In this document: in pieces, positions 1-64,000 of the stretch
How the letters are laid out: each line of letters starts with the position of its first letter
Position numbering within the stretch: position 1 is the first letter of the stretch
Assembly (NCBI GenBank): GCA_965219995.1
Contig: CBDCOX010000002.1
Span: 5,088,001 to 5,152,000 of the forward strand
Direction of reading: 5' to 3'
Length of the DNA: 64,000 bases
From: Candidatus Latescibacterota bacterium
Lineage (GTDB): Bacteria; Latescibacterota; UBA2968; GCA-2709665
Notes under the pieces: model-generated
What the model was told of the DNA's origin: nothing
Seen by the model: only the letters and a program-made list of their open reading frames with translations
Databases searched by the model: none
Program-made: the position numbers and the translations under genes

Positions 1-2034
1 ATCGTGCCAGATGGCCCGGGCGATTCCGGATCCGAACGGCGTCGGGTTCCCGGCCCACGCGCAGAGACCCCTCCACGCATGCGCGGGTTTCTTCCTGATC
101 TTCAGGACAAGGGCGGCGGCGGGGAAATACAGGACGGGCGCGAGGATCACGCAAACCGCCTTCAGAACGACAATCGCGATTGCGAGTACCACCCAGAGGG
201 TGCGCCAGACGCATTCGAAGACCAGCCACGGCAGGTAGACGAGGCCCTTGAGTACCACGGAAGGGACCTGTGTGAGAGGCCGTTCGCCGGCGAGCTCTTT
301 GAGTCGAACGAGGGATCTGAACTGCAGCAATTCCGAACTGAACACGCCGCCCGCGGACGAGCCGGCGCGTCCGCTTCCGGCCCCGCCGATGCGGATCCGA
401 CGGGATGCCAGCATGGGAATGAAGAACAGCGCGACTGCGAGCGACGCCAGAAGCGAAAAGACCACGGTCAGGGACATATCGCCGAAGACCTGGCCGGCCA
501 CGCCTTCGACGAAGACAATCGGAAAGAAGACCGCGACCGTGGTGAGCGTGGAGGCAAAGACCGCGCCCCCGACTTCTCCGGTGCCCCTCACCGCCGCGGT
601 AACGATATCGTCGCCTTCCTCGCGGCATCGGAAGATGCTTTCCAGTACGACGATGGAGTTGTCGACAAGCATACCGATTCCCAGCGCCATGCCTCCCAGC
701 GACATAATGTTCAACGAGACGCCGAATAGCTTCATGGGAGCAAACGTGGCGATGATCGAGATTGGAATCGCCAGGCTCACGATGCCCGTATGAGAAGGAT
801 TCCGCAGGAAGATATAGAGCACCAGGATGGCAAGCACGCCCCCGATGACGGCGGTCTGCTTGACTTCGTCGACCGATCGCTTGATAAACTGCGACTGGTC
901 CGACAGCACTTCCACCTGCATGCCTCGCGGCATCGAGTACGCAATGTAGCTGGTCATTTCCTTGAGCTTGACGAACTGCCGCACCTGCGCGGCCCGGTTG
1001 GCGGAGTCGGCCGGCTTGATCTCTCCGGCATTCAGCCGCTTCACGTAGGCCAGTTGTTCCGGCGTGCCGAACAGTCGATCGCGTACCCGCTGCGCGGTGG
1101 CGACGATATTGGCGTCGGCTTCCTTGAAGACGTCGATTTCCACGCTCTCCACGCCGTTGACGCGGGTAATAATCTCCCGATCCTTATGGCCTCGGACGAC
1201 CTGGCTGACGTCTTTGAGCCGGATGTCCGCGCTGTTCTTCTGTCCGATGACGAGGTTGCGGATTTCGTCGACGGTCCGGAATTCGTTCAGGGTGCGGACC
1301 ATGTACTGGGTCTGACCGTCAAGAAGACTGCCGCCGGCGAGGTTGACGTTCTCTTCGCGGAGCCGCCGGTTGATGTCGCCGATGCCAAGCCCCATCAGGG
1401 CGAGTTGTCGTTCGTTGATTTCGACGCGGATTTCTTCTTCCAGACCGCCATGCACCCGGGCCGCGGCAACGCCTTTCATCGCCTCCAGCGCCTGCTTGAT
1501 CTCTTCCTCGGCGATAAGCCTCAGCGCATACAGGTCGGCATCGCCGTACAGGCCGATCCGCATGATCGGGTCCTGAGTGGGATCGTAACGCAGGATGAGC
1601 GGTTTGTTGACGCCCCGGGGCAGGTTCAGCCGGTCCAGGTTCTCCCGTACCGTCTGTACAGCGTCGTTCATGTCCGTGTCCCAGCCGAATTCCAGGATGA
1701 CGTCCGACATTCCGGCACGGGAGATGGAGACGATGCTGGCCAGATTGTTGACGACCCCCAGCCGCTGTTCTATTTGCCTGGAAATCAGATTTTCAACTTC
1801 CTCGGGCGCGGTATCGGGATAGTCGGTACGGATGGTGAGGGTGGGATAGGAGATGTCCGGCATCAGGGTGAGCGGCAGTTGCTGGTAGGATATGTAGCCG
1901 AAGACCGCGATGGCCAGGACGACCATAAAAATGGCCACCGGCCTCCGGGTGGTGATTTCGAACGTGCGGGAGATTTGCGTTCCGGCGCGGGAAAGGGGAT
2001 TTCGCGATCCGGCGCCTGCGGATTCCTCGTCCAT
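1..2034 (-). CDS. RND efflux permease (AcrB/AcrD/AcrF family), N-terminal part; runs off the left edge
   Basis: Manual translation from the ATG at 2034 gives ...RRPVAIFMVVLAIAVFGYISYQQLPLTLMPDISYPTLTIRTDYPDTAPEEVENLI..., a typical AcrB N-terminus. It lies directly downstream of the adaptor gene and is absent from the ORF track because it is truncated. Confidence 0.93.
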   Translation of the reverse strand, partial: MDEESAGAGSRNPLSRAGTQISRTFEITTRRPVAIFMVVLAIAVFGYISYQQLPLTLMPDISYPTLTIRTDYPDTAPEEVENLISRQIEQRLGVVNNLASIVSISRAGMSDVILEFGWDTDMNDAVQTVRENLDRLNLPRGVNKPLILRYDPTQDPIMRIGLYGDADLYALRLIAEEEIKQALEAMKGVAAARVHGGLEEEIRVEINERQLALMGLGIGDINRRLREENVNLAGGSLLDGQTQYMVRTLNEFRTVDEIRNLVIGQKNSADIRLKDVSQVVRGHKDREIITRVNGVESVEIDVFKEADANIVATAQRVRDRLFGTPEQLAYVKRLNAGEIKPADSANRAAQVRQFVKLKEMTSYIAYSMPRGMQVEVLSDQSQFIKRSVDEVKQTAVIGGVLAILVLYIFLRNPSHTGIVSLAIPISIIATFAPMKLFGVSLNIMSLGGMALGIGMLVDNSIVVLESIFRCREEGDDIVTAAVRGTGEVGGAVFASTLTTVAVFFPIVFVEGVAGQVFGDMSLTVVFSLLASLAVALFFIPMLASRRIRIGGAGSGRAGSSAGGVFSSELLQFRSLVRLKELAGERPLTQVPSVVLKGLVYLPWLVFECVWRTLWVVLAIAIVVLKAVCVILAPVLYFPAAALVLKIRKKPAHAWRGLCAWAGNPTPFGSGIARAIWHD

Positions 2035-2110
2035 ATCTTCTGAGTCCTCGATCGGCGGCGCCGTCGGGCAATGGCCGTACGGCGCCTGCTGCCGCCCGGA
2101 TGGCGCTTCG

Positions 2111-3301
2111 CTACCCGGATTTCTGCGGTTCCTGCTCCGTGGTATCGGGTTTGGCCGGAATGCGCAGGCCCTTTCCGTGAATCACACGGACCCGGGCCAG
2201 ATCCTTGAGGCCGTTCTGGCCGACGACGACGATGCTGTCGCCCCGGGCGACGCCGCTGAGAACCTCCAGGTTCTCGGTGTCTTCAAATCCCACGTCCAGC
2301 TGGATCTTTCGGGCGGTGCTGTCCTGCACCACGAACACATGAGGATATCCGTCGTCGTATACGACGGCGCGCTTGGGCACCAGCAAAGCCTTGTCGTGGG
2401 TGGCGGTGACGATTCTTGTCGTGACGAACATACCGGGCCGCAGCCTTTCGTCCGCGTCGTCGATCGCCAGCGTTACCCTGAACGTACCGCTGTTCGGATC
2501 GACAACAGGGCTGATGCGAATAATGCGACCGGGGAAATCGTCATCGGGTAGAAGGTCCGTGGTGATGCGGGCAGGCTGTCCCACCGAGATGTTGGGCAGT
2601 TCCCCTCCCGGTATGTGCGCCCTGGAGATCAGGCTTCTCATGTTGACCAGCGCATACAGCCTGGTTGACGGGCCGATACGGTCGCCCAATCTGACGATCC
2701 GTTCCGCCACGACGCCGGTTATCGGAGATCGAACCAATGTGTGGTCCAGATCCAGCTGGGCGCGCTGCCACCGGATTCTGGCCTGTTCCAGGTCGAATTC
2801 GTTACGTTCGTATTCTTCTTTGGAGAGCAGGTTTTTGTCGAAGATCTTCTTCTGACGATTGAAGTCGTTCTCCAGCTTGAGGTACGCGACTTTGGCTTCC
2901 GCTTCGGCGAGCTTGAGTTCGTGGTCGACAAGGTGAACGAGGACCTGATCCACCTGGACCCGGTCGCCTTCTTCGGCCAGCACGCGTTTGACGAGCCCGT
3001 TTCCGTGGGCGTAAACGTCCACGGTTTCTTCGGCCTCTACCTTGGCATTGTAGAGCAGGTATGAGGAAATCGTACCCTGTTGAACGTGATGCACCTTTAC
3101 AGGAACGCCTTCCGGCGTCTTTTTTGCTTTGTCTTCAGCGGCTTTGGTCGTGTCAACCGCCGTCGAGTCGGTTTTTGTGGAATCGGCCGCGGCGCCGGTC
3201 GCGCTCTCGCCCTCGGCTTTTTCGCCGCCGCACCCGGTGAGCGCGCCGCACGCAAAAACCGCGGCCAGTAAAACAAAGCGTCTTATGCAGCGGTTTTCCA
3301 T
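2111..3301 (-). CDS. RND efflux periplasmic adaptor (membrane fusion protein), lipoprotein
   Basis: Lipobox ALTGC; motifs EEGDRV, VRSPITGVV, ISPVVDPNSGTF, LRPGMFV. Confidence 0.93.
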   Translation of the reverse strand: MENRCIRRFVLLAAVFACGALTGCGGEKAEGESATGAAADSTKTDSTAVDTTKAAEDKAKKTPEGVPVKVHHVQQGTISSYLLYNAKVEAEETVDVYAHGNGLVKRVLAEEGDRVQVDQVLVHLVDHELKLAEAEAKVAYLKLENDFNRQKKIFDKNLLSKEEYERNEFDLEQARIRWQRAQLDLDHTLVRSPITGVVAERIVRLGDRIGPSTRLYALVNMRSLISRAHIPGGELPNISVGQPARITTDLLPDDDFPGRIIRISPVVDPNSGTFRVTLAIDDADERLRPGMFVTTRIVTATHDKALLVPKRAVVYDDGYPHVFVVQDSTARKIQLDVGFEDTENLEVLSGVARGDSIVVVGQNGLKDLARVRVIHGKGLRIPAKPDTTEQEPQKSG

Positions 3302-3529
3302 TATCCGTACATCCTTCCGGACGATATGTGGACATTCCCTGCACCATGCGGCATCGAGGCGGCATTGCCGCGGAAACTCCGCATGGTACGGCGCCGGTTC
3401 ATGCGATGCCGGTCCGAGTGAAATCTCCCACCGTCTTTGACGCCCCAGTCATGCCGGATGTTTCGCAAAAAAGCCACCGGGCCGCCATTCTTTCGACGGC
3501 CCGGCCTTGCGGGATCGATGTCCGATGCA

Positions 3530-4324
3530 TCAATGTTCCACGGCTTTTCTGACGCTTGACGCAATTTCCGCGTAACGCCGGGAGATCGGGGATTCGGGAT
3601 CGGCGGCCGAAATGGGGGCGCCGGTATCGCCGCCCCGGCGTATCCGCATGTCGAGCGGGATTTCGCCCAGCAGCGGCACGCCGTACTCAGCGGCCATTTT
3701 TCTGCCGCCGCCCTGCCCGAAGATATCGGCCCGGGCATTGCAGTTGCCGCAGATATATTCGCTCATGTTTTCGACGATTCCCAGAACGGGTACGTCCACC
3801 GTATTGAACATCCGGATGCCGCGACGCACGTCCTCGAGTGCCACGGATTGCGGCGTTGTGACAATGACGGCGCCGTCGAGGCGCGCGGATTGCACGAGGG
3901 TAAGCTGGACGTCGCCCGTACCGGGCGGCAGATCGATAAGGAGAAAGTCAAGCGGCGCCCACGCAACGTCCCTGAGGAATTGCAATACCATTTTGGCCAG
4001 CATCGGACCCCGCCAGATCACCGGAGCGCCCGCTTCCGTGATCAGACCGAGGGAAATCATCTTGACATTGTGACGTTCGAGGGGAACAATCCCGCCGTTC
4101 GGGTCCATGTCCGGCATTTCGTTCCCGCCCATCATGATGGGGACATTCGGGCCGTAGATGTCCGCGTCCATGAGACCCACGGCGGCGCCCTGTCGCGCCA
4201 GCGCCACGCAGAGATTGGCAGCCGTGGTGGATTTTCCCACGCCGCCCTTGCCGCTGGCGACGGCGACCAGGCGCCGGACGCCCGGAATCGGCGCGGGTCG
4301 GGGCACGTTTGCATTCGTATTCAA
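3530..4324 (-). CDS. apbC: Mrp/NBP35 Fe-S cluster carrier ATPase
   Basis: VASGKGGVGKST, DADIYGPN, IDLPPGTGD, VENMS and CGNC motifs; TTG start at 4324 after an AGGAGG RBS. Confidence 0.92.
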   Translation of the reverse strand: MNTNANVPRPAPIPGVRRLVAVASGKGGVGKSTTAANLCVALARQGAAVGLMDADIYGPNVPIMMGGNEMPDMDPNGGIVPLERHNVKMISLGLITEAGAPVIWRGPMLAKMVLQFLRDVAWAPLDFLLIDLPPGTGDVQLTLVQSARLDGAVIVTTPQSVALEDVRRGIRMFNTVDVPVLGIVENMSEYICGNCNARADIFGQGGGRKMAAEYGVPLLGEIPLDMRIRRGGDTGAPISAADPESPISRRYAEIASSVRKAVEH

Positions 4325-4361
4325 GACAGGGCCTCCTGCGGTGGGGCCGCGAGGGTTGCGT

Positions 4362-5486
4362 TCAACCTTGCGATTTGCGGCTTCTGCGAATGCAGTCGGC
4401 CAGAATGGGTATGCCGGTGCGGACGTCGTCGTGCGTCGCGAAACCGAATGCAAGTCTGATGTACGGTACATCCTTATTGTACACGTGGAATGCCTTGCCG
4501 GTCGCGTAGTCGATACCCATCGACTCCGCAAGCTGCTCGCATGCGACGGTGTCGGTGGCGTCGGGCAGCTTGACCCAGATAAACAGACCGCCGCTGGGAC
4601 GGCTGAACCACTCGAATGCGTCAGGAAAACGCGAGAGCATGTCGAACATCAGATCGCGTTTCCTCCCGACGATGGCGTTGATCCTGTCCACGTGCGACCA
4701 GAGTTCCTCTCTGAAATATTCGCAGACGACGGCCGCGCTGAGCGAACTGGTCCCTCCGTCGCGCCTGTACTGGAGAATCCGGTCGAGAAGATGCCGCGGC
4801 GCCGCGAGATAGCCGAGACGGACACCGGGCCCCAGGATTTTGGACAGAGACTCTATGTGAATCACCGGCGTTTCGTGTTCGAGTGTCCACAGGGCGGGTT
4901 CGTGGCGGTCTTCGTAAACGGTGTCGGCGTAACAGTGGTCTTCAACCACCGGTATCCCGAAACGGCCCGCAATGTCCAGGAGCTCCCGGCGTCGATCGAC
5001 CGGCATGATCGATCCCGTGGGGTTCTGGTAGGTTGCCAGCGTGTAGATGAATTTCGGTTTTCTGTTCCCGGAAACCAGCATGTCGAGCGTACGCTCGAGG
5101 GCGTCCATCCGCATGCCGTGTTCGTCGAGCGGGACGCCGACGAGTTCGGCGCCCTCCTTGCGGTATGCGCTCAGGGTACCCGAGTACGAGTATTCCTCGA
5201 GCACGATCACGTCGCCGGGCGACTCCACGAGTGCCTGCGCCACCAGCGTCACCGCCTGCATGGAACCCGTGGTAAGGACGATCCGGTCCACGGGAAGGGC
5301 AACGCCTTCCCTGCGGGCGAACCTCTGTGACATCAGTTTCCTGAGCGGCTCGTACCCCAGCGAACCGGGATAGGACGCCAGTTCGTCGCCCAACTCCGGC
5401 AGAATGCGCATGGCCGCTTCCGCCAGGCCCCGATTGGGAAAGGAGGCCGGATCGGGACGGCCGCTGCCAAACGGAAATGTCTTCAC
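4362..5486 (-). CDS. PLP-dependent aminotransferase, class I/II (LysN/MocR-enzyme-like)
   Basis: YQNPTG, VEDHCY, SLSKILGPGVRLG (PLP lysine), GGLFIW. Confidence 0.9.
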   Translation of the reverse strand: MKTFPFGSGRPDPASFPNRGLAEAAMRILPELGDELASYPGSLGYEPLRKLMSQRFARREGVALPVDRIVLTTGSMQAVTLVAQALVESPGDVIVLEEYSYSGTLSAYRKEGAELVGVPLDEHGMRMDALERTLDMLVSGNRKPKFIYTLATYQNPTGSIMPVDRRRELLDIAGRFGIPVVEDHCYADTVYEDRHEPALWTLEHETPVIHIESLSKILGPGVRLGYLAAPRHLLDRILQYRRDGGTSSLSAAVVCEYFREELWSHVDRINAIVGRKRDLMFDMLSRFPDAFEWFSRPSGGLFIWVKLPDATDTVACEQLAESMGIDYATGKAFHVYNKDVPYIRLAFGFATHDDVRTGIPILADCIRRSRKSQG

Positions 5487-5511
5487 TCCGTAACGATATC
5501 CTTATTTTCCA

Positions 5512-5690
5512 GTTATTACCAGGAGCAGTAAATAGTGGACAGTGGACAGTGGCCAGTAAAAGGCGGTGAGAGGGAAGACGTTAGACGTGAGATGATATGA
5601 TTGCGCCGTGCGGTTTCATTGCTTGCCAAAGGCATATAGGAACATCCAGTCAGGCAATGACGTCTTCTCCCGTCTCACCGATTTCAGGCG
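5512..5690. repeat. MITE-like element, family A, copy 1
   Basis: Near-exact reverse complement of 11680-11872; heptamer repeats GTGGACA; core shared with the copies at 26.0, 30.4 and 60.0 kb. Confidence 0.85.
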
Positions 5691-5733
5691 TCGCCATCGG
5701 TCGCCGGGCCGGATGACGGACGTCTGCGGCGCT

Positions 5734-7323
5734 TCAGATCCCTTTTTCCTTGCCCCGGATTCTGGGATCGAGGGTGGCGAGAAGCTCGTTGTCCTCGGTA
5801 ATCTCGATGGCCCGGACGTTGGCGGCCGCACTCCCCCTGCCCAGCGTGTATTTGACTTCCGACTTCAGGTAATCGGGCGCGATTTCTCCGAACCCTTCTT
5901 CAACGGCAACCCATTCGTTGCCCTCGGAGTGCACTCTTGGCGCGCTGACCGCCCATTCCAGGTCTTCGTCGAGCACCAGCCGCCTTGTGAGCACCTGAAA
6001 CAGTGAGGACGGTATACGGGTTCCTCCCGACGCGCCGAGCGTCATCACAGGCTCCCCGTCGCTGAGGATGAGCATGGGGCACATGTTGTTGACGGGCGCC
6101 TTGCCCGCGTCCACCGAATTGGGCAGTCCCGAGCCGGGATCGAAACGGGACATGCCGGCGTTCATGATAAGCCCCATTCTGGGTACGGTGACGAATGAAC
6201 CGAAACCCGGTCCGTGGGTCAGGGTCAGGGAAGCCATATTGCGGTCGCGGTCCACGACAGAGACGTGGGTCGTGCCGCCGTACGAAAGCGGGCGCAGCAG
6301 TGCCTGCCCGCGCGTTCCCTCCGACACGTGGTCCGCGATTTCGCGCCCTGTTGCGCCGATCTGGACGTCGGAGGTCAGGGTTTCGAGGGGTACGTTGACG
6401 AATGCGGGGTCGCCGAAATATCGGTAACGGTCCAGCCAGGCGGCGCGGATGGTTTCGGTCAGCCCGTGGGCGAGGCGTGCCGCGTCGCGGGCCCAGAGGT
6501 CCAGTTCGGCCACCTCCGCAACGCGGCACATCTGCAGTACAGTGAGGCCGCTGGAACAGAGAGGCGCGGTGTAGAGATCGTAACCGAGGCAGGACGCATG
6601 GACGGGTTCGACATGGCGGGCCTGGAAGTTCGCGAAGTCGTCTTCCGTCAGGATGCCGCCGTTTTCCCGGATATATTTGACAATTCTTCCCGCAATTCTT
6701 CCGCGGTAAAACTCATCGACCCCGCTTTTCGCGATCTGTTCGAGGACCCGGCCCAGATTCGGATTGGCTGCCCTGTCCCTGGTGGTTGGCAATGAACCGT
6801 CGACCATCAGCAGTCGTTCGGTATCCCGGGACGCGCGGATGCGTTTTTCGTTCTCCGCGACGGCGTCCGCGTACTCCGGCGACACCCGAAAGCCGTTCTT
6901 GCACGCCCGAATGGCGGGAGCAAGCGCCTGATCCAGCGGAATTTTCCCGTACTTGTCGAGTGCCGCAGCCAGCCCGGCCAGTACGCCGGGAACGGAGACC
7001 GCAAGGCAGCCGATCTCGTTGGCCCGGTTCCTGACCAGCGACCCGAAGCGCCCGTCGGAGCGGGCAACCTGGAACATCCTTCCGGTGGCGGCCCCGGGCG
7101 CTACGGTATTGAAGTCGATGCACCCGACTTCACCGTTCATATAGACCATGAGGGCCCCGCCGTAGCCGCCGATTCCGGTGTGGTGCGGCGTCACCACGCA
7201 GGCGAGCAGGGCGGCCGTGACGGCAGCATCAACCGCATTGCCTCCTTTTTTCAATATGTTGACGGCCGCGGCATCGGCTTCTGGCTGGCCGACGACAGCG
7301 GCTTCCTCAAACGTGGCCGACAC
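5734..7323 (-). CDS. ggt: Gamma-glutamyltransferase family protein (no signal peptide seen)
   Basis: GGNAVDAAV, GIGGYG, VSVPG, catalytic TTHVSVVD, GASGG. Confidence 0.9.
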   Translation of the reverse strand: MSATFEEAAVVGQPEADAAAVNILKKGGNAVDAAVTAALLACVVTPHHTGIGGYGGALMVYMNGEVGCIDFNTVAPGAATGRMFQVARSDGRFGSLVRNRANEIGCLAVSVPGVLAGLAAALDKYGKIPLDQALAPAIRACKNGFRVSPEYADAVAENEKRIRASRDTERLLMVDGSLPTTRDRAANPNLGRVLEQIAKSGVDEFYRGRIAGRIVKYIRENGGILTEDDFANFQARHVEPVHASCLGYDLYTAPLCSSGLTVLQMCRVAEVAELDLWARDAARLAHGLTETIRAAWLDRYRYFGDPAFVNVPLETLTSDVQIGATGREIADHVSEGTRGQALLRPLSYGGTTHVSVVDRDRNMASLTLTHGPGFGSFVTVPRMGLIMNAGMSRFDPGSGLPNSVDAGKAPVNNMCPMLILSDGEPVMTLGASGGTRIPSSLFQVLTRRLVLDEDLEWAVSAPRVHSEGNEWVAVEEGFGEIAPDYLKSEVKYTLGRGSAAANVRAIEITEDNELLATLDPRIRGKEKGI

Positions 7324-7569
7324 TTATATTCTACCTCCTTCCAACCCATGAAGTCCGCTGGTTTCCGTAGAATTGCGCCCCGCGAGGCGAGAATTGCCTC
7401 ATCGTCTGTCCGGGCGACTCCGGATGGTGGTTCGATAATATATGGCGGCCCGGTGCAGGTCAAGGTTTTTTTTCCTTTTTTCGGCTTCAGTTCGTCGAAA
7501 CCACGTACGCCCGCCGTGAAACCGCCCGGGCCGGTCCATTGCGTTTTGACGCAGCCGCGCGGAACCCGT

Positions 7570-9729
7570 TCAGGAAGTGACGTATATGGGACTTGTCCAG
7601 GCTTTGGCGCCATCGGTCTGGGTGACCCGGACCCAGTAGGGATGGCAGCCGTCCGGGAATTCGGGCTCCCTCCAGGTGAAGGCGGCTTCCAGTCCCGTGT
7701 TTTCCGGCGCCAGCTCGAAGACAACGGCGATATCGACTCCGCCCGCTGGAATCCGGACAGGCCCGTCGGCGATTTCCCCGAGCGTGACGGTATGGGAAAC
7801 GACATTCGTCCTGAAGTCGATGGCTGCCCGCGGCGGCGCGTCAACGGTGAGTATGACGCCATCCGCATCGCCCGTGGTGACGGATTTCCAGGTCACGGAA
7901 TGGTCCGTGACCGTCCGGATACCCTCTGAAGCCGAATCGAAGGCATATCCTTCCGCGTGGCGTATCCGGCCCTCCCTGAGGGTGAGGCCGCCATCCCAGC
8001 GCACCAGGCGGTTGCGCGCACGGATTCGCTGCCCCGACCAGGCAATGCGGACTCGATCCCGCGACCGGGGTACGGTCTCGGGGTAATGGTGTACGCGCTT
8101 CAACCCTCTGAATATCTCCACGTGTTCGATGGGTGCGGTACCGATCACGTCAACCGCGATTTCCGGCGGTCCCGACGCCTTCATTTCCGAGCCCATCGGG
8201 TGTCCGTCGGCGGTGACGTTCACGAGGATCCGCTGGCCCGTGGTGCCGTAGCAGCGCCGGGCCTTCAGCGCCTCCCACAGCCCGCCCCGTGTGAGTTCGG
8301 TAGCGAACGCGCACGTGAGCCCGCCGTACACGCCGAATGTGCCGCTGCCGGGGTACGCGGCGCCGGGCCTGCCTTTGTGGTCGTCGCTTCCGGCGGTGAA
8401 CCCCACCCGATAGCCGTTCTCGAGAGCCCACCCGAGGAACCATTCGAATTCCCCCCATTCAGAGTAGACCTCCACCAGTCGCTCGAGTTCGGGGTCGTGC
8501 CAGTCCAGATTGGCGTAGCGGCCGCCCACGTGCGGCACGAGCAGGACGTCTCTTCCCTCCATCGCCCTGTAAAGGTCCTTTATGTGCAGGCAATCCGTAT
8601 GGGCGTCGGATTTGTCCGGTACCAGGACATGGCTGGAGCGATGGAGGGGACCTGCGTCGCCGGGGAAATACACGTTGTGATCACCGCCGACCGGCGTGTT
8701 GCCGGACCATTCGTACCCGACGAACGCGACAAACCGCCCGGGATCGTTCTGGATGTTCGCCTGGCGTCGGATTTCCTCCCAGACGGCTTCGGTGATCTGA
8801 AAATCGTTCCCCTGATGTCCTGCGAAGTCGACGAAGGCCGACTCCCGCGCGAAGCGAAAGTACGACGAAACCGGGTTGGTTCCCACGGTCTCTTCGCTCT
8901 GTCCGTGCAGGTCGCCCCAGAATGGACGGTACCCCGTCCCGTTTTCAACGCACCTCAACGGATTGCTTATGGCGTTAAGGCCCAGCCGCCTGTCGGAGAC
9001 GCCGATGCGAAAGACGCCGCTTTCGGGCGCGCGGACATCGTCGAACCGGCGGGTTCCCCGATCTTCCGGGCGGAAGCCGAATGTCTCAGGAAGCCCGGAA
9101 AGGCCGTCGGGATCCACCGTGACTTCGCCGGTATAGTCCCGGCACGGGTTTCCCCATTCATCCTCCGCCTTTATGCCCACCCATGCGGATTCGCCGGGGG
9201 CGGTCTCCGAAGCGCAGACCGCGACGAGCTTGTGCGGCGCCCCGCTGACGATCGGTACGGCCGGCGAAGGCACTTCCACGTAGACCCAGGTGCCGCACCA
9301 GTCGACGGCTACGCGGAATTCAAACCGGTCCTTGCAGAAGGTCTGCGCCCGGATGCCCGGCGATCCCCCCGACGTGTCTCCCAGGATGAGGGTGACCGTG
9401 TCGCCTTCGGAAAGCGAGTCGTCGAAGACATCGATGGTGACGCACCTGCGCCACGGCCGCACGTAGCGCTGCTTTTCAAAGGCGGGGCGGAGCGACGCGG
9501 GTCCCGTGGTGGATACCGAGGCGTACCCCGTCGCGGCCGGATCGTCGAACCGGGGCGCCTCCCAGTCGCTGACGTCGCGCCAGGCGATCTTGATGACACC
9601 GCCGTCATCCACGCCGTATCGGCCGGCGTGATAGACGATACGCCACGTGCCGGTGGCGCCCGCCGTCACCGGGCGGTCCGGGTCGATTTCGGCCCACCCG
9701 TAACGCTCGCGAATTTCCGCTTCGACCAT
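7570..9729 (-). CDS. DUF3604 family PHP-like metallohydrolase
   Basis: WGDLHGQS, GYEWS, GDHNV, PHVGG, GSDDHKGRPG, RRCYGTTG; start placed at the ATG at 9729. Confidence 0.8.
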   Translation of the reverse strand: MVEAEIRERYGWAEIDPDRPVTAGATGTWRIVYHAGRYGVDDGGVIKIAWRDVSDWEAPRFDDPAATGYASVSTTGPASLRPAFEKQRYVRPWRRCVTIDVFDDSLSEGDTVTLILGDTSGGSPGIRAQTFCKDRFEFRVAVDWCGTWVYVEVPSPAVPIVSGAPHKLVAVCASETAPGESAWVGIKAEDEWGNPCRDYTGEVTVDPDGLSGLPETFGFRPEDRGTRRFDDVRAPESGVFRIGVSDRRLGLNAISNPLRCVENGTGYRPFWGDLHGQSEETVGTNPVSSYFRFARESAFVDFAGHQGNDFQITEAVWEEIRRQANIQNDPGRFVAFVGYEWSGNTPVGGDHNVYFPGDAGPLHRSSHVLVPDKSDAHTDCLHIKDLYRAMEGRDVLLVPHVGGRYANLDWHDPELERLVEVYSEWGEFEWFLGWALENGYRVGFTAGSDDHKGRPGAAYPGSGTFGVYGGLTCAFATELTRGGLWEALKARRCYGTTGQRILVNVTADGHPMGSEMKASGPPEIAVDVIGTAPIEHVEIFRGLKRVHHYPETVPRSRDRVRIAWSGQRIRARNRLVRWDGGLTLREGRIRHAEGYAFDSASEGIRTVTDHSVTWKSVTTGDADGVILTVDAPPRAAIDFRTNVVSHTVTLGEIADGPVRIPAGGVDIAVVFELAPENTGLEAAFTWREPEFPDGCHPYWVRVTQTDGAKAWTSPIYVTS

Positions 9730-10032
9730 TGCTGTTTTCCTTTGGAAGACGCCGGGTGCGGCTGCCTGGCGGTCCGTTCGCCGGGGTCCGGCACGGGTTT
9801 CCGCGCGGCTGTGCAAGACCCTCGATGGCGGCGCGGACGCGCCGGGGGGCGAATCAAGATATGGCTTATTCAATGGGGAACAAGAGAAATCAGGGCCGGG
9901 TTTCACGTGCCTGTTCCGCTTGACGCAAGGTCGCTTTCGGGTTAACTTTTCGGCAGGTCGCGTCGTTCGCGGTACCATTCCATCCGTCCGCCTTCAACCC
10001 TGTCCGAATAGACCGGCACGCGGTCACAACCG

Positions 10033-10317
10033 ATGTCCGAAACCCTTCCCGTGGTCAGGCTCTTATCCAGGAACGACTGCCATCTGTGCGACGTCGCGAA
10101 AGGGCGCATCCGGGTGGCCGGTAGGCGTGTCCCGTTCCGTCTGGAGATCGTCGACGTCGATAGCGATCCTGAACTGGCCGCGCGATATACCGAACGGGTT
10201 CCCGTCGTACAGGTGAACGGTGAAGAGTTGTTTTCCTTCCGGGTCAACGAGAGGGTCCTGGTGCGAAAGCTGAAGTCGCTGTCGTCCCGGCCGAGGAGAA
10301 GCGATGGGTGGGGATGA
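10033..10317 (+). CDS. Glutaredoxin-like protein (DUF836/NrdH-like)
   Basis: CHLC active site and RVPVV cis-Pro motif. Confidence 0.85.
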   Translation: MSETLPVVRLLSRNDCHLCDVAKGRIRVAGRRVPFRLEIVDVDSDPELAARYTERVPVVQVNGEELFSFRVNERVLVRKLKSLSSRPRRSDGWG

Positions 10318-11638
10318 TCTGTTCGCCGCGCTCGAACCGGAGGCGCCGCTTGCGGACCGGATGAGGCCGCGCTGCCTGGATGAGGTCCGCGGGCAGGATC
10401 ATCTCACGGCGGCCGGCGCGCCGTTTCGCAAGTTGATCGAAGGCGACCGCGCGCCGTCGATGATCTTCTGGGGGCCGCCCGGATCGGGAAAGACCACGCT
10501 GGCGCGTCTCGTGGCCGAGTCCACGGAGAGCCGGTTCGTTGCGTTCAGCGCGGTCACCTCCGGGGTGAAAGAGGTGAGGGAAATCGTCGCGCGCGCAAAG
10601 GGGGACCGCCGGACGGGGAGGCGCACCACCCTTTTCATCGACGAGATTCACCGGTTCAACCGGGCGCAACAGGACGCGTTTCTGCCGCATGTCGAAGACG
10701 GTACCATCAGTCTGATCGGAGCCACGACCGAAAACCCTTCATTCGAGGTGAACGCGGCATTGCTTTCGCGGATGCAGGTGTTCGTGCTGAATCTGCTGGA
10801 CGTCCCTGCAATATGCGATATTCTTGACGCCGCGCTTGCCGGCGACGGACGCGGGCTGCCGGACGTCAGCGCCGACCCGGATGCCCTGGAGGCGATTGCG
10901 GGCGCGGCGGAGGGAGACGCCCGACGCGCGTTGAATGTCCTCGAAATGGCCTCGGCGTCCCTGGGCCCGGGCGAACGGTTGTCCGTGGAATCCGTCAGGG
11001 CGGCGATGGGCGGCAAGGCGTTTCTGTACGACAAGAGCGGCGAGGAACACTACAATCTGATTTCGGCGCTTCACAAGAGTCTGAGGGACAGCGATCCGCA
11101 CGCGTCGCTCTATTGGCTGGCGCGCATGATGGAAGCGGGCGAACACCCGCACTACATCCTCCGTCGCATGGTCCGGTTCGCGTCGGAAGACATCGGGAAC
11201 GCCGACCCCAGAGCGCTTTCTGTTGCGCTGGCCGCAAAGGACGCGTACGATTTTCTGGGCAGCCCGGAGGGCGATCTGGCCATCGCGCACGCAGCCGTCT
11301 ATCTGGCCACCGCGGACAAGAGCAATTCGGTCTACGCGGCCTACGGCAAAGCGCGGAAGGATGTGATGGAACAGCCGAATCTTCCCGTGCCGATGCACCT
11401 CAGGAACGCGCCGACGGACCTGATGCAGGAGTTGGGATACGGACGGGGATACCAGTACGCGCACGACAATCCCGAGGGATTCGTGGCGCAGAGCCATCTT
11501 CCGGAAAATCTGCAGGGACGGGAATATTACCGACCCACCGATCGGGGATACGAGCAGCGCATCAGGGAATTGATGGACTGGTGGGATGCATTGAGAGCGC
11601 AAAAGTCGCAACTGGAAAGCACCCGGGACGACGGTTGA
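10304..11638 (+). CDS. rarA: Replication-associated recombination protein A (MgsA/RarA)
   Basis: PLADRMRP, WGPPGSGKTT, FIDEIHRFN, GATTENPSF, SALHKSLR, ASEDIG, VPMHLRNAP. Confidence 0.96.
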   Translation: MGGDDLFAALEPEAPLADRMRPRCLDEVRGQDHLTAAGAPFRKLIEGDRAPSMIFWGPPGSGKTTLARLVAESTESRFVAFSAVTSGVKEVREIVARAKGDRRTGRRTTLFIDEIHRFNRAQQDAFLPHVEDGTISLIGATTENPSFEVNAALLSRMQVFVLNLLDVPAICDILDAALAGDGRGLPDVSADPDALEAIAGAAEGDARRALNVLEMASASLGPGERLSVESVRAAMGGKAFLYDKSGEEHYNLISALHKSLRDSDPHASLYWLARMMEAGEHPHYILRRMVRFASEDIGNADPRALSVALAAKDAYDFLGSPEGDLAIAHAAVYLATADKSNSVYAAYGKARKDVMEQPNLPVPMHLRNAPTDLMQELGYGRGYQYAHDNPEGFVAQSHLPENLQGREYYRPTDRGYEQRIRELMDWWDALRAQKSQLESTRDDG

Positions 11639-11679
11639 CGTTCAGGAAGTGCATCCGGGATTGTGTATATTACGGGGGG

Positions 11680-11872
11680 CGCCTGAAATCGGTGAGACGG
11701 GAGACGGGAGACGGTAGAAGACGTCATTGCCTGACCGGATGTTCCTATATGCCTTTGGCAAGCAATGAAACCGCAGGGCGCAATCACATCATCTCACGTC
11801 TTACGTCTACCCTCTCACCGCCTTTTACTGACCACTGGCCACTGTCCACTATCTACTGCTCTTGGTAATAAC
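11680..11872. repeat. MITE-like element, family A, copy 2 (inverted relative to copy 1)
   Basis: Reverse complement of 5512-5690 with extra GAGACGG heptamers. Confidence 0.85.
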
Positions 11873-11892
11873 GTCCAGAAGGGAGGCGAAAC

Positions 11893-11946
11893 ATGAGGCT
11901 GACCGCGACAATCCACCCGACCTATCCGCCTCCTGAGGGCTTCTGA
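11893..11946 (+). CDS. Possible 17-aa small ORF (MRLTATIHPTYPPPEGF)
   Basis: GGGAGG RBS at 11881-11886, 6 nt before the ATG; no other support. Confidence 0.25.
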   Translation: MRLTATIHPTYPPPEGF

Positions 11947-12072
11947 CGGATTCATAGCCGGTTATTTCACGACTCGATTGCCTCTCCGGAGCCGCGGGTA
12001 GGATTATGTCCCGTGGTTTTTTTGTGGCCGCAGGTGCGGTCTGTACGCAACACGGAGGAGACGATCGAGCTT

Positions 12073-12465
12073 ATGTATCATCCGGATTTCTGGGAAGTAC
12101 AGCTGGAACAACGCGAACTGGAAAAGGTCCCCAACGAGGACGGCCTCTGGTTCGAGTCGCGGGAAGACAGGCGGCTGCGATACATGTGGGAGGACCGGGT
12201 CGCGGCAGCGGCGTTGCGGATTCTCGCTGCGGTGCCGGGCTGCCTGACGGAAAAACAGAGGGAGGCGACGCTGCTGTATTTCTGCCACGGGAAGACGCAG
12301 CGCGAAATCGCGGAGATCATGGGAATTTCCAGGCGCGTGGTCAGCCAGCACCTTTTCGGTATTACGCGCGGCGGGCGGAAGGTGGGTGGCGCGGTACGTA
12401 AATTGAGAAAGTTCTGTAAGGATGAGGGGTTGGGATTCGGTGTCCGCGGATCCGCATCGTCCTGA
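12073..12465 (+). CDS. Stand-alone sigma-70 region 4 HTH protein
   Basis: LTEKQREATLLYFCHGKTQREIAEIMGISRRVVSQHL; GGAGG upstream; no region 2 visible. Confidence 0.8.
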   Translation: MYHPDFWEVQLEQRELEKVPNEDGLWFESREDRRLRYMWEDRVAAAALRILAAVPGCLTEKQREATLLYFCHGKTQREIAEIMGISRRVVSQHLFGITRGGRKVGGAVRKLRKFCKDEGLGFGVRGSASS

Positions 12466-12480
12466 ACGTCGACAGCAGGT

Positions 12481-13683
12481 TCAGACCGCCCATCTTCGCA
12501 TCTTTTCTTCGTCAAGTTCAACGCCCAGCCCGGGCAGTTCGAAGGGTTCCAGCGTACCGTCCCGGTACCTGAACGGCGTTTTGCAGACGTCGTCCACCAG
12601 AAGGGCGGGCCCCACGAGGTCCGAGGGAACGGTGACGTTTTCGGATGCCACGGCGAGGTGCACGAATGCGGCGGTGCCGGGCCCCATTTCCACGGTGCTG
12701 CCCAGCAGCACGGGGATTCCCGCGGCCTGCGCGACGTGGATCAGGCGCTGGCTGCGCAGGATGCCGCCGGCCTGGGAGGGGATCAGGTTGAAGACGTCCA
12801 CGGCCCGGCGGCGCACGAGCGCCGTGGAGAAGCCATCGTCGAGATCGGCCACGTGTTCGATGATCTGGACGGGGGTCTGTTTCCTGACGCGCGCCAGCGA
12901 GCATGCCGCTGCATCGGCGTTCCTGTTGATCCGCTGGGGATCGTCGTTGGCCACGGCGCGATTCACCGCAACCACCGGTGTTTCGCATGCGTCGATGCCG
13001 GCCGCGGCCATATCCCGGATCTTTGCAATGGCTTCGTCCTCTTCCCACGCGCCGCTGGCGTCGGCCTTCAGATAGACGTCAGGGCCCGCCACCTCGCGGA
13101 ACCGCGCGATTCGTTCCAGGTCGCGTGAATGATCCTCGCCGACCTTCAATTTGAATGCGCGAAGTCCCCGCGAGACCATGGTTTGGATTTCCTCTTCAAG
13201 CGCGTCGAGCTCTTCGTGCAGCGAAAGGCCCCGCCGCATATAGGCGACCCAGCAGACGTGCACGCGTTCGTGACGGCGTCCGCCAAGGAGTTCGTACAGG
13301 GGGGCGCCGTAATGTTTTCCGGCCAGGTCGAGCAACGCGATCTCCACGCCGAACAGGATGAGACCCCGGAGCTCCGGGTGAATGCCGGCTGGCAGTTCCG
13401 CGGCGATACCCCTGTGCAAGGCGTGGCGATCGGCGACGTCTCCGTCCTTCAACTCCCGCAAGAGGAAATCGCACAGATCGGCGCCCGCGAGAGGGTTCAT
13501 GCGGTCCGCAATGTCCGGGACTTCGCCCAGCCCGACGTGCTCCGTATCCGTGAAGAACTCCAGAATCTGATATCTCGATCGACTCAGGTCCTCGTCGGGC
13601 TGGAGGCCCTGCGGATCCGCGGCATAGGTGGTGTAAATGCGCGGAACCGAGACTTCCCGCACGTGGATGTCGACGATCTTCAC
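12481..13683 (-). CDS. Mandelate racemase/muconate lactonising enzyme family protein
   Basis: GLGE, EIALLDLAGK, PLYELLGG, FKLKVG, DASGAW, ETP, PGLGVELD. Confidence 0.88.
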   Translation of the reverse strand: MKIVDIHVREVSVPRIYTTYAADPQGLQPDEDLSRSRYQILEFFTDTEHVGLGEVPDIADRMNPLAGADLCDFLLRELKDGDVADRHALHRGIAAELPAGIHPELRGLILFGVEIALLDLAGKHYGAPLYELLGGRRHERVHVCWVAYMRRGLSLHEELDALEEEIQTMVSRGLRAFKLKVGEDHSRDLERIARFREVAGPDVYLKADASGAWEEDEAIAKIRDMAAAGIDACETPVVAVNRAVANDDPQRINRNADAAACSLARVRKQTPVQIIEHVADLDDGFSTALVRRRAVDVFNLIPSQAGGILRSQRLIHVAQAAGIPVLLGSTVEMGPGTAAFVHLAVASENVTVPSDLVGPALLVDDVCKTPFRYRDGTLEPFELPGLGVELDEEKMRRWAV

Positions 13684-13701
13684 GGGTGCGTACCTCCCGT
13701 T

Positions 13702-14040
13702 TCAAACGGGGCCGGTCGTGCCGAGCTGATTTCGCGAATACGACAGGAGGGCGGCCGTGAGGATGCTGGCAATGAGCAGCACGCCCGCGGGCATCAGCTT
13801 TCGGGTCCTGATGAACCGGCTCAGCGAAATTCCGGTAAGCAGCAGGGATAGCATCAGGCCGATGAGTAAACCCGTTGCCGGATCGGTCATTCCGGTCCAG
13901 CAGGCATAGAGCGCGACCAGGCCGCTGATGCCGCCCGCGGCGAGCGAAACCGAACTGTCCGACTTGAGCTTGCCCATGACGCCGCCCGCGATCAGCAGGA
14001 TGCCGTAGAACGCCAGGACGGTTTGCGCGAGTTGAAGCAT
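13702..14040 (-). CDS. TMEM14/FAX1-like small membrane protein
   Basis: YGILLIAGGVMGKLKSDSSVSLAAGGISG and RFIRTRKLMPAG match the TMEM14 pattern; start at the ATG at 14040. Confidence 0.8.
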   Translation of the reverse strand: MLQLAQTVLAFYGILLIAGGVMGKLKSDSSVSLAAGGISGLVALYACWTGMTDPATGLLIGLMLSLLLTGISLSRFIRTRKLMPAGVLLIASILTAALLSYSRNQLGTTGPV

Positions 14041-14066
14041 GCGATTCCTCCGGTTGCGGTTGACGT

Positions 14067-15071
14067 TCACCCGGTGCGGTATTTGTCGACAGTGGCCATA
14101 TCCAGCTTCACGCCCAGCCCCGGGCCTTCGGGCAGAACAAAGTGCCCGTCTTCTACGACCAGGGCGCCGTTCACGACGTCGGCCACGCGGGTGAACGGCA
14201 GTTCGTCGCACGGCAGGGTCGCGTTGGGTATGGTGGCCTGTACGTGCACGGAATAGGCCGCGAGGACGCCCAGGCACAACCCTCCCATCTGCACCCAGCA
14301 CGGCACGTCGTCGGCTTCCGCGAGGGCGGCGGACTTCTTCACCTGCTGCGCCGGCCCCCCCAAATTGACGTAATCGATGCATTCGGCCTTCAGCGCGTTC
14401 AATACCCCTCCCGGCGGCCCCAGGTGCAGCGCGATGGGAATATGGGTCTTCTCGCGGAGGAGGCGGTACCAGTCCAGGTTGTTCTTTCGCACGGGATCTT
14501 CGAAGTTGGCGACGGTCCCGATGGGTTCCAGTTCGCCCGCCAGGCGTGCGGCGGCGCTGGGTCGCTGAAAAGCGGTATTGGGATCGACGCCGACGGTGTA
14601 ATCCGGTCCGGCGGCCTCCTTCATGAGCCGGACCGTTTCCACGATGTTCCACGGGCGCGCCTTGAGCTTGTGGTTGGTGAAGCCCTGAGCGGCGCCGACC
14701 GCGGCTTCGGCCGCCGTCTCCTCGGGCTGCATGGCGCAGGACCAGTACGAAACGGGGATGCGGTCACGGACCTTTTCGCCAAGGAAACGCCAGAGCGGGA
14801 TGCCGTAGGCCTGTCCGGCGACGTCCAGGAGCGCGCACGTGAAGGGGTCGGGATGCGCGAACGGATCCAGGGAAAGGGGATCCTGCCCGGCGAGCGCGGC
14901 GGCCGCATCGGCGAACTGGGCGGGTTCGCCCTGGCATTCGCCGATGCCCTCGATTCCGCCGTCGGTGTGAATGCGGCACAGCGTGATGGAATAGATCTTG
15001 GGATGGTATCTGGCGATGGGCGGAATGGGCGGAATTTCCACTTCGAACAGGTCGACTTCGGTGATTTTCAC
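14067..15071 (-). CDS. Mandelate racemase/muconate lactonising enzyme family protein
   Basis: GIEGIGE, ALLDVAGQ, HKLK, DPN, EDP, PEGPGLGV. Confidence 0.85.
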   Translation of the reverse strand: MKITEVDLFEVEIPPIPPIARYHPKIYSITLCRIHTDGGIEGIGECQGEPAQFADAAAALAGQDPLSLDPFAHPDPFTCALLDVAGQAYGIPLWRFLGEKVRDRIPVSYWSCAMQPEETAAEAAVGAAQGFTNHKLKARPWNIVETVRLMKEAAGPDYTVGVDPNTAFQRPSAAARLAGELEPIGTVANFEDPVRKNNLDWYRLLREKTHIPIALHLGPPGGVLNALKAECIDYVNLGGPAQQVKKSAALAEADDVPCWVQMGGLCLGVLAAYSVHVQATIPNATLPCDELPFTRVADVVNGALVVEDGHFVLPEGPGLGVKLDMATVDKYRTG

Positions 15072-15118
15072 TGCGGGCCTCCTTTGAAACGCGCGAGCCG
15101 TCTATCGGTCTTTTCCAG

Positions 15119-16621
15119 CTACCGGTTTCGGGTTCGCAGACACTGGCCGACGGCCGCGAGGCAGACTTCGACGACGGTGTCCGTATTCATGACAAGGGCG
15201 TGCACGTCGTCGCGATTGCCGGACATTTCGATGAGAAAGGCTGCCGGCGTGCCGCGCTCGGCCGCGTAGGAGATGCAATAGGGTTCGGGCGGACGGAATC
15301 CGGTTATGCGGTCCATATTGACCTGCTGGTACGCGCCGGCGTACGGTTTCTGGGTCAGATAACGGTCTTTCAGACGGTCCCGGATATCGGCGTGAATCGC
15401 TGCGAGCAGTTCGCCGTCTCCCTTGTGGGGAAGCATCATGATATAGTCAGCCGTATGGAAGTCGATCACGCAGAGCGGTCGGCAGCGGTCGATAATGCGC
15501 TGGATGACCCGGGTCTCCCGTTCGGACGCGGGTTTCGCGCCCATGTAATTGTAGTCCCAGGGCATCCTCACGTCCTGCGTGTATTGGAAGTTCTCCCAGT
15601 TGCAATCGAAGTTGCGGTTCAGGTCGACGCCCCTCGAGTTCTGGCGGGTGAACCGGTCGAATCCTCCCGGGTTCTGCACCGGCAGCAACTTGAAATGCAG
15701 TCTCCGGGTGTTCATCCCTTCCACGTCCGGATTCCGGCACAGGACTTCCGCAAGGCGCAGCAGGCCGTACGCGTTCTCCCACTCCCATCCGTGGATGGCG
15801 GCGCCGAAGCACATCGTGGGATTGGTCTCATCGCCGACGTTCAGGGAATAGATCGGCCTGGCGTCGCTGGAACGCCCTTCGTCCTCGACGTGGAGGTCCG
15901 GATACTGTTCCGCGGTGTCGAACATCAGGTCGACGAATCCGTCGTAGGAAAAACGTTCGGGATAGTGTTTTCCGTAACGGACGGCGTTGTTGACAATGTT
16001 GCCGAGGAAGAGGTATTTGTTCGTGCTCCCCCAGGAATTGTACCACGGGCGCACCGGCGATACGAGGTCCATCGCCACGATGCGGCCGTCTCCGACTTTC
16101 TCTTCCAGCATGACGGCGCCGCTGTTCAGGTTGGAGATGCCCAGGACGGCGACGTCTCCGGAAGTTTCCACGCCCATGATCTGACGCTGGAACATCTGGT
16201 TGGCGTAGGACTGGTCCGGTGCGCTGGTGACGGTGCCGTACCACCATACGACGTCGCCCACGGCATAGCCGCGAGTCACGTCGTTTTCGATTTCAATTCG
16301 CATCTCCGGTCGGATCCGGTCCTGCACGTGGGTCTTGCTGAAATGCAGGCCGCGGTTGCGCGCGTACTCGAACAGGCAGGAGATGACCTGCCCCCCGGAG
16401 TCCGCGAACGCGGTGACGGCGTCGTAGTCCAGATTCCGCAGGTTGCGTCCGTCGTTCACCACGGTGACGACGAATTCATGCTCGCCGAGAATGCCTTCGT
16501 CGTGAGGGTCGCTCACGAAGTTCAGGCGTCTGACCTTGCCCGGGTACAGAATGTCGAGATCGGCCGCGATCGTGCCGCCGGAACCGTCGGTAAGCAGGAG
16601 GATGTTCTGATCGGATTGCAT
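15119..16621 (-). CDS. M14 family zinc carboxypeptidase-like protein with an extra N-terminal domain
   Basis: HGWE (HxxE), NPGG, RQNSRGVDLNRNF, SERET, DFHT, IEM. Confidence 0.82.
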   Translation of the reverse strand: MQSDQNILLLTDGSGGTIAADLDILYPGKVRRLNFVSDPHDEGILGEHEFVVTVVNDGRNLRNLDYDAVTAFADSGGQVISCLFEYARNRGLHFSKTHVQDRIRPEMRIEIENDVTRGYAVGDVVWWYGTVTSAPDQSYANQMFQRQIMGVETSGDVAVLGISNLNSGAVMLEEKVGDGRIVAMDLVSPVRPWYNSWGSTNKYLFLGNIVNNAVRYGKHYPERFSYDGFVDLMFDTAEQYPDLHVEDEGRSSDARPIYSLNVGDETNPTMCFGAAIHGWEWENAYGLLRLAEVLCRNPDVEGMNTRRLHFKLLPVQNPGGFDRFTRQNSRGVDLNRNFDCNWENFQYTQDVRMPWDYNYMGAKPASERETRVIQRIIDRCRPLCVIDFHTADYIMMLPHKGDGELLAAIHADIRDRLKDRYLTQKPYAGAYQQVNMDRITGFRPPEPYCISYAAERGTPAAFLIEMSGNRDDVHALVMNTDTVVEVCLAAVGQCLRTRNR

Positions 16622-16645
16622 GGTGTCGACCGGTCCTTGCCGTAT

Positions 16646-17677
16646 TTACGAGCGATTGTCGCATGAACCCGTGAACGCCGGAGGGTTGACGACGTTTCTG
16701 AGCGGCTGGCCGAGCAGAGCCCTTCTGCAGATCTCGGCAGTACTGGTGCGCAGGTCCGTCAGGCTCTGCTCCGAGTAGAAGGCGGAATGCGGAGTCAGAA
16801 GCACGCGATGGTGCGCGGGGTGGGCCGGGTCCCGCCATGCGACGATGAGCGGATCGTCCTCGTCGAGTTGTTCCCATTCGAAAACGTCGATCCCGGCCCC
16901 CGCCAGACGACCGGATGCGACGGCGTCGGGAATCGCCGACGTGTCGACGATCGGGCCGCGGGCGGTGTTCACCAGGTACGAGCCTTCCGGCATGAGCGCG
17001 ATGGCTTCGGCGTCGACCAGGTGGCGCGTCTCGTCCGTCAGCGGGCAGTGGATGCTGAGCGCGAAAGCCTGGCCGAGGGTTTCCTCCAGGGTCTCCACGC
17101 GCCGGATGCCAAGGGCCTTGGCGTAACCGTCCGGCTTGTACGGATCGTAGAAACACACGTCCATCCCCAGCGCCTTCGCGCGCAGGGCGGCGGCGGTGCC
17201 GATCCGGCCCAGACCGACGATCGCGAATACGCTGCCGCGGATGCGCTGCAACGGCGCCGCCTGGGAGGGCGACCAGGGTCCCCGGGAGGCCCGTAGCCTG
17301 GAATTGAGAAACGCGACGCCGCGGATCATGGAGACCGCCATGCCCACGGCCGCGTCGGCCACGTCTTCGGTTCCGTAGTCGGGCACGTTGCAGACGGGAA
17401 TGCCCCGTTCACGGGCGCGGGCCACGTCAACATTGTCGAAGCCGACGCCGCCCCGGGCGATGACTCTGCAGTTACGGAGGCGGTCCAGGGTCGGCGCGGA
17501 AATAACGATATAGTGGTAGGGTATGATGGCGTGGGCGGTTTCGATCCTGCCCGCCAGCTCTTCTTCGCGTGTCGCGTTCAGAACCCGGACGTCGGCGACG
17601 TCGCGAAGGATTTCCCTCTCGATATCGGGATTGGAGATGAAATCCGTGATAACAACGCCTGATTTCCGATCGGTCAT
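16646..17677 (-). CDS. D-2-hydroxyacid dehydrogenase (CtBP-like)
   Basis: RGGVGFDNVD, GLGRIG, LVNTARG, DVFEWE, TPHSAFYS. Confidence 0.92.
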   Translation of the reverse strand: MTDRKSGVVITDFISNPDIEREILRDVADVRVLNATREEELAGRIETAHAIIPYHYIVISAPTLDRLRNCRVIARGGVGFDNVDVARARERGIPVCNVPDYGTEDVADAAVGMAVSMIRGVAFLNSRLRASRGPWSPSQAAPLQRIRGSVFAIVGLGRIGTAAALRAKALGMDVCFYDPYKPDGYAKALGIRRVETLEETLGQAFALSIHCPLTDETRHLVDAEAIALMPEGSYLVNTARGPIVDTSAIPDAVASGRLAGAGIDVFEWEQLDEDDPLIVAWRDPAHPAHHRVLLTPHSAFYSEQSLTDLRTSTAEICRRALLGQPLRNVVNPPAFTGSCDNRS

Positions 17678-18933
17678 AGTCTATCGTACCCAAGCCCGCG
17701 CCAGCGCTCGCGGGCGGATTGGATGGCGTCCCGTCCCGGTTTGACGTATCCCCGCGTGCTGGGAGGAGGCTGGCCGGATCCGGCGTCTTCCGGGTAGGGC
17801 GACCAGTGGTCCTCCGCATAGGGCCCGCATGCCGCCTTCCTGCGAAAGTCCGGGACGGGATGCGGCGCGCCGTTCTCCAGGCACGAGCGCCAGGCCTGCA
17901 CGCCAACGGCGGCCATGGCAACCCCCCGGTACACGTTCAGGTAGGGCTGGCGGCCCGATCGGATGGCGCGGGCGAAGTGGAAATTCGTCCAGAAGTCCCC
18001 GCCTCCGTGGCCGGCCTTCCGGGCGAGAGCGCCGTGTTCGGGCCAGTCGGCGGTGTAGGTGCGGTCCACTGGCTGCCCCTCCTCCCGCAGCCAGTCTTCG
18101 TGGTGAATGCGGACGCAGCTCCAGTGGTTGGGTTCGGCGGTGGCGATGAGACCCCGTTCGCCGTGAATTTCGTAGCGCACCCTGTGGATGGAACTCAGCT
18201 GCAGGCCCAGGATCCGGAAGACGGCGCCGTTGTCCATCCGGACCAGAATCAGACCGCCCTGGTCTCCCACGCGCACGCGATGGGGCGACTGGGTGGGTTC
18301 TTCGACAATGGACAGGGCGTTGACGGATACGGGCATCGTCTCCGTGATGCACATCAGGGGCGCGAGCGCGTGGCTGCAGTAGTAGGTGGGCGGGATCCAG
18401 TTACGCCAGTGATTCAGTCCCGGTGAGATGCCCAGCCGCCAGTTTTCCTCGGCGGCGTGGTTGTATTCGCCTTCGGCGTAGGTGACGTTTCCGATCTCTC
18501 CGCTATGGTAGAGCCTGCGCAGTTCCTGGTTGGCCGAGGAGAAGGGGTAGTTTTCGGCGAACATGTAGATGCGGCCGCTCGCTTCCACCGCCCGGCACAG
18601 CGCGACGCCTTCGGCGAGCGTCTTGCACGCGGCGGTTTCGCTCATCACGTGTTTTTCCGCCTGAAGCGCCTTGATGGCGAAGGGCGCGTGCTCGTGGCTG
18701 TAATTCGCCAGGATGACCGCGTCCATATCATGTTCGAGAAAACGGTCGTAGTCGGTGTAGGTGGACACCCCGTATTCCCGGCCCACCTGTTCGAGCTTCT
18801 CCTCCCATGTGTCGCAAAGCGCCACGAGCTTCATGCCCACGACGCCGGTCGCGCCCCGGGCGAAGCTTTGACCCCGTCCCACGCCGATGATGCCCACCCG
18901 GATGGGTCGGTCAGGGGACTCAGGCTGCGGCAT
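17674..18933 (-). CDS. Gfo/Idh/MocA family oxidoreductase
   Basis: GIIGVGRG Rossmann motif, HVMSE, AENY, GHGGGD; start uncertain (18933 or 18957). Confidence 0.87.
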   Translation of the reverse strand: MPQPESPDRPIRVGIIGVGRGQSFARGATGVVGMKLVALCDTWEEKLEQVGREYGVSTYTDYDRFLEHDMDAVILANYSHEHAPFAIKALQAEKHVMSETAACKTLAEGVALCRAVEASGRIYMFAENYPFSSANQELRRLYHSGEIGNVTYAEGEYNHAAEENWRLGISPGLNHWRNWIPPTYYCSHALAPLMCITETMPVSVNALSIVEEPTQSPHRVRVGDQGGLILVRMDNGAVFRILGLQLSSIHRVRYEIHGERGLIATAEPNHWSCVRIHHEDWLREEGQPVDRTYTADWPEHGALARKAGHGGGDFWTNFHFARAIRSGRQPYLNVYRGVAMAAVGVQAWRSCLENGAPHPVPDFRRKAACGPYAEDHWSPYPEDAGSGQPPPSTRGYVKPGRDAIQSARERWRGLGYDRL

Positions 18934-19006
18934 AAGCGGTGCTCCTTGCGGTCGCACGTTCGAGCATCGGTCGGATCTCTGAATTGGCGGTGGTCATTCA
19001 GTGCGT

Positions 19007-19870
19007 TCAGGCCTCGACCTCGAGCAGCCGCCTCAGATAGGCACCCTGTTCGCCAAGTTTGGCGTCGTCGTCGCCGGGCCCGAAGTCTTCCAGCGAGAGG
19101 TAGCCGGCATAGCCGACGTCTTTGAAGTCGCGGACGATCTGGCCGATGTCGGCAATCCCTTCCCTCATGTCGGCAAAGTCCCATTCCCATTCACGGGCGC
19201 CCATGCCGTCGCGCCCGGTGGAGACGGGTTTGCCGTTTCCAATGTGGCAGTGCGCGAGATAGGGGCCGAGCAGCTCCATGCCCATTCTGGTGTCTTCCAG
19301 GCCCACTCGCAGCATGTTCGGAACATCGTAAATGGCGCCGATGTGTTGCGGGTCCAGGTCGCGCAGCAGCTCGATGGCGCGCGAACAGGTGACGGCGACG
19401 GTGCCCACGTGGATTTCGTAGAGGATCCTGACGTTGTACTCCCTGGCGGTTTCGACGAGGGTTGCGAAACCCGCTCGTGCGTTGAGGAACTGGGGCCAGT
19501 AGGGCTGCGTCCGGTCATGCCTTGGCGCGCCGATGCGGATCATGGGCGGGCTGTCAGGGTTCAGCGCCGCGGCGCCGCGGAACAGTTTCTTCACGACGTC
19601 GATATCTTCCAGCGTGACGTTCGGCGCCAGGGCGATCACCGGAATGCCGGAACGCCTTTCGGCGGCGCGGATCGCTTCGGCCTTTTGAATGATGTTGTCG
19701 GGGCTCACGTCCGAGAGGTGGCGGCCCCAGAACGACGGCGCCTCGCCATCGTCACCGGGGTTGTAGCGGCAACGCAGTTCGATGCCGTCGTACCCGTGTT
19801 CGGCCAGCTTGTCGAACGTGCGGTCCAGGTCCCATCGGGGCAGCATGACAGACGTGCAGGAGAGTTTCAT
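19007..19870 (-). CDS. Sugar phosphate isomerase/epimerase (AP endonuclease 2 TIM barrel)
   Basis: GYDGIELR, YEIH, YDVPN, HCHIGN, GYLSLE. Confidence 0.85.
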   Translation of the reverse strand: MKLSCTSVMLPRWDLDRTFDKLAEHGYDGIELRCRYNPGDDGEAPSFWGRHLSDVSPDNIIQKAEAIRAAERRSGIPVIALAPNVTLEDIDVVKKLFRGAAALNPDSPPMIRIGAPRHDRTQPYWPQFLNARAGFATLVETAREYNVRILYEIHVGTVAVTCSRAIELLRDLDPQHIGAIYDVPNMLRVGLEDTRMGMELLGPYLAHCHIGNGKPVSTGRDGMGAREWEWDFADMREGIADIGQIVRDFKDVGYAGYLSLEDFGPGDDDAKLGEQGAYLRRLLEVEA

Positions 19871-19893
19871 TTCGCCTCCGGATTCGCTGCGTA

Positions 19894-20958
19894 TTACGGT
19901 ATGAATCGGGTTTTCGGACCGATTGCCAGAATGAACTCGGTGAGCAGGGCCACGGTTCGGTCCAGGTCCTTGAGAGACAGGATTTCCACGGGCGTGTGCA
20001 TATAGCGCAGCGCCACGCTGACCAGGCCAGTGGCCACGCCGGCGCGTGTAAGCTGAATGGCGTTCGCGTCGGTTCCGGTTCCGCCGGACGCGGCTTCGAT
20101 CTGATAAGGCACGTCGGCCCTTCGCGCCGCGGCCACGAGGCGCTTGAAGACAACCGGATTGATGTTGGCGCCGCGGGCGATGACGGGCCCGGCGCCCACC
20201 TTGAGGTCGCCGTCGCGGCGCTTGTCCACGTCGGGGTGATCGGTGGCGCAGGCGACGTCCAGGCCGATGCCCACGCGGGGATCGATGCCGTACGCGCTGG
20301 TTTTCGCGCCGCGCAGGCCGATCTCCTCCTGGACGGTGGCAACGGCGAACAGGGCGGCCCGGGACGGTTTCTCGGAGCGGGCGACACAGCGAAGGGTCTC
20401 CGCCGCGATATAGGCGCCCATCTTGTTGTCGAAGGCGCGGGAGACGGCCAGGTCTCCGCGGATCACTTCGAAATTGGGATCGTAGGTGACGGGGTCGCCG
20501 ATGTCGACGATTTTTCCGGCCTCTTTCGCGTCTCCCGCGCCGATGTCGATCCAGAGTTCATGGACCGCGGGCGTTTTCTTCCGGTCCTCCGCGGTCATCA
20601 GATGGATCGGCTTCTTTCCGAATACGCCCGGGACGGCGCCGGAAGACGTATGGATGCGGACTTTCCTGCCCGGGACGATATTCGTGTCGAAGCCGCCGAT
20701 GGTGTTGACGTAGATAAACCCGTTGTCGTCTATATGGTTGACCTGAAATCCCAGTTCATCCATATGTCCGGCCAGCATGATTCTCGGGCCGCCTTTGGCG
20801 TTGTGCACGGCGATCGCGTTGCCGTGCGCGTCGACTGTGACCTTGTCCGCGTATTTCTTCGTTTCCGCCGTCCAGACCTCGCGAACGGGTCCTTCGTACC
20901 CGGATGGACCCGGGGCTTTGAGCATGGCTTCGAGAAAAGCACGGGAAGACTTGCGCAT
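19894..20958 (-). CDS. M42 family aminopeptidase
   Basis: PSGYE, AGHMDELG, AFDNK, VQEEIGLRGA, GTDA, RYMHTP. Confidence 0.93.
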   Translation of the reverse strand: MRKSSRAFLEAMLKAPGPSGYEGPVREVWTAETKKYADKVTVDAHGNAIAVHNAKGGPRIMLAGHMDELGFQVNHIDDNGFIYVNTIGGFDTNIVPGRKVRIHTSSGAVPGVFGKKPIHLMTAEDRKKTPAVHELWIDIGAGDAKEAGKIVDIGDPVTYDPNFEVIRGDLAVSRAFDNKMGAYIAAETLRCVARSEKPSRAALFAVATVQEEIGLRGAKTSAYGIDPRVGIGLDVACATDHPDVDKRRDGDLKVGAGPVIARGANINPVVFKRLVAAARRADVPYQIEAASGGTGTDANAIQLTRAGVATGLVSVALRYMHTPVEILSLKDLDRTVALLTEFILAIGPKTRFIP

Positions 20959-20993
20959 CGCTCTCCTTTCCCCTTTAATTCACGATTCGGAAT

Positions 20994-21107
20994 TTACATG
21001 GATGAACAGGATGAACAGGATAAAACCGAAAAGCGCGAGAACAAGAACATCAGAAACTACGAAACACGCGAAAAATACGAAAAAGGCGACATCCTGAATC
21101 ATCTGCA
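20994..21107. repeat. 9-mer CAGGAT(G/A)AA repeat element, family B, with ACGAAA-type repeats
   Basis: TTTACATGGATGAACAGGATGAACAGGATAAA; related copies at 24695-24893 and 61189-61250. Confidence 0.65.
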
Positions 21108-21117
21108 AAAACAGAAC

Positions 21118-22146
21118 TCAGAATGCAGCCCGTTTTCGGCATTGTTCGATGACCCGTATCAATTCACGCGATTCATGGGTCTTGATATGGGGCTCCCCGT
21201 TTCGGGTAAACGTCTCATAAATGTTCGCGTAGAAGTCGAGTTGCGCTTCAGGACGAATCGGCACGGTCTCTTCCCGCCAGGGGAGCCGGTCCTGGTTGTC
21301 GTAACTGCGCCCCGGCGCCGCCCCTTCGATGACGGTCAGTGCCGGCGCCTGGTCTGGCTCGTAGTACCGTATATGGAAGGCGTTCTCTGACTGTACGAGG
21401 GTTCCATAGTGCCCGCAGACGTGCCAGGGCGGAAGGGGCAGGGACGCCGCCTGGTTGATTTCCAGATCGAGCAGCTGGTTTTCTTCAGTCTTGAGCCAGA
21501 TTCTGACCACGTCGTCCGCGTCTCCGCGCGTTGCGACCGCCCAGAGGTTGCACCGGATATCGGAAACGGGCGTGCCGTCGGAGAGGTTGAGCAGCTGGTC
21601 GATATAGTGGGCGCCGTAGTTATTGAGCATGCCGCCGCCGTTCTTGCGCAGGCTCTGCCAGTCGTTGCGCCGCACGTAACGGGTCAGCGAGCGTCGGATG
21701 AGGTAGACCGGGCCGAGAATCCCGCTGTCGATGATCCCTTTGAGGGTTTGCGTCTCCGCTGAAAGCCGGTGCGGCTGGTACACGAGCGCACGGCGGCCGT
21801 TCCGTTCCGCTTCATCGACAATGCGGTCGGCCGACTTCAGCGTGGTGGTCATCGGCTTTTCGAGGATCACGTGACAGCCTTCACGGAGCGCTCGCCGGGC
21901 GTGACGTTCGTGAAGTCTCGTGGGGGTCGCAACGACCAGGACGTCGGGACGTTCTCTTTCCCAGAAAGCGCGCATTGTCCTGTAGGTCCTGCAGCCGGAA
22001 AGCGCGGCGGCCTCGTCGAGGCGTTCCGTCAGCGGATCGATGACGGCGTCGAGCTGATATTGGGGCGATTCCTTGAGGTCCTTGAAATGTTTGGACCATC
22101 CGGCCCGGCCCAGTCCGGCAATTGCCACGTTCAGCTTTTCCGCCAT
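21118..22146 (-). CDS. Gfo/Idh/MocA family oxidoreductase
   Basis: AGLGRAG, VATPTRLH, ILEKP, GGGMLNNYGAHYID; start at the ATG at 22146. Confidence 0.9.
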   Translation of the reverse strand: MAEKLNVAIAGLGRAGWSKHFKDLKESPQYQLDAVIDPLTERLDEAAALSGCRTYRTMRAFWERERPDVLVVATPTRLHERHARRALREGCHVILEKPMTTTLKSADRIVDEAERNGRRALVYQPHRLSAETQTLKGIIDSGILGPVYLIRRSLTRYVRRNDWQSLRKNGGGMLNNYGAHYIDQLLNLSDGTPVSDIRCNLWAVATRGDADDVVRIWLKTEENQLLDLEINQAASLPLPPWHVCGHYGTLVQSENAFHIRYYEPDQAPALTVIEGAAPGRSYDNQDRLPWREETVPIRPEAQLDFYANIYETFTRNGEPHIKTHESRELIRVIEQCRKRAAF

Positions 22147-22389
22147 CGGCGCGTTATCCTGAGGCTTAAGTTGACGCCCTTGCATTCTCTGTCTATATTC
22201 GTGCGAACGGCACAAATAATATAGCCTTTGACCCAAATGTCCATAGAAATCGTCAGCAGCCCGTGGGGTCTGAGGCGGGTTGGGGCCTGACATGCGGGTG
22301 GTTCTCGTCAAGGATACATGAACGGGAGGTTTGCGGTGAGCGCAGGGCCAGAACCATCGGGTGCTTCCGAAGGCGTTAAGTCGACGACG

Positions 22390-22959
22390 ATGCAGGCGGC
22401 CATCCTGGGCATGCTGGTTGTGAATATTCCACTGTTGCTGATCAGCTTCGGCATGGGGTACGCGTCGCGGTTCGACTGGATGTCCGTTTCCGTGGGCGCG
22501 CACCTGAAGGTGGGGCTTCTGGCCGCGTTTCTGACGGTCCTCACGCAGACGACAACGATGTTTTACTTTATGGGAACGGGATCGGCCATCAAGGCCGAGG
22601 TGCGGGAGCGCGGTCTGGATCGGGAGTTTCTTGCGCGTGCCCGCGGGTTCAAAGGCAGTTTCTTCTACCTGCTGACGTTCGGTATTCTGCTGATCATGGT
22701 CACGGCAATGATCGGCGGCGGCGCGCACGCGGATCTGCTCCTGGGCGTCGGCAAGGGCGGCAGGACGTTTTATTCCATCCTGCACGAGGTCCTTGCAGCC
22801 TTAAGCCTGCTGGTGAATATGATCGCCTTTGTCCTGACGCCGGTCTATATCCAGAAAAATAACCGGCTGCTGGACGACGTTGGACGTACCCGGACCGGGG
22901 CGCCGGAGGTAACGCCCGCGGCGGGGCGTCAGTGCAACGAATTGCCGCCCGGTAGCTGA
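22390..22959 (+). CDS. Hypothetical membrane protein with about 4 TM helices
   Basis: Four hydrophobic segments with His residues near several of them; co-oriented with polX. Confidence 0.7.
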   Translation: MQAAILGMLVVNIPLLLISFGMGYASRFDWMSVSVGAHLKVGLLAAFLTVLTQTTTMFYFMGTGSAIKAEVRERGLDREFLARARGFKGSFFYLLTFGILLIMVTAMIGGGAHADLLLGVGKGGRTFYSILHEVLAALSLLVNMIAFVLTPVYIQKNNRLLDDVGRTRTGAPEVTPAAGRQCNELPPGS

Positions 22960-22973
22960 TCACGGAGGAGCCT

Positions 22974-24695
22974 ATGGACAATCGGGAGGTCGCGGAAGTC
23001 CTGGAAGAGATGGCGGCATTGATGGAGTTGAACGGCGACGGCGGATTTCGCCTGCGCGCGTACGCCAACGCCGCCCGGGCAATCGATTCCCTCGGGGAAC
23101 CGGTAGCGACACTGGCAGCCGAGGGAAAGCTGGATACGGTCCGGGGCGTGGGGAAGGGACTCGCGGGGCGCATCGGCGAACTCGTGGAGACGGGGCGTCT
23201 GCCCGGTCTGGAGGAATTGAAGGCATCCGTACCGGAAGGGCTGATGGAGATGACGGAGATTCCCGGGCTGGGGGCGAAGAGAGTACGGGCGATTTATGAA
23301 GAACTGGGTATTGTGGACGTCGATGCGCTCTCCAGAGCCTGCGACTCCGGCGAACTGGAATCGATGAGCGGCTTCGGCAGGAAAACCGCCGAACGGATCG
23401 CGAACGGCATTCAATACATGCAGAAGCACCGCGGCCAGTTTCTATGCAATAACGCAAGCCACGAGGCGGAGAAGATTCGGGCCTATCTCGAGGATCGGGC
23501 GACCGTGGACCGGCTGGCCGTGGCGGGAACGATACGGCGCCGCTGCGAAACGCACAGGGATATCGACCTGGTGGCGTGCGCAAAGGATCCCGAAGGGCTG
23601 GCCGGGGCATTCGAGGGGTATCATGAGGTGGAGGAAGTCCTGGAAGCCGGAGCGACGCCGCTGAGTATTATGTTGAACTCGGGAATGCGCGCGAATCTGT
23701 GGATCGTGGAGGAGGAAGCGTACTCGGCTGCTCTCCATCACGTAACGGGCAGCGCATCGCACGTCGCACAGATGCGCGAGAGGGCGTCGGAAGCTGGATT
23801 GAGACTGAACGAAGGGGGTTTGTTCGACGGCGATCGCCGTATCCCATGTGAGGACGAGCCGGCGCTGTTCGAGGCGCTGGGTCTTGCCGAAGTCCCGCCG
23901 GAACTGCGGGAGGGAGAAGACGAGGTCCGACGGGCCGCGGCCGGAGGGCTTCCCCGGTTGGTGAGACGGAAGGATCTGCTGGGGACGCTTCACGTGCATA
24001 CCCGGCACAGCGACGGCCGGGCGGACGTGATGGAGATGGCGAGGGCGGCGGCCGGCCTCGGATACGGGTACATCGGGATATGCGACCACAGCAAGGCGGC
24101 GGCCTATGCGAACGGCCTGACGGAGGACCGGGTCCGCGCCCAGTGGGAGGAAATCGACAGCGTCAACGCGGAACTCGCGGACATCCGGGTGTTGAAGGGG
24201 ATTGAGGTGGACATCCTGGGCGACGGGCGTCTGGACTTCGAGGACGAATTCCTGGCGGAGTTCGACGTTGTCGTCGCGTCGGTGCATTCCAGGTTCGGCA
24301 TGACCGAAACCGAAGCGACCGAGCGGATCGTGCGCGCGGTGCGCAGCCCTCACGTGCACATTCTGGGGCACCCAACGGGCCGTCTGTTGCTGGCCCGCGA
24401 GGGGTATCCGCTGGATCACCGCGCCGTTATCGACGCGGCGGCCGAGTCCAATACGGCCATTGAGCTGAACGCCAATCCGCGGCGGCTGGACATGGACTGG
24501 CGGCATATCGGATACGCGCGGGAAAAAGGCGTGAAGATCGCGATCAATACGGACGCCCACAGTGTGGAGGGGCTGGAGCAGATGGTGCACGGGCTGGGCT
24601 GCGGCCGTAAGGGCGGGCTGACCGCCGCGGACGTCCTTAACACGATGCCTGTTGATGATTTCATATCATGGTGCAAGGAATCTGAAGAAGCGTGA
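22974..24695 (+). CDS. polX: DNA polymerase X with PHP domain (polymerase site probably degenerate)
   Basis: FRLRAYANAA, HhH motifs, RDIDLV, VPPELREG; PHP motifs HVHTRHSDG, CDHS, GHPTGR, NTDAH. Confidence 0.93.
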   Translation: MDNREVAEVLEEMAALMELNGDGGFRLRAYANAARAIDSLGEPVATLAAEGKLDTVRGVGKGLAGRIGELVETGRLPGLEELKASVPEGLMEMTEIPGLGAKRVRAIYEELGIVDVDALSRACDSGELESMSGFGRKTAERIANGIQYMQKHRGQFLCNNASHEAEKIRAYLEDRATVDRLAVAGTIRRRCETHRDIDLVACAKDPEGLAGAFEGYHEVEEVLEAGATPLSIMLNSGMRANLWIVEEEAYSAALHHVTGSASHVAQMRERASEAGLRLNEGGLFDGDRRIPCEDEPALFEALGLAEVPPELREGEDEVRRAAAGGLPRLVRRKDLLGTLHVHTRHSDGRADVMEMARAAAGLGYGYIGICDHSKAAAYANGLTEDRVRAQWEEIDSVNAELADIRVLKGIEVDILGDGRLDFEDEFLAEFDVVVASVHSRFGMTETEATERIVRAVRSPHVHILGHPTGRLLLAREGYPLDHRAVIDAAAESNTAIELNANPRRLDMDWRHIGYAREKGVKIAINTDAHSVEGLEQMVHGLGCGRKGGLTAADVLNTMPVDDFISWCKESEEA

Positions 24696-24824
24696 AACAT
24701 GGATGGACAGGATAAACAGGATAAAGACCACAAACCGCAGATGTGTTACTGTGTCCTTGGTTGAGTGATTGTAGGTTTTTCCCGAATTTGGTTTTAATCC
24801 TGTCCATCCTGTGTATCCATGTTT
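24695..24824. repeat. Family B element with 10-bp terminal inverted repeats (AAACATGGAT ... ATCCATGTTT)
   Basis: Perfect 10-bp IR, with inverted CAGGAT/ATCCTG 9-mer runs inside it. Confidence 0.75.
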
Positions 24825-24899
24825 GGTGACTTTGGCAGTTATTCGGCTAAGTTCATCAACTGCAATAACAACGGACGGACAGGATAAGCAGGAGGCAAC

Positions 24900-25649
24900 T
24901 TGGAACGCGAAGATATCTTTGACAAGGTTCAGTCCATTGTTGAGGAAAAGGACCTGTACGCCGCGAGCGAGTTTGTGTTTGGACTCGCGGATGAATGCGA
25001 TGTCGCCGAGGCATTCGGAAACCTGGTGCTGGACTGCTACTGGAAGGCCAAATCCATCGAGCAGGTGATCCACTTTGCGGACGCGGGCATCCACTATTGT
25101 CTCGCCAGGACGTGGTCTTCAGGCGACCTGAGCGACGACCTCTACGACGAAATCTACGACGATCCCGAGAGGGAGCTTCTGTTCGTCGCCAAGCGGACGG
25201 CCACGAATGCCGCATCCTTCACCTGGATCGGCTGGAACGAACCGGACATTGAGATTACGCCCGAGCAGAGGCGGCGCGGTATCGCGTTCGCGCGGTACAG
25301 CGTCAGGCAACTACGTGAACTGGACCCGACTGGCGCGCAGCTTGCCTATACGTACTGGTATCTCGGCGCGCATCTCCTGGCAGACGAGTCATACACGGAG
25401 GCGCTGTCCGTGTTCGCGGAGGCGAGGGTCTTTAGCGGCTCGAACGGGGGAGACCCGGATCAGCAGGCCATGCTCGACGGATACATGGGGCTGACGAAAA
25501 TCCTTTCGGGGGACAATGACGTTGGCGAACCGGAATTCGATACGGCCGTTGCCGCCCTCGAATCCCGCGACAATGAAGACGCCGCCTTCTACGCGCAGCA
25601 ACTCGTCGACGTGAGGGCATTTTTTGAGAGGCGGTTGGAAGAATCCTAA
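24900..25649 (+). CDS. Hypothetical acidic, helical (TPR-like) protein
   Basis: TTG start after AGGAGG; 249-aa ORF with host-like codon usage. Confidence 0.65.
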   Translation: MEREDIFDKVQSIVEEKDLYAASEFVFGLADECDVAEAFGNLVLDCYWKAKSIEQVIHFADAGIHYCLARTWSSGDLSDDLYDEIYDDPERELLFVAKRTATNAASFTWIGWNEPDIEITPEQRRRGIAFARYSVRQLRELDPTGAQLAYTYWYLGAHLLADESYTEALSVFAEARVFSGSNGGDPDQQAMLDGYMGLTKILSGDNDVGEPEFDTAVAALESRDNEDAAFYAQQLVDVRAFFERRLEES

Positions 25650-25719
25650 CGAGACTTCGCTACGCTCAGCCGCAACCAAATCAGGTACATGTGAATGCGA
25701 GCGCTTTCGACGATTTAAT

Positions 25720-25806
25720 CACTCCCCCCTTGAGGGGGAGTCGCAGAAGCCGATCCGATCCCTGAGCTTGTCGAAGGGCCGGCGAAGGCTGATGCGGTGG
25801 GGGGAT
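25720..25806. repeat. REP-like palindromic element
   Basis: ACTCCCCC-TT-GAGGGGGAGT hairpin with a nested CCCTGAGCTTGTCGAAGGG unit. Confidence 0.55.
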
Positions 25807-26030
25807 CGCAACGAGTTTTTTTTTGATAGTTGGCAGCATGAAAAACTATGGATGCATATTGCGAGGAAGTCTTACTGTAACACTCTAACGGCCGAGCAGG
25901 ACAACCACACGGGTTGGCAATGCAGACAAAGATTCAGCAATCAGTCGCCAGAGAGAAAGCTGTCAGCCGTCAGCTAGAATCAAAATCGAACATCAGATTC
26001 AAAACCCCCTTTTCCCCAAATTCCCTAATG

Positions 26031-26282
26031 GCGGGGAGACGGGAGAGGTGAGAGGTGAGAGGAGATGAGTGCCCTATGGTTTTTCTAGTCGTTACGATAA
26101 CGGTAAATTAGCAGGCACGGTTTGTGTGGAAACACTGCTGGAATTGTCTTCATCTACCGTCTCCCGTCTTACGTCTCACCGGTTTTATTGCCCCGTGCGA
26201 TTTTATTTCTTGCCGCAGGCATTGAGGTAGAACCAATCGGGCAAGGATGTCATCTACCGTCTCCCGTCTAGCGTCTCCCCGC
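26031..26282. mobile_element. MITE-like element, family A, copy 3
   Basis: Perfect 11-bp terminal IR GCGGGGAGACG/CGTCTCCCCGC; colinear with 30355-30604. Confidence 0.8.
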
Positions 26283-26421
26283 TTTTTGAAGACCTTACAC
26301 CCAAACCAGACACAGTCAACTCAAACGAAGACACAAAGGGAAGACCGAAAACAGATACTGTCGCATTTTGCGACACCTATTCGACAACATTGCGACTCTT
26401 TGAAACGAGAATCGGAACGAG

Positions 26422-28422
26422 ATGGCTTCACGGAGGAAAAAGACAGATCCTGCAGAGCCCGTTGATCCTTTTTCGGAACTGACGTGGGACGATCTGGACG
26501 AATGGGCGGGCAGTCGCATCGTCGCCCGGGGCCGGTCCTATCAGAGAAAAGGGGCGGTTAGGGAATTGCAGCGCGACGAAGAGGGCGCGCTGGTCGCCTG
26601 GGTTGCGGGCAATCGCCTCTATGCCACAAGGGTGACCATCGAAGGAAGCAGGGACCTGATATCCGAATGTACCTGTCCCTACTGGACGACTTGCAAACAC
26701 GCGGTAGCTGTCGTGGTGGAATATCTGGAGGTGGCAAAGTCCGGAAACGCCGTCGGCCAGGTCGAGGCCGACGATCCGCGCGTTGAGCAGTTGGACGCAA
26801 GAATGGAGAACTTCACCGATGCGGAAGAATTCGAGACGTTGCAAATGGATGAGGAGTACGTTGAGACACTTTCCGAAAGCTCCGGGTCCAGCCAGTCACC
26901 GGATTCTTCGTTGCAAGCCTACCTGCAAGAGCATACCACGGCCGAACTTGTAGCGCTACTGCTGGAACTTGCCGAAACCCACGACGAAGTGCGCCAATCT
27001 CTCGAAAACCGCCGCAGCCTGACCTCGGGGCAGACCCGAGAAGTTCTTCAGAGAATCCGCTCCGAGATCGCGGCCCTTGAAGAACCCGTATGGGACCACG
27101 ATCACTACGGGTACCAGGCGGTCAATACGGAGCGCCTCAAGGCGATGCTCCAGGCGCTGGTGGCGTCCGGACAGGTTGACGCCGCCGTGCAACTGGGACC
27201 CGAACTGCTTGCCGCCGGCACTCAGGCGCTGGAATACGAGCACGAGGGGGAGTCAAGCGAAGCGATCGGCGAATGTCTCGACGTCCTTTTCCAGGCCCTG
27301 GACAGGAGTTCCATGTCGCCCGCAGACCGGATCGTATGGGTCCTGGATATGGCACAGACGGACGAGTACGAACTCTGCTCCGAAGGATTTGCAAATCTCT
27401 GGGTTGAAGACTATGATAAACGCGACTGGTCGAAGGTGTGCGACCGCCTGGCCCAGCGACTGGATGCCCGGCCGTGCTCTGCCCGAAATAGCGAGGGGTC
27501 GGGTGAATACAAACGGGACTACATCGTTGACTGGCTCATCAGAGCCATGGAAAAGGCCGGCAGGCGGGACGAGATCATTCCTTTGTGCAAGCGCGAAGCC
27601 CCCATCACCCTTACTTACAATCGCCTGGTGGACCGCCTGATGGCAGAGGGCGTGTGGGACGAGGCGCGGCGATGGTGCCGGCAGGGGCTCGAGGCGATTC
27701 ACGACCGGTATCCAGGACTGCGAGCGGAGCTTCGAGAGCAGCTGCAGACGATCAACAAGCACAGCGGCAATCCGCTTGCCGGGCTGGCCATTCATGCGGA
27801 GGAGTTCTTCGCCGAACCCGGCGCGGAGGCATTCCTGGATCTGTATGACGCCGCCCGGGGGCAGGGCGTTGGGGAGGGCGTCGAGGCGTGGTGCAGGCAC
27901 TATCTCCTGACTGGCCGGCGGCCGCGAAGCGGCAGGAAACGTAAAAGTGATCCGGACGTGGACTGGCCCCTTCCCGCTCCGGAAGTCGAAATACCCGCGC
28001 CACGCGGTGACAATGAGGCGCCTATGGTTGACGTGCTGATCCTCCTGGCCATTGCGGAGAAGAAGCCGAACGAGGTTGTGAAGTGGTACGACCGTGCGGG
28101 TTTGACAGAAGCGGAGCACTGGGAGCGTGACGTCTCCCTCGACGAAGACGTGGCCGAAGCCATCGCATCGACGCATCCCGACCGGGCGGTGGCAATCTGG
28201 AAGGACCTGGCGGAGGCGGAGATCGCCAGGGTAAAGCCGGCGGGGTACCGGGAGGCGGTTCCCTATCTGCGCCAGGTCAGAAATGTACTCACCCGGTCAG
28301 GTCGCGAGGGGGAGTGGGAAGAGTACCTCGCCGCCTTGAGGCAGCAGAACAAGCGCAGGCCCCGGTGCATCGAGGAGCTGGATCGACTCGAGGACGGCCG
28401 CCGGCGAATCATAGATAGGTGA
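26422..28422 (+). CDS. SWIM zinc-finger protein with a helical C-terminal region
   Basis: IVARGRSY and CTCPYWTTCKHAVA (CxCx4CxH). Confidence 0.85.
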   Translation: MASRRKKTDPAEPVDPFSELTWDDLDEWAGSRIVARGRSYQRKGAVRELQRDEEGALVAWVAGNRLYATRVTIEGSRDLISECTCPYWTTCKHAVAVVVEYLEVAKSGNAVGQVEADDPRVEQLDARMENFTDAEEFETLQMDEEYVETLSESSGSSQSPDSSLQAYLQEHTTAELVALLLELAETHDEVRQSLENRRSLTSGQTREVLQRIRSEIAALEEPVWDHDHYGYQAVNTERLKAMLQALVASGQVDAAVQLGPELLAAGTQALEYEHEGESSEAIGECLDVLFQALDRSSMSPADRIVWVLDMAQTDEYELCSEGFANLWVEDYDKRDWSKVCDRLAQRLDARPCSARNSEGSGEYKRDYIVDWLIRAMEKAGRRDEIIPLCKREAPITLTYNRLVDRLMAEGVWDEARRWCRQGLEAIHDRYPGLRAELREQLQTINKHSGNPLAGLAIHAEEFFAEPGAEAFLDLYDAARGQGVGEGVEAWCRHYLLTGRRPRSGRKRKSDPDVDWPLPAPEVEIPAPRGDNEAPMVDVLILLAIAEKKPNEVVKWYDRAGLTEAEHWERDVSLDEDVAEAIASTHPDRAVAIWKDLAEAEIARVKPAGYREAVPYLRQVRNVLTRSGREGEWEEYLAALRQQNKRRPRCIEELDRLEDGRRRIIDR

Positions 28423-28493
28423 GCCGGAGCATCGACCAGCGGTTACGTCCGGCTCTCACCAAACGGAATCCTCACACGGAGCCACAAAACCCC

Positions 28494-30047
28494 ATGAACG
28501 TCAAGGACCGTCTGCTGCTGTCCGGCCGCAACCTACTCGGCAGTCTGTCGCGCGACGACGGCTACCTGCCCTATTGGCACATGGCCGTCGACGAGGACAT
28601 GGGCGCGATGTACCAGTTTCGGCCATACTGCACCGGCCACAACGTCGGACGCTGGTGGAACACTATGCTGCGGCTCGAGCGCGCCGCCGGCTTCGAGATC
28701 CCCGGGGAGATGGAAGTGGCGATGCTGGAGAACAGCCGGCGCCTGTCCGACAACGCCAGCGGCATCTTCCTCGAGGACGTCGACCCCCGGGACCCGGCGA
28801 CCTGGTACATCCACTCCTACCGCGAGACCATGCTGTCCTTCGGACTGCTTGTCGAATGCCGCGGTAACGCCCGCGCCGCCGAGTGGGGCACCCGGGCGAT
28901 CGAGGGGATGAGCCGCGCAAGCCGGGAACTGATGGAGTGGAGGTTTTCGTTCGACGGCGGACCTGAGCGGGCAAAGCACGGCAACAGCGCCGTCCCGGCC
29001 TACACCCACGGCCGTGCCATCGAAGGCCTGCTTTGTTTCCACGCGGCCACCCGCGATTTGGCCGCCCTCGAGGAAGCGGAGCGCCTGGGCGATTTCCATT
29101 TCGAAACCCTGGTGAACTCGGACGGCAGTCTCGCCCGGGGCTGCGGCCACCACACCCACTCGTACCTGAACACCCTCCGCGGCCTGCTGATGCTGGCCGT
29201 GCTCCAGGGTTCGCGAGAACGCCAGGAGTTGATTTACAAGACCTACCGGGGGGCCGTATCCGGGATGATCACCCGCTCGGGGTTCATCACCCACGACGTC
29301 GGCGCCCGTTATGGCGGCGACATCGCCTCGGCAGGAGACATCGCTCACATCGCCCTGTTGCTGTGGGACCTGTTCGCCGACCCCGGACTGCTCGACGATG
29401 CGGAGCGCATCGCGCGGGCCCGGCTGTTCCCTGCGCAGGTGCGGGAACCTGTTCCTATTCGCCCTGCCGAAGCTGCCGACGCCCGGGACTGCTACCGCGA
29501 CCTCCCCAACCGCTTCTTGGGCGCCATCGGTGGCTCCGTAGGCCACGTCAGGGGGCAGACCTGCGTCACCGATTTCACCGCCGCTGCCCTGCACAGCCTG
29601 ATCGAGCTCTGGAACCGGACCGTCGACGTCGAGGGAGAGTTCGTCCGCGTCAACTTCCACTTCGACCGCGAACTGCCCGAGGTGGGGGTGAAGGCGGAGC
29701 GCGACGAGAACCAGGCCCGGGTCACCGTGGTCAACCGAACCGGAAAGGAACTGCGGCTGCGCTTCCCGGGCTGGGCGGATGAGGCGACCTGCGCGGTGAC
29801 CGTCGACGGGCGGCCTGTCGAGGCAACCGTGGAGAACGGGTTTGTGGTGGTGGCGCAGGGTGAAGGGGCGACGACCAGCGAGTTGCGCTTCGCTCTTCCC
29901 GAATACGAGGAGGAGGAACTGTCGCGGGACGAGTCCGCCGAAGAGGAGACGGTGACGTTTCGCTGGCGCGGCGACGAGATCGTCGACGTCAGCAGCGGCG
30001 GACCCTACCTGGCCCCGCATCCGAAATTACGCCGGTCGCTGGTGTAG
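28494..30047 (+). CDS. Hypothetical protein, possibly a GH127-like (alpha/alpha)6 glycoside hydrolase
   Basis: HNVGRWW, HTHSYLNTLRG and the ELRLRFPGWA...VTVDG beta-sandwich pattern; start at the ATG at 28494. Confidence 0.6.
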   Translation: MNVKDRLLLSGRNLLGSLSRDDGYLPYWHMAVDEDMGAMYQFRPYCTGHNVGRWWNTMLRLERAAGFEIPGEMEVAMLENSRRLSDNASGIFLEDVDPRDPATWYIHSYRETMLSFGLLVECRGNARAAEWGTRAIEGMSRASRELMEWRFSFDGGPERAKHGNSAVPAYTHGRAIEGLLCFHAATRDLAALEEAERLGDFHFETLVNSDGSLARGCGHHTHSYLNTLRGLLMLAVLQGSRERQELIYKTYRGAVSGMITRSGFITHDVGARYGGDIASAGDIAHIALLLWDLFADPGLLDDAERIARARLFPAQVREPVPIRPAEAADARDCYRDLPNRFLGAIGGSVGHVRGQTCVTDFTAAALHSLIELWNRTVDVEGEFVRVNFHFDRELPEVGVKAERDENQARVTVVNRTGKELRLRFPGWADEATCAVTVDGRPVEATVENGFVVVAQGEGATTSELRFALPEYEEEELSRDESAEEETVTFRWRGDEIVDVSSGGPYLAPHPKLRRSLV

Positions 30048-30354
30048 GGCGGTTGCCCGGGGCCTCGCACAGCGGTTACGTCGGGCTTCCGCCAACACAA
30101 TCCTCACACGAAGCCACAAAGACACAAAGGGAAAACCGAAACCTGCAACTGTTGCGTATTGCAACACTTTCTCAACGTCAAACGCGACGATGGTGTTCAG
30201 TGCTGTTCCGAAGAGCAGCAAAAAACCGCATTCGTCTTGATTCGAGAAACCAATGCGTTGACGTGGGCGCCATAAACCTTCAGAATCAGAAAAGGCGCAT
30301 CGAGGGCAAGATGCCCTCGCTCCCAAAGAACCTCCCTCCCGGCCCCTACCCCGG

Positions 30355-30604
30355 GGGGAGACGGGAGACGGAAGAGTGGAGAAAATATGAGTGCCCTATA
30401 GTTTTTCATGTCATTACGATCACGGCAAAGAAACCGGCACGTGCTGTATGGAAACACTGCGGTAAAGGTAATCCTCTACCGTCTACCGGCTCACGTCTCA
30501 CCGGTTTTGTTGCCTCGTGCGGTTTCATTTTTCGCCGGAGGCAAAAAGAAAGAACCGATTGGGCAAGGATGTCATCTACCGTCTCCCGTCTCCCCTCTCC
30601 CCGC
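30355..30604. mobile_element. MITE-like element, family A, copy 4
   Basis: 17-bp perfect IR GGGGAGACGGGAGACGG (30355-30371) / CCGTCTCCCGTCTCCCC (30579-30595); same orientation as copy 3. Confidence 0.8.
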
Positions 30605-30679
30605 CTCTTGAAAGGGAATAGGGGATTTGTGGGGTGGGGAAGAGTCTACGGTATAATAGACAGCCAAATGGAGGTCTTC

Positions 30680-31468
30680 ATGGACATGAATCTCAAGGGC
30701 AAAATCGCGCTGGTGACGGGCGGGAACCGCGGGATCGGTCTCGCGACGGCGATGGGCCTGGCGGAGGAGGGGTGCGACGTTGCGATTTGCGCCCGGCGGG
30801 AGGAGACGTTGGCAGAGGCAGCGGCGAAAATCGAGGCGCTGGGCGTCCGTGTTGCCGCCATCCAGGCGGACGTGCAGGACCCTGACGACGCGGCGCGGTT
30901 TGTGGAGGAATCCGCGGCACGGCTTGGCGGGATCGATATTCTGATCAACAACGTGGGCGGCCGGTCCGGCGACCGGCTGATGGATTCGACCGACGAGGAC
31001 TGGGTGGAGACCTTCGACAAGAACGTGTTCCACGGCGTGCGGCTGACCCGGCTTGTGGTCCCTCACATGCGGGCGCGGGGCGGCGGTTCGGTGGTGTTCA
31101 TCTCGTCCATATCGGGATGGATACCGCAGCTGAGCGGCGCGGTTCAGTACGGCGCGTCCAAGGCCGCCCAGATCTTCATGGCCGAACCCATGGCGCTCGA
31201 ACTGGTGCACGACCGCATCCGCGTAAACGTGGTATCGCCGGGGTCGATTATTTTCGAAGGCGGCGGTTGGGACGGTATGCGTCAGGAAAAACCGGAGGTG
31301 TTCGCCGCTTACGAGAGAGACGGATTTCCGATGGGCGGTCTCGGATCTCCTGAAGACGTCGCCGACGTGGTTGTGTTCCTGGCATCCGACCGCTCCCGCT
31401 GGGTGAATGGCGAAAACGTCCGCGCGGACGGCCTCGAACAGCCGGTTCCCGCGGTGCGGCCGTGGTAG
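30680..31468 (+). CDS. SDR family oxidoreductase
   Basis: TGGNRGIG, INNVG, YGASK, VNVVSPG; GGAGG RBS. Confidence 0.92.
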   Translation: MDMNLKGKIALVTGGNRGIGLATAMGLAEEGCDVAICARREETLAEAAAKIEALGVRVAAIQADVQDPDDAARFVEESAARLGGIDILINNVGGRSGDRLMDSTDEDWVETFDKNVFHGVRLTRLVVPHMRARGGGSVVFISSISGWIPQLSGAVQYGASKAAQIFMAEPMALELVHDRIRVNVVSPGSIIFEGGGWDGMRQEKPEVFAAYERDGFPMGGLGSPEDVADVVVFLASDRSRWVNGENVRADGLEQPVPAVRPW

Positions 31469-31497
31469 CCGCGGAGCAAATTGGGAATTCTGGCACG

Positions 31498-32154
31498 ATG
31501 GAGCCGGACGAAGACCTGGATACAAGGCGGTCGAGGACGCGGGCGATCATCGGAAAGTTAAAGGGCATTTATCCTGACGCCGAATGTTCGCTGTCTTACG
31601 AGAATCCGCTCCAGTTGCTGATCGCCACGATGCTCTCGGCACAGTGTACCGACGAACGCGTCAATAGGGTGACGCCCGGTCTCTTCGAGCGGTGTCCGAC
31701 GGCCGTGGATTATGCCGATGCGCCCCTTGAAGAATTGGAGGACCTGATCCGCTCGACCGGTTTTTTTCGCAATAAAGCACGAAATATCCAGGGGTGCTGC
31801 CAGGCGCTGGTGGAAAACCACGACGGAAAGGTGCCGCGGACTCTGGATGAACTGGTGGCGCTCGACGGCGTTGGAAGAAAGACCGCCAACGTCGTTCTGG
31901 GAAACGCATTCGGAATTGCCGAAGGCGTGGTCGTGGATACGCACGTGCGCCGGATATCCAATCGACTGGGCCTGACCCGCAGGCAGGACCCTGTCAAAAT
32001 CGAACAGGACCTGATTGTGCTCGTGCCGAAGAAAGACTGGGTGGACCTGCCGCATCTGTTCATTCATCACGGGCGGGCGATCTGCAGTGCCAGGTCACCG
32101 GATTGCGACGCATGCGGAGTCGGCGCGCTGTGTCCGTCACAGGGCCGGGCGTGA
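31498..32154 (+). CDS. nth: Endonuclease III
   Basis: LSAQCTD, GFFRNKA, LDGVGRKTANVV, VDTHV and the C-terminal Cx6Cx2Cx5C Fe-S motif. Confidence 0.96.
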   Translation: MEPDEDLDTRRSRTRAIIGKLKGIYPDAECSLSYENPLQLLIATMLSAQCTDERVNRVTPGLFERCPTAVDYADAPLEELEDLIRSTGFFRNKARNIQGCCQALVENHDGKVPRTLDELVALDGVGRKTANVVLGNAFGIAEGVVVDTHVRRISNRLGLTRRQDPVKIEQDLIVLVPKKDWVDLPHLFIHHGRAICSARSPDCDACGVGALCPSQGRA

Positions 32155-32270
32155 CGACTTCCACCGTGTGATTCGGTTGTTCCACGTTCCGGATACCGAC
32201 GCCACGGGAAGTGTCGTTTGGCGTTTTCCTCACTGACAGGAAATGTGGGTATTTTTTTCGAATTTGGGGC

Positions 32271-32299
32271 TTGACTTTCGATATTCGGAACGATAAATT
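32271..32299 (+). promoter_or_regulatory. Sigma70-type promoter upstream of dksA
   Basis: TTGACT-17 nt-TAAATT. Confidence 0.6.
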
Positions 32300-32476
32300 T
32301 TCGTCCGAAAAATCCGATGAGATACGCTCCGGTTCCGGGATCGGGGCCCGCCTCGGGACCTGTGCCAGCAGAAATCTGAGTTCTTTCGGGAGAAAGCTAT
32401 CGGCATCTTTGCCTGATGTCGATGTCGGATGCAGGTTCCAGGAGAAGGGTCTGGCGCCGCGGAGGTCGAACGGAAT

Positions 32477-32911
32477 ATGGCCGAGAAACTGGCTTCTGAA
32501 AAGCTGGCGTTTTACCAGAAGTTGCTGCTGGATCGAAAGAAAGACCTGCTGAAACAGACCAGCCTGGAAGATGCCGATATTGACGAACTCAGAAAAGACC
32601 GCTCGGCGGATCCGTTCGACATGGCCGGGAACGCGATTTCACTGGAGTTGATGGCGACTCTGGGTAATAACGAACGGCGCGAGCTGGCCGAGATCGACCA
32701 TGCGCTGGGCAAGATCGAAGACGGAACCTACGGCATCTGCGAAGTGTCGGGGGAGATGATCGGCGAGATGCGCCTGGAAGCCATTCCCACGGCCCGTCAT
32801 ACCATGCAGGTCCAGCAGGAGAGAGAGCGAAATCCTCAGATTGTCGACCGACCGAGGCGGCGGGCGATCTCCGCCGAAGACCTGCCCATGAGTGGAGACG
32901 AAGATACCTGA
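32477..32911 (+). CDS. dksA: DksA/TraR family transcription factor (one-Cys type)
   Basis: DPFDMA coiled-coil tip; ALGKIEDGTYGICEVSGEMIGEMRLEAIPTA. Confidence 0.9.
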   Translation: MAEKLASEKLAFYQKLLLDRKKDLLKQTSLEDADIDELRKDRSADPFDMAGNAISLELMATLGNNERRELAEIDHALGKIEDGTYGICEVSGEMIGEMRLEAIPTARHTMQVQQERERNPQIVDRPRRRAISAEDLPMSGDEDT

Positions 32912-32929
32912 GGCGGAGCGAGATGGGAG

Positions 32930-32963
32930 AAAAACGGCGATTCTGAGCGGGATCGCCTTTTTT
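32930..32963 (+). terminator. Intrinsic terminator after dksA
   Basis: GGCGAT...ATCGCC stem followed by T6 and preceded by an A-run. Confidence 0.7.
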
Positions 32964-33056
32964 CGTGGCCGGGCGTCACCATCAGCTGTATCAACACGGC
33001 GAAGCAGCCGCGGCATCAAACATCACGACAACCAGAGCCACATCAGGTTCAAGATC

Positions 33057-34019
33057 ATGGCAAACACCCGGCAGATCGTACGTCAACTGGATATTCTGAG
33101 AGAACTCTCATCTCGGCAGTACGGCGCGACAATCAAGGAACTCGTTCAGACGTTTCGCGTGACGAGGCGGACAATAGAACGCGACCTGCGCGACCTTAGC
33201 GAAGCGGGCTTTCCCCTTTATACGGACAAACAAGGCCGTGAGAACGCGTGGAAACTCATGAGCGATAGCAGCGTGCCGCCCCTGAATTTTCCGGTGGGAG
33301 AGCTGATTGCCCTGACCTACATCACTGGAATCATCGAGGAATCGCCGTTTAAAACGGAATATTGGAACATGCTCAATCGGATCCGGACAACACTGCCGGA
33401 AAAGATGCGCGTATTCCTGGAACAGGCAGCCTATCATCCTCACATCCGCGGACAGAAGGCACAAATTAAACCTCATGTATTTCAAAGAACGCAGGAAGCA
33501 ATCACGGAGCGAAGGGTCTGTAACGTGACCTACCGCGCCATCGGCACCGGGGAGAGCAAGACTTATCCCATTCTGCCATTCAGGTTCTTGTACCACTACG
33601 ATGGCGTGTATCTGCTCTGCCGCAATCCGAAATACGGAAATTTACTGACCCTGGCCGCTGAACGGATCGAGGAAATTCAGGTCACGTCCCAGGTGTTTGA
33701 CGCGGCGGAAGATTCTGATATTGAAGAGCAACTCAACCAGGCATTCGGTGTCGTTCTTGAAGCACCGATCGAGGTTAGCGTCCGCTTCTCGCCATCCCAG
33801 GTGCCGTATATCAGACAACGGATATGGCACCCCACCCAGGAGATCGAGGAATTGGACGACGACGGTATCATTCTTCACTTTCGTGCAGGTGGCCTCTATG
33901 AAATTAAGTCGTGGATTCTGAGCCACGGCGCAAGCGCCGAAGTCCTGGCGCCATCGTCCTTGCGTGCCGAAATTTCCGAGGAACTTGAAAAAAATCTGAG
34001 ATCTTACAAAAAAACCTGA
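33057..34019 (+). CDS. WYL-domain transcriptional regulator (wHTH-WYL-WCX)
   Basis: VTRRTIERDLRDL HTH; YLLC and LAAERI in the WYL region; WHPTQ and EIKSWILSHGASAEVLAPSSLR (WCX). Confidence 0.92.
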   Translation: MANTRQIVRQLDILRELSSRQYGATIKELVQTFRVTRRTIERDLRDLSEAGFPLYTDKQGRENAWKLMSDSSVPPLNFPVGELIALTYITGIIEESPFKTEYWNMLNRIRTTLPEKMRVFLEQAAYHPHIRGQKAQIKPHVFQRTQEAITERRVCNVTYRAIGTGESKTYPILPFRFLYHYDGVYLLCRNPKYGNLLTLAAERIEEIQVTSQVFDAAEDSDIEEQLNQAFGVVLEAPIEVSVRFSPSQVPYIRQRIWHPTQEIEELDDDGIILHFRAGGLYEIKSWILSHGASAEVLAPSSLRAEISEELEKNLRSYKKT

Positions 34020-34023
34020 CGAC

Positions 34024-34044
34024 ATACGACGCGGTTCGTCGCAT
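34024..34044. promoter_or_regulatory. Putative WYL operator (inverted repeat)
   Basis: ATACGAC-N7-GTCGCAT, 6/7 match, between the WYL stop and the ATPase start. Confidence 0.4.
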
Positions 34045-34172
34045 ATCCTGTTTAACTTGAGGCGTGTTCATTGGAAACACGCCTCTTTTTGTTGCCCTGC
34101 GTCCGGAATGACACGGCGAAGACGTAGACAGGCGAACCTTGGAAATCGACTGGAAGGAGAGGATCTCAATCA

Positions 34173-36959
34173 ATGGACCGACGGGAACTTCGGGAGTTCT
34201 TTTCAAAATCTGGGCATTTTTCGTCCGGCAGCGAATACAGTCTGCACCTTTCGCGCACTTACATGCTTAACATTCTCCGTGTCGCCCAGTTCAACCGGAG
34301 CATTCGGTCGGACGTCGTTGGCTGTTTGAAGGAAGATGTAGCGATTCAGGAGCTTCTGGATGTCCAGGTTGATGTGCAATATCGCGACAACAAGAAGAAG
34401 GTAATCAGGAACATCAAGCGTGCGACTCAGAATCTCGAGCGGAAGACCAATCGGCCTCCTGAACCAGGGCCCGACGCGACAGCAACCCGTCTTGTCGTGG
34501 AACGTTTCTCGCTGGACGCGGCGGCGGCCGATCTGCTCGAACTGGCGCACGGCTATACCCATTGTTCTCTCACTAAAGAGATCTGGGACGCATTCAGGCC
34601 CTCATATTCAAGTCCTGTTGACGGATTGGAGCTCTTCTTGAGACGGCCGCGGCTGGAGATCGAGAAGGGCCTCAGGGAACTGGCACGTTCCGGAATCGCA
34701 GATTGGGAGAAGGGCACTCAACCGAACGAATACCAGGATCCGGACGACCTCATCGAAGACTGGTTCCACGAAGTGTGGCATCCACCAGTGCGGGACATGG
34801 ATGAATTGACTGCACGGCTGGTTGGTGAACCATGTGTCGCTCGGTTGCGTTTCGATGACTTCGCCCACGTCGCGGACACCAAGCACGTACGCCGCACTCT
34901 GAAAGCAGTAATGCTTCAGCGATGCAACGGCGCGCAGGCAACGGGTGTCAACATCCTGCTCGTGGGCAGGGCGGGTACGGGTAAGACCGAATTCGCAAAG
35001 ACGATCGCAGCGGCATCCGGATTGACACTCTTTTCCGTTGGCGAAATGCGAAATGGCGACGAAGAATCTTGCGATACCGACAACGACAGGCGCGCCGACC
35101 GTCGCAATGAACTGCGCATGGCGCAAACACTGCTTCATACCATGCCCGAAGCCGCGATTCTTTGCGACGAGGCCCAAGACGCGCTGGAGTCGACCGGCGG
35201 CTCCCGCCTCGCCAATCACCGGCTAATAGAGGAGAATCCCGTTCCGGTAATATACACCTCGAACAGTTTGAATGACCTGGACGAGAGCATGCTCCGGCGC
35301 TTCACGATGGTTGTCAGGTTCACGGCCCACGGACCGACGCGTCAGGCTGCCATCTTGCGGCGGATGCTGGCTGAAAGCGGCATCGAGGGTATCGACGCTA
35401 CCAAATGTGCCAGACGACTTGTGGACCGTCTAGAATGTCCGCCGGGCATCCTGGCGAAGGCCATTGAAACGACCCGCCTTGTGGGAGGCACGGAATCGGA
35501 CCTTTACAATCTCTGCGAACGGTCCGAGCTCACAATCGCCGCCAATAGAGCGCGCCCACGACTGGGGGCGCCGGTACGGGCTGCCCTGCCGTGGACGGCT
35601 TTTGCGCATCTGGGGCCGGTCGCCGAAGACGTAAGACAGACCCTCGCGGCGGCGATGGATTCGAAGCCAAAAGGCATAAATATCCTCCTGTACGGACCCC
35701 CGGGAACCGGAAAAACCGAATTTGCGCGTACACTCTGCGGCGAGGCGGGCGCACGGATGTACGCGATCGGCAACAATGAGGTCGGTTCCGAGGCGCGTGT
35801 TGCCGTATTCCGCACAAAAACACTCGATTATGCGCTCGAGTCATTGGCCGACGAGCCCGACTCGGTGATTTTCTTCGATGAAATGGAGGACTTCGACAGC
35901 GTGGAGAAACACTGGCTGAATCGCATCGTGGAAGAAAATCCGGTGCCCATCATCTGGGCGTGCAACTCGATTGGCTTCTACCGGATGATTCAGCCGTTCT
36001 TCATCGACCGGATGATGCACGCGATCGAATTCCGCCGCATGTCCGTCGGCGCGAGGAAGCGTGTGTTCTCCGGAATCCTCACCAATGCACAGGTGCCTGA
36101 TCCGGAAGTACGGCGACTCGCGACGGAACTGGCGCACGACGACAAAGTGACCCCCAGGCACCTGGCTCTGGCGACGCATCAGGCGGCTATGATCGCGGGG
36201 AACGCGGATGTCATCCGGCGGAATGTTGAACAGAAGGTGAAACTGCGTTACGGCGTCCGTCCGGTCGAAAGCTTCCCAATCAAGAACTACGACCTTTCTC
36301 TGGTCAACGCGGGTACGAATCTGGAGGAATTGACCGCACGGATGGTTGGAATCGGCGCGAAGCGTTTCGCGCTCTGTTTGTACGGCCCGCCCGGAACGGG
36401 GAAGACGGCCTTTGTGCGCCACATTGCAGAACGAATGGGGATGGAATTGTTGCCGAAACGAGCTTCGGATCTGCTCAGCAAGTGGGTGGGGGAAACCGAG
36501 CAGCAGATGGCCGCCGCCTTTTCGGAAGCCGTTGAGACAGGCTCATTTCTGGTATTCGACGAGGCCGACTCCCTCCTGATGGACCGCGAGCACGCCGTGC
36601 GGTCGTGGGAAACCGGCATGGTCAACGAGTTGCTCAGCCAGATGGAGCGGCACCCGCTTCCGTTCGCGTGTACCACGAATCGGCGGGAAGCGCTCGATCC
36701 GGCCGCTGCCCGCCGCTTCATATTCAGGGTCGAGTTCTTCTACATGGACCGGCAACGCGTCGAAAAGGCTTTCAGGTTCTTCTACGGGTTTGAAGCTCCG
36801 TCGGACGCACTTGTGCTTAACAAACTCACGCCGGCGGATTTCGCAAATGTCCGTGAGCGGGCGAAGATTCTGAATTTCCTCGACGACCCGGTGCGTATCG
36901 GCCGCGCACTCGAGGAGGAATGCCGCCACAAACCCGGCGTCGCACCGCTCGGATTCTGA
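34173..36959 (+). CDS. AAA+ ATPase with three tandem AAA modules
   Basis: Walker A GRAGTGKT (34965), GPPGTGKT (35694), GPPGTGKT (36384); Walker B ILCDE, IFFDE, LVFDE; Arg-finger regions LRRF, IDRM, ARRF; C-terminal LGF. Confidence 0.92.
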   Translation: MDRRELREFFSKSGHFSSGSEYSLHLSRTYMLNILRVAQFNRSIRSDVVGCLKEDVAIQELLDVQVDVQYRDNKKKVIRNIKRATQNLERKTNRPPEPGPDATATRLVVERFSLDAAAADLLELAHGYTHCSLTKEIWDAFRPSYSSPVDGLELFLRRPRLEIEKGLRELARSGIADWEKGTQPNEYQDPDDLIEDWFHEVWHPPVRDMDELTARLVGEPCVARLRFDDFAHVADTKHVRRTLKAVMLQRCNGAQATGVNILLVGRAGTGKTEFAKTIAAASGLTLFSVGEMRNGDEESCDTDNDRRADRRNELRMAQTLLHTMPEAAILCDEAQDALESTGGSRLANHRLIEENPVPVIYTSNSLNDLDESMLRRFTMVVRFTAHGPTRQAAILRRMLAESGIEGIDATKCARRLVDRLECPPGILAKAIETTRLVGGTESDLYNLCERSELTIAANRARPRLGAPVRAALPWTAFAHLGPVAEDVRQTLAAAMDSKPKGINILLYGPPGTGKTEFARTLCGEAGARMYAIGNNEVGSEARVAVFRTKTLDYALESLADEPDSVIFFDEMEDFDSVEKHWLNRIVEENPVPIIWACNSIGFYRMIQPFFIDRMMHAIEFRRMSVGARKRVFSGILTNAQVPDPEVRRLATELAHDDKVTPRHLALATHQAAMIAGNADVIRRNVEQKVKLRYGVRPVESFPIKNYDLSLVNAGTNLEELTARMVGIGAKRFALCLYGPPGTGKTAFVRHIAERMGMELLPKRASDLLSKWVGETEQQMAAAFSEAVETGSFLVFDEADSLLMDREHAVRSWETGMVNELLSQMERHPLPFACTTNRREALDPAAARRFIFRVEFFYMDRQRVEKAFRFFYGFEAPSDALVLNKLTPADFANVRERAKILNFLDDPVRIGRALEEECRHKPGVAPLGF

Positions 36960-37008
36960 CGGCTGGCTGCGGATCGACATTTTCTGCGGACAAAGCCAAG
37001 GAGGAACG

Positions 37009-37662
37009 ATGGCTCGAAAGGACCTATCAATAGCGCGTTTAATCCGCCAGCGGATGCAGGATCTCGGTATCACCCGGGGTGAGCTTGTCCGACGTATGGG
37101 ATATGCGAATATTACCAAAGGATGTCGTCGAATCGACCAGATCTGTGGCGGCCGAGTTGAATTCGCGGAGAACCTCCGGGCCGAGCTTGCAGAGGGGCTT
37201 GAGGTGGAAGTCAACGTGATTGACGAGTCCATTGAGGTCACCCGCGCGGAATTGATTGAAGCGGAAGACAAGGCCTATCGTGCATCTTTCATGCCCCACG
37301 CGGTGATTCTGACGGAGCTAAATGTACCGACTCAGATCACGTTTTACGCGATGACCGGCGGATCCCGTCATCGGATTATTCAGTTCAAGGAAGGGTCAAA
37401 TCCGGAAACGTACGCGATACAGGCACGAGAAGCGCTTCCCAACGTGGTGCCGTTCCTGGGCGCTCCAACCGGATATGTTATCAACTACACTCCTGATTTT
37501 GCGCTGAGATTCAACAAGGATGGCAGGCTCGTCGCGAGGCTCAGCCGTGCATTCCGGGTGGGGCAATCAAGCGTTGCTATCGGCGGCAAGGAGATCGACG
37601 AGAAAACCTGGGCGTCGCTCACTGGCGACGTTGATGTCCATTCCTCGCTCGATGTAAATTGA
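37009..37662 (+). CDS. Hypothetical protein with an N-terminal Cro/XRE-like HTH
   Basis: AAGGAGG RBS, 49 nt after the ATPase; IRQRMQDLGITRGELVRRMGY resembles an HTH. Confidence 0.7.
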   Translation: MARKDLSIARLIRQRMQDLGITRGELVRRMGYANITKGCRRIDQICGGRVEFAENLRAELAEGLEVEVNVIDESIEVTRAELIEAEDKAYRASFMPHAVILTELNVPTQITFYAMTGGSRHRIIQFKEGSNPETYAIQAREALPNVVPFLGAPTGYVINYTPDFALRFNKDGRLVARLSRAFRVGQSSVAIGGKEIDEKTWASLTGDVDVHSSLDVN

Positions 37663-37751
37663 CGCATATTGTTTGGAGCAACCACCGCTCCATTTCTTAA
37701 AGAAAATCAAGCCGGGACCGAGCGTTCGAACTATACACGTGGAGACGCGTC

Positions 37752-38162
37752 ATGTCGGACGAGAAAGACAAAAACCGTAACGTACAGGGCCGGAGACGTG
37801 TGGCAGTTGACGTTGCGGCGGCAAAGAAGGCAAGGGCGGAAGCGGCCACGTGGCGGGAAATCGCCGCGAAGGCGGCCGACGATTATTCGAAGCGGGAAGG
37901 GAAATTCGCAAGGCGGCTTGCGGAATTGGAGGCTTTGGGGGCCCTGGCCAGAGGGTGTCTGGAAGCGAAGGATGCAGCCAAAGCCCTCGAGGCTGCGGCG
38001 AAGAAGTGGGAGGCAGGTGACCGAGAACGCGCAAAGCACTTCGAGGAGGAAGCGAACACTGCGATGATGGACTCCCTGGACGGATTGGACAAAGCGGACG
38101 ATCTTTGGGAGATGGAGCAGGAGGAGAAATCGACCTCGCAGGGCGGCACGAAAACACCCTAG
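37752..38162 (+). CDS. Hypothetical Ala/Glu/Lys-rich coiled-coil protein
   Basis: GGAG RBS; helical composition; co-oriented with the upstream genes. Confidence 0.6.
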   Translation: MSDEKDKNRNVQGRRRVAVDVAAAKKARAEAATWREIAAKAADDYSKREGKFARRLAELEALGALARGCLEAKDAAKALEAAAKKWEAGDRERAKHFEEEANTAMMDSLDGLDKADDLWEMEQEEKSTSQGGTKTP

Positions 38163-38321
38163 ACCCAGAACCGGGGGCCAAGCCACCGTAACATTCTTTA
38201 TTGGACTCGGAGGGTGCGTGTTCTCACACAATGTTGGCACAAGGGGGTCAGCATAACAAAGCCTGCCAATTGGCATACTGGCAGGCGGGCTGTTGACGAA
38301 ATGTCGTGGTGCGGTGGATGC

Positions 38322-38570
38322 TTAATCTATGGCGTTCAGCCTTGCTTCGTTCGCGGCGATGCGTTCCCCGAACGAATCCAATCGGGAGTCAATTTTGTCC
38401 AGGCGAACTTCGATTCTGTCGAACCGTCTATCCATACGCCGTTCCAGATCGCTTGTCATATAATACACAATTCCAAAGGTAGCGATGAAATTGGATGTTG
38501 CCAACGCCAGGACGGCCACGATGATTCTGGTGGTTTCGGCGGTCCAGAATTTACCGTTACCTGTGGTCAT
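38322..38570 (-). CDS. Small protein with one TM helix and a coiled coil
   Basis: GAGG RBS; upstream TTGACA-16-TAGATT on the minus strand (38645-38618); heptads RMDRRFDRIEVRLDKIDSRLD. Confidence 0.65.
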   Translation of the reverse strand: MTTGNGKFWTAETTRIIVAVLALATSNFIATFGIVYYMTSDLERRMDRRFDRIEVRLDKIDSRLDSFGERIAANEARLNAID

Positions 38571-38691
38571 CGGATACCCTCATATTGGCTACTTGCAGGT
38601 AGCTGTGATACTGTAGAAATCTAACAAATCGCGGGGGCTTGTCAAGCCTGACCTTGAATCGAATTACCCAGGCGAACAGAGTAGCTGAACC

Positions 38692-40161
38692 ATGGCAATG
38701 CAATACCTCTCCAAGTCCAGAATCATGGCGGGTCGCCAATGCGGGAAGCGCCTGTGGCTGGAGGCGCATCGGCGGGATCTCATCGCATATGACCCGGACG
38801 TAAAGCACCGCCTGGCGGTGGGCGAGGACGTCAATGTCGTGGCGCGTGCTCAGTATCCGGACGGGGCGTTCGTCGGATACGATGACGGGGCGGATGCCGC
38901 CATCGAGGAAACCAACCGTTTGCTGGATCAACGGCCCGGCGCGTCGATCTTTGAGGCGACATTCGCGGCGCATGGAGTTTTGATACGTGCAGATATCCTC
39001 AAGCCGCATCGGGAGGGGTTCGTTCTCATCGAAGTAAAGTCCACGACCTCGGTCAGGGCTCATTACTATGAAGATTGTGCCGTGCAGGCCTGGGTCCTGG
39101 AACGCGCGGGTCTCCGGGTCAATGCGGTCCGGCTTTGTCATATCGACAACCGGTTCGTGTATCCCGGAAACGGCGACTACCGCGGCCTGTTTCATTACGT
39201 GGACGTGACGAGAGAGGTTCAGAGACGAATCGGCATCGTCCCTGAATGGATACGGCACTACAGGGACCTGCTCGACGGCGGCGAACCGCACGTCGAGATG
39301 GGATCCCATTGTACGACGCCCTATTCATGCCCTTTTATCGGCTATTGTCGCGGCGAGGAAACCCGATATCCGTTAAGGTGCATGCCGCATCCCCACGGCA
39401 CGCGTGAGGTTACGGACGGCCTGATCGCCGACGGCGTTGAAGACATCCGCGACATCCCTGAAGGCCGGTTGCGCAACGAGAGACAGAAGTGGGTACGGCG
39501 CGTGACGATTGAAGGAACGCCGGAATTGAAGCCGGAGGCCGCCCAGGTGGGCGCGTGCGGTTATCCGCGCTATTATCTCGACTTCGAGACAGTGCAATTC
39601 GCGATTCCCATCTGGGAAGTCACGCGTCCCTTCGAGATTCTGCCGTTTCAATGGTCCTGCCACATTGAGCTCGAAAATGGCGATTTGCAGCACGAAGAAT
39701 TCCTCGACACCACCGGCAATCCTCCGATGCGTACCTGCGCGGAATCGCTCCTGAGGATCGCGGGCACGGAAGGACCGATGTTCACGTACGGGAGCTTTGA
39801 AAAGACGGTCCTGAATTCACTGTCGGCGCGCTTTCCCGATCTTGCCGAAGGATTACACGGGTTGACGGAGCGGCTCGTGGATCTCCTTCCGATCGTGCGA
39901 AGTACGTACTATCACCCGGATATGCTCGGTTCGTGGTCGATCAAGAAAGTCTTGCCGACGGTCGCGCCACATCTCGACTACGGATCGCTCGGTCAAGTCC
40001 AGGACGGCGCCGCTGCAGGAACGGCTTATTTGCGGATTATCAATCCTGAAACCGATGCCGCCGAGCGCCAGCGGCTGGAGCGGGAGTTGTTGGAATACTG
40101 CAAGCTCGACACGCTGGGGATGGTGGAACTCGTGAGATTTCTCTCCCGCGGCGACCGATAA
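38692..40161 (+). CDS. DUF2779-like protein: Cas4-like PD-(D/E)XK nuclease fused to a DEDD/RNase H-like exonuclease
   Basis: LSKS..QCGKRLWL, RADIL, IEVKS, HCTTPYSCPFIGYC; LDFET, PFQWS, SWSIKKVLP, YCKLDT. Confidence 0.85.
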   Translation: MAMQYLSKSRIMAGRQCGKRLWLEAHRRDLIAYDPDVKHRLAVGEDVNVVARAQYPDGAFVGYDDGADAAIEETNRLLDQRPGASIFEATFAAHGVLIRADILKPHREGFVLIEVKSTTSVRAHYYEDCAVQAWVLERAGLRVNAVRLCHIDNRFVYPGNGDYRGLFHYVDVTREVQRRIGIVPEWIRHYRDLLDGGEPHVEMGSHCTTPYSCPFIGYCRGEETRYPLRCMPHPHGTREVTDGLIADGVEDIRDIPEGRLRNERQKWVRRVTIEGTPELKPEAAQVGACGYPRYYLDFETVQFAIPIWEVTRPFEILPFQWSCHIELENGDLQHEEFLDTTGNPPMRTCAESLLRIAGTEGPMFTYGSFEKTVLNSLSARFPDLAEGLHGLTERLVDLLPIVRSTYYHPDMLGSWSIKKVLPTVAPHLDYGSLGQVQDGAAAGTAYLRIINPETDAAERQRLERELLEYCKLDTLGMVELVRFLSRGDR

Positions 40162-40409
40162 CGAGCCTCGCACTCATAAGGAAGGAATGCTATGTCGGAT
40201 ACGCTCAGGTTCCCATCTGTGCGCAATAGTGGTTCACCATTTCTAAGTTACTCAGCCATTGAGAGGGCGTCGGGTCTGTCGGAGCAGATTTCCGATGCGG
40301 TGGTTTTGGTAAAGGCCGATACAGAAACAATCTGGGAGTCGACGTAAATCGAACGATATGTGCAAAGTCTTATAATCGTAGAAGCGAACCAACAAATAGG
40401 AGGTGTGCG

Positions 40410-41213
40410 GTGGATAACGAAGAGTACCTGAAGGAAGTTAATAACGCGCTTGCGAGAGACGAAACCCTACTCGGACGTGTCTGGAAACACACTTATCCTG
40501 TTGAAAAATCTCCTGACGAGATTTCAAAGGAATTGGACAAGGCTACAAGCGGTTTCGTCTACAATTATAGGCGTTACCTTGGCGCAATGTTAAATGGAGA
40601 AATTCCCGACAAACCAACCCTTGCCAAACAGACTGAACGCGCATTGCGGAGTTTCCAAAAGCGGCATCGAGGAGTTCTAAGCAATGGGACTGAACAGGAA
40701 CTAAAGCTACGTGAGGAAAAGTGCGCATCAATCGCAAACAACCCGGAAGAAGTGGAAAGGGAGAATGCAGATATTGAGATTGAATCCATAAGACGAATTG
40801 GAGAATTCGAAAAGGCAAACGTACCGGGAATATATCTTTATACGTATCCTCGTTATTTAAGTGCGCCGATAGAACCGTCCAATGATGATTCCACCATGAG
40901 GACATTTATGAAAATTGGTATTTCCGAGAAGAATGCGCGCGAGCGTATCCGACAACAGACTACAGGAATGCCGGAACCGCCAAAGATAATCGAAATCTGG
41001 GTCGTTAATAACGATGACGACGTAAAACTGTTAGAATCCAAAATCAAGCATCACTTAAACACGATAGGTCACGGAAGGTCCGGCACCAGACGACGGGAGT
41101 GGTTCTTGACGAACGAAGAAACAGTAGTATCGACCATCGATCTAATTGGTCTCACCCGTTTCGCTGATCACGTGAAAGAAACATCTGCAAACGTGAAGAA
41201 TGTCGGTGAATAG
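40410..41213 (+). CDS. GIY-YIG (T5orf172-type) nuclease-domain protein
   Basis: GIYLY...MKIGIS...RERIRQQTTGMPE...LESKIK...REWF; AGGAGG RBS; AT-rich. Confidence 0.8.
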   Translation: MDNEEYLKEVNNALARDETLLGRVWKHTYPVEKSPDEISKELDKATSGFVYNYRRYLGAMLNGEIPDKPTLAKQTERALRSFQKRHRGVLSNGTEQELKLREEKCASIANNPEEVERENADIEIESIRRIGEFEKANVPGIYLYTYPRYLSAPIEPSNDDSTMRTFMKIGISEKNARERIRQQTTGMPEPPKIIEIWVVNNDDDVKLLESKIKHHLNTIGHGRSGTRRREWFLTNEETVVSTIDLIGLTRFADHVKETSANVKNVGE

Positions 41214-41353
41214 CCGACGGTTCTTGCTCTTCGTCCAAGGTTACGAACACGAGGTAAGACGCTGGAAGGAAGAGAATTGAAACCGTGACCACTGCTACGT
41301 AATGCGCGGTAACATCTGCCTGGACATACAGGGAATATTGGGAGTGATTCTGT

Positions 41354-41644
41354 ATGAGCAGAACATACCGACGGCAGCGCCAGAAAGATAGTTATTACCG
41401 GTGGGTCGACTTCAATCTGGAAACCAAACCAGGACGACACTACGGGGATCGTCATATAACCAGAATGGAACACCTTTCGGCGCGCGTGTTCAGGGACGTC
41501 TGCAGGGGTGACTGGAGCGACGTGAGGGGCAATCTGCGTCTGGGCCGTGCTTTGCGGATTTGCTCTAAGCATATTATACGTCAGGAGCTTGCCAAACTGG
41601 ATCTTAAGGAAGGAGGAGAATCGCATGACGCCAGAGATGGCTGA
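41354..41644 (+). CDS. Hypothetical basic protein
   Basis: GGGAG RBS; 96 aa, Arg-rich; no motif recognised. Confidence 0.45.
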   Translation: MSRTYRRQRQKDSYYRWVDFNLETKPGRHYGDRHITRMEHLSARVFRDVCRGDWSDVRGNLRLGRALRICSKHIIRQELAKLDLKEGGESHDARDG

Positions 41645-41692
41645 CATTCCGGATAATTTCCGACACCTAAGGCAATTTCAATGAATCCCGCA

Positions 41693-41893
41693 ATGGACAC
41701 GCCCGACTTATATGGGTTCGCGACATAGGAACTCGCCCAGGACGCCACAATCGCATACAATTTATCAGAACTTGAACAGGCGTTCCGCGACACCGCTCGC
41801 GTCTGCCGTCGTAAGACTCAGCAGGTCCAGGTTGTTTGTTGGAAGCAAATCGCATCAATCAATTGGATCGGCACGGATTCCCATCGGTTATGA
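41693..41893 (+). pseudogene. Remnant of a PD-(D/E)XK nuclease (PDDEXK_4-like) N-terminus
   Basis: MDTPDLYGFAT*ELAQDATIAY resembles the PNLFxYATxELSQDA family start; in-frame TAG at 41726-41728. Confidence 0.55.
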
Positions 41894-41962
41894 TAGTCAA
41901 GAATCGAGTTTTAGGCCATCCGTGGAAGGGAGATTTGAAACCGCAATGAGAGGCACTTAGCG

Positions 41963-43006
41963 ATGAATGAGACGCAAGAACGCCTTAACCGATATTACGA
42001 AAGCAATGGCATCGCGCCTGTGGATAGCGACCTTTGTTTCGAAGATAGGTTCGAAGCATTTGGTTGTTCACAGAAATGTGAATGTCGTGTAGCCTGCAGA
42101 CTCATAAAGAAAGATGCAGACTTTTCGCCTCCGACAGACGGCGTGAGCATTAGCCGTTACTACGAGGATAGAGACTTCCACGGCTACTCAATCCCCCGTA
42201 TCTTGGTCCTTTCGCTGTCCCCGCCCGAACCAAAAAAGAAGCCTGAGATCGGTGAACCATCCAAAGAATCTCTGAACCCTCACTGGCGGGAAACCTTGGG
42301 GATAGTGCGGAGCATCCTCCATCCCTTCATTGGGGAGGAGTGTTTTCCTGAACCGGTAAGATACTGGAATGAGAACGAAAAATTAGCGGTGATTCATGCC
42401 CTCTTCGTCCACGTGAGGGCGGCGAAATGTTGTTCCAACGCCAATGGAAAGCGTCAAGAGCCTGACATTGTGTACGAGCATTGTGGAGCGTATCTCAATG
42501 AAGAATTGAGGATTCTTGAGCCTGACGTGATCATTACTCAGGGCAATAGCGCTCACGGAGTCGCAAAGAAACATGCATTTGACTCCGTGAAGCGGGTCTC
42601 GGATATCCAGGGTATCGATCCCAATCAGAACGTCGCGCATATTGCGCGTTTAAAGCTCAATCGTGCCGTAGAAGAAGGAGATGACGATCCTGTCTTTTGG
42701 CTGAAGTCGTACCATCCAAGCTATTATCGGGGCTTTTATGACCAAGCTGGCAGGAAATTCAACCATGAGAGAAAAAAGAAGGGGAGCGCAAAGCGTTGGA
42801 ATTTTGTGCGTTACGGCGAGGAGATTAGGAAATTTATCAACAATCGAACAACCTACGGTGAATATTGGGTGCGCCATCGTGCAAACCAGGGCAACCACAA
42901 GGGTTGCTCCTACAGTGTAGGGATCCGATCCACCCGGACGCACCGGTCTTCGGTCACGATATACTCGGTAGCCTGGCGTTGTTCTTGTCAGCCTGAATTT
43001 CTGTAG
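41963..43006 (+). CDS. Uracil-DNA glycosylase-fold protein; the C-terminal tail reads through a REP
   Basis: PRILVLSLSP, RAAKC, CGAYLNEELRILEPDVIITQG, SYHPSY; Cys-rich N-terminus. Confidence 0.7.
   Translation: MNETQERLNRYYESNGIAPVDSDLCFEDRFEAFGCSQKCECRVACRLIKKDADFSPPTDGVSISRYYEDRDFHGYSIPRILVLSLSPPEPKKKPEIGEPSKESLNPHWRETLGIVRSILHPFIGEECFPEPVRYWNENEKLAVIHALFVHVRAAKCCSNANGKRQEPDIVYEHCGAYLNEELRILEPDVIITQGNSAHGVAKKHAFDSVKRVSDIQGIDPNQNVAHIARLKLNRAVEEGDDDPVFWLKSYHPSYYRGFYDQAGRKFNHERKKKGSAKRWNFVRYGEEIRKFINNRTTYGEYWVRHRANQGNHKGCSYSVGIRSTRTHRSSVTIYSVAWRCSCQPEFL
42889..42913 (-). repeat. GTAG-type REP element
   Basis: Minus strand reads GTAG-GAGCAACC-CTTGT-GGTTGCCC; degenerate relative at 63251-63275. 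Confidence 0.65.
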
Positions 43007-43017
43007 TAACATTAATT

Positions 43018-43113
43018 GTGCGGATCGAGTTCGACGAGAGCGACGCCCGAAGGATCATTAGCATGAGGAGGGCAAATGAACGAGAACGACGGATCTCCGG
43101 CCCGAGGTTTTGA
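43018..43113 (+). pseudogene. brnT: Internally deleted BrnT toxin
   Basis: 31-aa ORF MRIEFD-ESDARRIISMRRANERERR joins both BrnT termini and overlaps the brnA start. Confidence 0.75.
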
Positions 43114-43363
43114 CCCCGACACCGCACCCGATCTCTCGAAGGACGGCTGGCCGGAAAAGTTCGCCAGGGCGCCCGCACGTCGGGGCCGACCCCCGAAGGC
43201 GCGACCGAAAGTATCGACCACCATCCGGTTGTCCCAGGAGGTCGTCGATCATTTTCGCGCCGGAGGGCGCGGCTGGCAGACACGGATCGACAACGCCCTG
43301 CGAGACTGGATCAGACTGCACGAAGTCTCTTGCGCTGATCCCTTCCGCAAGGCACTGCGATAG
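43076..43363 (+). CDS. brnA: BrnA antitoxin
   Basis: RRGRPPKARPKVSTTIRLSQEVVDHFRAGGRGWQTRIDNALR. Confidence 0.9.
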   Translation: MNENDGSPARGFDPDTAPDLSKDGWPEKFARAPARRGRPPKARPKVSTTIRLSQEVVDHFRAGGRGWQTRIDNALRDWIRLHEVSCADPFRKALR

Positions 43364-43535
43364 CCGGTCCATGAAAGAGCGGTTTAATCCCATAAGCCGA
43401 ACCGCCCGGGGTCCATCCCTTAACACACGCAGAGAGTGCTCTACCGGCGCAACGGGCAGGTCCCTACAATGGTGGGGGCATTCGACGTGTGCTGTGATTG
43501 CCGATGATTCATTGGGTTTGTGTGGATTGCGCACG

Positions 43536-43575
43536 AAAAACGGGGCGACTCCAATGGTGGTCGCCCCTTTTGTTT
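43536..43575. terminator. Intrinsic, possibly bidirectional, terminator
   Basis: A5-C-GGGGCGAC-loop-GTCGCCCC-TTTTGTTT. Confidence 0.65.
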
Positions 43576-43867
43576 CGGTCGTGATTGTAGTGCATTTTTC
43601 TGAGCTGGCGCCGATCACGCTGCGGACGGCGAGGCCCGTGGATATACCATAGGGACGGGGGCGGTCGTCTGCAGTGATGTGTTTGCCCTTACGATATCGA
43701 TTGGAGACGGCTACGGAAAGAAATGTGGCGTCGTATATCGCGGAAATTTACGGGATGCGATTGACTTACAGACTTGATCCCGTATCTTGTATAAACGGCG
43801 CCGTCGATCCGTCTGGGAGTGATTGGGGAGACGGATCGACCCGATAAGTGATCGTGAGGCATTGACG

Positions 43868-44353
43868 TTGGAAAAGCACATATTCCTTGCCATAGGTGCC
43901 TCTGTTGCCGTTGTCGGTTTATTGATTACCGCGGCTGGTCTCATCTTCACGAGCGGGAAGTGGAAGGGAGAAGTTGACTCCGACAGGAAAGCGTTTAAGG
44001 AATTCATGAATAGAATCGAGAAGAAGATCGAAGATGTCCTGGAACGACTTCCTTCTCGCAGGGTTGTAACTCAGGCCAGCCCGTTGCAGTTGACGGATTT
44101 TGGAAAGGAAATCGCTGAAGAAATCGAAGCTGAGAAGTGGGCAGAGGGAATTGTCACACGTTTGACCAAAGAGGTTAAGAGCAAGGGTCCTTATGATATA
44201 CAACAATATTGTTTTGAATATGTTGGAACTTTCGAATTCGATGAGATCAAGGATGAGGATCTGAGGGGATGCGCATATATGCGGGGGATTAAGCTGGATG
44301 ATGTCAAGCGAGTGTTGGCCGTTGTATTGCGGGATAGACTATTGAGTTCTTGA
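43868..44353 (+). CDS. Hypothetical protein with an N-terminal TM helix and coiled coil
   Basis: Hydrophobic N-terminus; SPLQLTDFG motif; AT-rich; start uncertain. Confidence 0.65.
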   Translation: MEKHIFLAIGASVAVVGLLITAAGLIFTSGKWKGEVDSDRKAFKEFMNRIEKKIEDVLERLPSRRVVTQASPLQLTDFGKEIAEEIEAEKWAEGIVTRLTKEVKSKGPYDIQQYCFEYVGTFEFDEIKDEDLRGCAYMRGIKLDDVKRVLAVVLRDRLLSS

Positions 44354-44540
44354 GTGGGAGGCCGGCCTGCCTTGTGCCATGTTTGATTGTGTGTCGGCTG
44401 GCTAACATAGTAAATCGTTCCCACTTGTATAGATCCCAGCCTTGACCGACACCCTACGTACCAATACGACGTAAGAGAGATCAAGGGATCCGAATCGGAG
44501 ACGAATTTAGCGTACGTACGATTTAATAGTCTGGATTGCA

Positions 44541-44580
44541 AGCAAGTAGGGCGACTCGGAGAAGAGTCGCCCTACTTGCT
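44541..44580. repeat. Perfect 17-bp hairpin (GTAG-REP-like or terminator) at the right end of the island
   Basis: AGCAAGTAGGGCGACTC-GGAGAA-GAGTCGCCCTACTTGCT. Confidence 0.75.
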
Positions 44581-44665
44581 GTCGCAGCTTTGTCCAGATT
44601 GCCGACGAATCCAGCGCAGAACGTTGCTGATATCCTGGTGATGCTCTTGCAACGTGGTTCCGTGT

Positions 44666-45427
44666 TCACTTCCTCACGCTGTTGACCATATCGCGGCAGC
44701 CGTGCAGGTAGATGCCCGTATCGACCGAAAGCGCGATGTATCGCACGCCGGCGTCGATCCAGCGTTTTGCCGCGTCGGGGCTGTCTGCGAAGGTGCCCAC
44801 GGTGAGGCCTGCCTGGTTGATCTGCGCGGTTGCCTCCCGCATCCGCTCCACGACCCGGGGATCGTGCACCTGGCCGGGAATGCCGAGAGACTGGGACAGG
44901 TCGTACGGTCCGAGGAACACGACGTCCAGGCCCGGAACGGCGATGATGGCGTCCAGGTTCTCGAGGCCCTCCACGCCTTCCACGTGGATAAGGACCATGG
45001 ACTCCCTGTTAAGCCGCTCGAAGATCTGGCCGCCCTCCGAGAAATACCTGGCCGCGCGGGTGTAGGGCGACACGCCGCGCATCCCCAGCGGTGCGTATTT
45101 TGCCGCCTGGACGAGGGACTCGGCGTCGGTTTGCGTACGTATCTGGGGGACCTGGACTCCCTCCGGGCCGATGTCCAGCGCCCTGAGCACCTGGGGCGGG
45201 TCGTTGTCCCTCACGCGAACGATCGGAGAAATGCCCGCGCCCTTCGCCACGCGACAGAGGTTCTCGGTGGTCTCGATGTCCAGGGGGCCGTGTTCGGTGT
45301 CCAGGACGACGAAGTCGAAGCCGGCGTACGCGGCGATTTCGATGAGCGCTCCGGATGCGAGGTTGACGAAGGGGCCGAGGACGACCTCACCGGCTTTCAG
45401 TTTGGCCTTCAGGCTGGTTTCAGACAT
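44666..45427 (-). CDS. HpcH/HpaI aldolase family protein
   Basis: GFDFVVLDTEH, LDIG, YAPLGMRG, FLGPYDLS; start at the ATG at 45427. Confidence 0.92.
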   Translation of the reverse strand: MSETSLKAKLKAGEVVLGPFVNLASGALIEIAAYAGFDFVVLDTEHGPLDIETTENLCRVAKGAGISPIVRVRDNDPPQVLRALDIGPEGVQVPQIRTQTDAESLVQAAKYAPLGMRGVSPYTRAARYFSEGGQIFERLNRESMVLIHVEGVEGLENLDAIIAVPGLDVVFLGPYDLSQSLGIPGQVHDPRVVERMREATAQINQAGLTVGTFADSPDAAKRWIDAGVRYIALSVDTGIYLHGCRDMVNSVRK

Positions 45428-45531
45428 TGCGCGTCTCCGCAGTGTGGGACTGATCAATGGAACCGTTGTGTCGCCCAATATAGGTTGCCGCAGAGGGCGT
45501 GTAAAGTGGTAAGACCCGGCGCCGGACCGGC

Positions 45532-45560
45532 TTGACATTCGAATGCCGCATCCGTATATA
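45532..45560 (+). promoter_or_regulatory. Sigma70-type promoter for the small ORF
   Basis: TTGACA-17 nt-TATATA. Confidence 0.55.
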
Positions 45561-45595
45561 TGGAATGTGTGTTCTGCAAAGGGAAGGAGGCCGGA

Positions 45596-45724
45596 ATGTC
45601 CACCGATCTGCGTGAATTTGCGTTACGCCTGAAAGTCATCGAAATCCTGAAGCGGTACCTGTGGGTACGGCATCAACTGAGGGTCATTCAACTCTGGAAG
45701 AAACTCTACATCCATCCGAATTGA
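45596..45724 (+). CDS. Small 42-aa basic amphipathic protein (not in the ORF track)
   Basis: AAGGAGG RBS, upstream promoter and downstream terminator; MSTDLREFALRLKVIEILKRYLWVRHQLRVIQLWKKLYIHPN. Confidence 0.65.
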   Translation: MSTDLREFALRLKVIEILKRYLWVRHQLRVIQLWKKLYIHPN

Positions 45725-45748
45725 CGGTGATGATCCGAATGACGGAAT

Positions 45749-45786
45749 GGCGCTCGGGCGGGGACGGTCCGGGCGCCTTTTTTCTT
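45749..45786 (+). terminator. Intrinsic terminator
   Basis: GGCGCTCGG...CCGGGCGCC followed by T6. Confidence 0.7.
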
Positions 45787-45897
45787 GAACCGCCGCCAGA
45801 AAGCCCGTGGGACCCGCCCCATACCGGCTCCGGTACCTCGCTTCGAATTGAATAGAGTTTGCTCTCCAACCGGCGATTCGTTAGATTTCCGCCCGCT

Positions 45898-46572
45898 ATG
45901 GCCTCCGGACATGACAGGATTCGCACGGTTTACGACCGGTTGATGGACGCGTTCGGGCCGCAGGGCTGGTGGCCGTCGGAAAGTCCGTTTGAAACGATGG
46001 TCGGGGCCATACTCACGCAAAATACGGCGTGGGCGAACGTGGAGCGGGCGATAGGAAGGCTGAAGGAGGCCGGGGCGCTCGACGCCCGGACCATGCTGGG
46101 GATGCCCGACGACCGGCTGGAAACCCTCATCCGTTCCGCCGGGACGTTTCGCGTAAAGACCAGGAGGTTGAAGGCGTTCCTGGCGTTCTTCGCCGGCAGG
46201 TACGGCGCCGACGTTTTCCGGATGAGGAATGCGCCGGCCGAACGTCTGCGGGGGGAGCTGCTTGCGATTCCGGGGATCGGACCGGAGACGGCCGATTGCA
46301 TTCTTCTCTATGCGCTCGAGAAGCCAAGCTTCGTGGTGGACGGGTATACGCGGCGGATTTTCGGAAGACTGGGAGCGATCGACCGGTCGCTCGAATACCA
46401 TGAAGTCAAGCGCAGGTTTGAAGCGGCATTGCCGGAGGACGTGGGCGTTTACAACGAATATCATGCGCTGATCGTCGCACTGGGCAAGCATGCGTGTCTG
46501 CCGGCGCCCAGGTGCGGGCGGTGTGCGTTGAATACGATCTGTGAAACGGGAGGAAGCGATGGCCAGGTTTGA
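45898..46572 (+). CDS. Endonuclease III-related HhH-GPD DNA glycosylase
   Basis: GPQGWWP, GAILTQNTAW, IPGIGPETAD, VVDGYTRR and a C-terminal Fe-S Cys cluster. Confidence 0.9.
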   Translation: MASGHDRIRTVYDRLMDAFGPQGWWPSESPFETMVGAILTQNTAWANVERAIGRLKEAGALDARTMLGMPDDRLETLIRSAGTFRVKTRRLKAFLAFFAGRYGADVFRMRNAPAERLRGELLAIPGIGPETADCILLYALEKPSFVVDGYTRRIFGRLGAIDRSLEYHEVKRRFEAALPEDVGVYNEYHALIVALGKHACLPAPRCGRCALNTICETGGSDGQV

Positions 46573-47383
46573 GTTGTGTTTCAATACCAGCACGATTCAG
46601 CCCGCATCGATCGAAGAGAAGATCCGGGCGGCGGGCGAGGCGGGATACGGCGCGATCGAACTGTGGTGCGAGGATCTGACGGGCTGGCAACGGTCCGGCG
46701 GCAAGCTGCCCGTGCTCAGACAGTTGCTCGATGACTACAATCTCGCGGTGCCCGATCTGGTGCACTTTTCGGGATGGATGGACGCGACCGATTCGGCGTT
46801 CGAAACCGAGCGCCTCGACGAAGCACGACGGCTGATGGAGCAGGGCGTGGCCATCGGCGCGCCGCGCATCATCGCGGGACCGGCGCGAGGCCGGGTGGAC
46901 CTGAACCGGGCGGCGGACCGCTTCTGCCGGTTAATGGAACTGGGAGTAGAGGTCGGATGTCTGCCCGCGCTCGAATTCCTGGGTTTCGTGGACCACGTCA
47001 ATAACGTGGATACGCTGATGGACATCGTAACCATGGCGGACCACCCCCGGACCACGGTGGTGATGGATGCATTCCACATCTATCGCGGCGGCGGGAAGGA
47101 CGAGGATATCCTGAAGGTACCGGGGGCGCAGGTGCACATTTTCCATATTGACGATGCGCCGAAAACGGACCGCGAGCGTGAGACCCTCGCCGACGGGGAC
47201 CGCGTCTATCCGGGCGACGGTATCCTGAACCTGAAGGGGATGCTGGAGATGCTGGCGTCTCAGGGGTTCTCCGGTCCGGTATCCCTGGAACTGTTCAACG
47301 AGGACCTCTGGCGGGAGGACCCCCGCGAGGTGGCGCGCATTGGAGCGGAAAAGGTAAGACCACTGATCGAGTCCGCGGCGTAG
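46559..47383 (+). CDS. Sugar phosphate isomerase/epimerase (IolI-like)
   Basis: GYGAIELW, ALEFLG, DAFH, FHIDD, DRVYPGDG, SLELFN. Confidence 0.88.
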   Translation: MARFELCFNTSTIQPASIEEKIRAAGEAGYGAIELWCEDLTGWQRSGGKLPVLRQLLDDYNLAVPDLVHFSGWMDATDSAFETERLDEARRLMEQGVAIGAPRIIAGPARGRVDLNRAADRFCRLMELGVEVGCLPALEFLGFVDHVNNVDTLMDIVTMADHPRTTVVMDAFHIYRGGGKDEDILKVPGAQVHIFHIDDAPKTDRERETLADGDRVYPGDGILNLKGMLEMLASQGFSGPVSLELFNEDLWREDPREVARIGAEKVRPLIESAA

Positions 47384-47406
47384 CAGCCCGGGCACGGAGT
47401 CCCGAA

Positions 47407-48390
47407 ATGGTCTACGTTGGAAAGACGGCTATTCCCGGCTCGACCGTCCTGGCGCCGCTGGCCGGCGTGACGGATCGATCGTTCCGGCTGCTCTGCCGGG
47501 AGCAGGGCGCCGGTCTCGCCGTGACGGAGATGGTGAGCGCCCGCGGACTGGCCGACGGCAGCGAGCGTTCGAGCCGCTATCTCGATTTCGAGGCGGACGA
47601 GCATCCCATCTCCGTGCAGATATTCGGGTCGGAGCCGGATGAAATGGCCGAGGGCGCGCGGGTGGCGGCCGAACGGAAGCCCGACCTTCTGGATATCAAC
47701 TGCGGGTGTCCTGTGAAGAAGATCGTGAACCGTCGCGCGGGCGCGGCCCTGCTGAAGGATCCGTCGCGGCTGGGAAGAATCGTCTCGGCAATGGCAAAAG
47801 CGGTTTCGATTCCAGTCACCCTGAAGATCCGCAGCGGGTGGGACGACGACACAAAGGCTTCGGAGGTTGCCCGCCTGGCGGAAGATATGGGCGCGGCGGC
47901 GGTCGCCGTACACGGCCGGACGCGGAAGGCCGGATTTAAGGGAACGGCGGACTGGGACGTGATCCGCGACGTTGCCGACGCCGTTTCGATTCCCGTCATC
48001 GGCAACGGGGACGTCAGGGACCCCCAGGCCGCGAGGGAGATGATGGAACATACCGGATGCGACATGGTGATGGTGGGGCGGTGGGCGATCGGCGACCCGT
48101 GGCTGTTCGGGCGCATCGAGCACTTTCTGGCCACCGGCACGCTGATGGGGGCGCCGTCGGCCCGCGAACGGGTAGAAATGGCCATCCGGCACCTGCGGCT
48201 CTCGGTGGAAAACAAGGGGCTGCCCACCGGGGTCCGTGAGATGAGAAGGCACTTTGCCGCATACACCAGGGGCATCGACGGGGCTGCCGCGTTCCGGCGC
48301 CAGTTGATGACGGAGGATGATCCTGATGGCGTCGAAGCGATCTTGAATGCCGTACGCCGGAGGGCGGAGGAGGGATCGGGTGACTCCTGA
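47407..48390 (+). CDS. dusB: tRNA-dihydrouridine synthase B
   Basis: LAPLAGVTD, VQIFG, DINCGCP, VHGRT, IGNGDV. Confidence 0.93.
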   Translation: MVYVGKTAIPGSTVLAPLAGVTDRSFRLLCREQGAGLAVTEMVSARGLADGSERSSRYLDFEADEHPISVQIFGSEPDEMAEGARVAAERKPDLLDINCGCPVKKIVNRRAGAALLKDPSRLGRIVSAMAKAVSIPVTLKIRSGWDDDTKASEVARLAEDMGAAAVAVHGRTRKAGFKGTADWDVIRDVADAVSIPVIGNGDVRDPQAAREMMEHTGCDMVMVGRWAIGDPWLFGRIEHFLATGTLMGAPSARERVEMAIRHLRLSVENKGLPTGVREMRRHFAAYTRGIDGAAAFRRQLMTEDDPDGVEAILNAVRRRAEEGSGDS

Positions 48391-49156
48391 ACAGGTCCGG
48401 CAGGTGCTCGAAGCAGTGCGCCAAAACCAACTGGACGTCGACGGCGCGATGGATCGGCTGAAGAAGCTGCCGTTTGAAGATCTGGGGTTCGCACACGTGG
48501 ACCATCACCGGGCAATGCGCCAGGGATTTCCCGAGGTGATCTTCTGCCAGGGCAAGACAACGGAGCACGTGGTTGAAATCGCGCGCCGGATCTCGGAGGC
48601 GGGGTCCGCGCTTCTGGCGACCCGGGCCAGCCGGGAACAGGCGGATGCCGTGCGTTCGGCCTTGCCGGAAGCGGACTACAACGCGTTGGCCCGAACGCTG
48701 ACGATTCGCGGGGACGACGCCGGCAACGCGGAGGCGGCGGGGGAGGTGCTGGTGATTTCGGCTGGAACGTCGGATATTCCGGTCGCCGAGGAGGCATTCG
48801 TGACGGCGGAGGCGATGGGCAGCCGCGTGAATAAGCTGTACGACGTTGGCGTGGCGGGGATTCACCGGCTTTTCGCGCACCGCGAGCAGATTGACCGGGC
48901 CGCTGCGATCGTGGTGGCGGCGGGGATGGAGGGCGCGCTGCCTTCCGTGGTCGGCGGACTGGTGGAGGTCCCGGTGATCGCGGTACCGACCAGCGTGGGC
49001 TATGGCGCCAGTTTCGGTGGATTGGCCGCGCTGCTCGGGACGTTGAATTCCTGCGCGCCGGGCGTGGCGGTGGTGAATATCGACAATGGATTCGGCGCGG
49101 GCTTCTTCGCGAGTCTCGTCACGCGGACGCAGGACCGATCGAGGCACGAGTCGTAG
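48380..49156 (+). CDS. larB: Nickel-pincer cofactor biosynthesis protein LarB (PurE-like)
   Basis: DHHR..RQGFPEVIF, AGTSDIPVAEEA, DVGVAGIHRL, AGMEGALPSV, PTSVGYG, VNIDNGFGA. Confidence 0.93.
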   Translation: MTPEQVRQVLEAVRQNQLDVDGAMDRLKKLPFEDLGFAHVDHHRAMRQGFPEVIFCQGKTTEHVVEIARRISEAGSALLATRASREQADAVRSALPEADYNALARTLTIRGDDAGNAEAAGEVLVISAGTSDIPVAEEAFVTAEAMGSRVNKLYDVGVAGIHRLFAHREQIDRAAAIVVAAGMEGALPSVVGGLVEVPVIAVPTSVGYGASFGGLAALLGTLNSCAPGVAVVNIDNGFGAGFFASLVTRTQDRSRHES

Positions 49157-49159
49157 CCG

Positions 49160-50614
49160 CTACCGGCGTCGAAGCCCGAGGCGGTGCTGGAGAGAGACGG
49201 GGCGGCCGGCGGTATCCGCGAGCGGTCGCGGCGGAGATGAGCCCTTCGTTTTCAGGCTGAGAACGACGAGACAGAACAGCGCGACCGGGACGGCCAGCAG
49301 GTCTGCCGGCAGGTCCGGCGTGAGGTAGATGAAACAGATCCAGGCGGCGAATCCGGCGACCATGGCTGCGAGCGCGCCGGGCAGGTTGGCCCGGGACCAC
49401 CAGATACCGGCGGTGAGCGGCACGAAGAGGGTGGCGAGCAGGATCGACCACGAATTCACCATGAGCGAATAGACGGTATTGTGCGCCAGCGCGAGGTAGA
49501 GGGCAATCAGGCCGAGGACCGGTACGCTGATGCGGCAGATCCTGAGGATGGACCTTTCGTCGGCGTCCGGGCGGACGTAGCGGACCAGGTCCCATCCGAT
49601 AACGCTGGCGGGGGCGAGCAGGGCGCTGTCCGCGCTGCTCATCAGGGCGGAGACGAGCGCGCCCAGAAAAACCGCCATGGCGAGAGGCGAGAGATATTTC
49701 ATGCCCAGCTGCATCATGATCATATCAGGATCGGCGATATCGGGAAAGATGAGGGTCCCGGCAATGCCGAGAAACACCGGCAACAGCCCCACCGTAAGAT
49801 AGAGCGCGCCGGCGAGATAGGCGCTGTTCTGGGCGACGGACTCACTCCTGCTTGAAAGACTCCGCTGGATGAGGTCCTGCCCCGCCAGATTGCCCAGTCC
49901 GATGACCAGCCAGTCCCTGGCGTAGGCGAACCAGCCGGGCGCGCCGGCGTTCCGGGGGTAGAGATAGAACCGGTCTTCGGGAATCCGGGCGCTGATGGCC
50001 GACCACCCACCCATATCGTTCAGCAGCAGCGGCGTAATGACCAGGAGCCCCACGGATAGAACGGCCACCTGGATGAAGTCCGTCAGCGTGACGGCCCACA
50101 TGCCTCCCGCCGTCGTGTACACGAGGACGATCGCCGCGCCGATACAGATGCCCAGCGTCGGGTCGATTCCGGTGAGCGATTGGATGACCCTGCCGAAGGC
50201 GACCATCAGGGACGCCACCCACCCGAGATATGCCGGGATGGTGCACAGCGCGGCCATCGCGCCCGCCGTGCGGCCGAAGCGGCTTTCGAAAAAACCCGCG
50301 ATGGTGGTCAGGCCCATCCTCCGCATGATCCTGACGTAGAACAAGCCCGCGAGAAACAGACAGAGTGCCGCGCCGAACGGATCGGCGATGACGCCCATGA
50401 ATCCCTTCTTGTAGGCCTCGCTGGCGGCCCCGATCACGATCCCGCCCCCGAACCATGTGGCCGCCAGGGTCCCGGTGGCCAGCCAGATTCCCAGCCTCCG
50501 GCCGGCGACGATGAAGTCGGCGGAGCCCTTGACGCGCCGGCCCGCGTAGAGACCGACCGCGAGCGTCACCAGGATATAGGCCGCGAGGCCGAGGATGATC
50601 GTCAGATTGGGCAT
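49160..50614 (-). CDS. Sodium:solute symporter family protein
   Basis: DFIVAGRRL, ATWFGG, YTTAGGMWAVTLTDFIQ, SALMSSADS. Confidence 0.92.
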   Translation of the reverse strand: MPNLTIILGLAAYILVTLAVGLYAGRRVKGSADFIVAGRRLGIWLATGTLAATWFGGGIVIGAASEAYKKGFMGVIADPFGAALCLFLAGLFYVRIMRRMGLTTIAGFFESRFGRTAGAMAALCTIPAYLGWVASLMVAFGRVIQSLTGIDPTLGICIGAAIVLVYTTAGGMWAVTLTDFIQVAVLSVGLLVITPLLLNDMGGWSAISARIPEDRFYLYPRNAGAPGWFAYARDWLVIGLGNLAGQDLIQRSLSSRSESVAQNSAYLAGALYLTVGLLPVFLGIAGTLIFPDIADPDMIMMQLGMKYLSPLAMAVFLGALVSALMSSADSALLAPASVIGWDLVRYVRPDADERSILRICRISVPVLGLIALYLALAHNTVYSLMVNSWSILLATLFVPLTAGIWWSRANLPGALAAMVAGFAAWICFIYLTPDLPADLLAVPVALFCLVVLSLKTKGSSPPRPLADTAGRPVSLQHRLGLRRR

Positions 50615-50672
50615 ACTGTGACCTGGATGCAGAATCCGGAATCGGACGCAGGCGCAGCCGCCGGGTACCTCA

Positions 50673-51821
50673 TCACTCGATCCGGTTGTGTTGCTTCATG
50701 ATGTCGACGAGCCGGTCCAGCGGGAGGCCGGGTATCGTCCTGTTGTCCCGTCCCGTCATCGTATCGGCGGCGAAGAGCGCGTTGACGATGGCTTCCTCGG
50801 TGGCCTCGACGGCGGCCTGAAGAAGCGGATTGAGGCGGCGGTCCCGGAGGGTCTTGACCGTATCCGCTGCCGCCGCGTCCCGGGGGATGCGGTGAGCGGT
50901 GGAGAACGCAAGAACGAGGTCGCCGCTGCTTGTTCGCGAAAAGGTGCCGGTGCGGCTCATGCCGAGTGCGGACCGTTTACAGAGCCGCCGGAGCTGAATG
51001 GGAATCAGCGGCGCGTCGGTGGCGATCAGAATGACGATGGAACCGTCCCGGGCCGGCGGACGTGCCACCGGCAGGTGGCGCCCCACGGGGACCCCGTCGA
51101 TGACCAGATTGGGACGACGGCCGCAGTTTGCCACGACCAGCACACCCAGGGTATAGGCGCCCTGGGCCTTTGTAAGTACACGCGACGCCGTTCCGATGCC
51201 GGCCTTGAATCCGTACGCACGCATCCCCGTACCCGCACCTACCGATCCCTCGGCGACCGGCCCGTCCGCGGCGGATTCGATCGCACGGATGACGTGTTCC
51301 TCCGTTACATGGCGGCCCGCGATGTCGTTGAGGCCGCCATCGTAACATTCGGCCACAACGGGCAGGGGAACGCGCCCCGGGTTCTGCCGGAGCATATAGG
51401 CAACGACGCCGCTGTACCCCTCGCCGACGCTCAACGTGTTGGTGAGGACCACCGGAACCTCCAGCAGACCCCGTTCGTTGACCCACTCCATGCCTGTCAT
51501 CTCGCCGTTTCCGTTGATCGCTTCGGCCGCGGCGTAGACCTGGTTCAGGTAGACGTCATCGGGATGCGGCACCACGGCCGTCACGCCGGTGCGGACGGGC
51601 CCCTTTCCGACAACCAGATCCCCTTCGCCGCTGATGAGGGTGACGTGCCCCACCATGACGCCCGATACGTCGGTGATGGCGTTATGGGGGCCGGGCGCGA
51701 GAACGCCGATTTTAATACCCAGGTCTCTGGCGCGCGGGCGTTCGCCGCCCCGGGCGTCCGAGCAGAGCGCGAGGACGACGAGGGCGAGTCCCCATTTGCA
51801 CAAGTGTGGACGAAAAGACAT
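50673..51821 (-). CDS. P1/S58 family peptidase (DmpA-like beta-peptidyl/D-aminopeptidase) with a signal peptide
   Basis: NAITDV, RTGVT, NGNGE, EGSVGAGTGM, the G-S autoprocessing site in DGSIV, SSGD; start placed at the ATG at 51821. Confidence 0.88.
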   Translation of the reverse strand: MSFRPHLCKWGLALVVLALCSDARGGERPRARDLGIKIGVLAPGPHNAITDVSGVMVGHVTLISGEGDLVVGKGPVRTGVTAVVPHPDDVYLNQVYAAAEAINGNGEMTGMEWVNERGLLEVPVVLTNTLSVGEGYSGVVAYMLRQNPGRVPLPVVAECYDGGLNDIAGRHVTEEHVIRAIESAADGPVAEGSVGAGTGMRAYGFKAGIGTASRVLTKAQGAYTLGVLVVANCGRRPNLVIDGVPVGRHLPVARPPARDGSIVILIATDAPLIPIQLRRLCKRSALGMSRTGTFSRTSSGDLVLAFSTAHRIPRDAAAADTVKTLRDRRLNPLLQAAVEATEEAIVNALFAADTMTGRDNRTIPGLPLDRLVDIMKQHNRIE

Positions 51822-51877
51822 GAAATAAGGCTCGAATTTGGAGTTCAACGCCACCACCGTGCGGACAGTGGGGACGG

Positions 51878-52061
51878 GACCTACCCCCTGACCCCCTTCC
51901 AAGCAGGAAGGGGGAAAGCGGGTTCCTATTGCGTGATCCTCGTTTGCCTTTCCCTCGGAAAGGGCGAAAACAAGATCCCAGGGAGCAACCGGCTTTTCCC
52001 TTTCCTTCAGGAAAGGGTCCCTGCCTGACGGCGTTTTTTCGGCAGGCAGGGGGGATAGGTC
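51878..52061. repeat. Family C C-rich/G-rich multi-hairpin element
   Basis: GACCTACCCCC...GGGGATAGGTC ends with internal CCCCCTTCC/GGAAGGGGG and CCCTTTCC/GGAAAGGG hairpins; related to 56930-57039. Confidence 0.7.
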
Positions 52062-52124
52062 TGCGCCGCTTCCAGGCTTTCCGCTCCACAGCGCTGACGT
52101 CGACTGATTCGGTTTTCGTTTCAA

Positions 52125-52156
52125 GCTGACTGCTGACCGCTGATGGCTGAAAGCTG
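52125..52156. repeat. Heptamer tandem repeat (GCTGANN x4.5)
   Basis: GCTGACT GCTGACC GCTGATG GCTGAAA GCTG. Confidence 0.7.
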
Positions 52157-52182
52157 CTTTTCTCCCGCCGAATTCAAGCAAC

Positions 52183-53361
52183 CTATTTCAGGGCCGGAAC
52201 GCTCGCTTTCCCCGTGTCGCGTGGTCTGTGGACCCTTCCCTTCCAGACGAAACTGCCGAACGATCCGGAAAGCCCCACCAGAACCGTGTAAGGAATCTGC
52301 AGGAATTCCCAGACCGGCAGCACAGGCAGGAGGTCCGTCCGTCCGAACCTCCGTGCGCCCTTCCATACCACAGCCAGGTCCGCCAGGGTCCTGGCCGCGA
52401 AACAGGCCAGCGGCAGACCGACGCCGGTTCCCGCGATCCCTGAAATCAATGCAGCGGGAATGAACAGGTTGAGCGTAAACACGTTCGCGAGATAGGCGAA
52501 GAATAGGGGATTGAGCGCCAGCATGCACCGCGCGTTCGACGCCCATCGGCGCCGCTGGGTCCAGAATCCCGCCATGGTTTCGGCGCGACGGGTGCTGACG
52601 AAGGTGTGAGGGTCGTCTGCGAAGACGATCTTTGCGCCGGTCCGGCGGAACAGCTGAAGCAGAAGGACGTCATCGCCGGACGGACGGTGCGCGATTTCCT
52701 CGAATCCGGCGACCCGCTCGAAAAGCGCTTTCCGGTAGGCGAAATTCTGTCCCGATGCGGCCAGCGGCACCCCGAGGTTGGCGGCGCCGGCGGAAGCGGA
52801 CATGAGCGCGAGAAAGTCGACCGCCTGGATGCGCTCCGCCAGCGTCAGCGGGTCCCCGGCGCGTTTAACCTGCGAGAATCCGATGACGGCGTCCGCGCCG
52901 GTTTCGAATTGCGAGACCATTCCTGAAATCCACGTGGGCGGAACGTCGCAATCCGCGTCGGTGGTCAGGATGATGCTCCCGCGCGCGGCCCGGATGCCCT
53001 CGGAGAGCGGCCGTTTCTTTGCCGCCATATGCCGGAACGCGTCCGTGACTTCAATGCTCCGGACCCGGGGGTGCCTGGCGGCGAATTCGGCCGAGATATC
53101 AGGGGTATCGTCCGTGGAGCCGTCGTCGACGACGAGGACTTCATACCGGTCGGCCGGGTACGTCTGTCCGATCAGTCCCGTGAGGCAAACGGCGATCTGA
53201 TCCGCTTCGTCCCTTGCGGCAACCACCACCGATACGAACGGAAAGGCGTGGGCGTCAACGCGCCGGTTCTTTCGCCGCAGGCCGACCAGAAACGCCAGGG
53301 CGGCGGCCGCGTACACAGCCGTCGAGACCATCAGGATCGCATGGATCAGGGTGGTTGACAC
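52183..53361 (-). CDS. Membrane glycosyltransferase, family 2
   Basis: VVAARDE, VDDGSTD, TTDADC, SGDD, QRRRW; start uncertain. Confidence 0.88.
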   Translation of the reverse strand: MSTTLIHAILMVSTAVYAAAALAFLVGLRRKNRRVDAHAFPFVSVVVAARDEADQIAVCLTGLIGQTYPADRYEVLVVDDGSTDDTPDISAEFAARHPRVRSIEVTDAFRHMAAKKRPLSEGIRAARGSIILTTDADCDVPPTWISGMVSQFETGADAVIGFSQVKRAGDPLTLAERIQAVDFLALMSASAGAANLGVPLAASGQNFAYRKALFERVAGFEEIAHRPSGDDVLLLQLFRRTGAKIVFADDPHTFVSTRRAETMAGFWTQRRRWASNARCMLALNPLFFAYLANVFTLNLFIPAALISGIAGTGVGLPLACFAARTLADLAVVWKGARRFGRTDLLPVLPVWEFLQIPYTVLVGLSGSFGSFVWKGRVHRPRDTGKASVPALK

Positions 53362-53441
53362 GGGCAACCATATTGGGAAGGGGTTGGAATCGGGACGTGT
53401 GTGAGCTAAAAAGCAGGAACGCGGGTCGCCGCTTCGGACCG

Positions 53442-54500
53442 CTAATGTTTCACCACTTCGATATCGTAGAAAAGTCCCTTGACGCCTTCTGAACAATTGT
53501 TGCAGATGGGCACGGCGGACCGGTCTTTGAGGATGGCGTTTCTGAAACCGGTATACGCCTCACCGGACCAGGTGTCTTCGAAGTCCGGGTTTTCCAGTGC
53601 ATTGCCCAGGCCGTAGTGAACGTCTTTGTCAAAACAGCACGGCGAAACGGCTCCGTCCCAGTTGACGACGGTGCTGTACCAGAGGTGCCTGCAGGAATTG
53701 GTGATCCTGCCGTTCATTGTCAACCGGTCTTTATCGTAACGGTAGCGGCTGTAGGATTCGTCCTCCGGAAGGTACTGTTCCGCTTCGGCGTCCGTATAGA
53801 CCTGGGCGGTTTTCAGCGACAGCCTGTCCACGCCGAGTTCCCGCGCGAGATTCCGGGCGGCTTCGATCTCGGTTTCGTTGTGTTTGAAGATGATGAATTG
53901 CAGGTGGATGACGGGATGGTCCGCGTTCAGGGTCTTCTTTGCCGCGCTGAGGAGACGGATCCCGTCCAGGACCCGGTCGAAGTTGCCCCCGACGCGGTAC
54001 TTGACGTAGGACTCCGGGGTCACCCCGTCCAGGGAGACCACGATTTCGTCCAGCCCGGAGGAGACGATATCTTCGGCGTCGTCCCGGCTTCGGATGTAGT
54101 GGACATTGGTGCTGGTGATGGTGGGTACGTTGCGGGCCTTGGCCAGACGGACCATGTCGGTCAGCCGCTTGTTGATGAAGGGCTCGCCCTGGTTCCACAG
54201 CATCAGGAGCACGAGGTCTTTCGCCTGCTCCTCGAAGATCCGCTTGAAGGCTTCGAATTCCATCGTGCCGCGGGGCCTTGTGAGTCCCCCGTTGCCGGAT
54301 GGACAGAGCGGACATTTGAGATTGCAGAGGTTCGTGGGCTCCAGCATCAGGATGAAAGGCCGCCCCATTCGGATATCGCGTCCGGCCAGCCGCGAAAGGG
54401 CGAACGAGAGGACCACCTTGGCCGCGTTCCAGACGCGCCGGACCGTCAGCGTCCGATGGTAGCGCGCAACCGTCCCCGGCAGCAGTCTGAGTGAGAGCAT
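53442..54500 (-). CDS. Radical SAM protein with a SPASM/twitch domain
   Basis: CNLKCPLC, QGEP, VSLDG; C-terminal C...SPCC...CNNC. Confidence 0.92.
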   Translation of the reverse strand: MLSLRLLPGTVARYHRTLTVRRVWNAAKVVLSFALSRLAGRDIRMGRPFILMLEPTNLCNLKCPLCPSGNGGLTRPRGTMEFEAFKRIFEEQAKDLVLLMLWNQGEPFINKRLTDMVRLAKARNVPTITSTNVHYIRSRDDAEDIVSSGLDEIVVSLDGVTPESYVKYRVGGNFDRVLDGIRLLSAAKKTLNADHPVIHLQFIIFKHNETEIEAARNLARELGVDRLSLKTAQVYTDAEAEQYLPEDESYSRYRYDKDRLTMNGRITNSCRHLWYSTVVNWDGAVSPCCFDKDVHYGLGNALENPDFEDTWSGEAYTGFRNAILKDRSAVPICNNCSEGVKGLFYDIEVVKH

Positions 54501-54502
54501 AT

Positions 54503-55603
54503 CTATTTCCAGCGGGAGGGCGCCAGTGCGCCCGCGGCGCAGATGACGACGACGTACGGTACGGAAATCAGTTCAAGGAGCGGAAACAACCGGAGGATTC
54601 TCCGCGCATTGAAACGGCGGGCGGCGCCGGAAAGCAGCAACCAGTCGGCGAGTATTTTTGCCGCGCCTATCATACCGTAGGGGAATCGGAGCGCGGGATC
54701 CAGCCAGGCGAGGAAAGGCGCCGCGGCGAGGACCACGTGGAATATATAGAGACTCAAAGCGACAGGCAAGACCGAAAATCCGTAATGGACCGCCTTTGAC
54801 TGGTAGCGGACCTGACGGCGGTACAGGCCCTCGGTATGCGGGGATGAACTCACCCTCGCGTCCGGGTTGAATCGGATGCGCCAGGCCGTTTTCGAGGCGA
54901 TGCGCCGCATCAGCAGGACGTCGTCTCCACCGCGGATATGTCCGATGGGATCGAATCCTCCCGCATCGTGGAACGCCGACCTGCGATAGGCGAGATTCCG
55001 TCCGGAACACGTCAGAGGAAAACCCAGACCGATGCTGCCGGCCGCCAGGGTGGACACCACCAGTCCCTGCAGGGCAAGCAGGCCGGACAGGGCCCCGCGC
55101 CTCGGGATCAGGGGCGCATATCCGGCAACCATGCCGACGTCGGGATCGAAAGCGCGTACCGTGGAAGCGATCCAGTCGGAGGAGGGGATACAGTCGGCGT
55201 CTGTGGTGAGGATGATTTCCCCGGCGCCAGCGCGGATGCCGGCCTCCAGGGCGGCTTTCTTCGGGCAGGCGTGCGTGCCGCCGGTTGCGCGGACGACCCT
55301 GAGACCGGGAATGCGGTCCGTCCACGCCATCGCGAGGCGCCCGGTGTCATCCGTGGAATGGTCGTCGACGACGATGACCCGGGTGCGTTCCGGAGGATAG
55401 GTCTGTGCGGCGAGGGCCGAGAGGCACCCGTCGATACGATGGGATTCGTTGCGGGCGGGAATGACGACCGTGACGTCGGGGGTATCGGCGTTGCTGCCGG
55501 CCGACAGGCGACTCAGGCCTCTATGGATGGCGCCCGCGACGACGACGTAGACCAGGCAGAGCAGAGATGAGGCGAATGCCAGCGCTTCCATCGCGGCCGT
55601 CAC
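54503..55603 (-). CDS. Membrane glycosyltransferase, family 2
   Basis: IPARNE, VDDHSTD, TTDADC, GGDD, QVRY. Confidence 0.88.
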   Translation of the reverse strand: MTAAMEALAFASSLLCLVYVVVAGAIHRGLSRLSAGSNADTPDVTVVIPARNESHRIDGCLSALAAQTYPPERTRVIVVDDHSTDDTGRLAMAWTDRIPGLRVVRATGGTHACPKKAALEAGIRAGAGEIILTTDADCIPSSDWIASTVRAFDPDVGMVAGYAPLIPRRGALSGLLALQGLVVSTLAAGSIGLGFPLTCSGRNLAYRRSAFHDAGGFDPIGHIRGGDDVLLMRRIASKTAWRIRFNPDARVSSSPHTEGLYRRQVRYQSKAVHYGFSVLPVALSLYIFHVVLAAAPFLAWLDPALRFPYGMIGAAKILADWLLLSGAARRFNARRILRLFPLLELISVPYVVVICAAGALAPSRWK

Positions 55604-56781
55604 GTATCACAGGCGCGGTCGGCATCATCGATGCATTGCCGGATCCATGCCAGGTTGGCTTGCGGCATAATGCCGTAGTTGTAGAAGGAAAACCGGCGGA
55701 TGCCCAGATTCAGCGCGCGTTCGACGCCGGCGCTGAGTGTCCGGGCGTCCGGAGACGCGGGAGGATAGGCCTGCAGACCCACCACGAGTTGACGCGGGTA
55801 CTTCAGGTCGGGAACGATATCGGAGATCGCCGCGTGAATCCGGTCGGCGTCCGGTGTGTACGCGAGGGTTTCCGCATAGTCCGCGATGTTCGCCAGCCGC
55901 GAGCGGTCGATCGCCGCGTGAAACCGGTCGCCCATGAAGATGAATGAAACAGGGACTCCGGCGGCGGCTTTGACCTCTTCCAGCAGGCTCGCGACCACCT
56001 CGTCGCGCATCCGGACGAACGGCTCGAGTTGCGGAATCGAGGCGATGAGTTCCTCGCGGGATCCGGCGGGCGGGATGCCGGAAGCCAGGGTCCGGCGCAG
56101 CCTGGATTCCACGGCCCGCGAAAGGGCGTCGGGGTCCAGGCCGTTCTCTTTCGCCCGCGAACGACAGGCGCCGCAGAAGCAGAGGGAGAGGAAAAAACGG
56201 CCTCCGGGTCCGAGGTCGACGCCGTGTTTGACGTGATAATGCGTGTGTCCGAACCCGCCGTAGGAAAGGGATTCGCATTCCAGGAGCGCGATTCCGTAGT
56301 TTTCGGCGAGGTCCCGGGCCAGTGCCGCGGCAAACGCGCGGACCCCCGGGTTGGCCGGACAGAGCCAGGACGTGCTGACGTCGCCGGTACAGGTGACTTC
56401 AGCGCATTCAGGATGGCGGCCGGCCTGGTACGAGTTGTGAAGAAATACCGTCCATGCGATGAGTTGCAGTCCGGCGCCTGCCGCGGCCCCGGCGGCGACC
56501 GCGTACCAGTTCTCGCCGCCCGTGAGCGGGCTGACGTGAGGTTGTAGGGGTGTGTCGGCATACAGGCCCGTGTCGGGCTGAAAATAGACGGCGGCCTGGG
56601 GGATCTGGAGGAGCACCCGCGTCGGTGAATGCGGGCGCAGCATCTCGAAGGTGTGGTACGCCGAGGCCAGGCTGATGGCATCCAGACCGACTTCGTCCCG
56701 GAGCCGGGTTGCGATGGCCTTGGGCCCGCCGTCGGCGAGGTCCCACGGGTAGGACCAGAGCGTGGTGTGCAGGTTGGACAA
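55600..56781 (-). CDS. Hypothetical TIM-barrel protein (glycoside hydrolase-like)
   Basis: YPWDL, AYH, WTVFLHN, LCPANP, CFCGAC, FYNYG; overlaps the next gene by 4 nt. Confidence 0.65.
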   Translation of the reverse strand: MSNLHTTLWSYPWDLADGGPKAIATRLRDEVGLDAISLASAYHTFEMLRPHSPTRVLLQIPQAAVYFQPDTGLYADTPLQPHVSPLTGGENWYAVAAGAAAGAGLQLIAWTVFLHNSYQAGRHPECAEVTCTGDVSTSWLCPANPGVRAFAAALARDLAENYGIALLECESLSYGGFGHTHYHVKHGVDLGPGGRFFLSLCFCGACRSRAKENGLDPDALSRAVESRLRRTLASGIPPAGSREELIASIPQLEPFVRMRDEVVASLLEEVKAAAGVPVSFIFMGDRFHAAIDRSRLANIADYAETLAYTPDADRIHAAISDIVPDLKYPRQLVVGLQAYPPASPDARTLSAGVERALNLGIRRFSFYNYGIMPQANLAWIRQCIDDADRACDT

Positions 56782-56929
56782 TCAGGTATCTCCGAACAGA
56801 ATGCGTTGGCGCCGGACCGTCGGTCATGCGCGCTCTTCCCGTCGCGCAGCACATTTGTGTGGGACGTTGATTGTACCATCAATTGATGGCGATTGCAAGG
56901 GATATCGGGTGCAGTTCACCAGATCGGAC

Positions 56930-57039
56930 GACCTACCCCCTTTCCCCCTTCCCGGGGGGACGGGGAAACTGCGACTCCCTCACGGTCTCATGGTTTTCTC
57001 CCCCTTTCCCTCCGGGAGAGGGGGCCGGGGGGAGAGGTC
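56930..57039. repeat. Family C element, copy 2
   Basis: GACCTACCCCC...CCCTTTCCCTCCGGGAGAGGG...GGGGAGAGGTC. Confidence 0.7.
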
Positions 57040-57048
57040 TCCCCGCTT

Positions 57049-58191
57049 TTAGATGTATCCCGTGGATCCATCCGGGCGCACGGGCGCCGTGCGCTGCCAG
57101 TGGGGTGGATCGGTATCCGTAAGGGCGTCTTCGTTGACCTCGATGCCCAGGCCCGGACGGTCTCTGAGTTCCAGGTATCCGTCCACCGGCAGGTAGGGGT
57201 CCGGGACATAATCCATCCATCTCGAGCCCACCGGGATGACGTATTCCAGAATCTTGAAGTTATGCGTCGCGGCGGCGAAGTGCACGTTGACCGCGGTTGC
57301 GATCGGCCCCATCGGGTTGTGCGGCGCGAGGGTTACGTAATGCGCCTCGGCGATCGCGGCGATCTTCCGCATTTCGAGAAGGCCCCCGCACACGCAGACG
57401 TCGGGCTGTATGATGTCTGCGGCCCGTGTGGCGATGAGATTCAGGAATTCGAACCGCGCGTAGAGGCACTCCCCGGTTGCCAGCGGCACCTGCATCTGCT
57501 GTCGCAGCTGTTGCCAGGCCGGGATGTGTTCCGGTCTCAGCGGCTCTTCGTAGAAGAGGGGGTCGTAAGGGGCCAGCGCGTTGGCCAGCTGCAGGGCTCG
57601 AACTGGCTCGAAGATCTTCGCATGCGGATCGAACGCGAATTCCCAGTCGTCGGGGGTGCAATCGCGGAGTTCTTCGAAATACGTGGCCGCGGCGTCGCAG
57701 ACCCGCCCCCAGCGATTTGCGTCGGGATTCAACAGGAAGGGGCTGGTCTTGAACGCGGTGAACCCCCATTCGGCATTCAACCGCTGTGCGCCTTCCGCCG
57801 CAGCCTTTCCGGTCGGTCCGCCGCAGCTCTGGTAGACTCTCACCCGGTCCCGGAGGTTGCCTCCCAGAAGCATGTATACGGGTACGTTCGCCGCTTTGCC
57901 GCTGATGTCCCACAGCGCGTGCTCGATCCCGGAAATCGCGGCAAGGCCGGTGCCCCCTGCCGGAAATCGGAACTGCTGGTGGGTCTTCATCATCAGGTAT
58001 TCGATGCGCCGTGGGTCTTCCCCGACGAACCAGGTGGCGACGTAGTTCACGATGGGCTCGATGGAGAGGTCGGGCCCGATGGAATAGGCCTCGCCCCATC
58101 CGCACAGGCCCTCGTCGGTTTCGACCTTGACGAGCGCCCTGGGGCGGTTGCTGTAGGTGACGAGGAAGGTCTTTATCGCGGTAATTTTCAT
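57049..58191 (-). CDS. Galactonate dehydratase-like enolase-superfamily enzyme
   Basis: MKITAIK, GWGEA, ALWDISGK, DPHAK, YEEP, ATGE, QPD, APHN; start at the ATG at 58191. Confidence 0.9.
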   Translation of the reverse strand: MKITAIKTFLVTYSNRPRALVKVETDEGLCGWGEAYSIGPDLSIEPIVNYVATWFVGEDPRRIEYLMMKTHQQFRFPAGGTGLAAISGIEHALWDISGKAANVPVYMLLGGNLRDRVRVYQSCGGPTGKAAAEGAQRLNAEWGFTAFKTSPFLLNPDANRWGRVCDAAATYFEELRDCTPDDWEFAFDPHAKIFEPVRALQLANALAPYDPLFYEEPLRPEHIPAWQQLRQQMQVPLATGECLYARFEFLNLIATRAADIIQPDVCVCGGLLEMRKIAAIAEAHYVTLAPHNPMGPIATAVNVHFAAATHNFKILEYVIPVGSRWMDYVPDPYLPVDGYLELRDRPGLGIEVNEDALTDTDPPHWQRTAPVRPDGSTGYI

Positions 58192-58448
58192 GGTGGAAGC
58201 TCTCCTTTGGTTGGGGATTCGGGCGTTGGGCCTGATTCGGGATTGTACAGGAAGAGGTCGCCGGGCGTGCAATCGAGCGCCTGGCAGAGCGATTCGATGG
58301 TGGCCAGATCGATCCGCTTCGCCCGGTTATTGAAAATGGCCGAGACGGTGTTGGCCTGAAGACCCGTCAACCCCGCGACTTCCGAAATCCTGTACGGACG
58401 GTCCGGTCCTTTTTCAGCCATGAGGATATGGAGTTGGAATTTCAGCAT
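58188..58448 (-). CDS. Cro/C1-type HTH regulator, translationally coupled to the dehydratase
   Basis: ISEVAGLTGLQANTVSAI...IDLATIESLCQALDCTPGDLF; ATGA overlap. Confidence 0.85.
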   Translation of the reverse strand: MLKFQLHILMAEKGPDRPYRISEVAGLTGLQANTVSAIFNNRAKRIDLATIESLCQALDCTPGDLFLYNPESGPTPESPTKGELPP

Positions 58449-58723
58449 ACGACGAGTCTGCGTTTCGGTTTTCGGGGTGACGGGTGGCGACAATGATCCG
58501 CTGAAAAAATGTAATAAAGATGGTTAAAAATATAAAATATATTTGTTTTCACGTAATTAGTTACTTTCCAATTGAGAGAAGCCAATCTATCGGCCGACGT
58601 AGCGTCGACGAAGCAGATAGGGTGGACTGCGTGACAGAAACGGTCTGACAAGACGCCTTCGTCTGCATTTGTCGCACCGTGTTACCTGAATCCGGGGTGT
58701 TTCTCCCGCGCTTTCAAGGTCTC

Positions 58724-59224
58724 TCAGTCGGTGATGGTGAGCGAGATGCCCGCCTTCGCGCCGAATTTATCCTCCGTCTCGTCGCCCACGCCCCGGTCCA
58801 CGGTGGATTCGACGAATAAGCGCAGCGGCCCCAGCCATTTGATGTTCAGCCCCGCGACGGCGGAAACGAGCACTTTCGTAGACGATCCGTCGATCAGTTC
58901 GGCATCCGATTCCTCTTTGGTATAAATCACGCCGCTTCCAACGCCGGCGTAGACACGCAACGAGCCTCCCAGAGAGAATTTGTAGAGTCCGCGGATGGAC
59001 AGCGGCACCGTGATATTGCCGTCTTTGGTGTAGTATTCGCCGGCCAGCATGATCCCGGCGGGTTTGCTTCCGAACGGCATGATTACGGATCCGTGCCAAC
59101 CGGGTTCTTTCTCTTCGACGTACAGACCGCCCCCGGCGCGGAAGGCGATCTGCGCGTGGGTATCCGTGGCGGCCGCACCCAGCAGGCAGAAGACGGCAAA
59201 TGCCGGGGCGAGATATCTGATCAT
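58724..59224 (-). CDS. Secreted or outer-membrane beta-barrel protein
   Basis: Signal peptide ending THA; amphipathic strands; YAGVGSG motif. Confidence 0.65.
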   Translation of the reverse strand: MIRYLAPAFAVFCLLGAAATDTHAQIAFRAGGGLYVEEKEPGWHGSVIMPFGSKPAGIMLAGEYYTKDGNITVPLSIRGLYKFSLGGSLRVYAGVGSGVIYTKEESDAELIDGSSTKVLVSAVAGLNIKWLGPLRLFVESTVDRGVGDETEDKFGAKAGISLTITD

Positions 59225-59273
59225 GAATTCGCTCTCCTTTCGTGATTGAAATGACTGGATCGGGACTCCGCCT

Positions 59274-59636
59274 TCAATACCCGTAGGCGATTCCCAGGCG
59301 AACCGCAGCCGCCCGCAGATTACCCTCGGAAGTCCACAGCAGCAGGTCCGACAGGCGGGCGGAAGCCATCAGGTGCGCGTCGATATAGCCCACCCCCGCG
59401 GCCGACAACCTGTGGTGATCGATGAAATGCAGGACCTCCCGCTGGCTGGCCGCGGATGCCTGCGGAAGCGTCTGGATCAGCGCGAGGAATTCCGTTCTGT
59501 TGTCCAGTGTCCCGCAGGCAAGTTCTCCGACGATCAGCGGATGGCTGGCGACCCTGGCTTCACGAAGGAGCGACCTCAGGCGTTGATTCCCCGAGCGGAG
59601 GAACGAGACCCATATCGGCGTATCGACAAGGACCAT
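59274..59636 (-). CDS. vapC: VapC PIN-domain toxin
   Basis: MVLVDT, HPLIVGELACG, GYIDAHL, LWT. Confidence 0.9.
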   Translation of the reverse strand: MVLVDTPIWVSFLRSGNQRLRSLLREARVASHPLIVGELACGTLDNRTEFLALIQTLPQASAASQREVLHFIDHHRLSAAGVGYIDAHLMASARLSDLLLWTSEGNLRAAAVRLGIAYGY

Positions 59637-59638
59637 GG

Positions 59639-59836
59639 CTACGGATTTTCCGATCGACGCCTCGGGACCGGCAGCAGACTTTCCTCAGAGCCTTCGAGTT
59701 CCGCGAGGCGTTTGCTGCTTTCACGGGCGATCAGGGCTTCGAGGCCCAACCTGACCAGAGCGGTTTTCTGTTTGACTCCCGTTAACGTGGATGCACGGCT
59801 CAGCAGGGTATCGTCTATATTCAGTGTCGTTCGCAT
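59639..59836 (-). CDS. vapB: VapB antitoxin
   Basis: MRTTLNIDDTLL...KTALVRLGLEALI; directly upstream of vapC. Confidence 0.9.
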   Translation of the reverse strand: MRTTLNIDDTLLSRASTLTGVKQKTALVRLGLEALIARESSKRLAELEGSEESLLPVPRRRSENP

Positions 59837-59844
59837 ATGTAATA

Positions 59845-59865
59845 ATATGTATATATTATACATAT
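59845..59865. promoter_or_regulatory. vapBC operator palindrome
   Basis: ATATGTATA-TAT-TATACATAT, between a minus-strand TTGACT (59872-59867) and the vapB ATG. Confidence 0.65.
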
Positions 59866-59970
59866 AAGTCAATAGTAATAATATGCATAGCATGAAGCAC
59901 CGCAGAATCATGCCAGGAGTCGATGCCGCACGAGATTTGCTTTAGCGAGTAAACGACGGTATGTTACGAT

Positions 59971-60213
59971 AACCGGTGAGACGCAAGACGGTAGACGGTA
60001 GATGACATCCCTGCCCGATTGGTTCTTCCTTAATGCCTCCGGCAAGAAATGATTACGCCGGAGCGCCATATTGAATCATCTGCGCCGTGGTCTTGAGACA
60101 GACAAGAACGAGTTATGTTCTCACCCGTGCCTGATTCCTTGCCATAATCGCTACAACAAAAAAAATTATAGGGCACTCATATCCTCTCCCCGCTTACGTC
60201 TAACGTCTCCCCG
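59971..60213. mobile_element. MITE-like element, family A, copy 5 (reverse orientation)
   Basis: GACGGTAGATGACATCC, CCCGATTGGTTC and ATAGGGCACTCAT are reverse complements of motifs in copies 3 and 4. Confidence 0.75.
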
Positions 60214-60234
60214 ACTTTAGGAGAGGTGAGACTC

Positions 60235-60672
60235 ATGGCCGAAAAATTCAAACTGATTCCTGAAGCGCACGTCTTTCTGATGAACGGGCGCGGTGAAGTG
60301 TTGCTGTTGCGACGTTTCAATACGGGATACGAGGATGGCAAGTACAGCGTGATCGCGGGGCATATCGACGGGAACGAGGAGGTCCGGGCGGCGGCAGTCA
60401 GGGAAGCCCGGGAGGAGGCGGGAGTCGATATCCGGCTATCGGACATCGAGGTCGTGGGCGTCATGCACCGTAGGAGCGACGGCGAGCGGGTGTCGTTCTT
60501 TCTTGCCGCCTCCAGGTGGCGCGGCAATGTTGTCAACGCCGAGCCCGGTCTGTGTGACGACCTGTCCTGGCATTCGGTACACGACCTCCCCGACAATATG
60601 GTGCCGTACGTCAGGACAGCGATCGAGAATTACCTGAACGGCAGGTTCTACGACAGCTTCGGCTGGGACTGA
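60235..60672 (+). CDS. NUDIX hydrolase
   Basis: Nudix box GHIDGNEEVRAAAVREAREEAG; LLRRFNTGYEDG. Confidence 0.92.
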   Translation: MAEKFKLIPEAHVFLMNGRGEVLLLRRFNTGYEDGKYSVIAGHIDGNEEVRAAAVREAREEAGVDIRLSDIEVVGVMHRRSDGERVSFFLAASRWRGNVVNAEPGLCDDLSWHSVHDLPDNMVPYVRTAIENYLNGRFYDSFGWD

Positions 60673-60716
60673 GCATCCCGAAGTCACGGCAGGTTTGAGA
60701 GAGGACTACGATAGAC

Positions 60717-61166
60717 ATGAAAGACAGGACAATCGATCTCACCGTCCCGATACCCCCTCAATTGAGGGTCCTTCTGGTTATACTCGGCATCGTTCACGTC
60801 ATCGGCGGCGCTCTTTTTCTCGGCACCGGACACGGCTTTTTCGGTGTCCTGAATCTGGTCCTCGGCCCGTCGTGGCTGTCGTGGGGCCTGTTCTACGACC
60901 GGATCAACAGGCATGCCGTCGAGAATCATGAGGGGCACGTGAGAGTCACCAGGGGTCTCTTCAGGAGCCGCAGAATACCGTGGGGATCGATTTCCGAGAT
61001 TCGTCTGGCGGCGACGGGAATGGAGATCCGGGTAAGGGAAGGAAAAGGCACGACCGTGAACTTCGGCGGAATGAGTCATGCCGCGAATCAGTCGATAAGA
61101 AACGAGTTTGAATTGAAACTCGTACCCGTTGCCGGCGCCAAGGGGATTCCGGTTGTAGAGGTTTAA
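60717..61166 (+). CDS. Hypothetical membrane protein (2 TM plus a PH-like domain)
   Basis: GAGG RBS; two hydrophobic segments; IPWGSISEI. Confidence 0.65.
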   Translation: MKDRTIDLTVPIPPQLRVLLVILGIVHVIGGALFLGTGHGFFGVLNLVLGPSWLSWGLFYDRINRHAVENHEGHVRVTRGLFRSRRIPWGSISEIRLAATGMEIRVREGKGTTVNFGGMSHAANQSIRNEFELKLVPVAGAKGIPVVEV

Positions 61167-61188
61167 CCCTTCCGATTTAAAATCAGAA

Positions 61189-61250
61189 ACTTACATCGAT
61201 AGACAGGATGGACTGGATAAATCCGAACCCGGCCAGGATTAACAGGATTA
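61189..61250. repeat. Family B 9-mer repeat element
   Basis: TTACATCGATAGACAGGATGGACTGGATAAA...CAGGATTAACAGGATTA. Confidence 0.6.
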
Positions 61251-61317
61251 GAAACCAAGAGCAGGGCAAATGCTCGCGATTCCGGGTCACCGCGTTGAAT
61301 CCGACAGGAGATCCAAC

Positions 61318-62526
61318 ATGAGCGACGGATCGCTCGAAGGTCTCAACTATTTCGCGGAAATCGCGGCGTCGTACGATCGGGTCCAGCCGGTCCTGAGTCC
61401 GCCATACGCGGCGGGCATTAAGATGATCGTCGATCTGATTCCCTTCGGTTCGGACGATCCGTTCAAATTCGTGGATCTCGGCTGCGGTACGGCGGAGCCG
61501 ACGGCGCGGGTGCTGGCGCACTTTCGCCGGTCCGAAGGGTGTTGCATCGACAGTGAACCGGAGATGCTGCGGATTGCGAAGCGCAAACTGACGCCGTACG
61601 GGGACAGGATCGAAGTACGGGAAGCGGACATTACCCGCTGCGCGCTCCGGTCGTGCGACGTGATGTTTTCGGCGAAGAGCAATTCGGTCATCGTGGACAA
61701 GAGCTACCTCCAGGGCGCCGGCATTCACCCACTCCTTGAACTGCAGAACGATTGGAAGCTGTTGTTCCCGAACGCGTTCTTCTTCGAGGTCGCATCCACC
61801 GACAAGACCGCACGCGAACGGTGCCTGGAAAAGCTGCGCCAAATCCATCGGTCCGGACGGCTGCGCGTGGCTCCGAACATGGGCGAACTGCTCCGGAGGG
61901 AGATTCACACGCTGAACGGGGCGGGCCTTCCTTCGGAAAACACCGTCGAGGGTCTGGACCTCGACACCTTCTTCGGCATTCGGTTCGACGACCTCTCAAG
62001 GGCCAGACGCGAGGCACTGCGGAGTACGGAAGCCGACTTCGACCGCGGGGCCGATGGGCTCGTCGCGTGCGCCGGCACGCTGCAAGGGCGGTTTCGCGGT
62101 ACATGCGAAGGCACTACGGAGCAGCGCAAGGAGGCGTACCGCCGCGCCAGGGAGACGGTCGCTCGAGACCCGGATTTCATTACGCGGTTCTTCGCCGATT
62201 TCGTCTGCCAGGGCACCCACGCTCCGCCCGGCGCGCCTTTGCTCGCGACAGCCGCCCGAGACGGCCGGCTTGGACCGCAGTGGACGATCTACCGATGGCT
62301 GCAGGCGCAGCTTCTCTACGGACTCGAGCTAACGGAGGGAAACCCCGGCCTGACCGGAGAGGCCCTCACGCCAGATCTGCGAGAAAGGTTGCAACACGAT
62401 GTGGTCGACATGGAGTACTTGGTGCTCGGCGCGTTGCAGGGCGCCTTGGCCTCCAAAGACAAGCGAATGCGGGGAATGTTCAAGCTGCTCCGGCCTCAAG
62501 GCGTGCTTCTGCCCGTGCGACTGTAA
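61318..62526 (+). CDS. Chimeric ORF: truncated class I SAM methyltransferase fused to a PIN-like domain
   Basis: VDLGCGT, CIDSEPEML and EADI end at CDVMFSAK; then VIVDKSYL...FFE...HDVVDMEYL...LASKD. Confidence 0.65.
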   Translation: MSDGSLEGLNYFAEIAASYDRVQPVLSPPYAAGIKMIVDLIPFGSDDPFKFVDLGCGTAEPTARVLAHFRRSEGCCIDSEPEMLRIAKRKLTPYGDRIEVREADITRCALRSCDVMFSAKSNSVIVDKSYLQGAGIHPLLELQNDWKLLFPNAFFFEVASTDKTARERCLEKLRQIHRSGRLRVAPNMGELLRREIHTLNGAGLPSENTVEGLDLDTFFGIRFDDLSRARREALRSTEADFDRGADGLVACAGTLQGRFRGTCEGTTEQRKEAYRRARETVARDPDFITRFFADFVCQGTHAPPGAPLLATAARDGRLGPQWTIYRWLQAQLLYGLELTEGNPGLTGEALTPDLRERLQHDVVDMEYLVLGALQGALASKDKRMRGMFKLLRPQGVLLPVRL

Positions 62527-62629
62527 GGGAGGCCTTGGTGTCCCGGGTCGAGTTCAACGCCGGAGATTGGAGAGTTGCATTGGAGTACGTCGGTCACGGT
62601 CTGGCGGGATCGACAGGATTGACGGGCGT

Positions 62630-62645
62630 GTAGCCTGTTGGCTAC
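62630..62645. promoter_or_regulatory. TA operator palindrome inside the promoter
   Basis: GTAGCC-TGTT-GGCTAC, downstream of TTGACG (62619) and just before the toxin ATG. Confidence 0.6.
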
Positions 62646-62654
62646 TAATTGAGT

Positions 62655-62945
62655 ATGCTGGCAGTTCGCAAGACCGAGGTCTATGCCCGGTGGCTGGACG
62701 GATTGCGCGATGTGCGCGCCCGCGCCCGCGTGCTGGTGCGGGTCGAACGGCTTGCCGGCGGCAACCCGGGTGATGTCAGGCCGGTGGGCGAAGGCGTCTC
62801 CGAACTGCGGATCGACTATGGACCCGGCTACCGGGTGTACTTCAGGCGGCAGGGCCGAACGGTCATCGTGCTGCTGGCGGGCGGCGATAAGCGCAGCCAG
62901 AGCGCCGACATCGAGACGGCCCTGCGCCTTGCGCGGAACCTGTAG
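62655..62945 (+). CDS. RelE/HigB-like addiction module toxin
   Basis: WLDGLRD, GNPGD, GVSELRIDYGPGYRVY, LLAGGDK. Confidence 0.92.
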   Translation: MLAVRKTEVYARWLDGLRDVRARARVLVRVERLAGGNPGDVRPVGEGVSELRIDYGPGYRVYFRRQGRTVIVLLAGGDKRSQSADIETALRLARNL

Positions 62946-62954
62946 GTGGAGACC

Positions 62955-63254
62955 ATGACCAAGACCGCCACATCGCCTTACGACGTTGCCGAGCACCTGC
63001 GCACGCGCGAGGACATGGCGGCGTACCTGGAGGCGTCCATCGAAGAGGCACGCGGCGACGCCGCGTTCGTGGCCAAGGCGCTGGGGGACATCGCCCGCGC
63101 GCGGGGCATGGCACAGGTGGCGAGCGACGCGGGGCTGTCCCGCGAGAGCCTCTACAAGGCGCTGTCCGGCGAGCGCGTTCCGACCTTCGACACCGTTCTC
63201 CGGGTGGTCGGAGCATTGGGGCTCAAGTTGCGGGCCGAGGCTGACACGCTGTAA
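62955..63254 (+). CDS. Addiction module antidote (HigA-like HTH)
   Basis: YDVAEHL, ALGDIARARGM, GLSRESLYKALS, PTFDTV. Confidence 0.92.
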   Translation: MTKTATSPYDVAEHLRTREDMAAYLEASIEEARGDAAFVAKALGDIARARGMAQVASDAGLSRESLYKALSGERVPTFDTVLRVVGALGLKLRAEADTL

Positions 63255-63321
63255 GGGACGCCCTTGTGGTGGCCCGTCTCGCTGCATTGCTCGCCCCGCC
63301 ACAGGCGATCGCGAGTCGCCG

Positions 63322-63909
63322 CTACAGAACGATGTCGATCTCTGCGTTGAGCCTGCCCTCGCCGGCGGGAGTCAGGTTCGTGGTCTGCAGCGCTGCCGCC
63401 TCGCGGGATCGCGCTTGGCGTGCGGCGTCTCCAAGTCCGGCGAAGTAGACCTGGCTGGTCAGCAGTTCCTCCCCGTCCGACCACACCTTGTAGTGCACGT
63501 GCGGGACCGGTCTGGCTCGGTAGCTGCCCGGCACGTAGGTGCGGAAGCCGAACGCGCCGGCGTCGTCCGTCACGGCCTCGCCGTAGTACAGGAACTCCTC
63601 CATCAGGCGCTCCTGGCCCCGGTCGCGCGGGTGCTTGTACCGCCCCTCGGGGTCCGTCTGCCAGATGTCCACGACCACGCCGACGCGGGGCGTCGCGTCC
63701 GGCGCGAGCACGCGCCCGCCGAGGTGGAGGACATCGGTTCTCGGGGTGCCGACGATCAGGTCGCTCGTACGGTTACGGGGGCCGCGCGGATAGAACGGCC
63801 CGGTATAGTCGCGTGGGGTCTTCGGGAGCGGCTCCGCCATCGAGAGAGGTCCCGTACCGGCAATGAGGCTGGCGGCGACCGCGGATCGAACCAGCTTGCG
63901 TCGATTCAT
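63322..63909 (-). CDS. Intradiol ring-cleavage dioxygenase-like protein with a Tat signal
   Basis: MNRRKLV signal; GPFYP, IWQTDPEGRY, PGSY..RPVPHVHYKV. Confidence 0.85.
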   Translation of the reverse strand: MNRRKLVRSAVAASLIAGTGPLSMAEPLPKTPRDYTGPFYPRGPRNRTSDLIVGTPRTDVLHLGGRVLAPDATPRVGVVVDIWQTDPEGRYKHPRDRGQERLMEEFLYYGEAVTDDAGAFGFRTYVPGSYRARPVPHVHYKVWSDGEELLTSQVYFAGLGDAARQARSREAAALQTTNLTPAGEGRLNAEIDIVL

Positions 63910-64000
63910 CGCACGTCCCTCCTGCCCTGACTATACGCCTTTCGGAGGGCGTTCCGTCGCTGCTTCTACGCCGCTTCTATGCCGCTCCTGGGCCGCTCCT

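Follow-up and report, generated by a model that had tools for sequence, protein, structure and literature searches.

Genes and intergenic elements of the locus

The window, a 64,000-nt stretch of a Candidatus Latescibacterota genome, carries four + strand ORFs at 33057-38162, which are a WYL regulator gene (33057-34019), the gene of a large ATPase that we call AAA3 (34173-36959), and two small genes, orf217 (37009-37662) and orf136 (37752-38162). They follow a dksA-like gene (32429-32911), whose terminator-like hairpin (32936-32957, + strand; nine pairs and a T run) is conserved in the alignment of genus g1 and forms the left edge of the WYL-AAA3 cassette there. Here g1 denotes the genus of the window locus and g11 its sister genus, both in Latescibacterota, and these were represented by six (the window and L001-L005) and 15 loci, respectively. 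A preliminary description of this DNA had reported four co-oriented genes after the dksA terminator, as well as a 49-nt gap with a strong RBS before the third gene, and both are present: the ATPase stop codon (36957-36959) and the ATG of orf217 (37009) are 49 nt apart, with AAGGAGGA just 5' of the ATG, and a terminator scan found no terminator-like site on the + strand between the two genes. The same description took the four genes as a candidate operon, which is contradicted by the WYL gene having a terminator of its own.

Where one inverted repeat had been noted between the WYL gene and the ATPase gene, the intergenic region holds two, a 21-bp palindrome at 34024-34044 (ATACGACGCGGTTCGTCGCAT) and a hairpin with its stem at 34059-34085. 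The palindrome is a candidate DriD-type operator, matching the Caulobacter consensus ATACGAC(N7)GTCGTAT (PMC10853764) at 13 of the 14 specified positions, and the corresponding sites of the g1 relatives match at 14/14 (L003, L004 and L005) or 13/14 (L001 and L002), while 11 g11 loci have a related variant, CGAC-N7-GTCA, at this position. It is the sole site in the window with one mismatch or fewer. Across the 5.4-Mb genome three sites score at least 13/14, versus none in 3 Mb of shuffled sequence, and the palindrome is the only intergenic one among them, the other two lying inside ORFs of 437 and 708 aa. We judged those two to be chance matches, along with one intergenic 12/14 site that has no CGAC core in its left half. 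As the operator is unique to the ATPase gene, this genome has no wider DriD-type regulon.

The hairpin resembles an intrinsic terminator by terminator scoring (34059-34094 with its T run, + strand; 10-bp stem, 7-nt loop) and would end the WYL transcript. When six g1 and 11 g11 sequences were aligned, the letters of the stem differed between the genera with pairing kept (GAGGCGTGTT/AACACGCCTC versus GAGACGCATT/AATGCGTCTC). The placement of the operator is unusual, as the hairpin follows it and the start codon of the ATPase gene is 128 nt away, and, going by the geometry of DriD (PMC13004042), the hairpin and the core promoter of that gene probably overlap. A scan for a sigma-70 promoter before the ATPase gene found none, nor could a convincing -10 or -35 element be placed. 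Of the sequencing runs listed for 32400-38700, four from one study contain the DNA and none is an RNA run. A match to TAnnTTTG, which we take to be a Bacteroidetes-like element and do not count as evidence, is present at 34057-34064 (TAACTTGA), and TATCTTTG occurs in several g11 loci. Alignment of the six g1 regions 5' of the regulator gene revealed no conserved box (best matches 7-9/14, in differing places), and autoregulation through a degenerate box 13 nt 5' of the WYL start codon was dropped for this reason.

The DriD-type regulator and the triple AAA ATPase

The WYL gene encodes a 320-aa DriD-type regulator, as assigned by Pfam and by its sequence relatives in the PDB. Pfam detects HTH_11 (E 4.6e-10, residues 9-59), WYL (E 8.2e-10, residues 141-209) and WCX (E 5.9e-21, residues 237-312), all above cut-off, which agrees with the WYL label given earlier and reproduces the domain order of DriD-type regulators (N-terminal winged HTH, WYL, WCX dimerisation). 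Five PDB sequences fall at E<=1e-3, including the DriD chains 9pfq, 8tp8, 7tzv and 7u02, and the best solved relatives are 9pfq (E 3.4e-12) and 8tp8 (E 4e-12); no chain among the five is named CapW or BrxR. The similarity to DriD is modest (E about 1e-12) and lies mostly over WYL-WCX, with the HTH alignment by itself being weak (10 bits), and within it the recognition-helix motif RRTIER pairs with RRTAER of DriD. The base-contacting residues of DriD are Arg37 and Arg41 (PMC10853764), and, on our mapping of chain to residue numbering, the arginines of RRTIER would be their equivalents.

DriD of Caulobacter crescentus, where it was characterised, is an ssDNA-activated wHTH-WYL-WCX transcription activator (PMC13004042) that controls a DNA-damage regulon (PMC9186387) and has no conserved box in its own upstream region (PMC13004042). 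Our regulator shares with it the domain order, the RRTxER motif, an operator matching at 13-14/14, and the lack of a conserved box 5' of its own gene. However, the DriD regulon is multi-gene (didA, recA, recJ, bapE and dnaG), whereas here the genome has one such box, which serves a single neighbouring gene; in addition, the box lies in the 3' untranslated region of the regulator, ahead of a terminator, the host belongs to Latescibacterota rather than Alphaproteobacteria, and a tandem-AAA ATPase is not among the targets named in the accessible parts of the DriD papers. The preliminary description had named, besides PafBC and DriD, the WYL regulators BrxR and CapW, wHTH-WYL-WCX repressors that head varied defence operons, of which CapW binds ssDNA (PMC11662680). 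As with these proteins, which head CBASS, BREX and other operons, a WYL gene is found directly 5' of variable cargo in defence islands, but the DriD-type operator and the terminator of the regulator gene set the present locus apart. Its sequence and its operator both bring the regulator closer to the activator DriD than to BrxR or CapW. The PADLOC WYL models that match it are CRISPR-associated ones.

AAA3 (+ strand; 928 aa) comprises a helical N-domain (about residues 1-250) and three classical AAA modules (about residues 255-460, 495-700 and 725-928), as delimited by PF00004, alignments and an AF2 model. PF00004 matches in three stretches (E 4.2e-47), so the protein is the triple AAA+ ATPase that it had been called. 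Walker A (GxxGxGKT) and Walker B (hhhhDE) are kept in all three modules of the query and 110 homologues and are invariant in an 81-row alignment, and the RRF arginines of modules 1 and 3 are likewise conserved in the 110 homologues. Module 3 contains the motifs ARRF and KWVGE (residues 770-774), the latter forming part of a pore-loop-1 motif, KWVGETE (36480-36500, + strand), in which V772, G773 and E776 are conserved or invariant. This aromatic-hydrophobic-Gly pore loop is found in module 3 only, with none detected in modules 1 and 2 by sequence or homologue alignment. Taken with PF00004, Walker A/B and the second-region-of-homology arginines, it places AAA3 in the classical AAA clade.

The best solved relatives of AAA3 are VAT, Cdc48, p97 and Rix7, which align with residues 724-864, and the top Foldseek matches of the AF2 model (pLDDT 81.9) are p97, Cdc48 and Rix7. 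These proteins share its PF00004 modules, the KWVGE-type pore loop of the last module and the RRF arginine fingers, although AAA3 has three modules rather than two, no pore loops in modules 1 and 2, and an N-domain that is all-helical in the model. Superposition of the single-chain model on whole chains was poor (TM about 0.2-0.3, rmsd 15-18 A), so the mutual arrangement of the modules is not fixed by it. Since module 3 alone carries a substrate-threading pore loop, AAA3 is most likely a protein unfoldase or remodeller driven by ATP, a reading that follows from the homology of one module. A protein search returned at least 120 full-length relatives, which are annotated only as 'AAA family ATPase'. 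The N-domain matched no Pfam family at E<=1; separately, the protein atlas offers PF22977 WHD, seen on 33% of cluster members, as a candidate lead.

In PADLOC, individual AAA modules of AAA3 gave partial matches to IetA, TRIP13, mad8 and DolB. The likeness to IetAS lies in module 3, which matches IetA HMMs (PADLOC E 3.5e-31; NCBIfam IteA 8.2e-28), but those profiles span 262-395 positions and one module, compared with three modules and a different N-domain in AAA3, and the NF042959 match scores 97.6 bits against a family cut-off of 510 and covers residues 717-876 only. Furthermore, the Pfam scan of nine window ORFs (32.4-43.0 kb) found no peptidase family that could represent an IetS-like subtilase partner. 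PADLOC v2 returned no complete system at the locus, with the ATPase matches being partial, in keeping with the earlier view that no recognised defence system is present. We also rejected a phage origin of the ATPase, as it produced one weak match in 50,697 phage records despite matching phrog_10401.

Conservation of the cassette and its variable surroundings

The WYL gene lies directly 5' of the AAA3 gene at all six g1 loci and at 12 of the 15 g11 loci, and regulator orthologues occur in every AAA3-bearing genome of both genera. The left flanks differ, being dksA in g1 and NfeD/flotillin-like genes in g11, where the nth-dksA flank is not retained. The ATPase gene itself is patchy and was found in 5/14 other g1 genomes and 12/21 g11 genomes. 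Among 401 sampled alphaproteobacterial genomes 14 have a relative with two AAA modules, with a WYL/WCX gene within about 5.5 kb at eight of these 14 loci, and a check of five alphaproteobacterial genomes showed that three have a single WCX gene, which adjoins the AAA gene. Likewise, 16 plasmid records matched, and in 8/11 annotated contexts examined a WYL gene is within 6 kb; the plasmid-borne pairs come from culturable bacteria (Rhodoferax, Leisingera, Fuscovulum, Novosphingobium and Pantoea). Pairs of a WYL gene and a two- or three-module AAA relative are found repeatedly in Latescibacterota as well as in Alpha-, Beta- and Gammaproteobacteria, often preceded by the same DriD-type box and accompanied by nucleases (DUF2779, PD-(D/E)XK, MBL). 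The box scores 12-13/14 at 35-43 nt 5' of the AAA start codon in L028, L029, L033 and L037, 13/14 at 149 nt 5' of the AAA operon in Thiodictyon, and 11/14 at 95 nt in Rhodoferax; where it is only 35-43 nt before the start codon, its position suits repression and activation alike.

Within each of g1 and g11 the gene order is shared by descent, so independent cases of linkage have to be counted by lineage, giving about two for Latescibacterota in addition to the proteobacterial ones. Three g11 paralogues (L019-L021) and six of the 14 alphaproteobacterial loci have no WYL neighbour, so a regulator nearby is not required for the ATPase to work, and two alphaproteobacterial loci (L030 and L032) sit among metabolic genes. 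Conversely, orthologues of the WYL regulator (57-58% identity) precede different cargo in two genomes. That of G062 comprises a UvrD_C-like P-loop protein and a single-AAA protein whose N-domain is a WHD, and that of G090 consists of Sel1-repeat ORFs. The conserved unit is a two-gene cassette of WYL regulator and AAA3, smaller than the four genes proposed earlier, and it moves as a unit. Our literature search found no paper on a module of WYL and tandem AAA proteins, and the supplements of the DriD papers (ChIP targets, 69 homologues) might name one.

The 217-aa product of orf217 has an XRE/Cro-type HTH (residues 1-92), so that its earlier HTH label holds by fold, followed by an alpha/beta C-domain. 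Its AF2 model (pLDDT 93.3) matches HigA, the N-domain of CapH and 434 repressor (VIA Z 7.9-8.4; 434 repressor TMt 0.70) and is built like a stand-alone XRE regulator; the C-domain had no fold match in searches with the full-length query, whose match lists were filled by the HTH domain. The family is large, with 755 cluster representatives at E<=1e-3, and has no PADLOC match. orf136 encodes a charged, Ala/Glu/Lys-rich protein of 136 aa with no match in Pfam, PADLOC, NCBIfam or PHROG and no usable match in the protein atlas. It is a real + strand gene, with substitutions relative to three orthologues falling mostly on the third codon position (15/11/28, 25/15/47 and 39/29/63 for the three positions), and it is present in L001-L005 at 0.09-5 kb from orf217 (0.7-5 kb in L002-L005). 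The gap between the ATPase gene and orf217 widens to 180-428 nt in L001, L002, L004 and L005, and in L003, where three ORFs are inserted, it reaches 2.3 kb. In two of the six g1 genomes orf217 is damaged, being cut to residues 5-146 at the locus in G056, which has an intact copy elsewhere, and carrying an in-frame TGA in G050. Neither gene was found at the 15 g11 loci (tblastn, E 1e-4) or at the proteobacterial AAA loci, orf217 was found in none of 21 g11 genomes with a family profile, and 2/301 alphaproteobacterial genomes have it, in its N-terminal part only. orf217 and orf136 are separate g1-specific island genes and not conserved partners of the cassette.

Further downstream are the nuclease genes noted previously, which comprise a 489-aa DUF2779 protein (38692-40161, + strand) with a weak Cas4-like N-terminus (Cas4 HMM 0.003, PADLOC) and an RNase H-like DUF2779 domain (PF11074, E 1.9e-37), a T5orf172 protein (40410-41213, + strand; Pfam), and a UDG-like ORF (41963-43006, + strand) at 23.8 bits, just below the Pfam cut-off of 24.3. 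The latter two are cargo of a variable island, and GC drops to 0.47-0.55 at 40-44.5 kb. Genome G045 lacks everything from the ATPase gene up to about 43.3 kb, the UDG-like ORF included (L048), and carries a WYL pseudogene. Within the order, 10/13 DUF2779 copies lie 6-15 kb from a WYL orthologue, and DUF2779 is also beside AAA and WYL genes in L037 and on plasmids of Rhodoferax and Sphingobium; no functional study of this domain was found among titles and abstract openings of the seven papers mentioning it. Other neighbours in relatives are PDDEXK_4, DUF2357+PDDEXK_7, GmrSD, RmuC, DUF4276+AAA_21, PIN, Gp49/HTH pairs and five kinds of transposase. The cassette lies in a hotspot that gathers nucleases, toxin-antitoxin pairs and insertion sequences along with known defence genes. 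Relatives adjoin AddAB-like PD-(D/E)XK+UvrD pairs, SbcCD, DNA polymerase II and RecB-like nucleases, and also MBL-fold proteins, ADP-ribosylglycohydrolases, and macro and WGR domain proteins. The preliminary description had proposed to look for linkage of the ATPase homologues to WYL genes and to the 217-aa gene; the first was seen across phyla, whereas the second is confined to g1. The locus itself lies in a variable stretch rich in nucleases and mobile elements.

Proposed function and its alternatives

We consider the locus to be a two-gene cassette of DriD-type sensor, operator and AAA unfoldase residing in a defence and mobile-element hotspot, and give this reading a probability of roughly 0.6 in view of the gene content, the operator match, the linkage across phyla and the conservation of motifs. 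The DriD-type operator between the genes and the pairing conserved across phyla indicate that the ATPase is very probably under WYL protein control, which upholds the WYL-controlled ATPase machine suggested earlier but leaves its small proteins out as partners. We infer an ssDNA ligand, activation rather than repression, the promoter position and the unfoldase activity in the following scheme. The WYL regulator would be constitutively expressed as a DriD-type sensor and, by analogy with DriD, would bind ssDNA arising from DNA damage or from phage or plasmid replication. So loaded, it would occupy the palindrome at 34024-34044 and switch on the ATPase promoter, and since this promoter probably overlaps the hairpin, ATPase transcripts would start inside or beyond it. 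AAA3 would then thread its substrate through the last module and unfold or remodel protein with ATP.

That all four genes form one defence machine, with the orf217 and orf136 products as partners or adaptors of the ATPase, is in our view very improbable. The co-orientation, the short gap with its strong RBS and no terminator ahead of orf217, and the confinement within g1 of orf217 genes covering at least 203 query residues to the six ATPase-bearing genomes would all suit it, but insertions separate the genes in L001-L005, orf217 is broken in two of these genomes, neither gene accompanies the cassette in g11, and in G165 and G166 the relatives of orf217 are on contigs other than those with the AAA genes. 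The size of the orf217 family and its stand-alone XRE regulator build also speak for an independent gene. An anti-phage system, in which a CapW/BrxR-like repressor is freed by ssDNA and the ATPase serves as an effector of abortive infection or targets phage proteins, with nucleases such as DUF2779 as co-effectors, has a precedent in CapW and BrxR, which have the same regulator architecture and of which CapW binds ssDNA (PMC11662680), and would explain the other cargo headed by WYL orthologues in G062 and G090, the resemblance of module 3 to IetA, the defence and mobile-element hotspot, the plasmid-borne relatives, and a proteobacterial box close enough to the start codon for promoter occlusion. 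We nevertheless hold it to be unlikely, as the named PDB matches at E<=1e-3 are DriD rather than BrxR or CapW, the operator has the consensus of DriD, which activates (PMC13004042), the IetA likeness is confined to one module far under the family cut-off and comes with no IetS-like protease among the nine ORFs scanned, and phage records yielded the single weak match.

Somewhat less doubtful, though still only a tentative option, is a DNA-damage response module in which the ATPase extracts trapped or modified proteins from damaged DNA, like eukaryotic Cdc48/p97, together with repair nucleases and enzymes that remove ADP-ribose. The DriD regulon is one of DNA damage (PMC9186387), the best solved relatives are Cdc48/p97-type unfoldases, repair-type genes (AddAB-like, SbcCD, DNA polymerase II, RecB-like and ADP-ribosylglycohydrolases) stand beside the relatives, and the left neighbours in the window are endonuclease III and dksA. 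However, that flank is not retained in g11, the operator is unique in the genome with no wider regulon, and the ATPase gene is patchy within the genus and deleted or replaced in close relatives, which are not marks of a core repair function. Going beyond our preferred reading of a two-gene sensor and unfoldase cassette, it is conceivable, if rather doubtful, that the DriD-type WYL protein, operator and tandem-AAA protein constitute an undescribed mobile ssDNA-triggered effector cassette reaching from Latescibacterota to Gammaproteobacteria, with AAA3 as a new unfoldase architecture that, with nucleases such as DUF2779, would represent a new anti-phage or anti-plasmid class or else a bacterial p97-like extraction from damaged DNA.

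A DriD operator match that, in a distant uncultured phylum, always precedes one uncharacterised ATPase family supplies a ready regulatory hypothesis for this gene family. It also shows that the DriD-box/WYL pair travels with its cargo as a portable switch, and since the pairing is also carried by plasmids of culturable bacteria, its function is directly testable. If correct, the reading would describe a bacterial ssDNA-induced Cdc48-like unfoldase of relevance to phage-defence and DNA-repair research, and would place recurrent companions such as DUF2779 in a functional context for the first time. The relatives on Leisingera and Fuscovulum plasmids also share the themes of WYL regulator, ADP-ribosylglycohydrolase (ARG) and restriction-endonuclease fold with the ARG-centric anti-ADP-ribosylation systems that Iyer, Burroughs and Aravind predicted in 2022 (PMC9503650), the order on these plasmids being AAA, WYL, ADP-ribosylglycohydrolase, (HEPN), PD-(D/E)XK. 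In contrast, the term 'AAA+' is absent from the main text of that paper, and the nine window ORFs scanned with Pfam include no ARG gene. As a separate observation, an ORF after the ATPase gene in L024 and L025 has the look of an ARH when its sequence is read by eye.

Layout and conservation of the regulator and ATPase genes

In the window (C2:5088001-5152000 of a 5.4 Mb genome) a dksA-like gene (32429-32911) is followed by a terminator-like hairpin and then four + strand genes, as the preliminary description had noted: a 320 aa WYL regulator with HTH_11, WYL and WCX domains (33057-34019), a 928 aa ATPase with three PF00004 AAA stretches (34173-36959), and two ORFs of 217 aa (orf217, 37009-37662) and 136 aa (orf136, 37752-38162). 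The 49 nt gap before orf217 carries AAGGAGGA, in agreement with the ribosome-binding site described there, and the nuclease genes reported 3' of these four are present as a DUF2779 gene (38692-40161), which follows orf136 after a small - strand ORF, a T5orf172 gene (40410-41213) downstream of this, and then a UDG-like ORF (41963-43006). The - strand ORF encodes 82 aa (38322-38570, in region 38261-38645), is 93% identical in relatives L001 and L002, and matched no family. It has its own terminator hairpin (38286-38261) and a promoter-like site, formed by TTGACA and TAGATT with a 16 nt spacer and a TG, that is the best in this region.

A protein search returned at least 120 ATPase relatives among the matches listed. 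Their distribution in the phylum is patchy (40/168 genomes at E<=1e-50), with the ATPase present in 5/14 other genomes of the window's genus (g1) and 12/21 of the sister genus (g11). A WYL orthologue lies immediately upstream of the ATPase gene in all six g1 loci (the window and L001-L005, with L023 duplicating L005) and in 12 of the 15 g11 loci, the three exceptions being a paralogue group that a TPR gene follows. The left flank comprises SDR, nth and dksA in g1, and NfeD and flotillin-like genes in g11, which indicates that the two genes, with the palindromic box and hairpin between them, behave as a unit. The WYL-ATPase pairing is conserved, and this exceeds inherited synteny.

All ATPase-bearing g1 and g11 genomes contain the WYL orthologue, which is also found in genomes G045, G071, G090 and G062. 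After it come an IS and further ORFs in G071, and Sel1-repeat ORFs in G090. At the G062 locus (L047, G062:C794, 1457-6563) the orthologue is 58% identical and precedes different cargo, consisting of a 125 aa ORF, a 486 aa single-module AAA protein with a PF22977 WHD N-domain, and a 383 aa UvrD_C/AAA_19-like P-loop protein, and then an ORF that, judged from its sequence, is putatively transposase-like. In G045, which belongs to the same genus, everything from the ATPase through ~43.3 kb is absent and a WYL pseudogene is fused to the right flank (L048, G045:C9, 6563-8540). This pseudogene retains residues 1-303 with one TAA and is joined to the right-flank genes W43058 and W44654, which indicates a ~9 kb deletion from the ATPase gene to the UDG-like ORF. 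A further locus (L025, G128:C1:4705000-4724999) carries a unit of WYL, ~3.9 kb of ORFs and a two-module AAA gene in tandem duplicate, at 201-6473 and 9004-15155 and ~8.7 kb apart, with both WYL copies equally identical to the query.

A DriD-type regulator and its putative operator

A sequence search of the PDB with the WYL protein (E<=1e-3) gave five sequences, with DriD chains 9pfq, 8tp8, 7tzv and 7u02 at the top, the two best of which reached E values of 3-4e-12. The HTH alignment pairs RRTIER of the query with RRTAER of DriD, and the query's arginines would correspond to DriD Arg37 and Arg41, the readers of the CGAC half-site according to the available text of PMC10853764. The same text gives the consensus operator of DriD, a Caulobacter WYL activator, as ATACGAC(N7)GTCGTAT.

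The WYL stop and the ATPase start are 153 nt apart, and where one inverted repeat had been described we found two, at 34024-34044 and 34059-34085. When the intergenic regions of the window, five g1 relatives and eleven g11 loci were aligned, the best-conserved stretch was the first of these, a 21 bp palindrome ATACGACGCGGTTCGTCGCAT beginning 4 nt past the WYL stop codon. This palindrome matches 13/14 specified positions of the DriD consensus, as do those of L001 and L002, while L003, L004 and L005 match at 14/14 and the g11 loci have a related variant cgCGACATACCCTGTCATAC at the equivalent position. It is the sole site with <=1 mismatch in the window and one of three sites at >=13/14 in the whole 5.4 Mb genome, the other two (both 13/14) lying within ORFs of 437 and 708 aa; three 1 Mb shuffles contained no site at 13/14. 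On these sequence grounds the regulator is of the DriD type, with an identifiable operator. No common box was found upstream of the WYL gene across the six g1 upstream regions, which agrees with what PMC13004042 reports for DriD's own gene.

The second repeat is a hairpin with a 10 bp stem, a 7 nt loop and a T run, and scores as an intrinsic terminator. It is kept in every aligned g1 and g11 sequence, with a stem that differs in sequence between the two genera while preserving complementarity, and conservation is lost 3' of it. According to the available text of PMC13004042, the DriD site covers the -35 position, and its spacing to the -10 is constant. If this geometry is transferred here, ATPase transcription would start in or just past the hairpin, which would terminate the WYL transcript while leaving ATPase transcripts unaffected. 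A sigma-70 promoter scan before the ATPase gene found none.

Boxes were also seen at other positions. In L009, a g11 locus, a second one lies ~100 nt upstream of DUF2779, and in L045 (G071:C1, 4838-4858) a g11-type box precedes a DnaB-like helicase gene by ~100 nt, with the ATPase missing, the WYL gene 7 kb away and an IS1-like transposase adjoining WYL. Here a rearrangement seems to have put the operator before another gene. The window genome also has a second, remote gene with a WCX domain (WYL-type; G000:C2:2315189-2315407).

The ATPase and the two downstream ORFs

In a full-length alignment of 110 ATPase relatives (880-1050 aa), each of the three modules keeps its Walker A and Walker B motifs, the RRF arginines are conserved in modules 1 and 3, and the pore-loop-1 motif KWVGE (residues 770-774) occurs in module 3 only. 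The matches to VAT, Cdc48/p97 and Rix7 (E down to 9e-30) also fall in module 3. In the AlphaFold2 model (pLDDT 81.9, pTM 0.63) an N-domain of ~250 residues, for which there was no Pfam match, is entirely helical, and three alpha/beta modules follow it. Foldseek retrieved p97, Cdc48, Rix7 and Drg1 with low whole-chain TM scores, so that the modelled placement of the modules relative to one another is tentative. By homology, the protein is probably an unfoldase of the classical clade, whose last module would move substrate and whose first two would bind ATP for assembly or regulation.

Neither orf217 nor orf136 had any match in Pfam, PADLOC, NCBIfam or PHROGs. The high-confidence orf217 model (pLDDT 93.3) has a predicted XRE/Cro-type HTH fold in residues 1-92, which resembles 434 repressor (TMt 0.70) and in VIA gave Z scores of 7.9-8.4 to HigA antitoxins, the CapH N-domain and 434 repressor, with a profile E value of 0.0046 against the PDB. 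The alpha/beta C-domain that comes next had no match in the hit lists. The orf217 family is large and unannotated, with 755 representatives at E<=1e-3. Within the phylum it was seen only in g1 and two genomes from another family, and in those two it lies on contigs other than those with the AAA gene. The gap between the ATPase gene and orf217, 49 nt in the window, is 180-428 nt in four g1 relatives, and in L003 it is 2.3 kb long and holds three ORFs. The G056 locus has a truncated copy, with a second, intact one elsewhere; in G050 an in-frame TGA interrupts the copy; and three ATPase-less genomes contain fragments with stops at unrelated sites. The 136 aa ORF, orf136, is a real gene, but its distance from orf217 varies from 0.09 to 5 kb among relatives and it was not found in the g11 loci. 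Neither ORF behaves as an ATPase partner, and with these variable gaps, truncation and absence in g11 the proposal of a four-gene machine is not upheld.

Relatives outside the phylum, genomic setting and possible function

Relatives outside Latescibacterota are ~660-780 aa with two AAA modules, and align to residues ~460-928 of the ATPase with a weaker match to the N-domain. Among sampled Alphaproteobacteria 14/401 genomes carry one, with a WYL/WCX gene within ~5.5 kb in 8/14 loci; in four of these eight, a DriD-type box (12-13/14) ends 35-43 nt before the AAA start codon. Five of these genomes have 1, 2, 0, 1 and 1 WCX-domain genes, and in three of the five the sole WCX gene adjoins the AAA gene. 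Relatives were also found in 16 plasmid records, with a WYL gene within 6 kb in 8 of the 11 that have usable annotation. The gene order is AAA-WYL-ADP-ribosylglycohydrolase-PD-(D/E)XK-UvrD in Leisingera, AAA-DUF2779-WYL-x-PLD in Rhodoferax (Betaproteobacteria) and AAA-WYL-x-x-SNF2 in Pantoea (Gammaproteobacteria), while in Thiodictyon WYL is divergent from x-AAA. Culturable hosts with a plasmid-borne AAA gene include Rhodoferax antarcticus, Fuscovulum blasticum, Leisingera thetidis, Novosphingobium humi and Pantoea sp. At-9b. Boxes lie 149 nt (Thiodictyon, 13/14) and 95 nt (Rhodoferax, 11/14) upstream of the AAA operon, and before glycohydrolase genes 3' of WYL in Leisingera (12/14) and Fuscovulum (11/14). 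Counter to linkage, 6/14 alphaproteobacterial and 3/11 plasmid loci have no nearby WYL, and two of these six lie among metabolic genes. The WYL-operator-ATPase cassette is conserved across phyla.

In four alphaproteobacterial loci (L035, L037, L039 and L040) MBL-fold (Lactamase_B_2) genes recur beside the two-module AAA and WYL genes, one with an RMMBL domain, and in L035 a box lies between the WYL and MBL genes. On a Croceicoccus marinus plasmid without a WYL gene at the locus (L057, 5024-8126) the two-module AAA gene is flanked by an annotated WGR-domain protein immediately upstream and a PD-(D/E)XK nuclease on its immediate downstream side, with SbcCD, HEPN and ParDE genes near.

The suggestion that a WYL-controlled ATPase here is unlike catalogued systems holds, and can be sharpened to a cross-phylum cassette with a DriD-type regulator and identifiable operator. 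We found no description of a WYL and tandem-AAA pairing in the literature; going by the available text of PMC9503650, its ARG-centric systems with WYL regulators are the nearest printed idea, and the term 'AAA+' is absent from its main text. The cassette may serve phage defence, DNA-damage tolerance or both. As a specific reading, we regard it as unlikely that it is a phage-defence system with WYL as a CapW/BrxR-like repressor. Module 3 does match the defence ATPase IetA (PADLOC 3.5e-31), but the score of 97.6 bits is under the NCBIfam cut-off of 510 and the match covers one module only, and the regulator's best PDB matches are to an activator. The genes 3' of the ATPase in relatives include PDDEXK_4, DUF2357+PDDEXK_7, GmrSD, RmuC, DUF4276+AAA_21, NucS_C-like ORFs, PIN and Gp49/HTH pairs, with Mutator, IS1595, IS110, IS1 and rve transposases, and also ordinary genes (DnaB, M48 peptidase and an outer-membrane barrel). 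A DNA-damage response module, one specific reading of the conserved cassette, is a tentative possibility.

GC content is 0.61-0.67 at 27-31.5 kb, drops to 0.53-0.60 across the cassette and is 0.47-0.55 at 40-44.5 kb. DUF2779 is the most conspicuous neighbour. Within the order there are 13 copies of it in 12/53 genomes, 10/13 of them at 6-15 kb from the WYL orthologue, and it also adjoins AAA and WYL in Rhodoferax, Sphingobium and the alphaproteobacterial locus L037. Since the counts within a genus are inherited, these observations represent ~five independent cases. One cluster of ORFs (c9; L003 14115-14864 and relatives) matches the S-adenosylmethionine lyase family below threshold, at 26.4 bits where the cut-off is 28; its members recur in the variable part of the g1 loci and, in g11, follow the paralogue. 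Beside the WYL-less paralogue we observed a DUF4276+AAA_21 pair, which we take to be PARIS-like, a HATPase_c_3 protein with a ResIII/PLD helicase, and a GmrSD gene with RmuC (L020 15170-17133; L021 13025-17288; L019 3236-5158).
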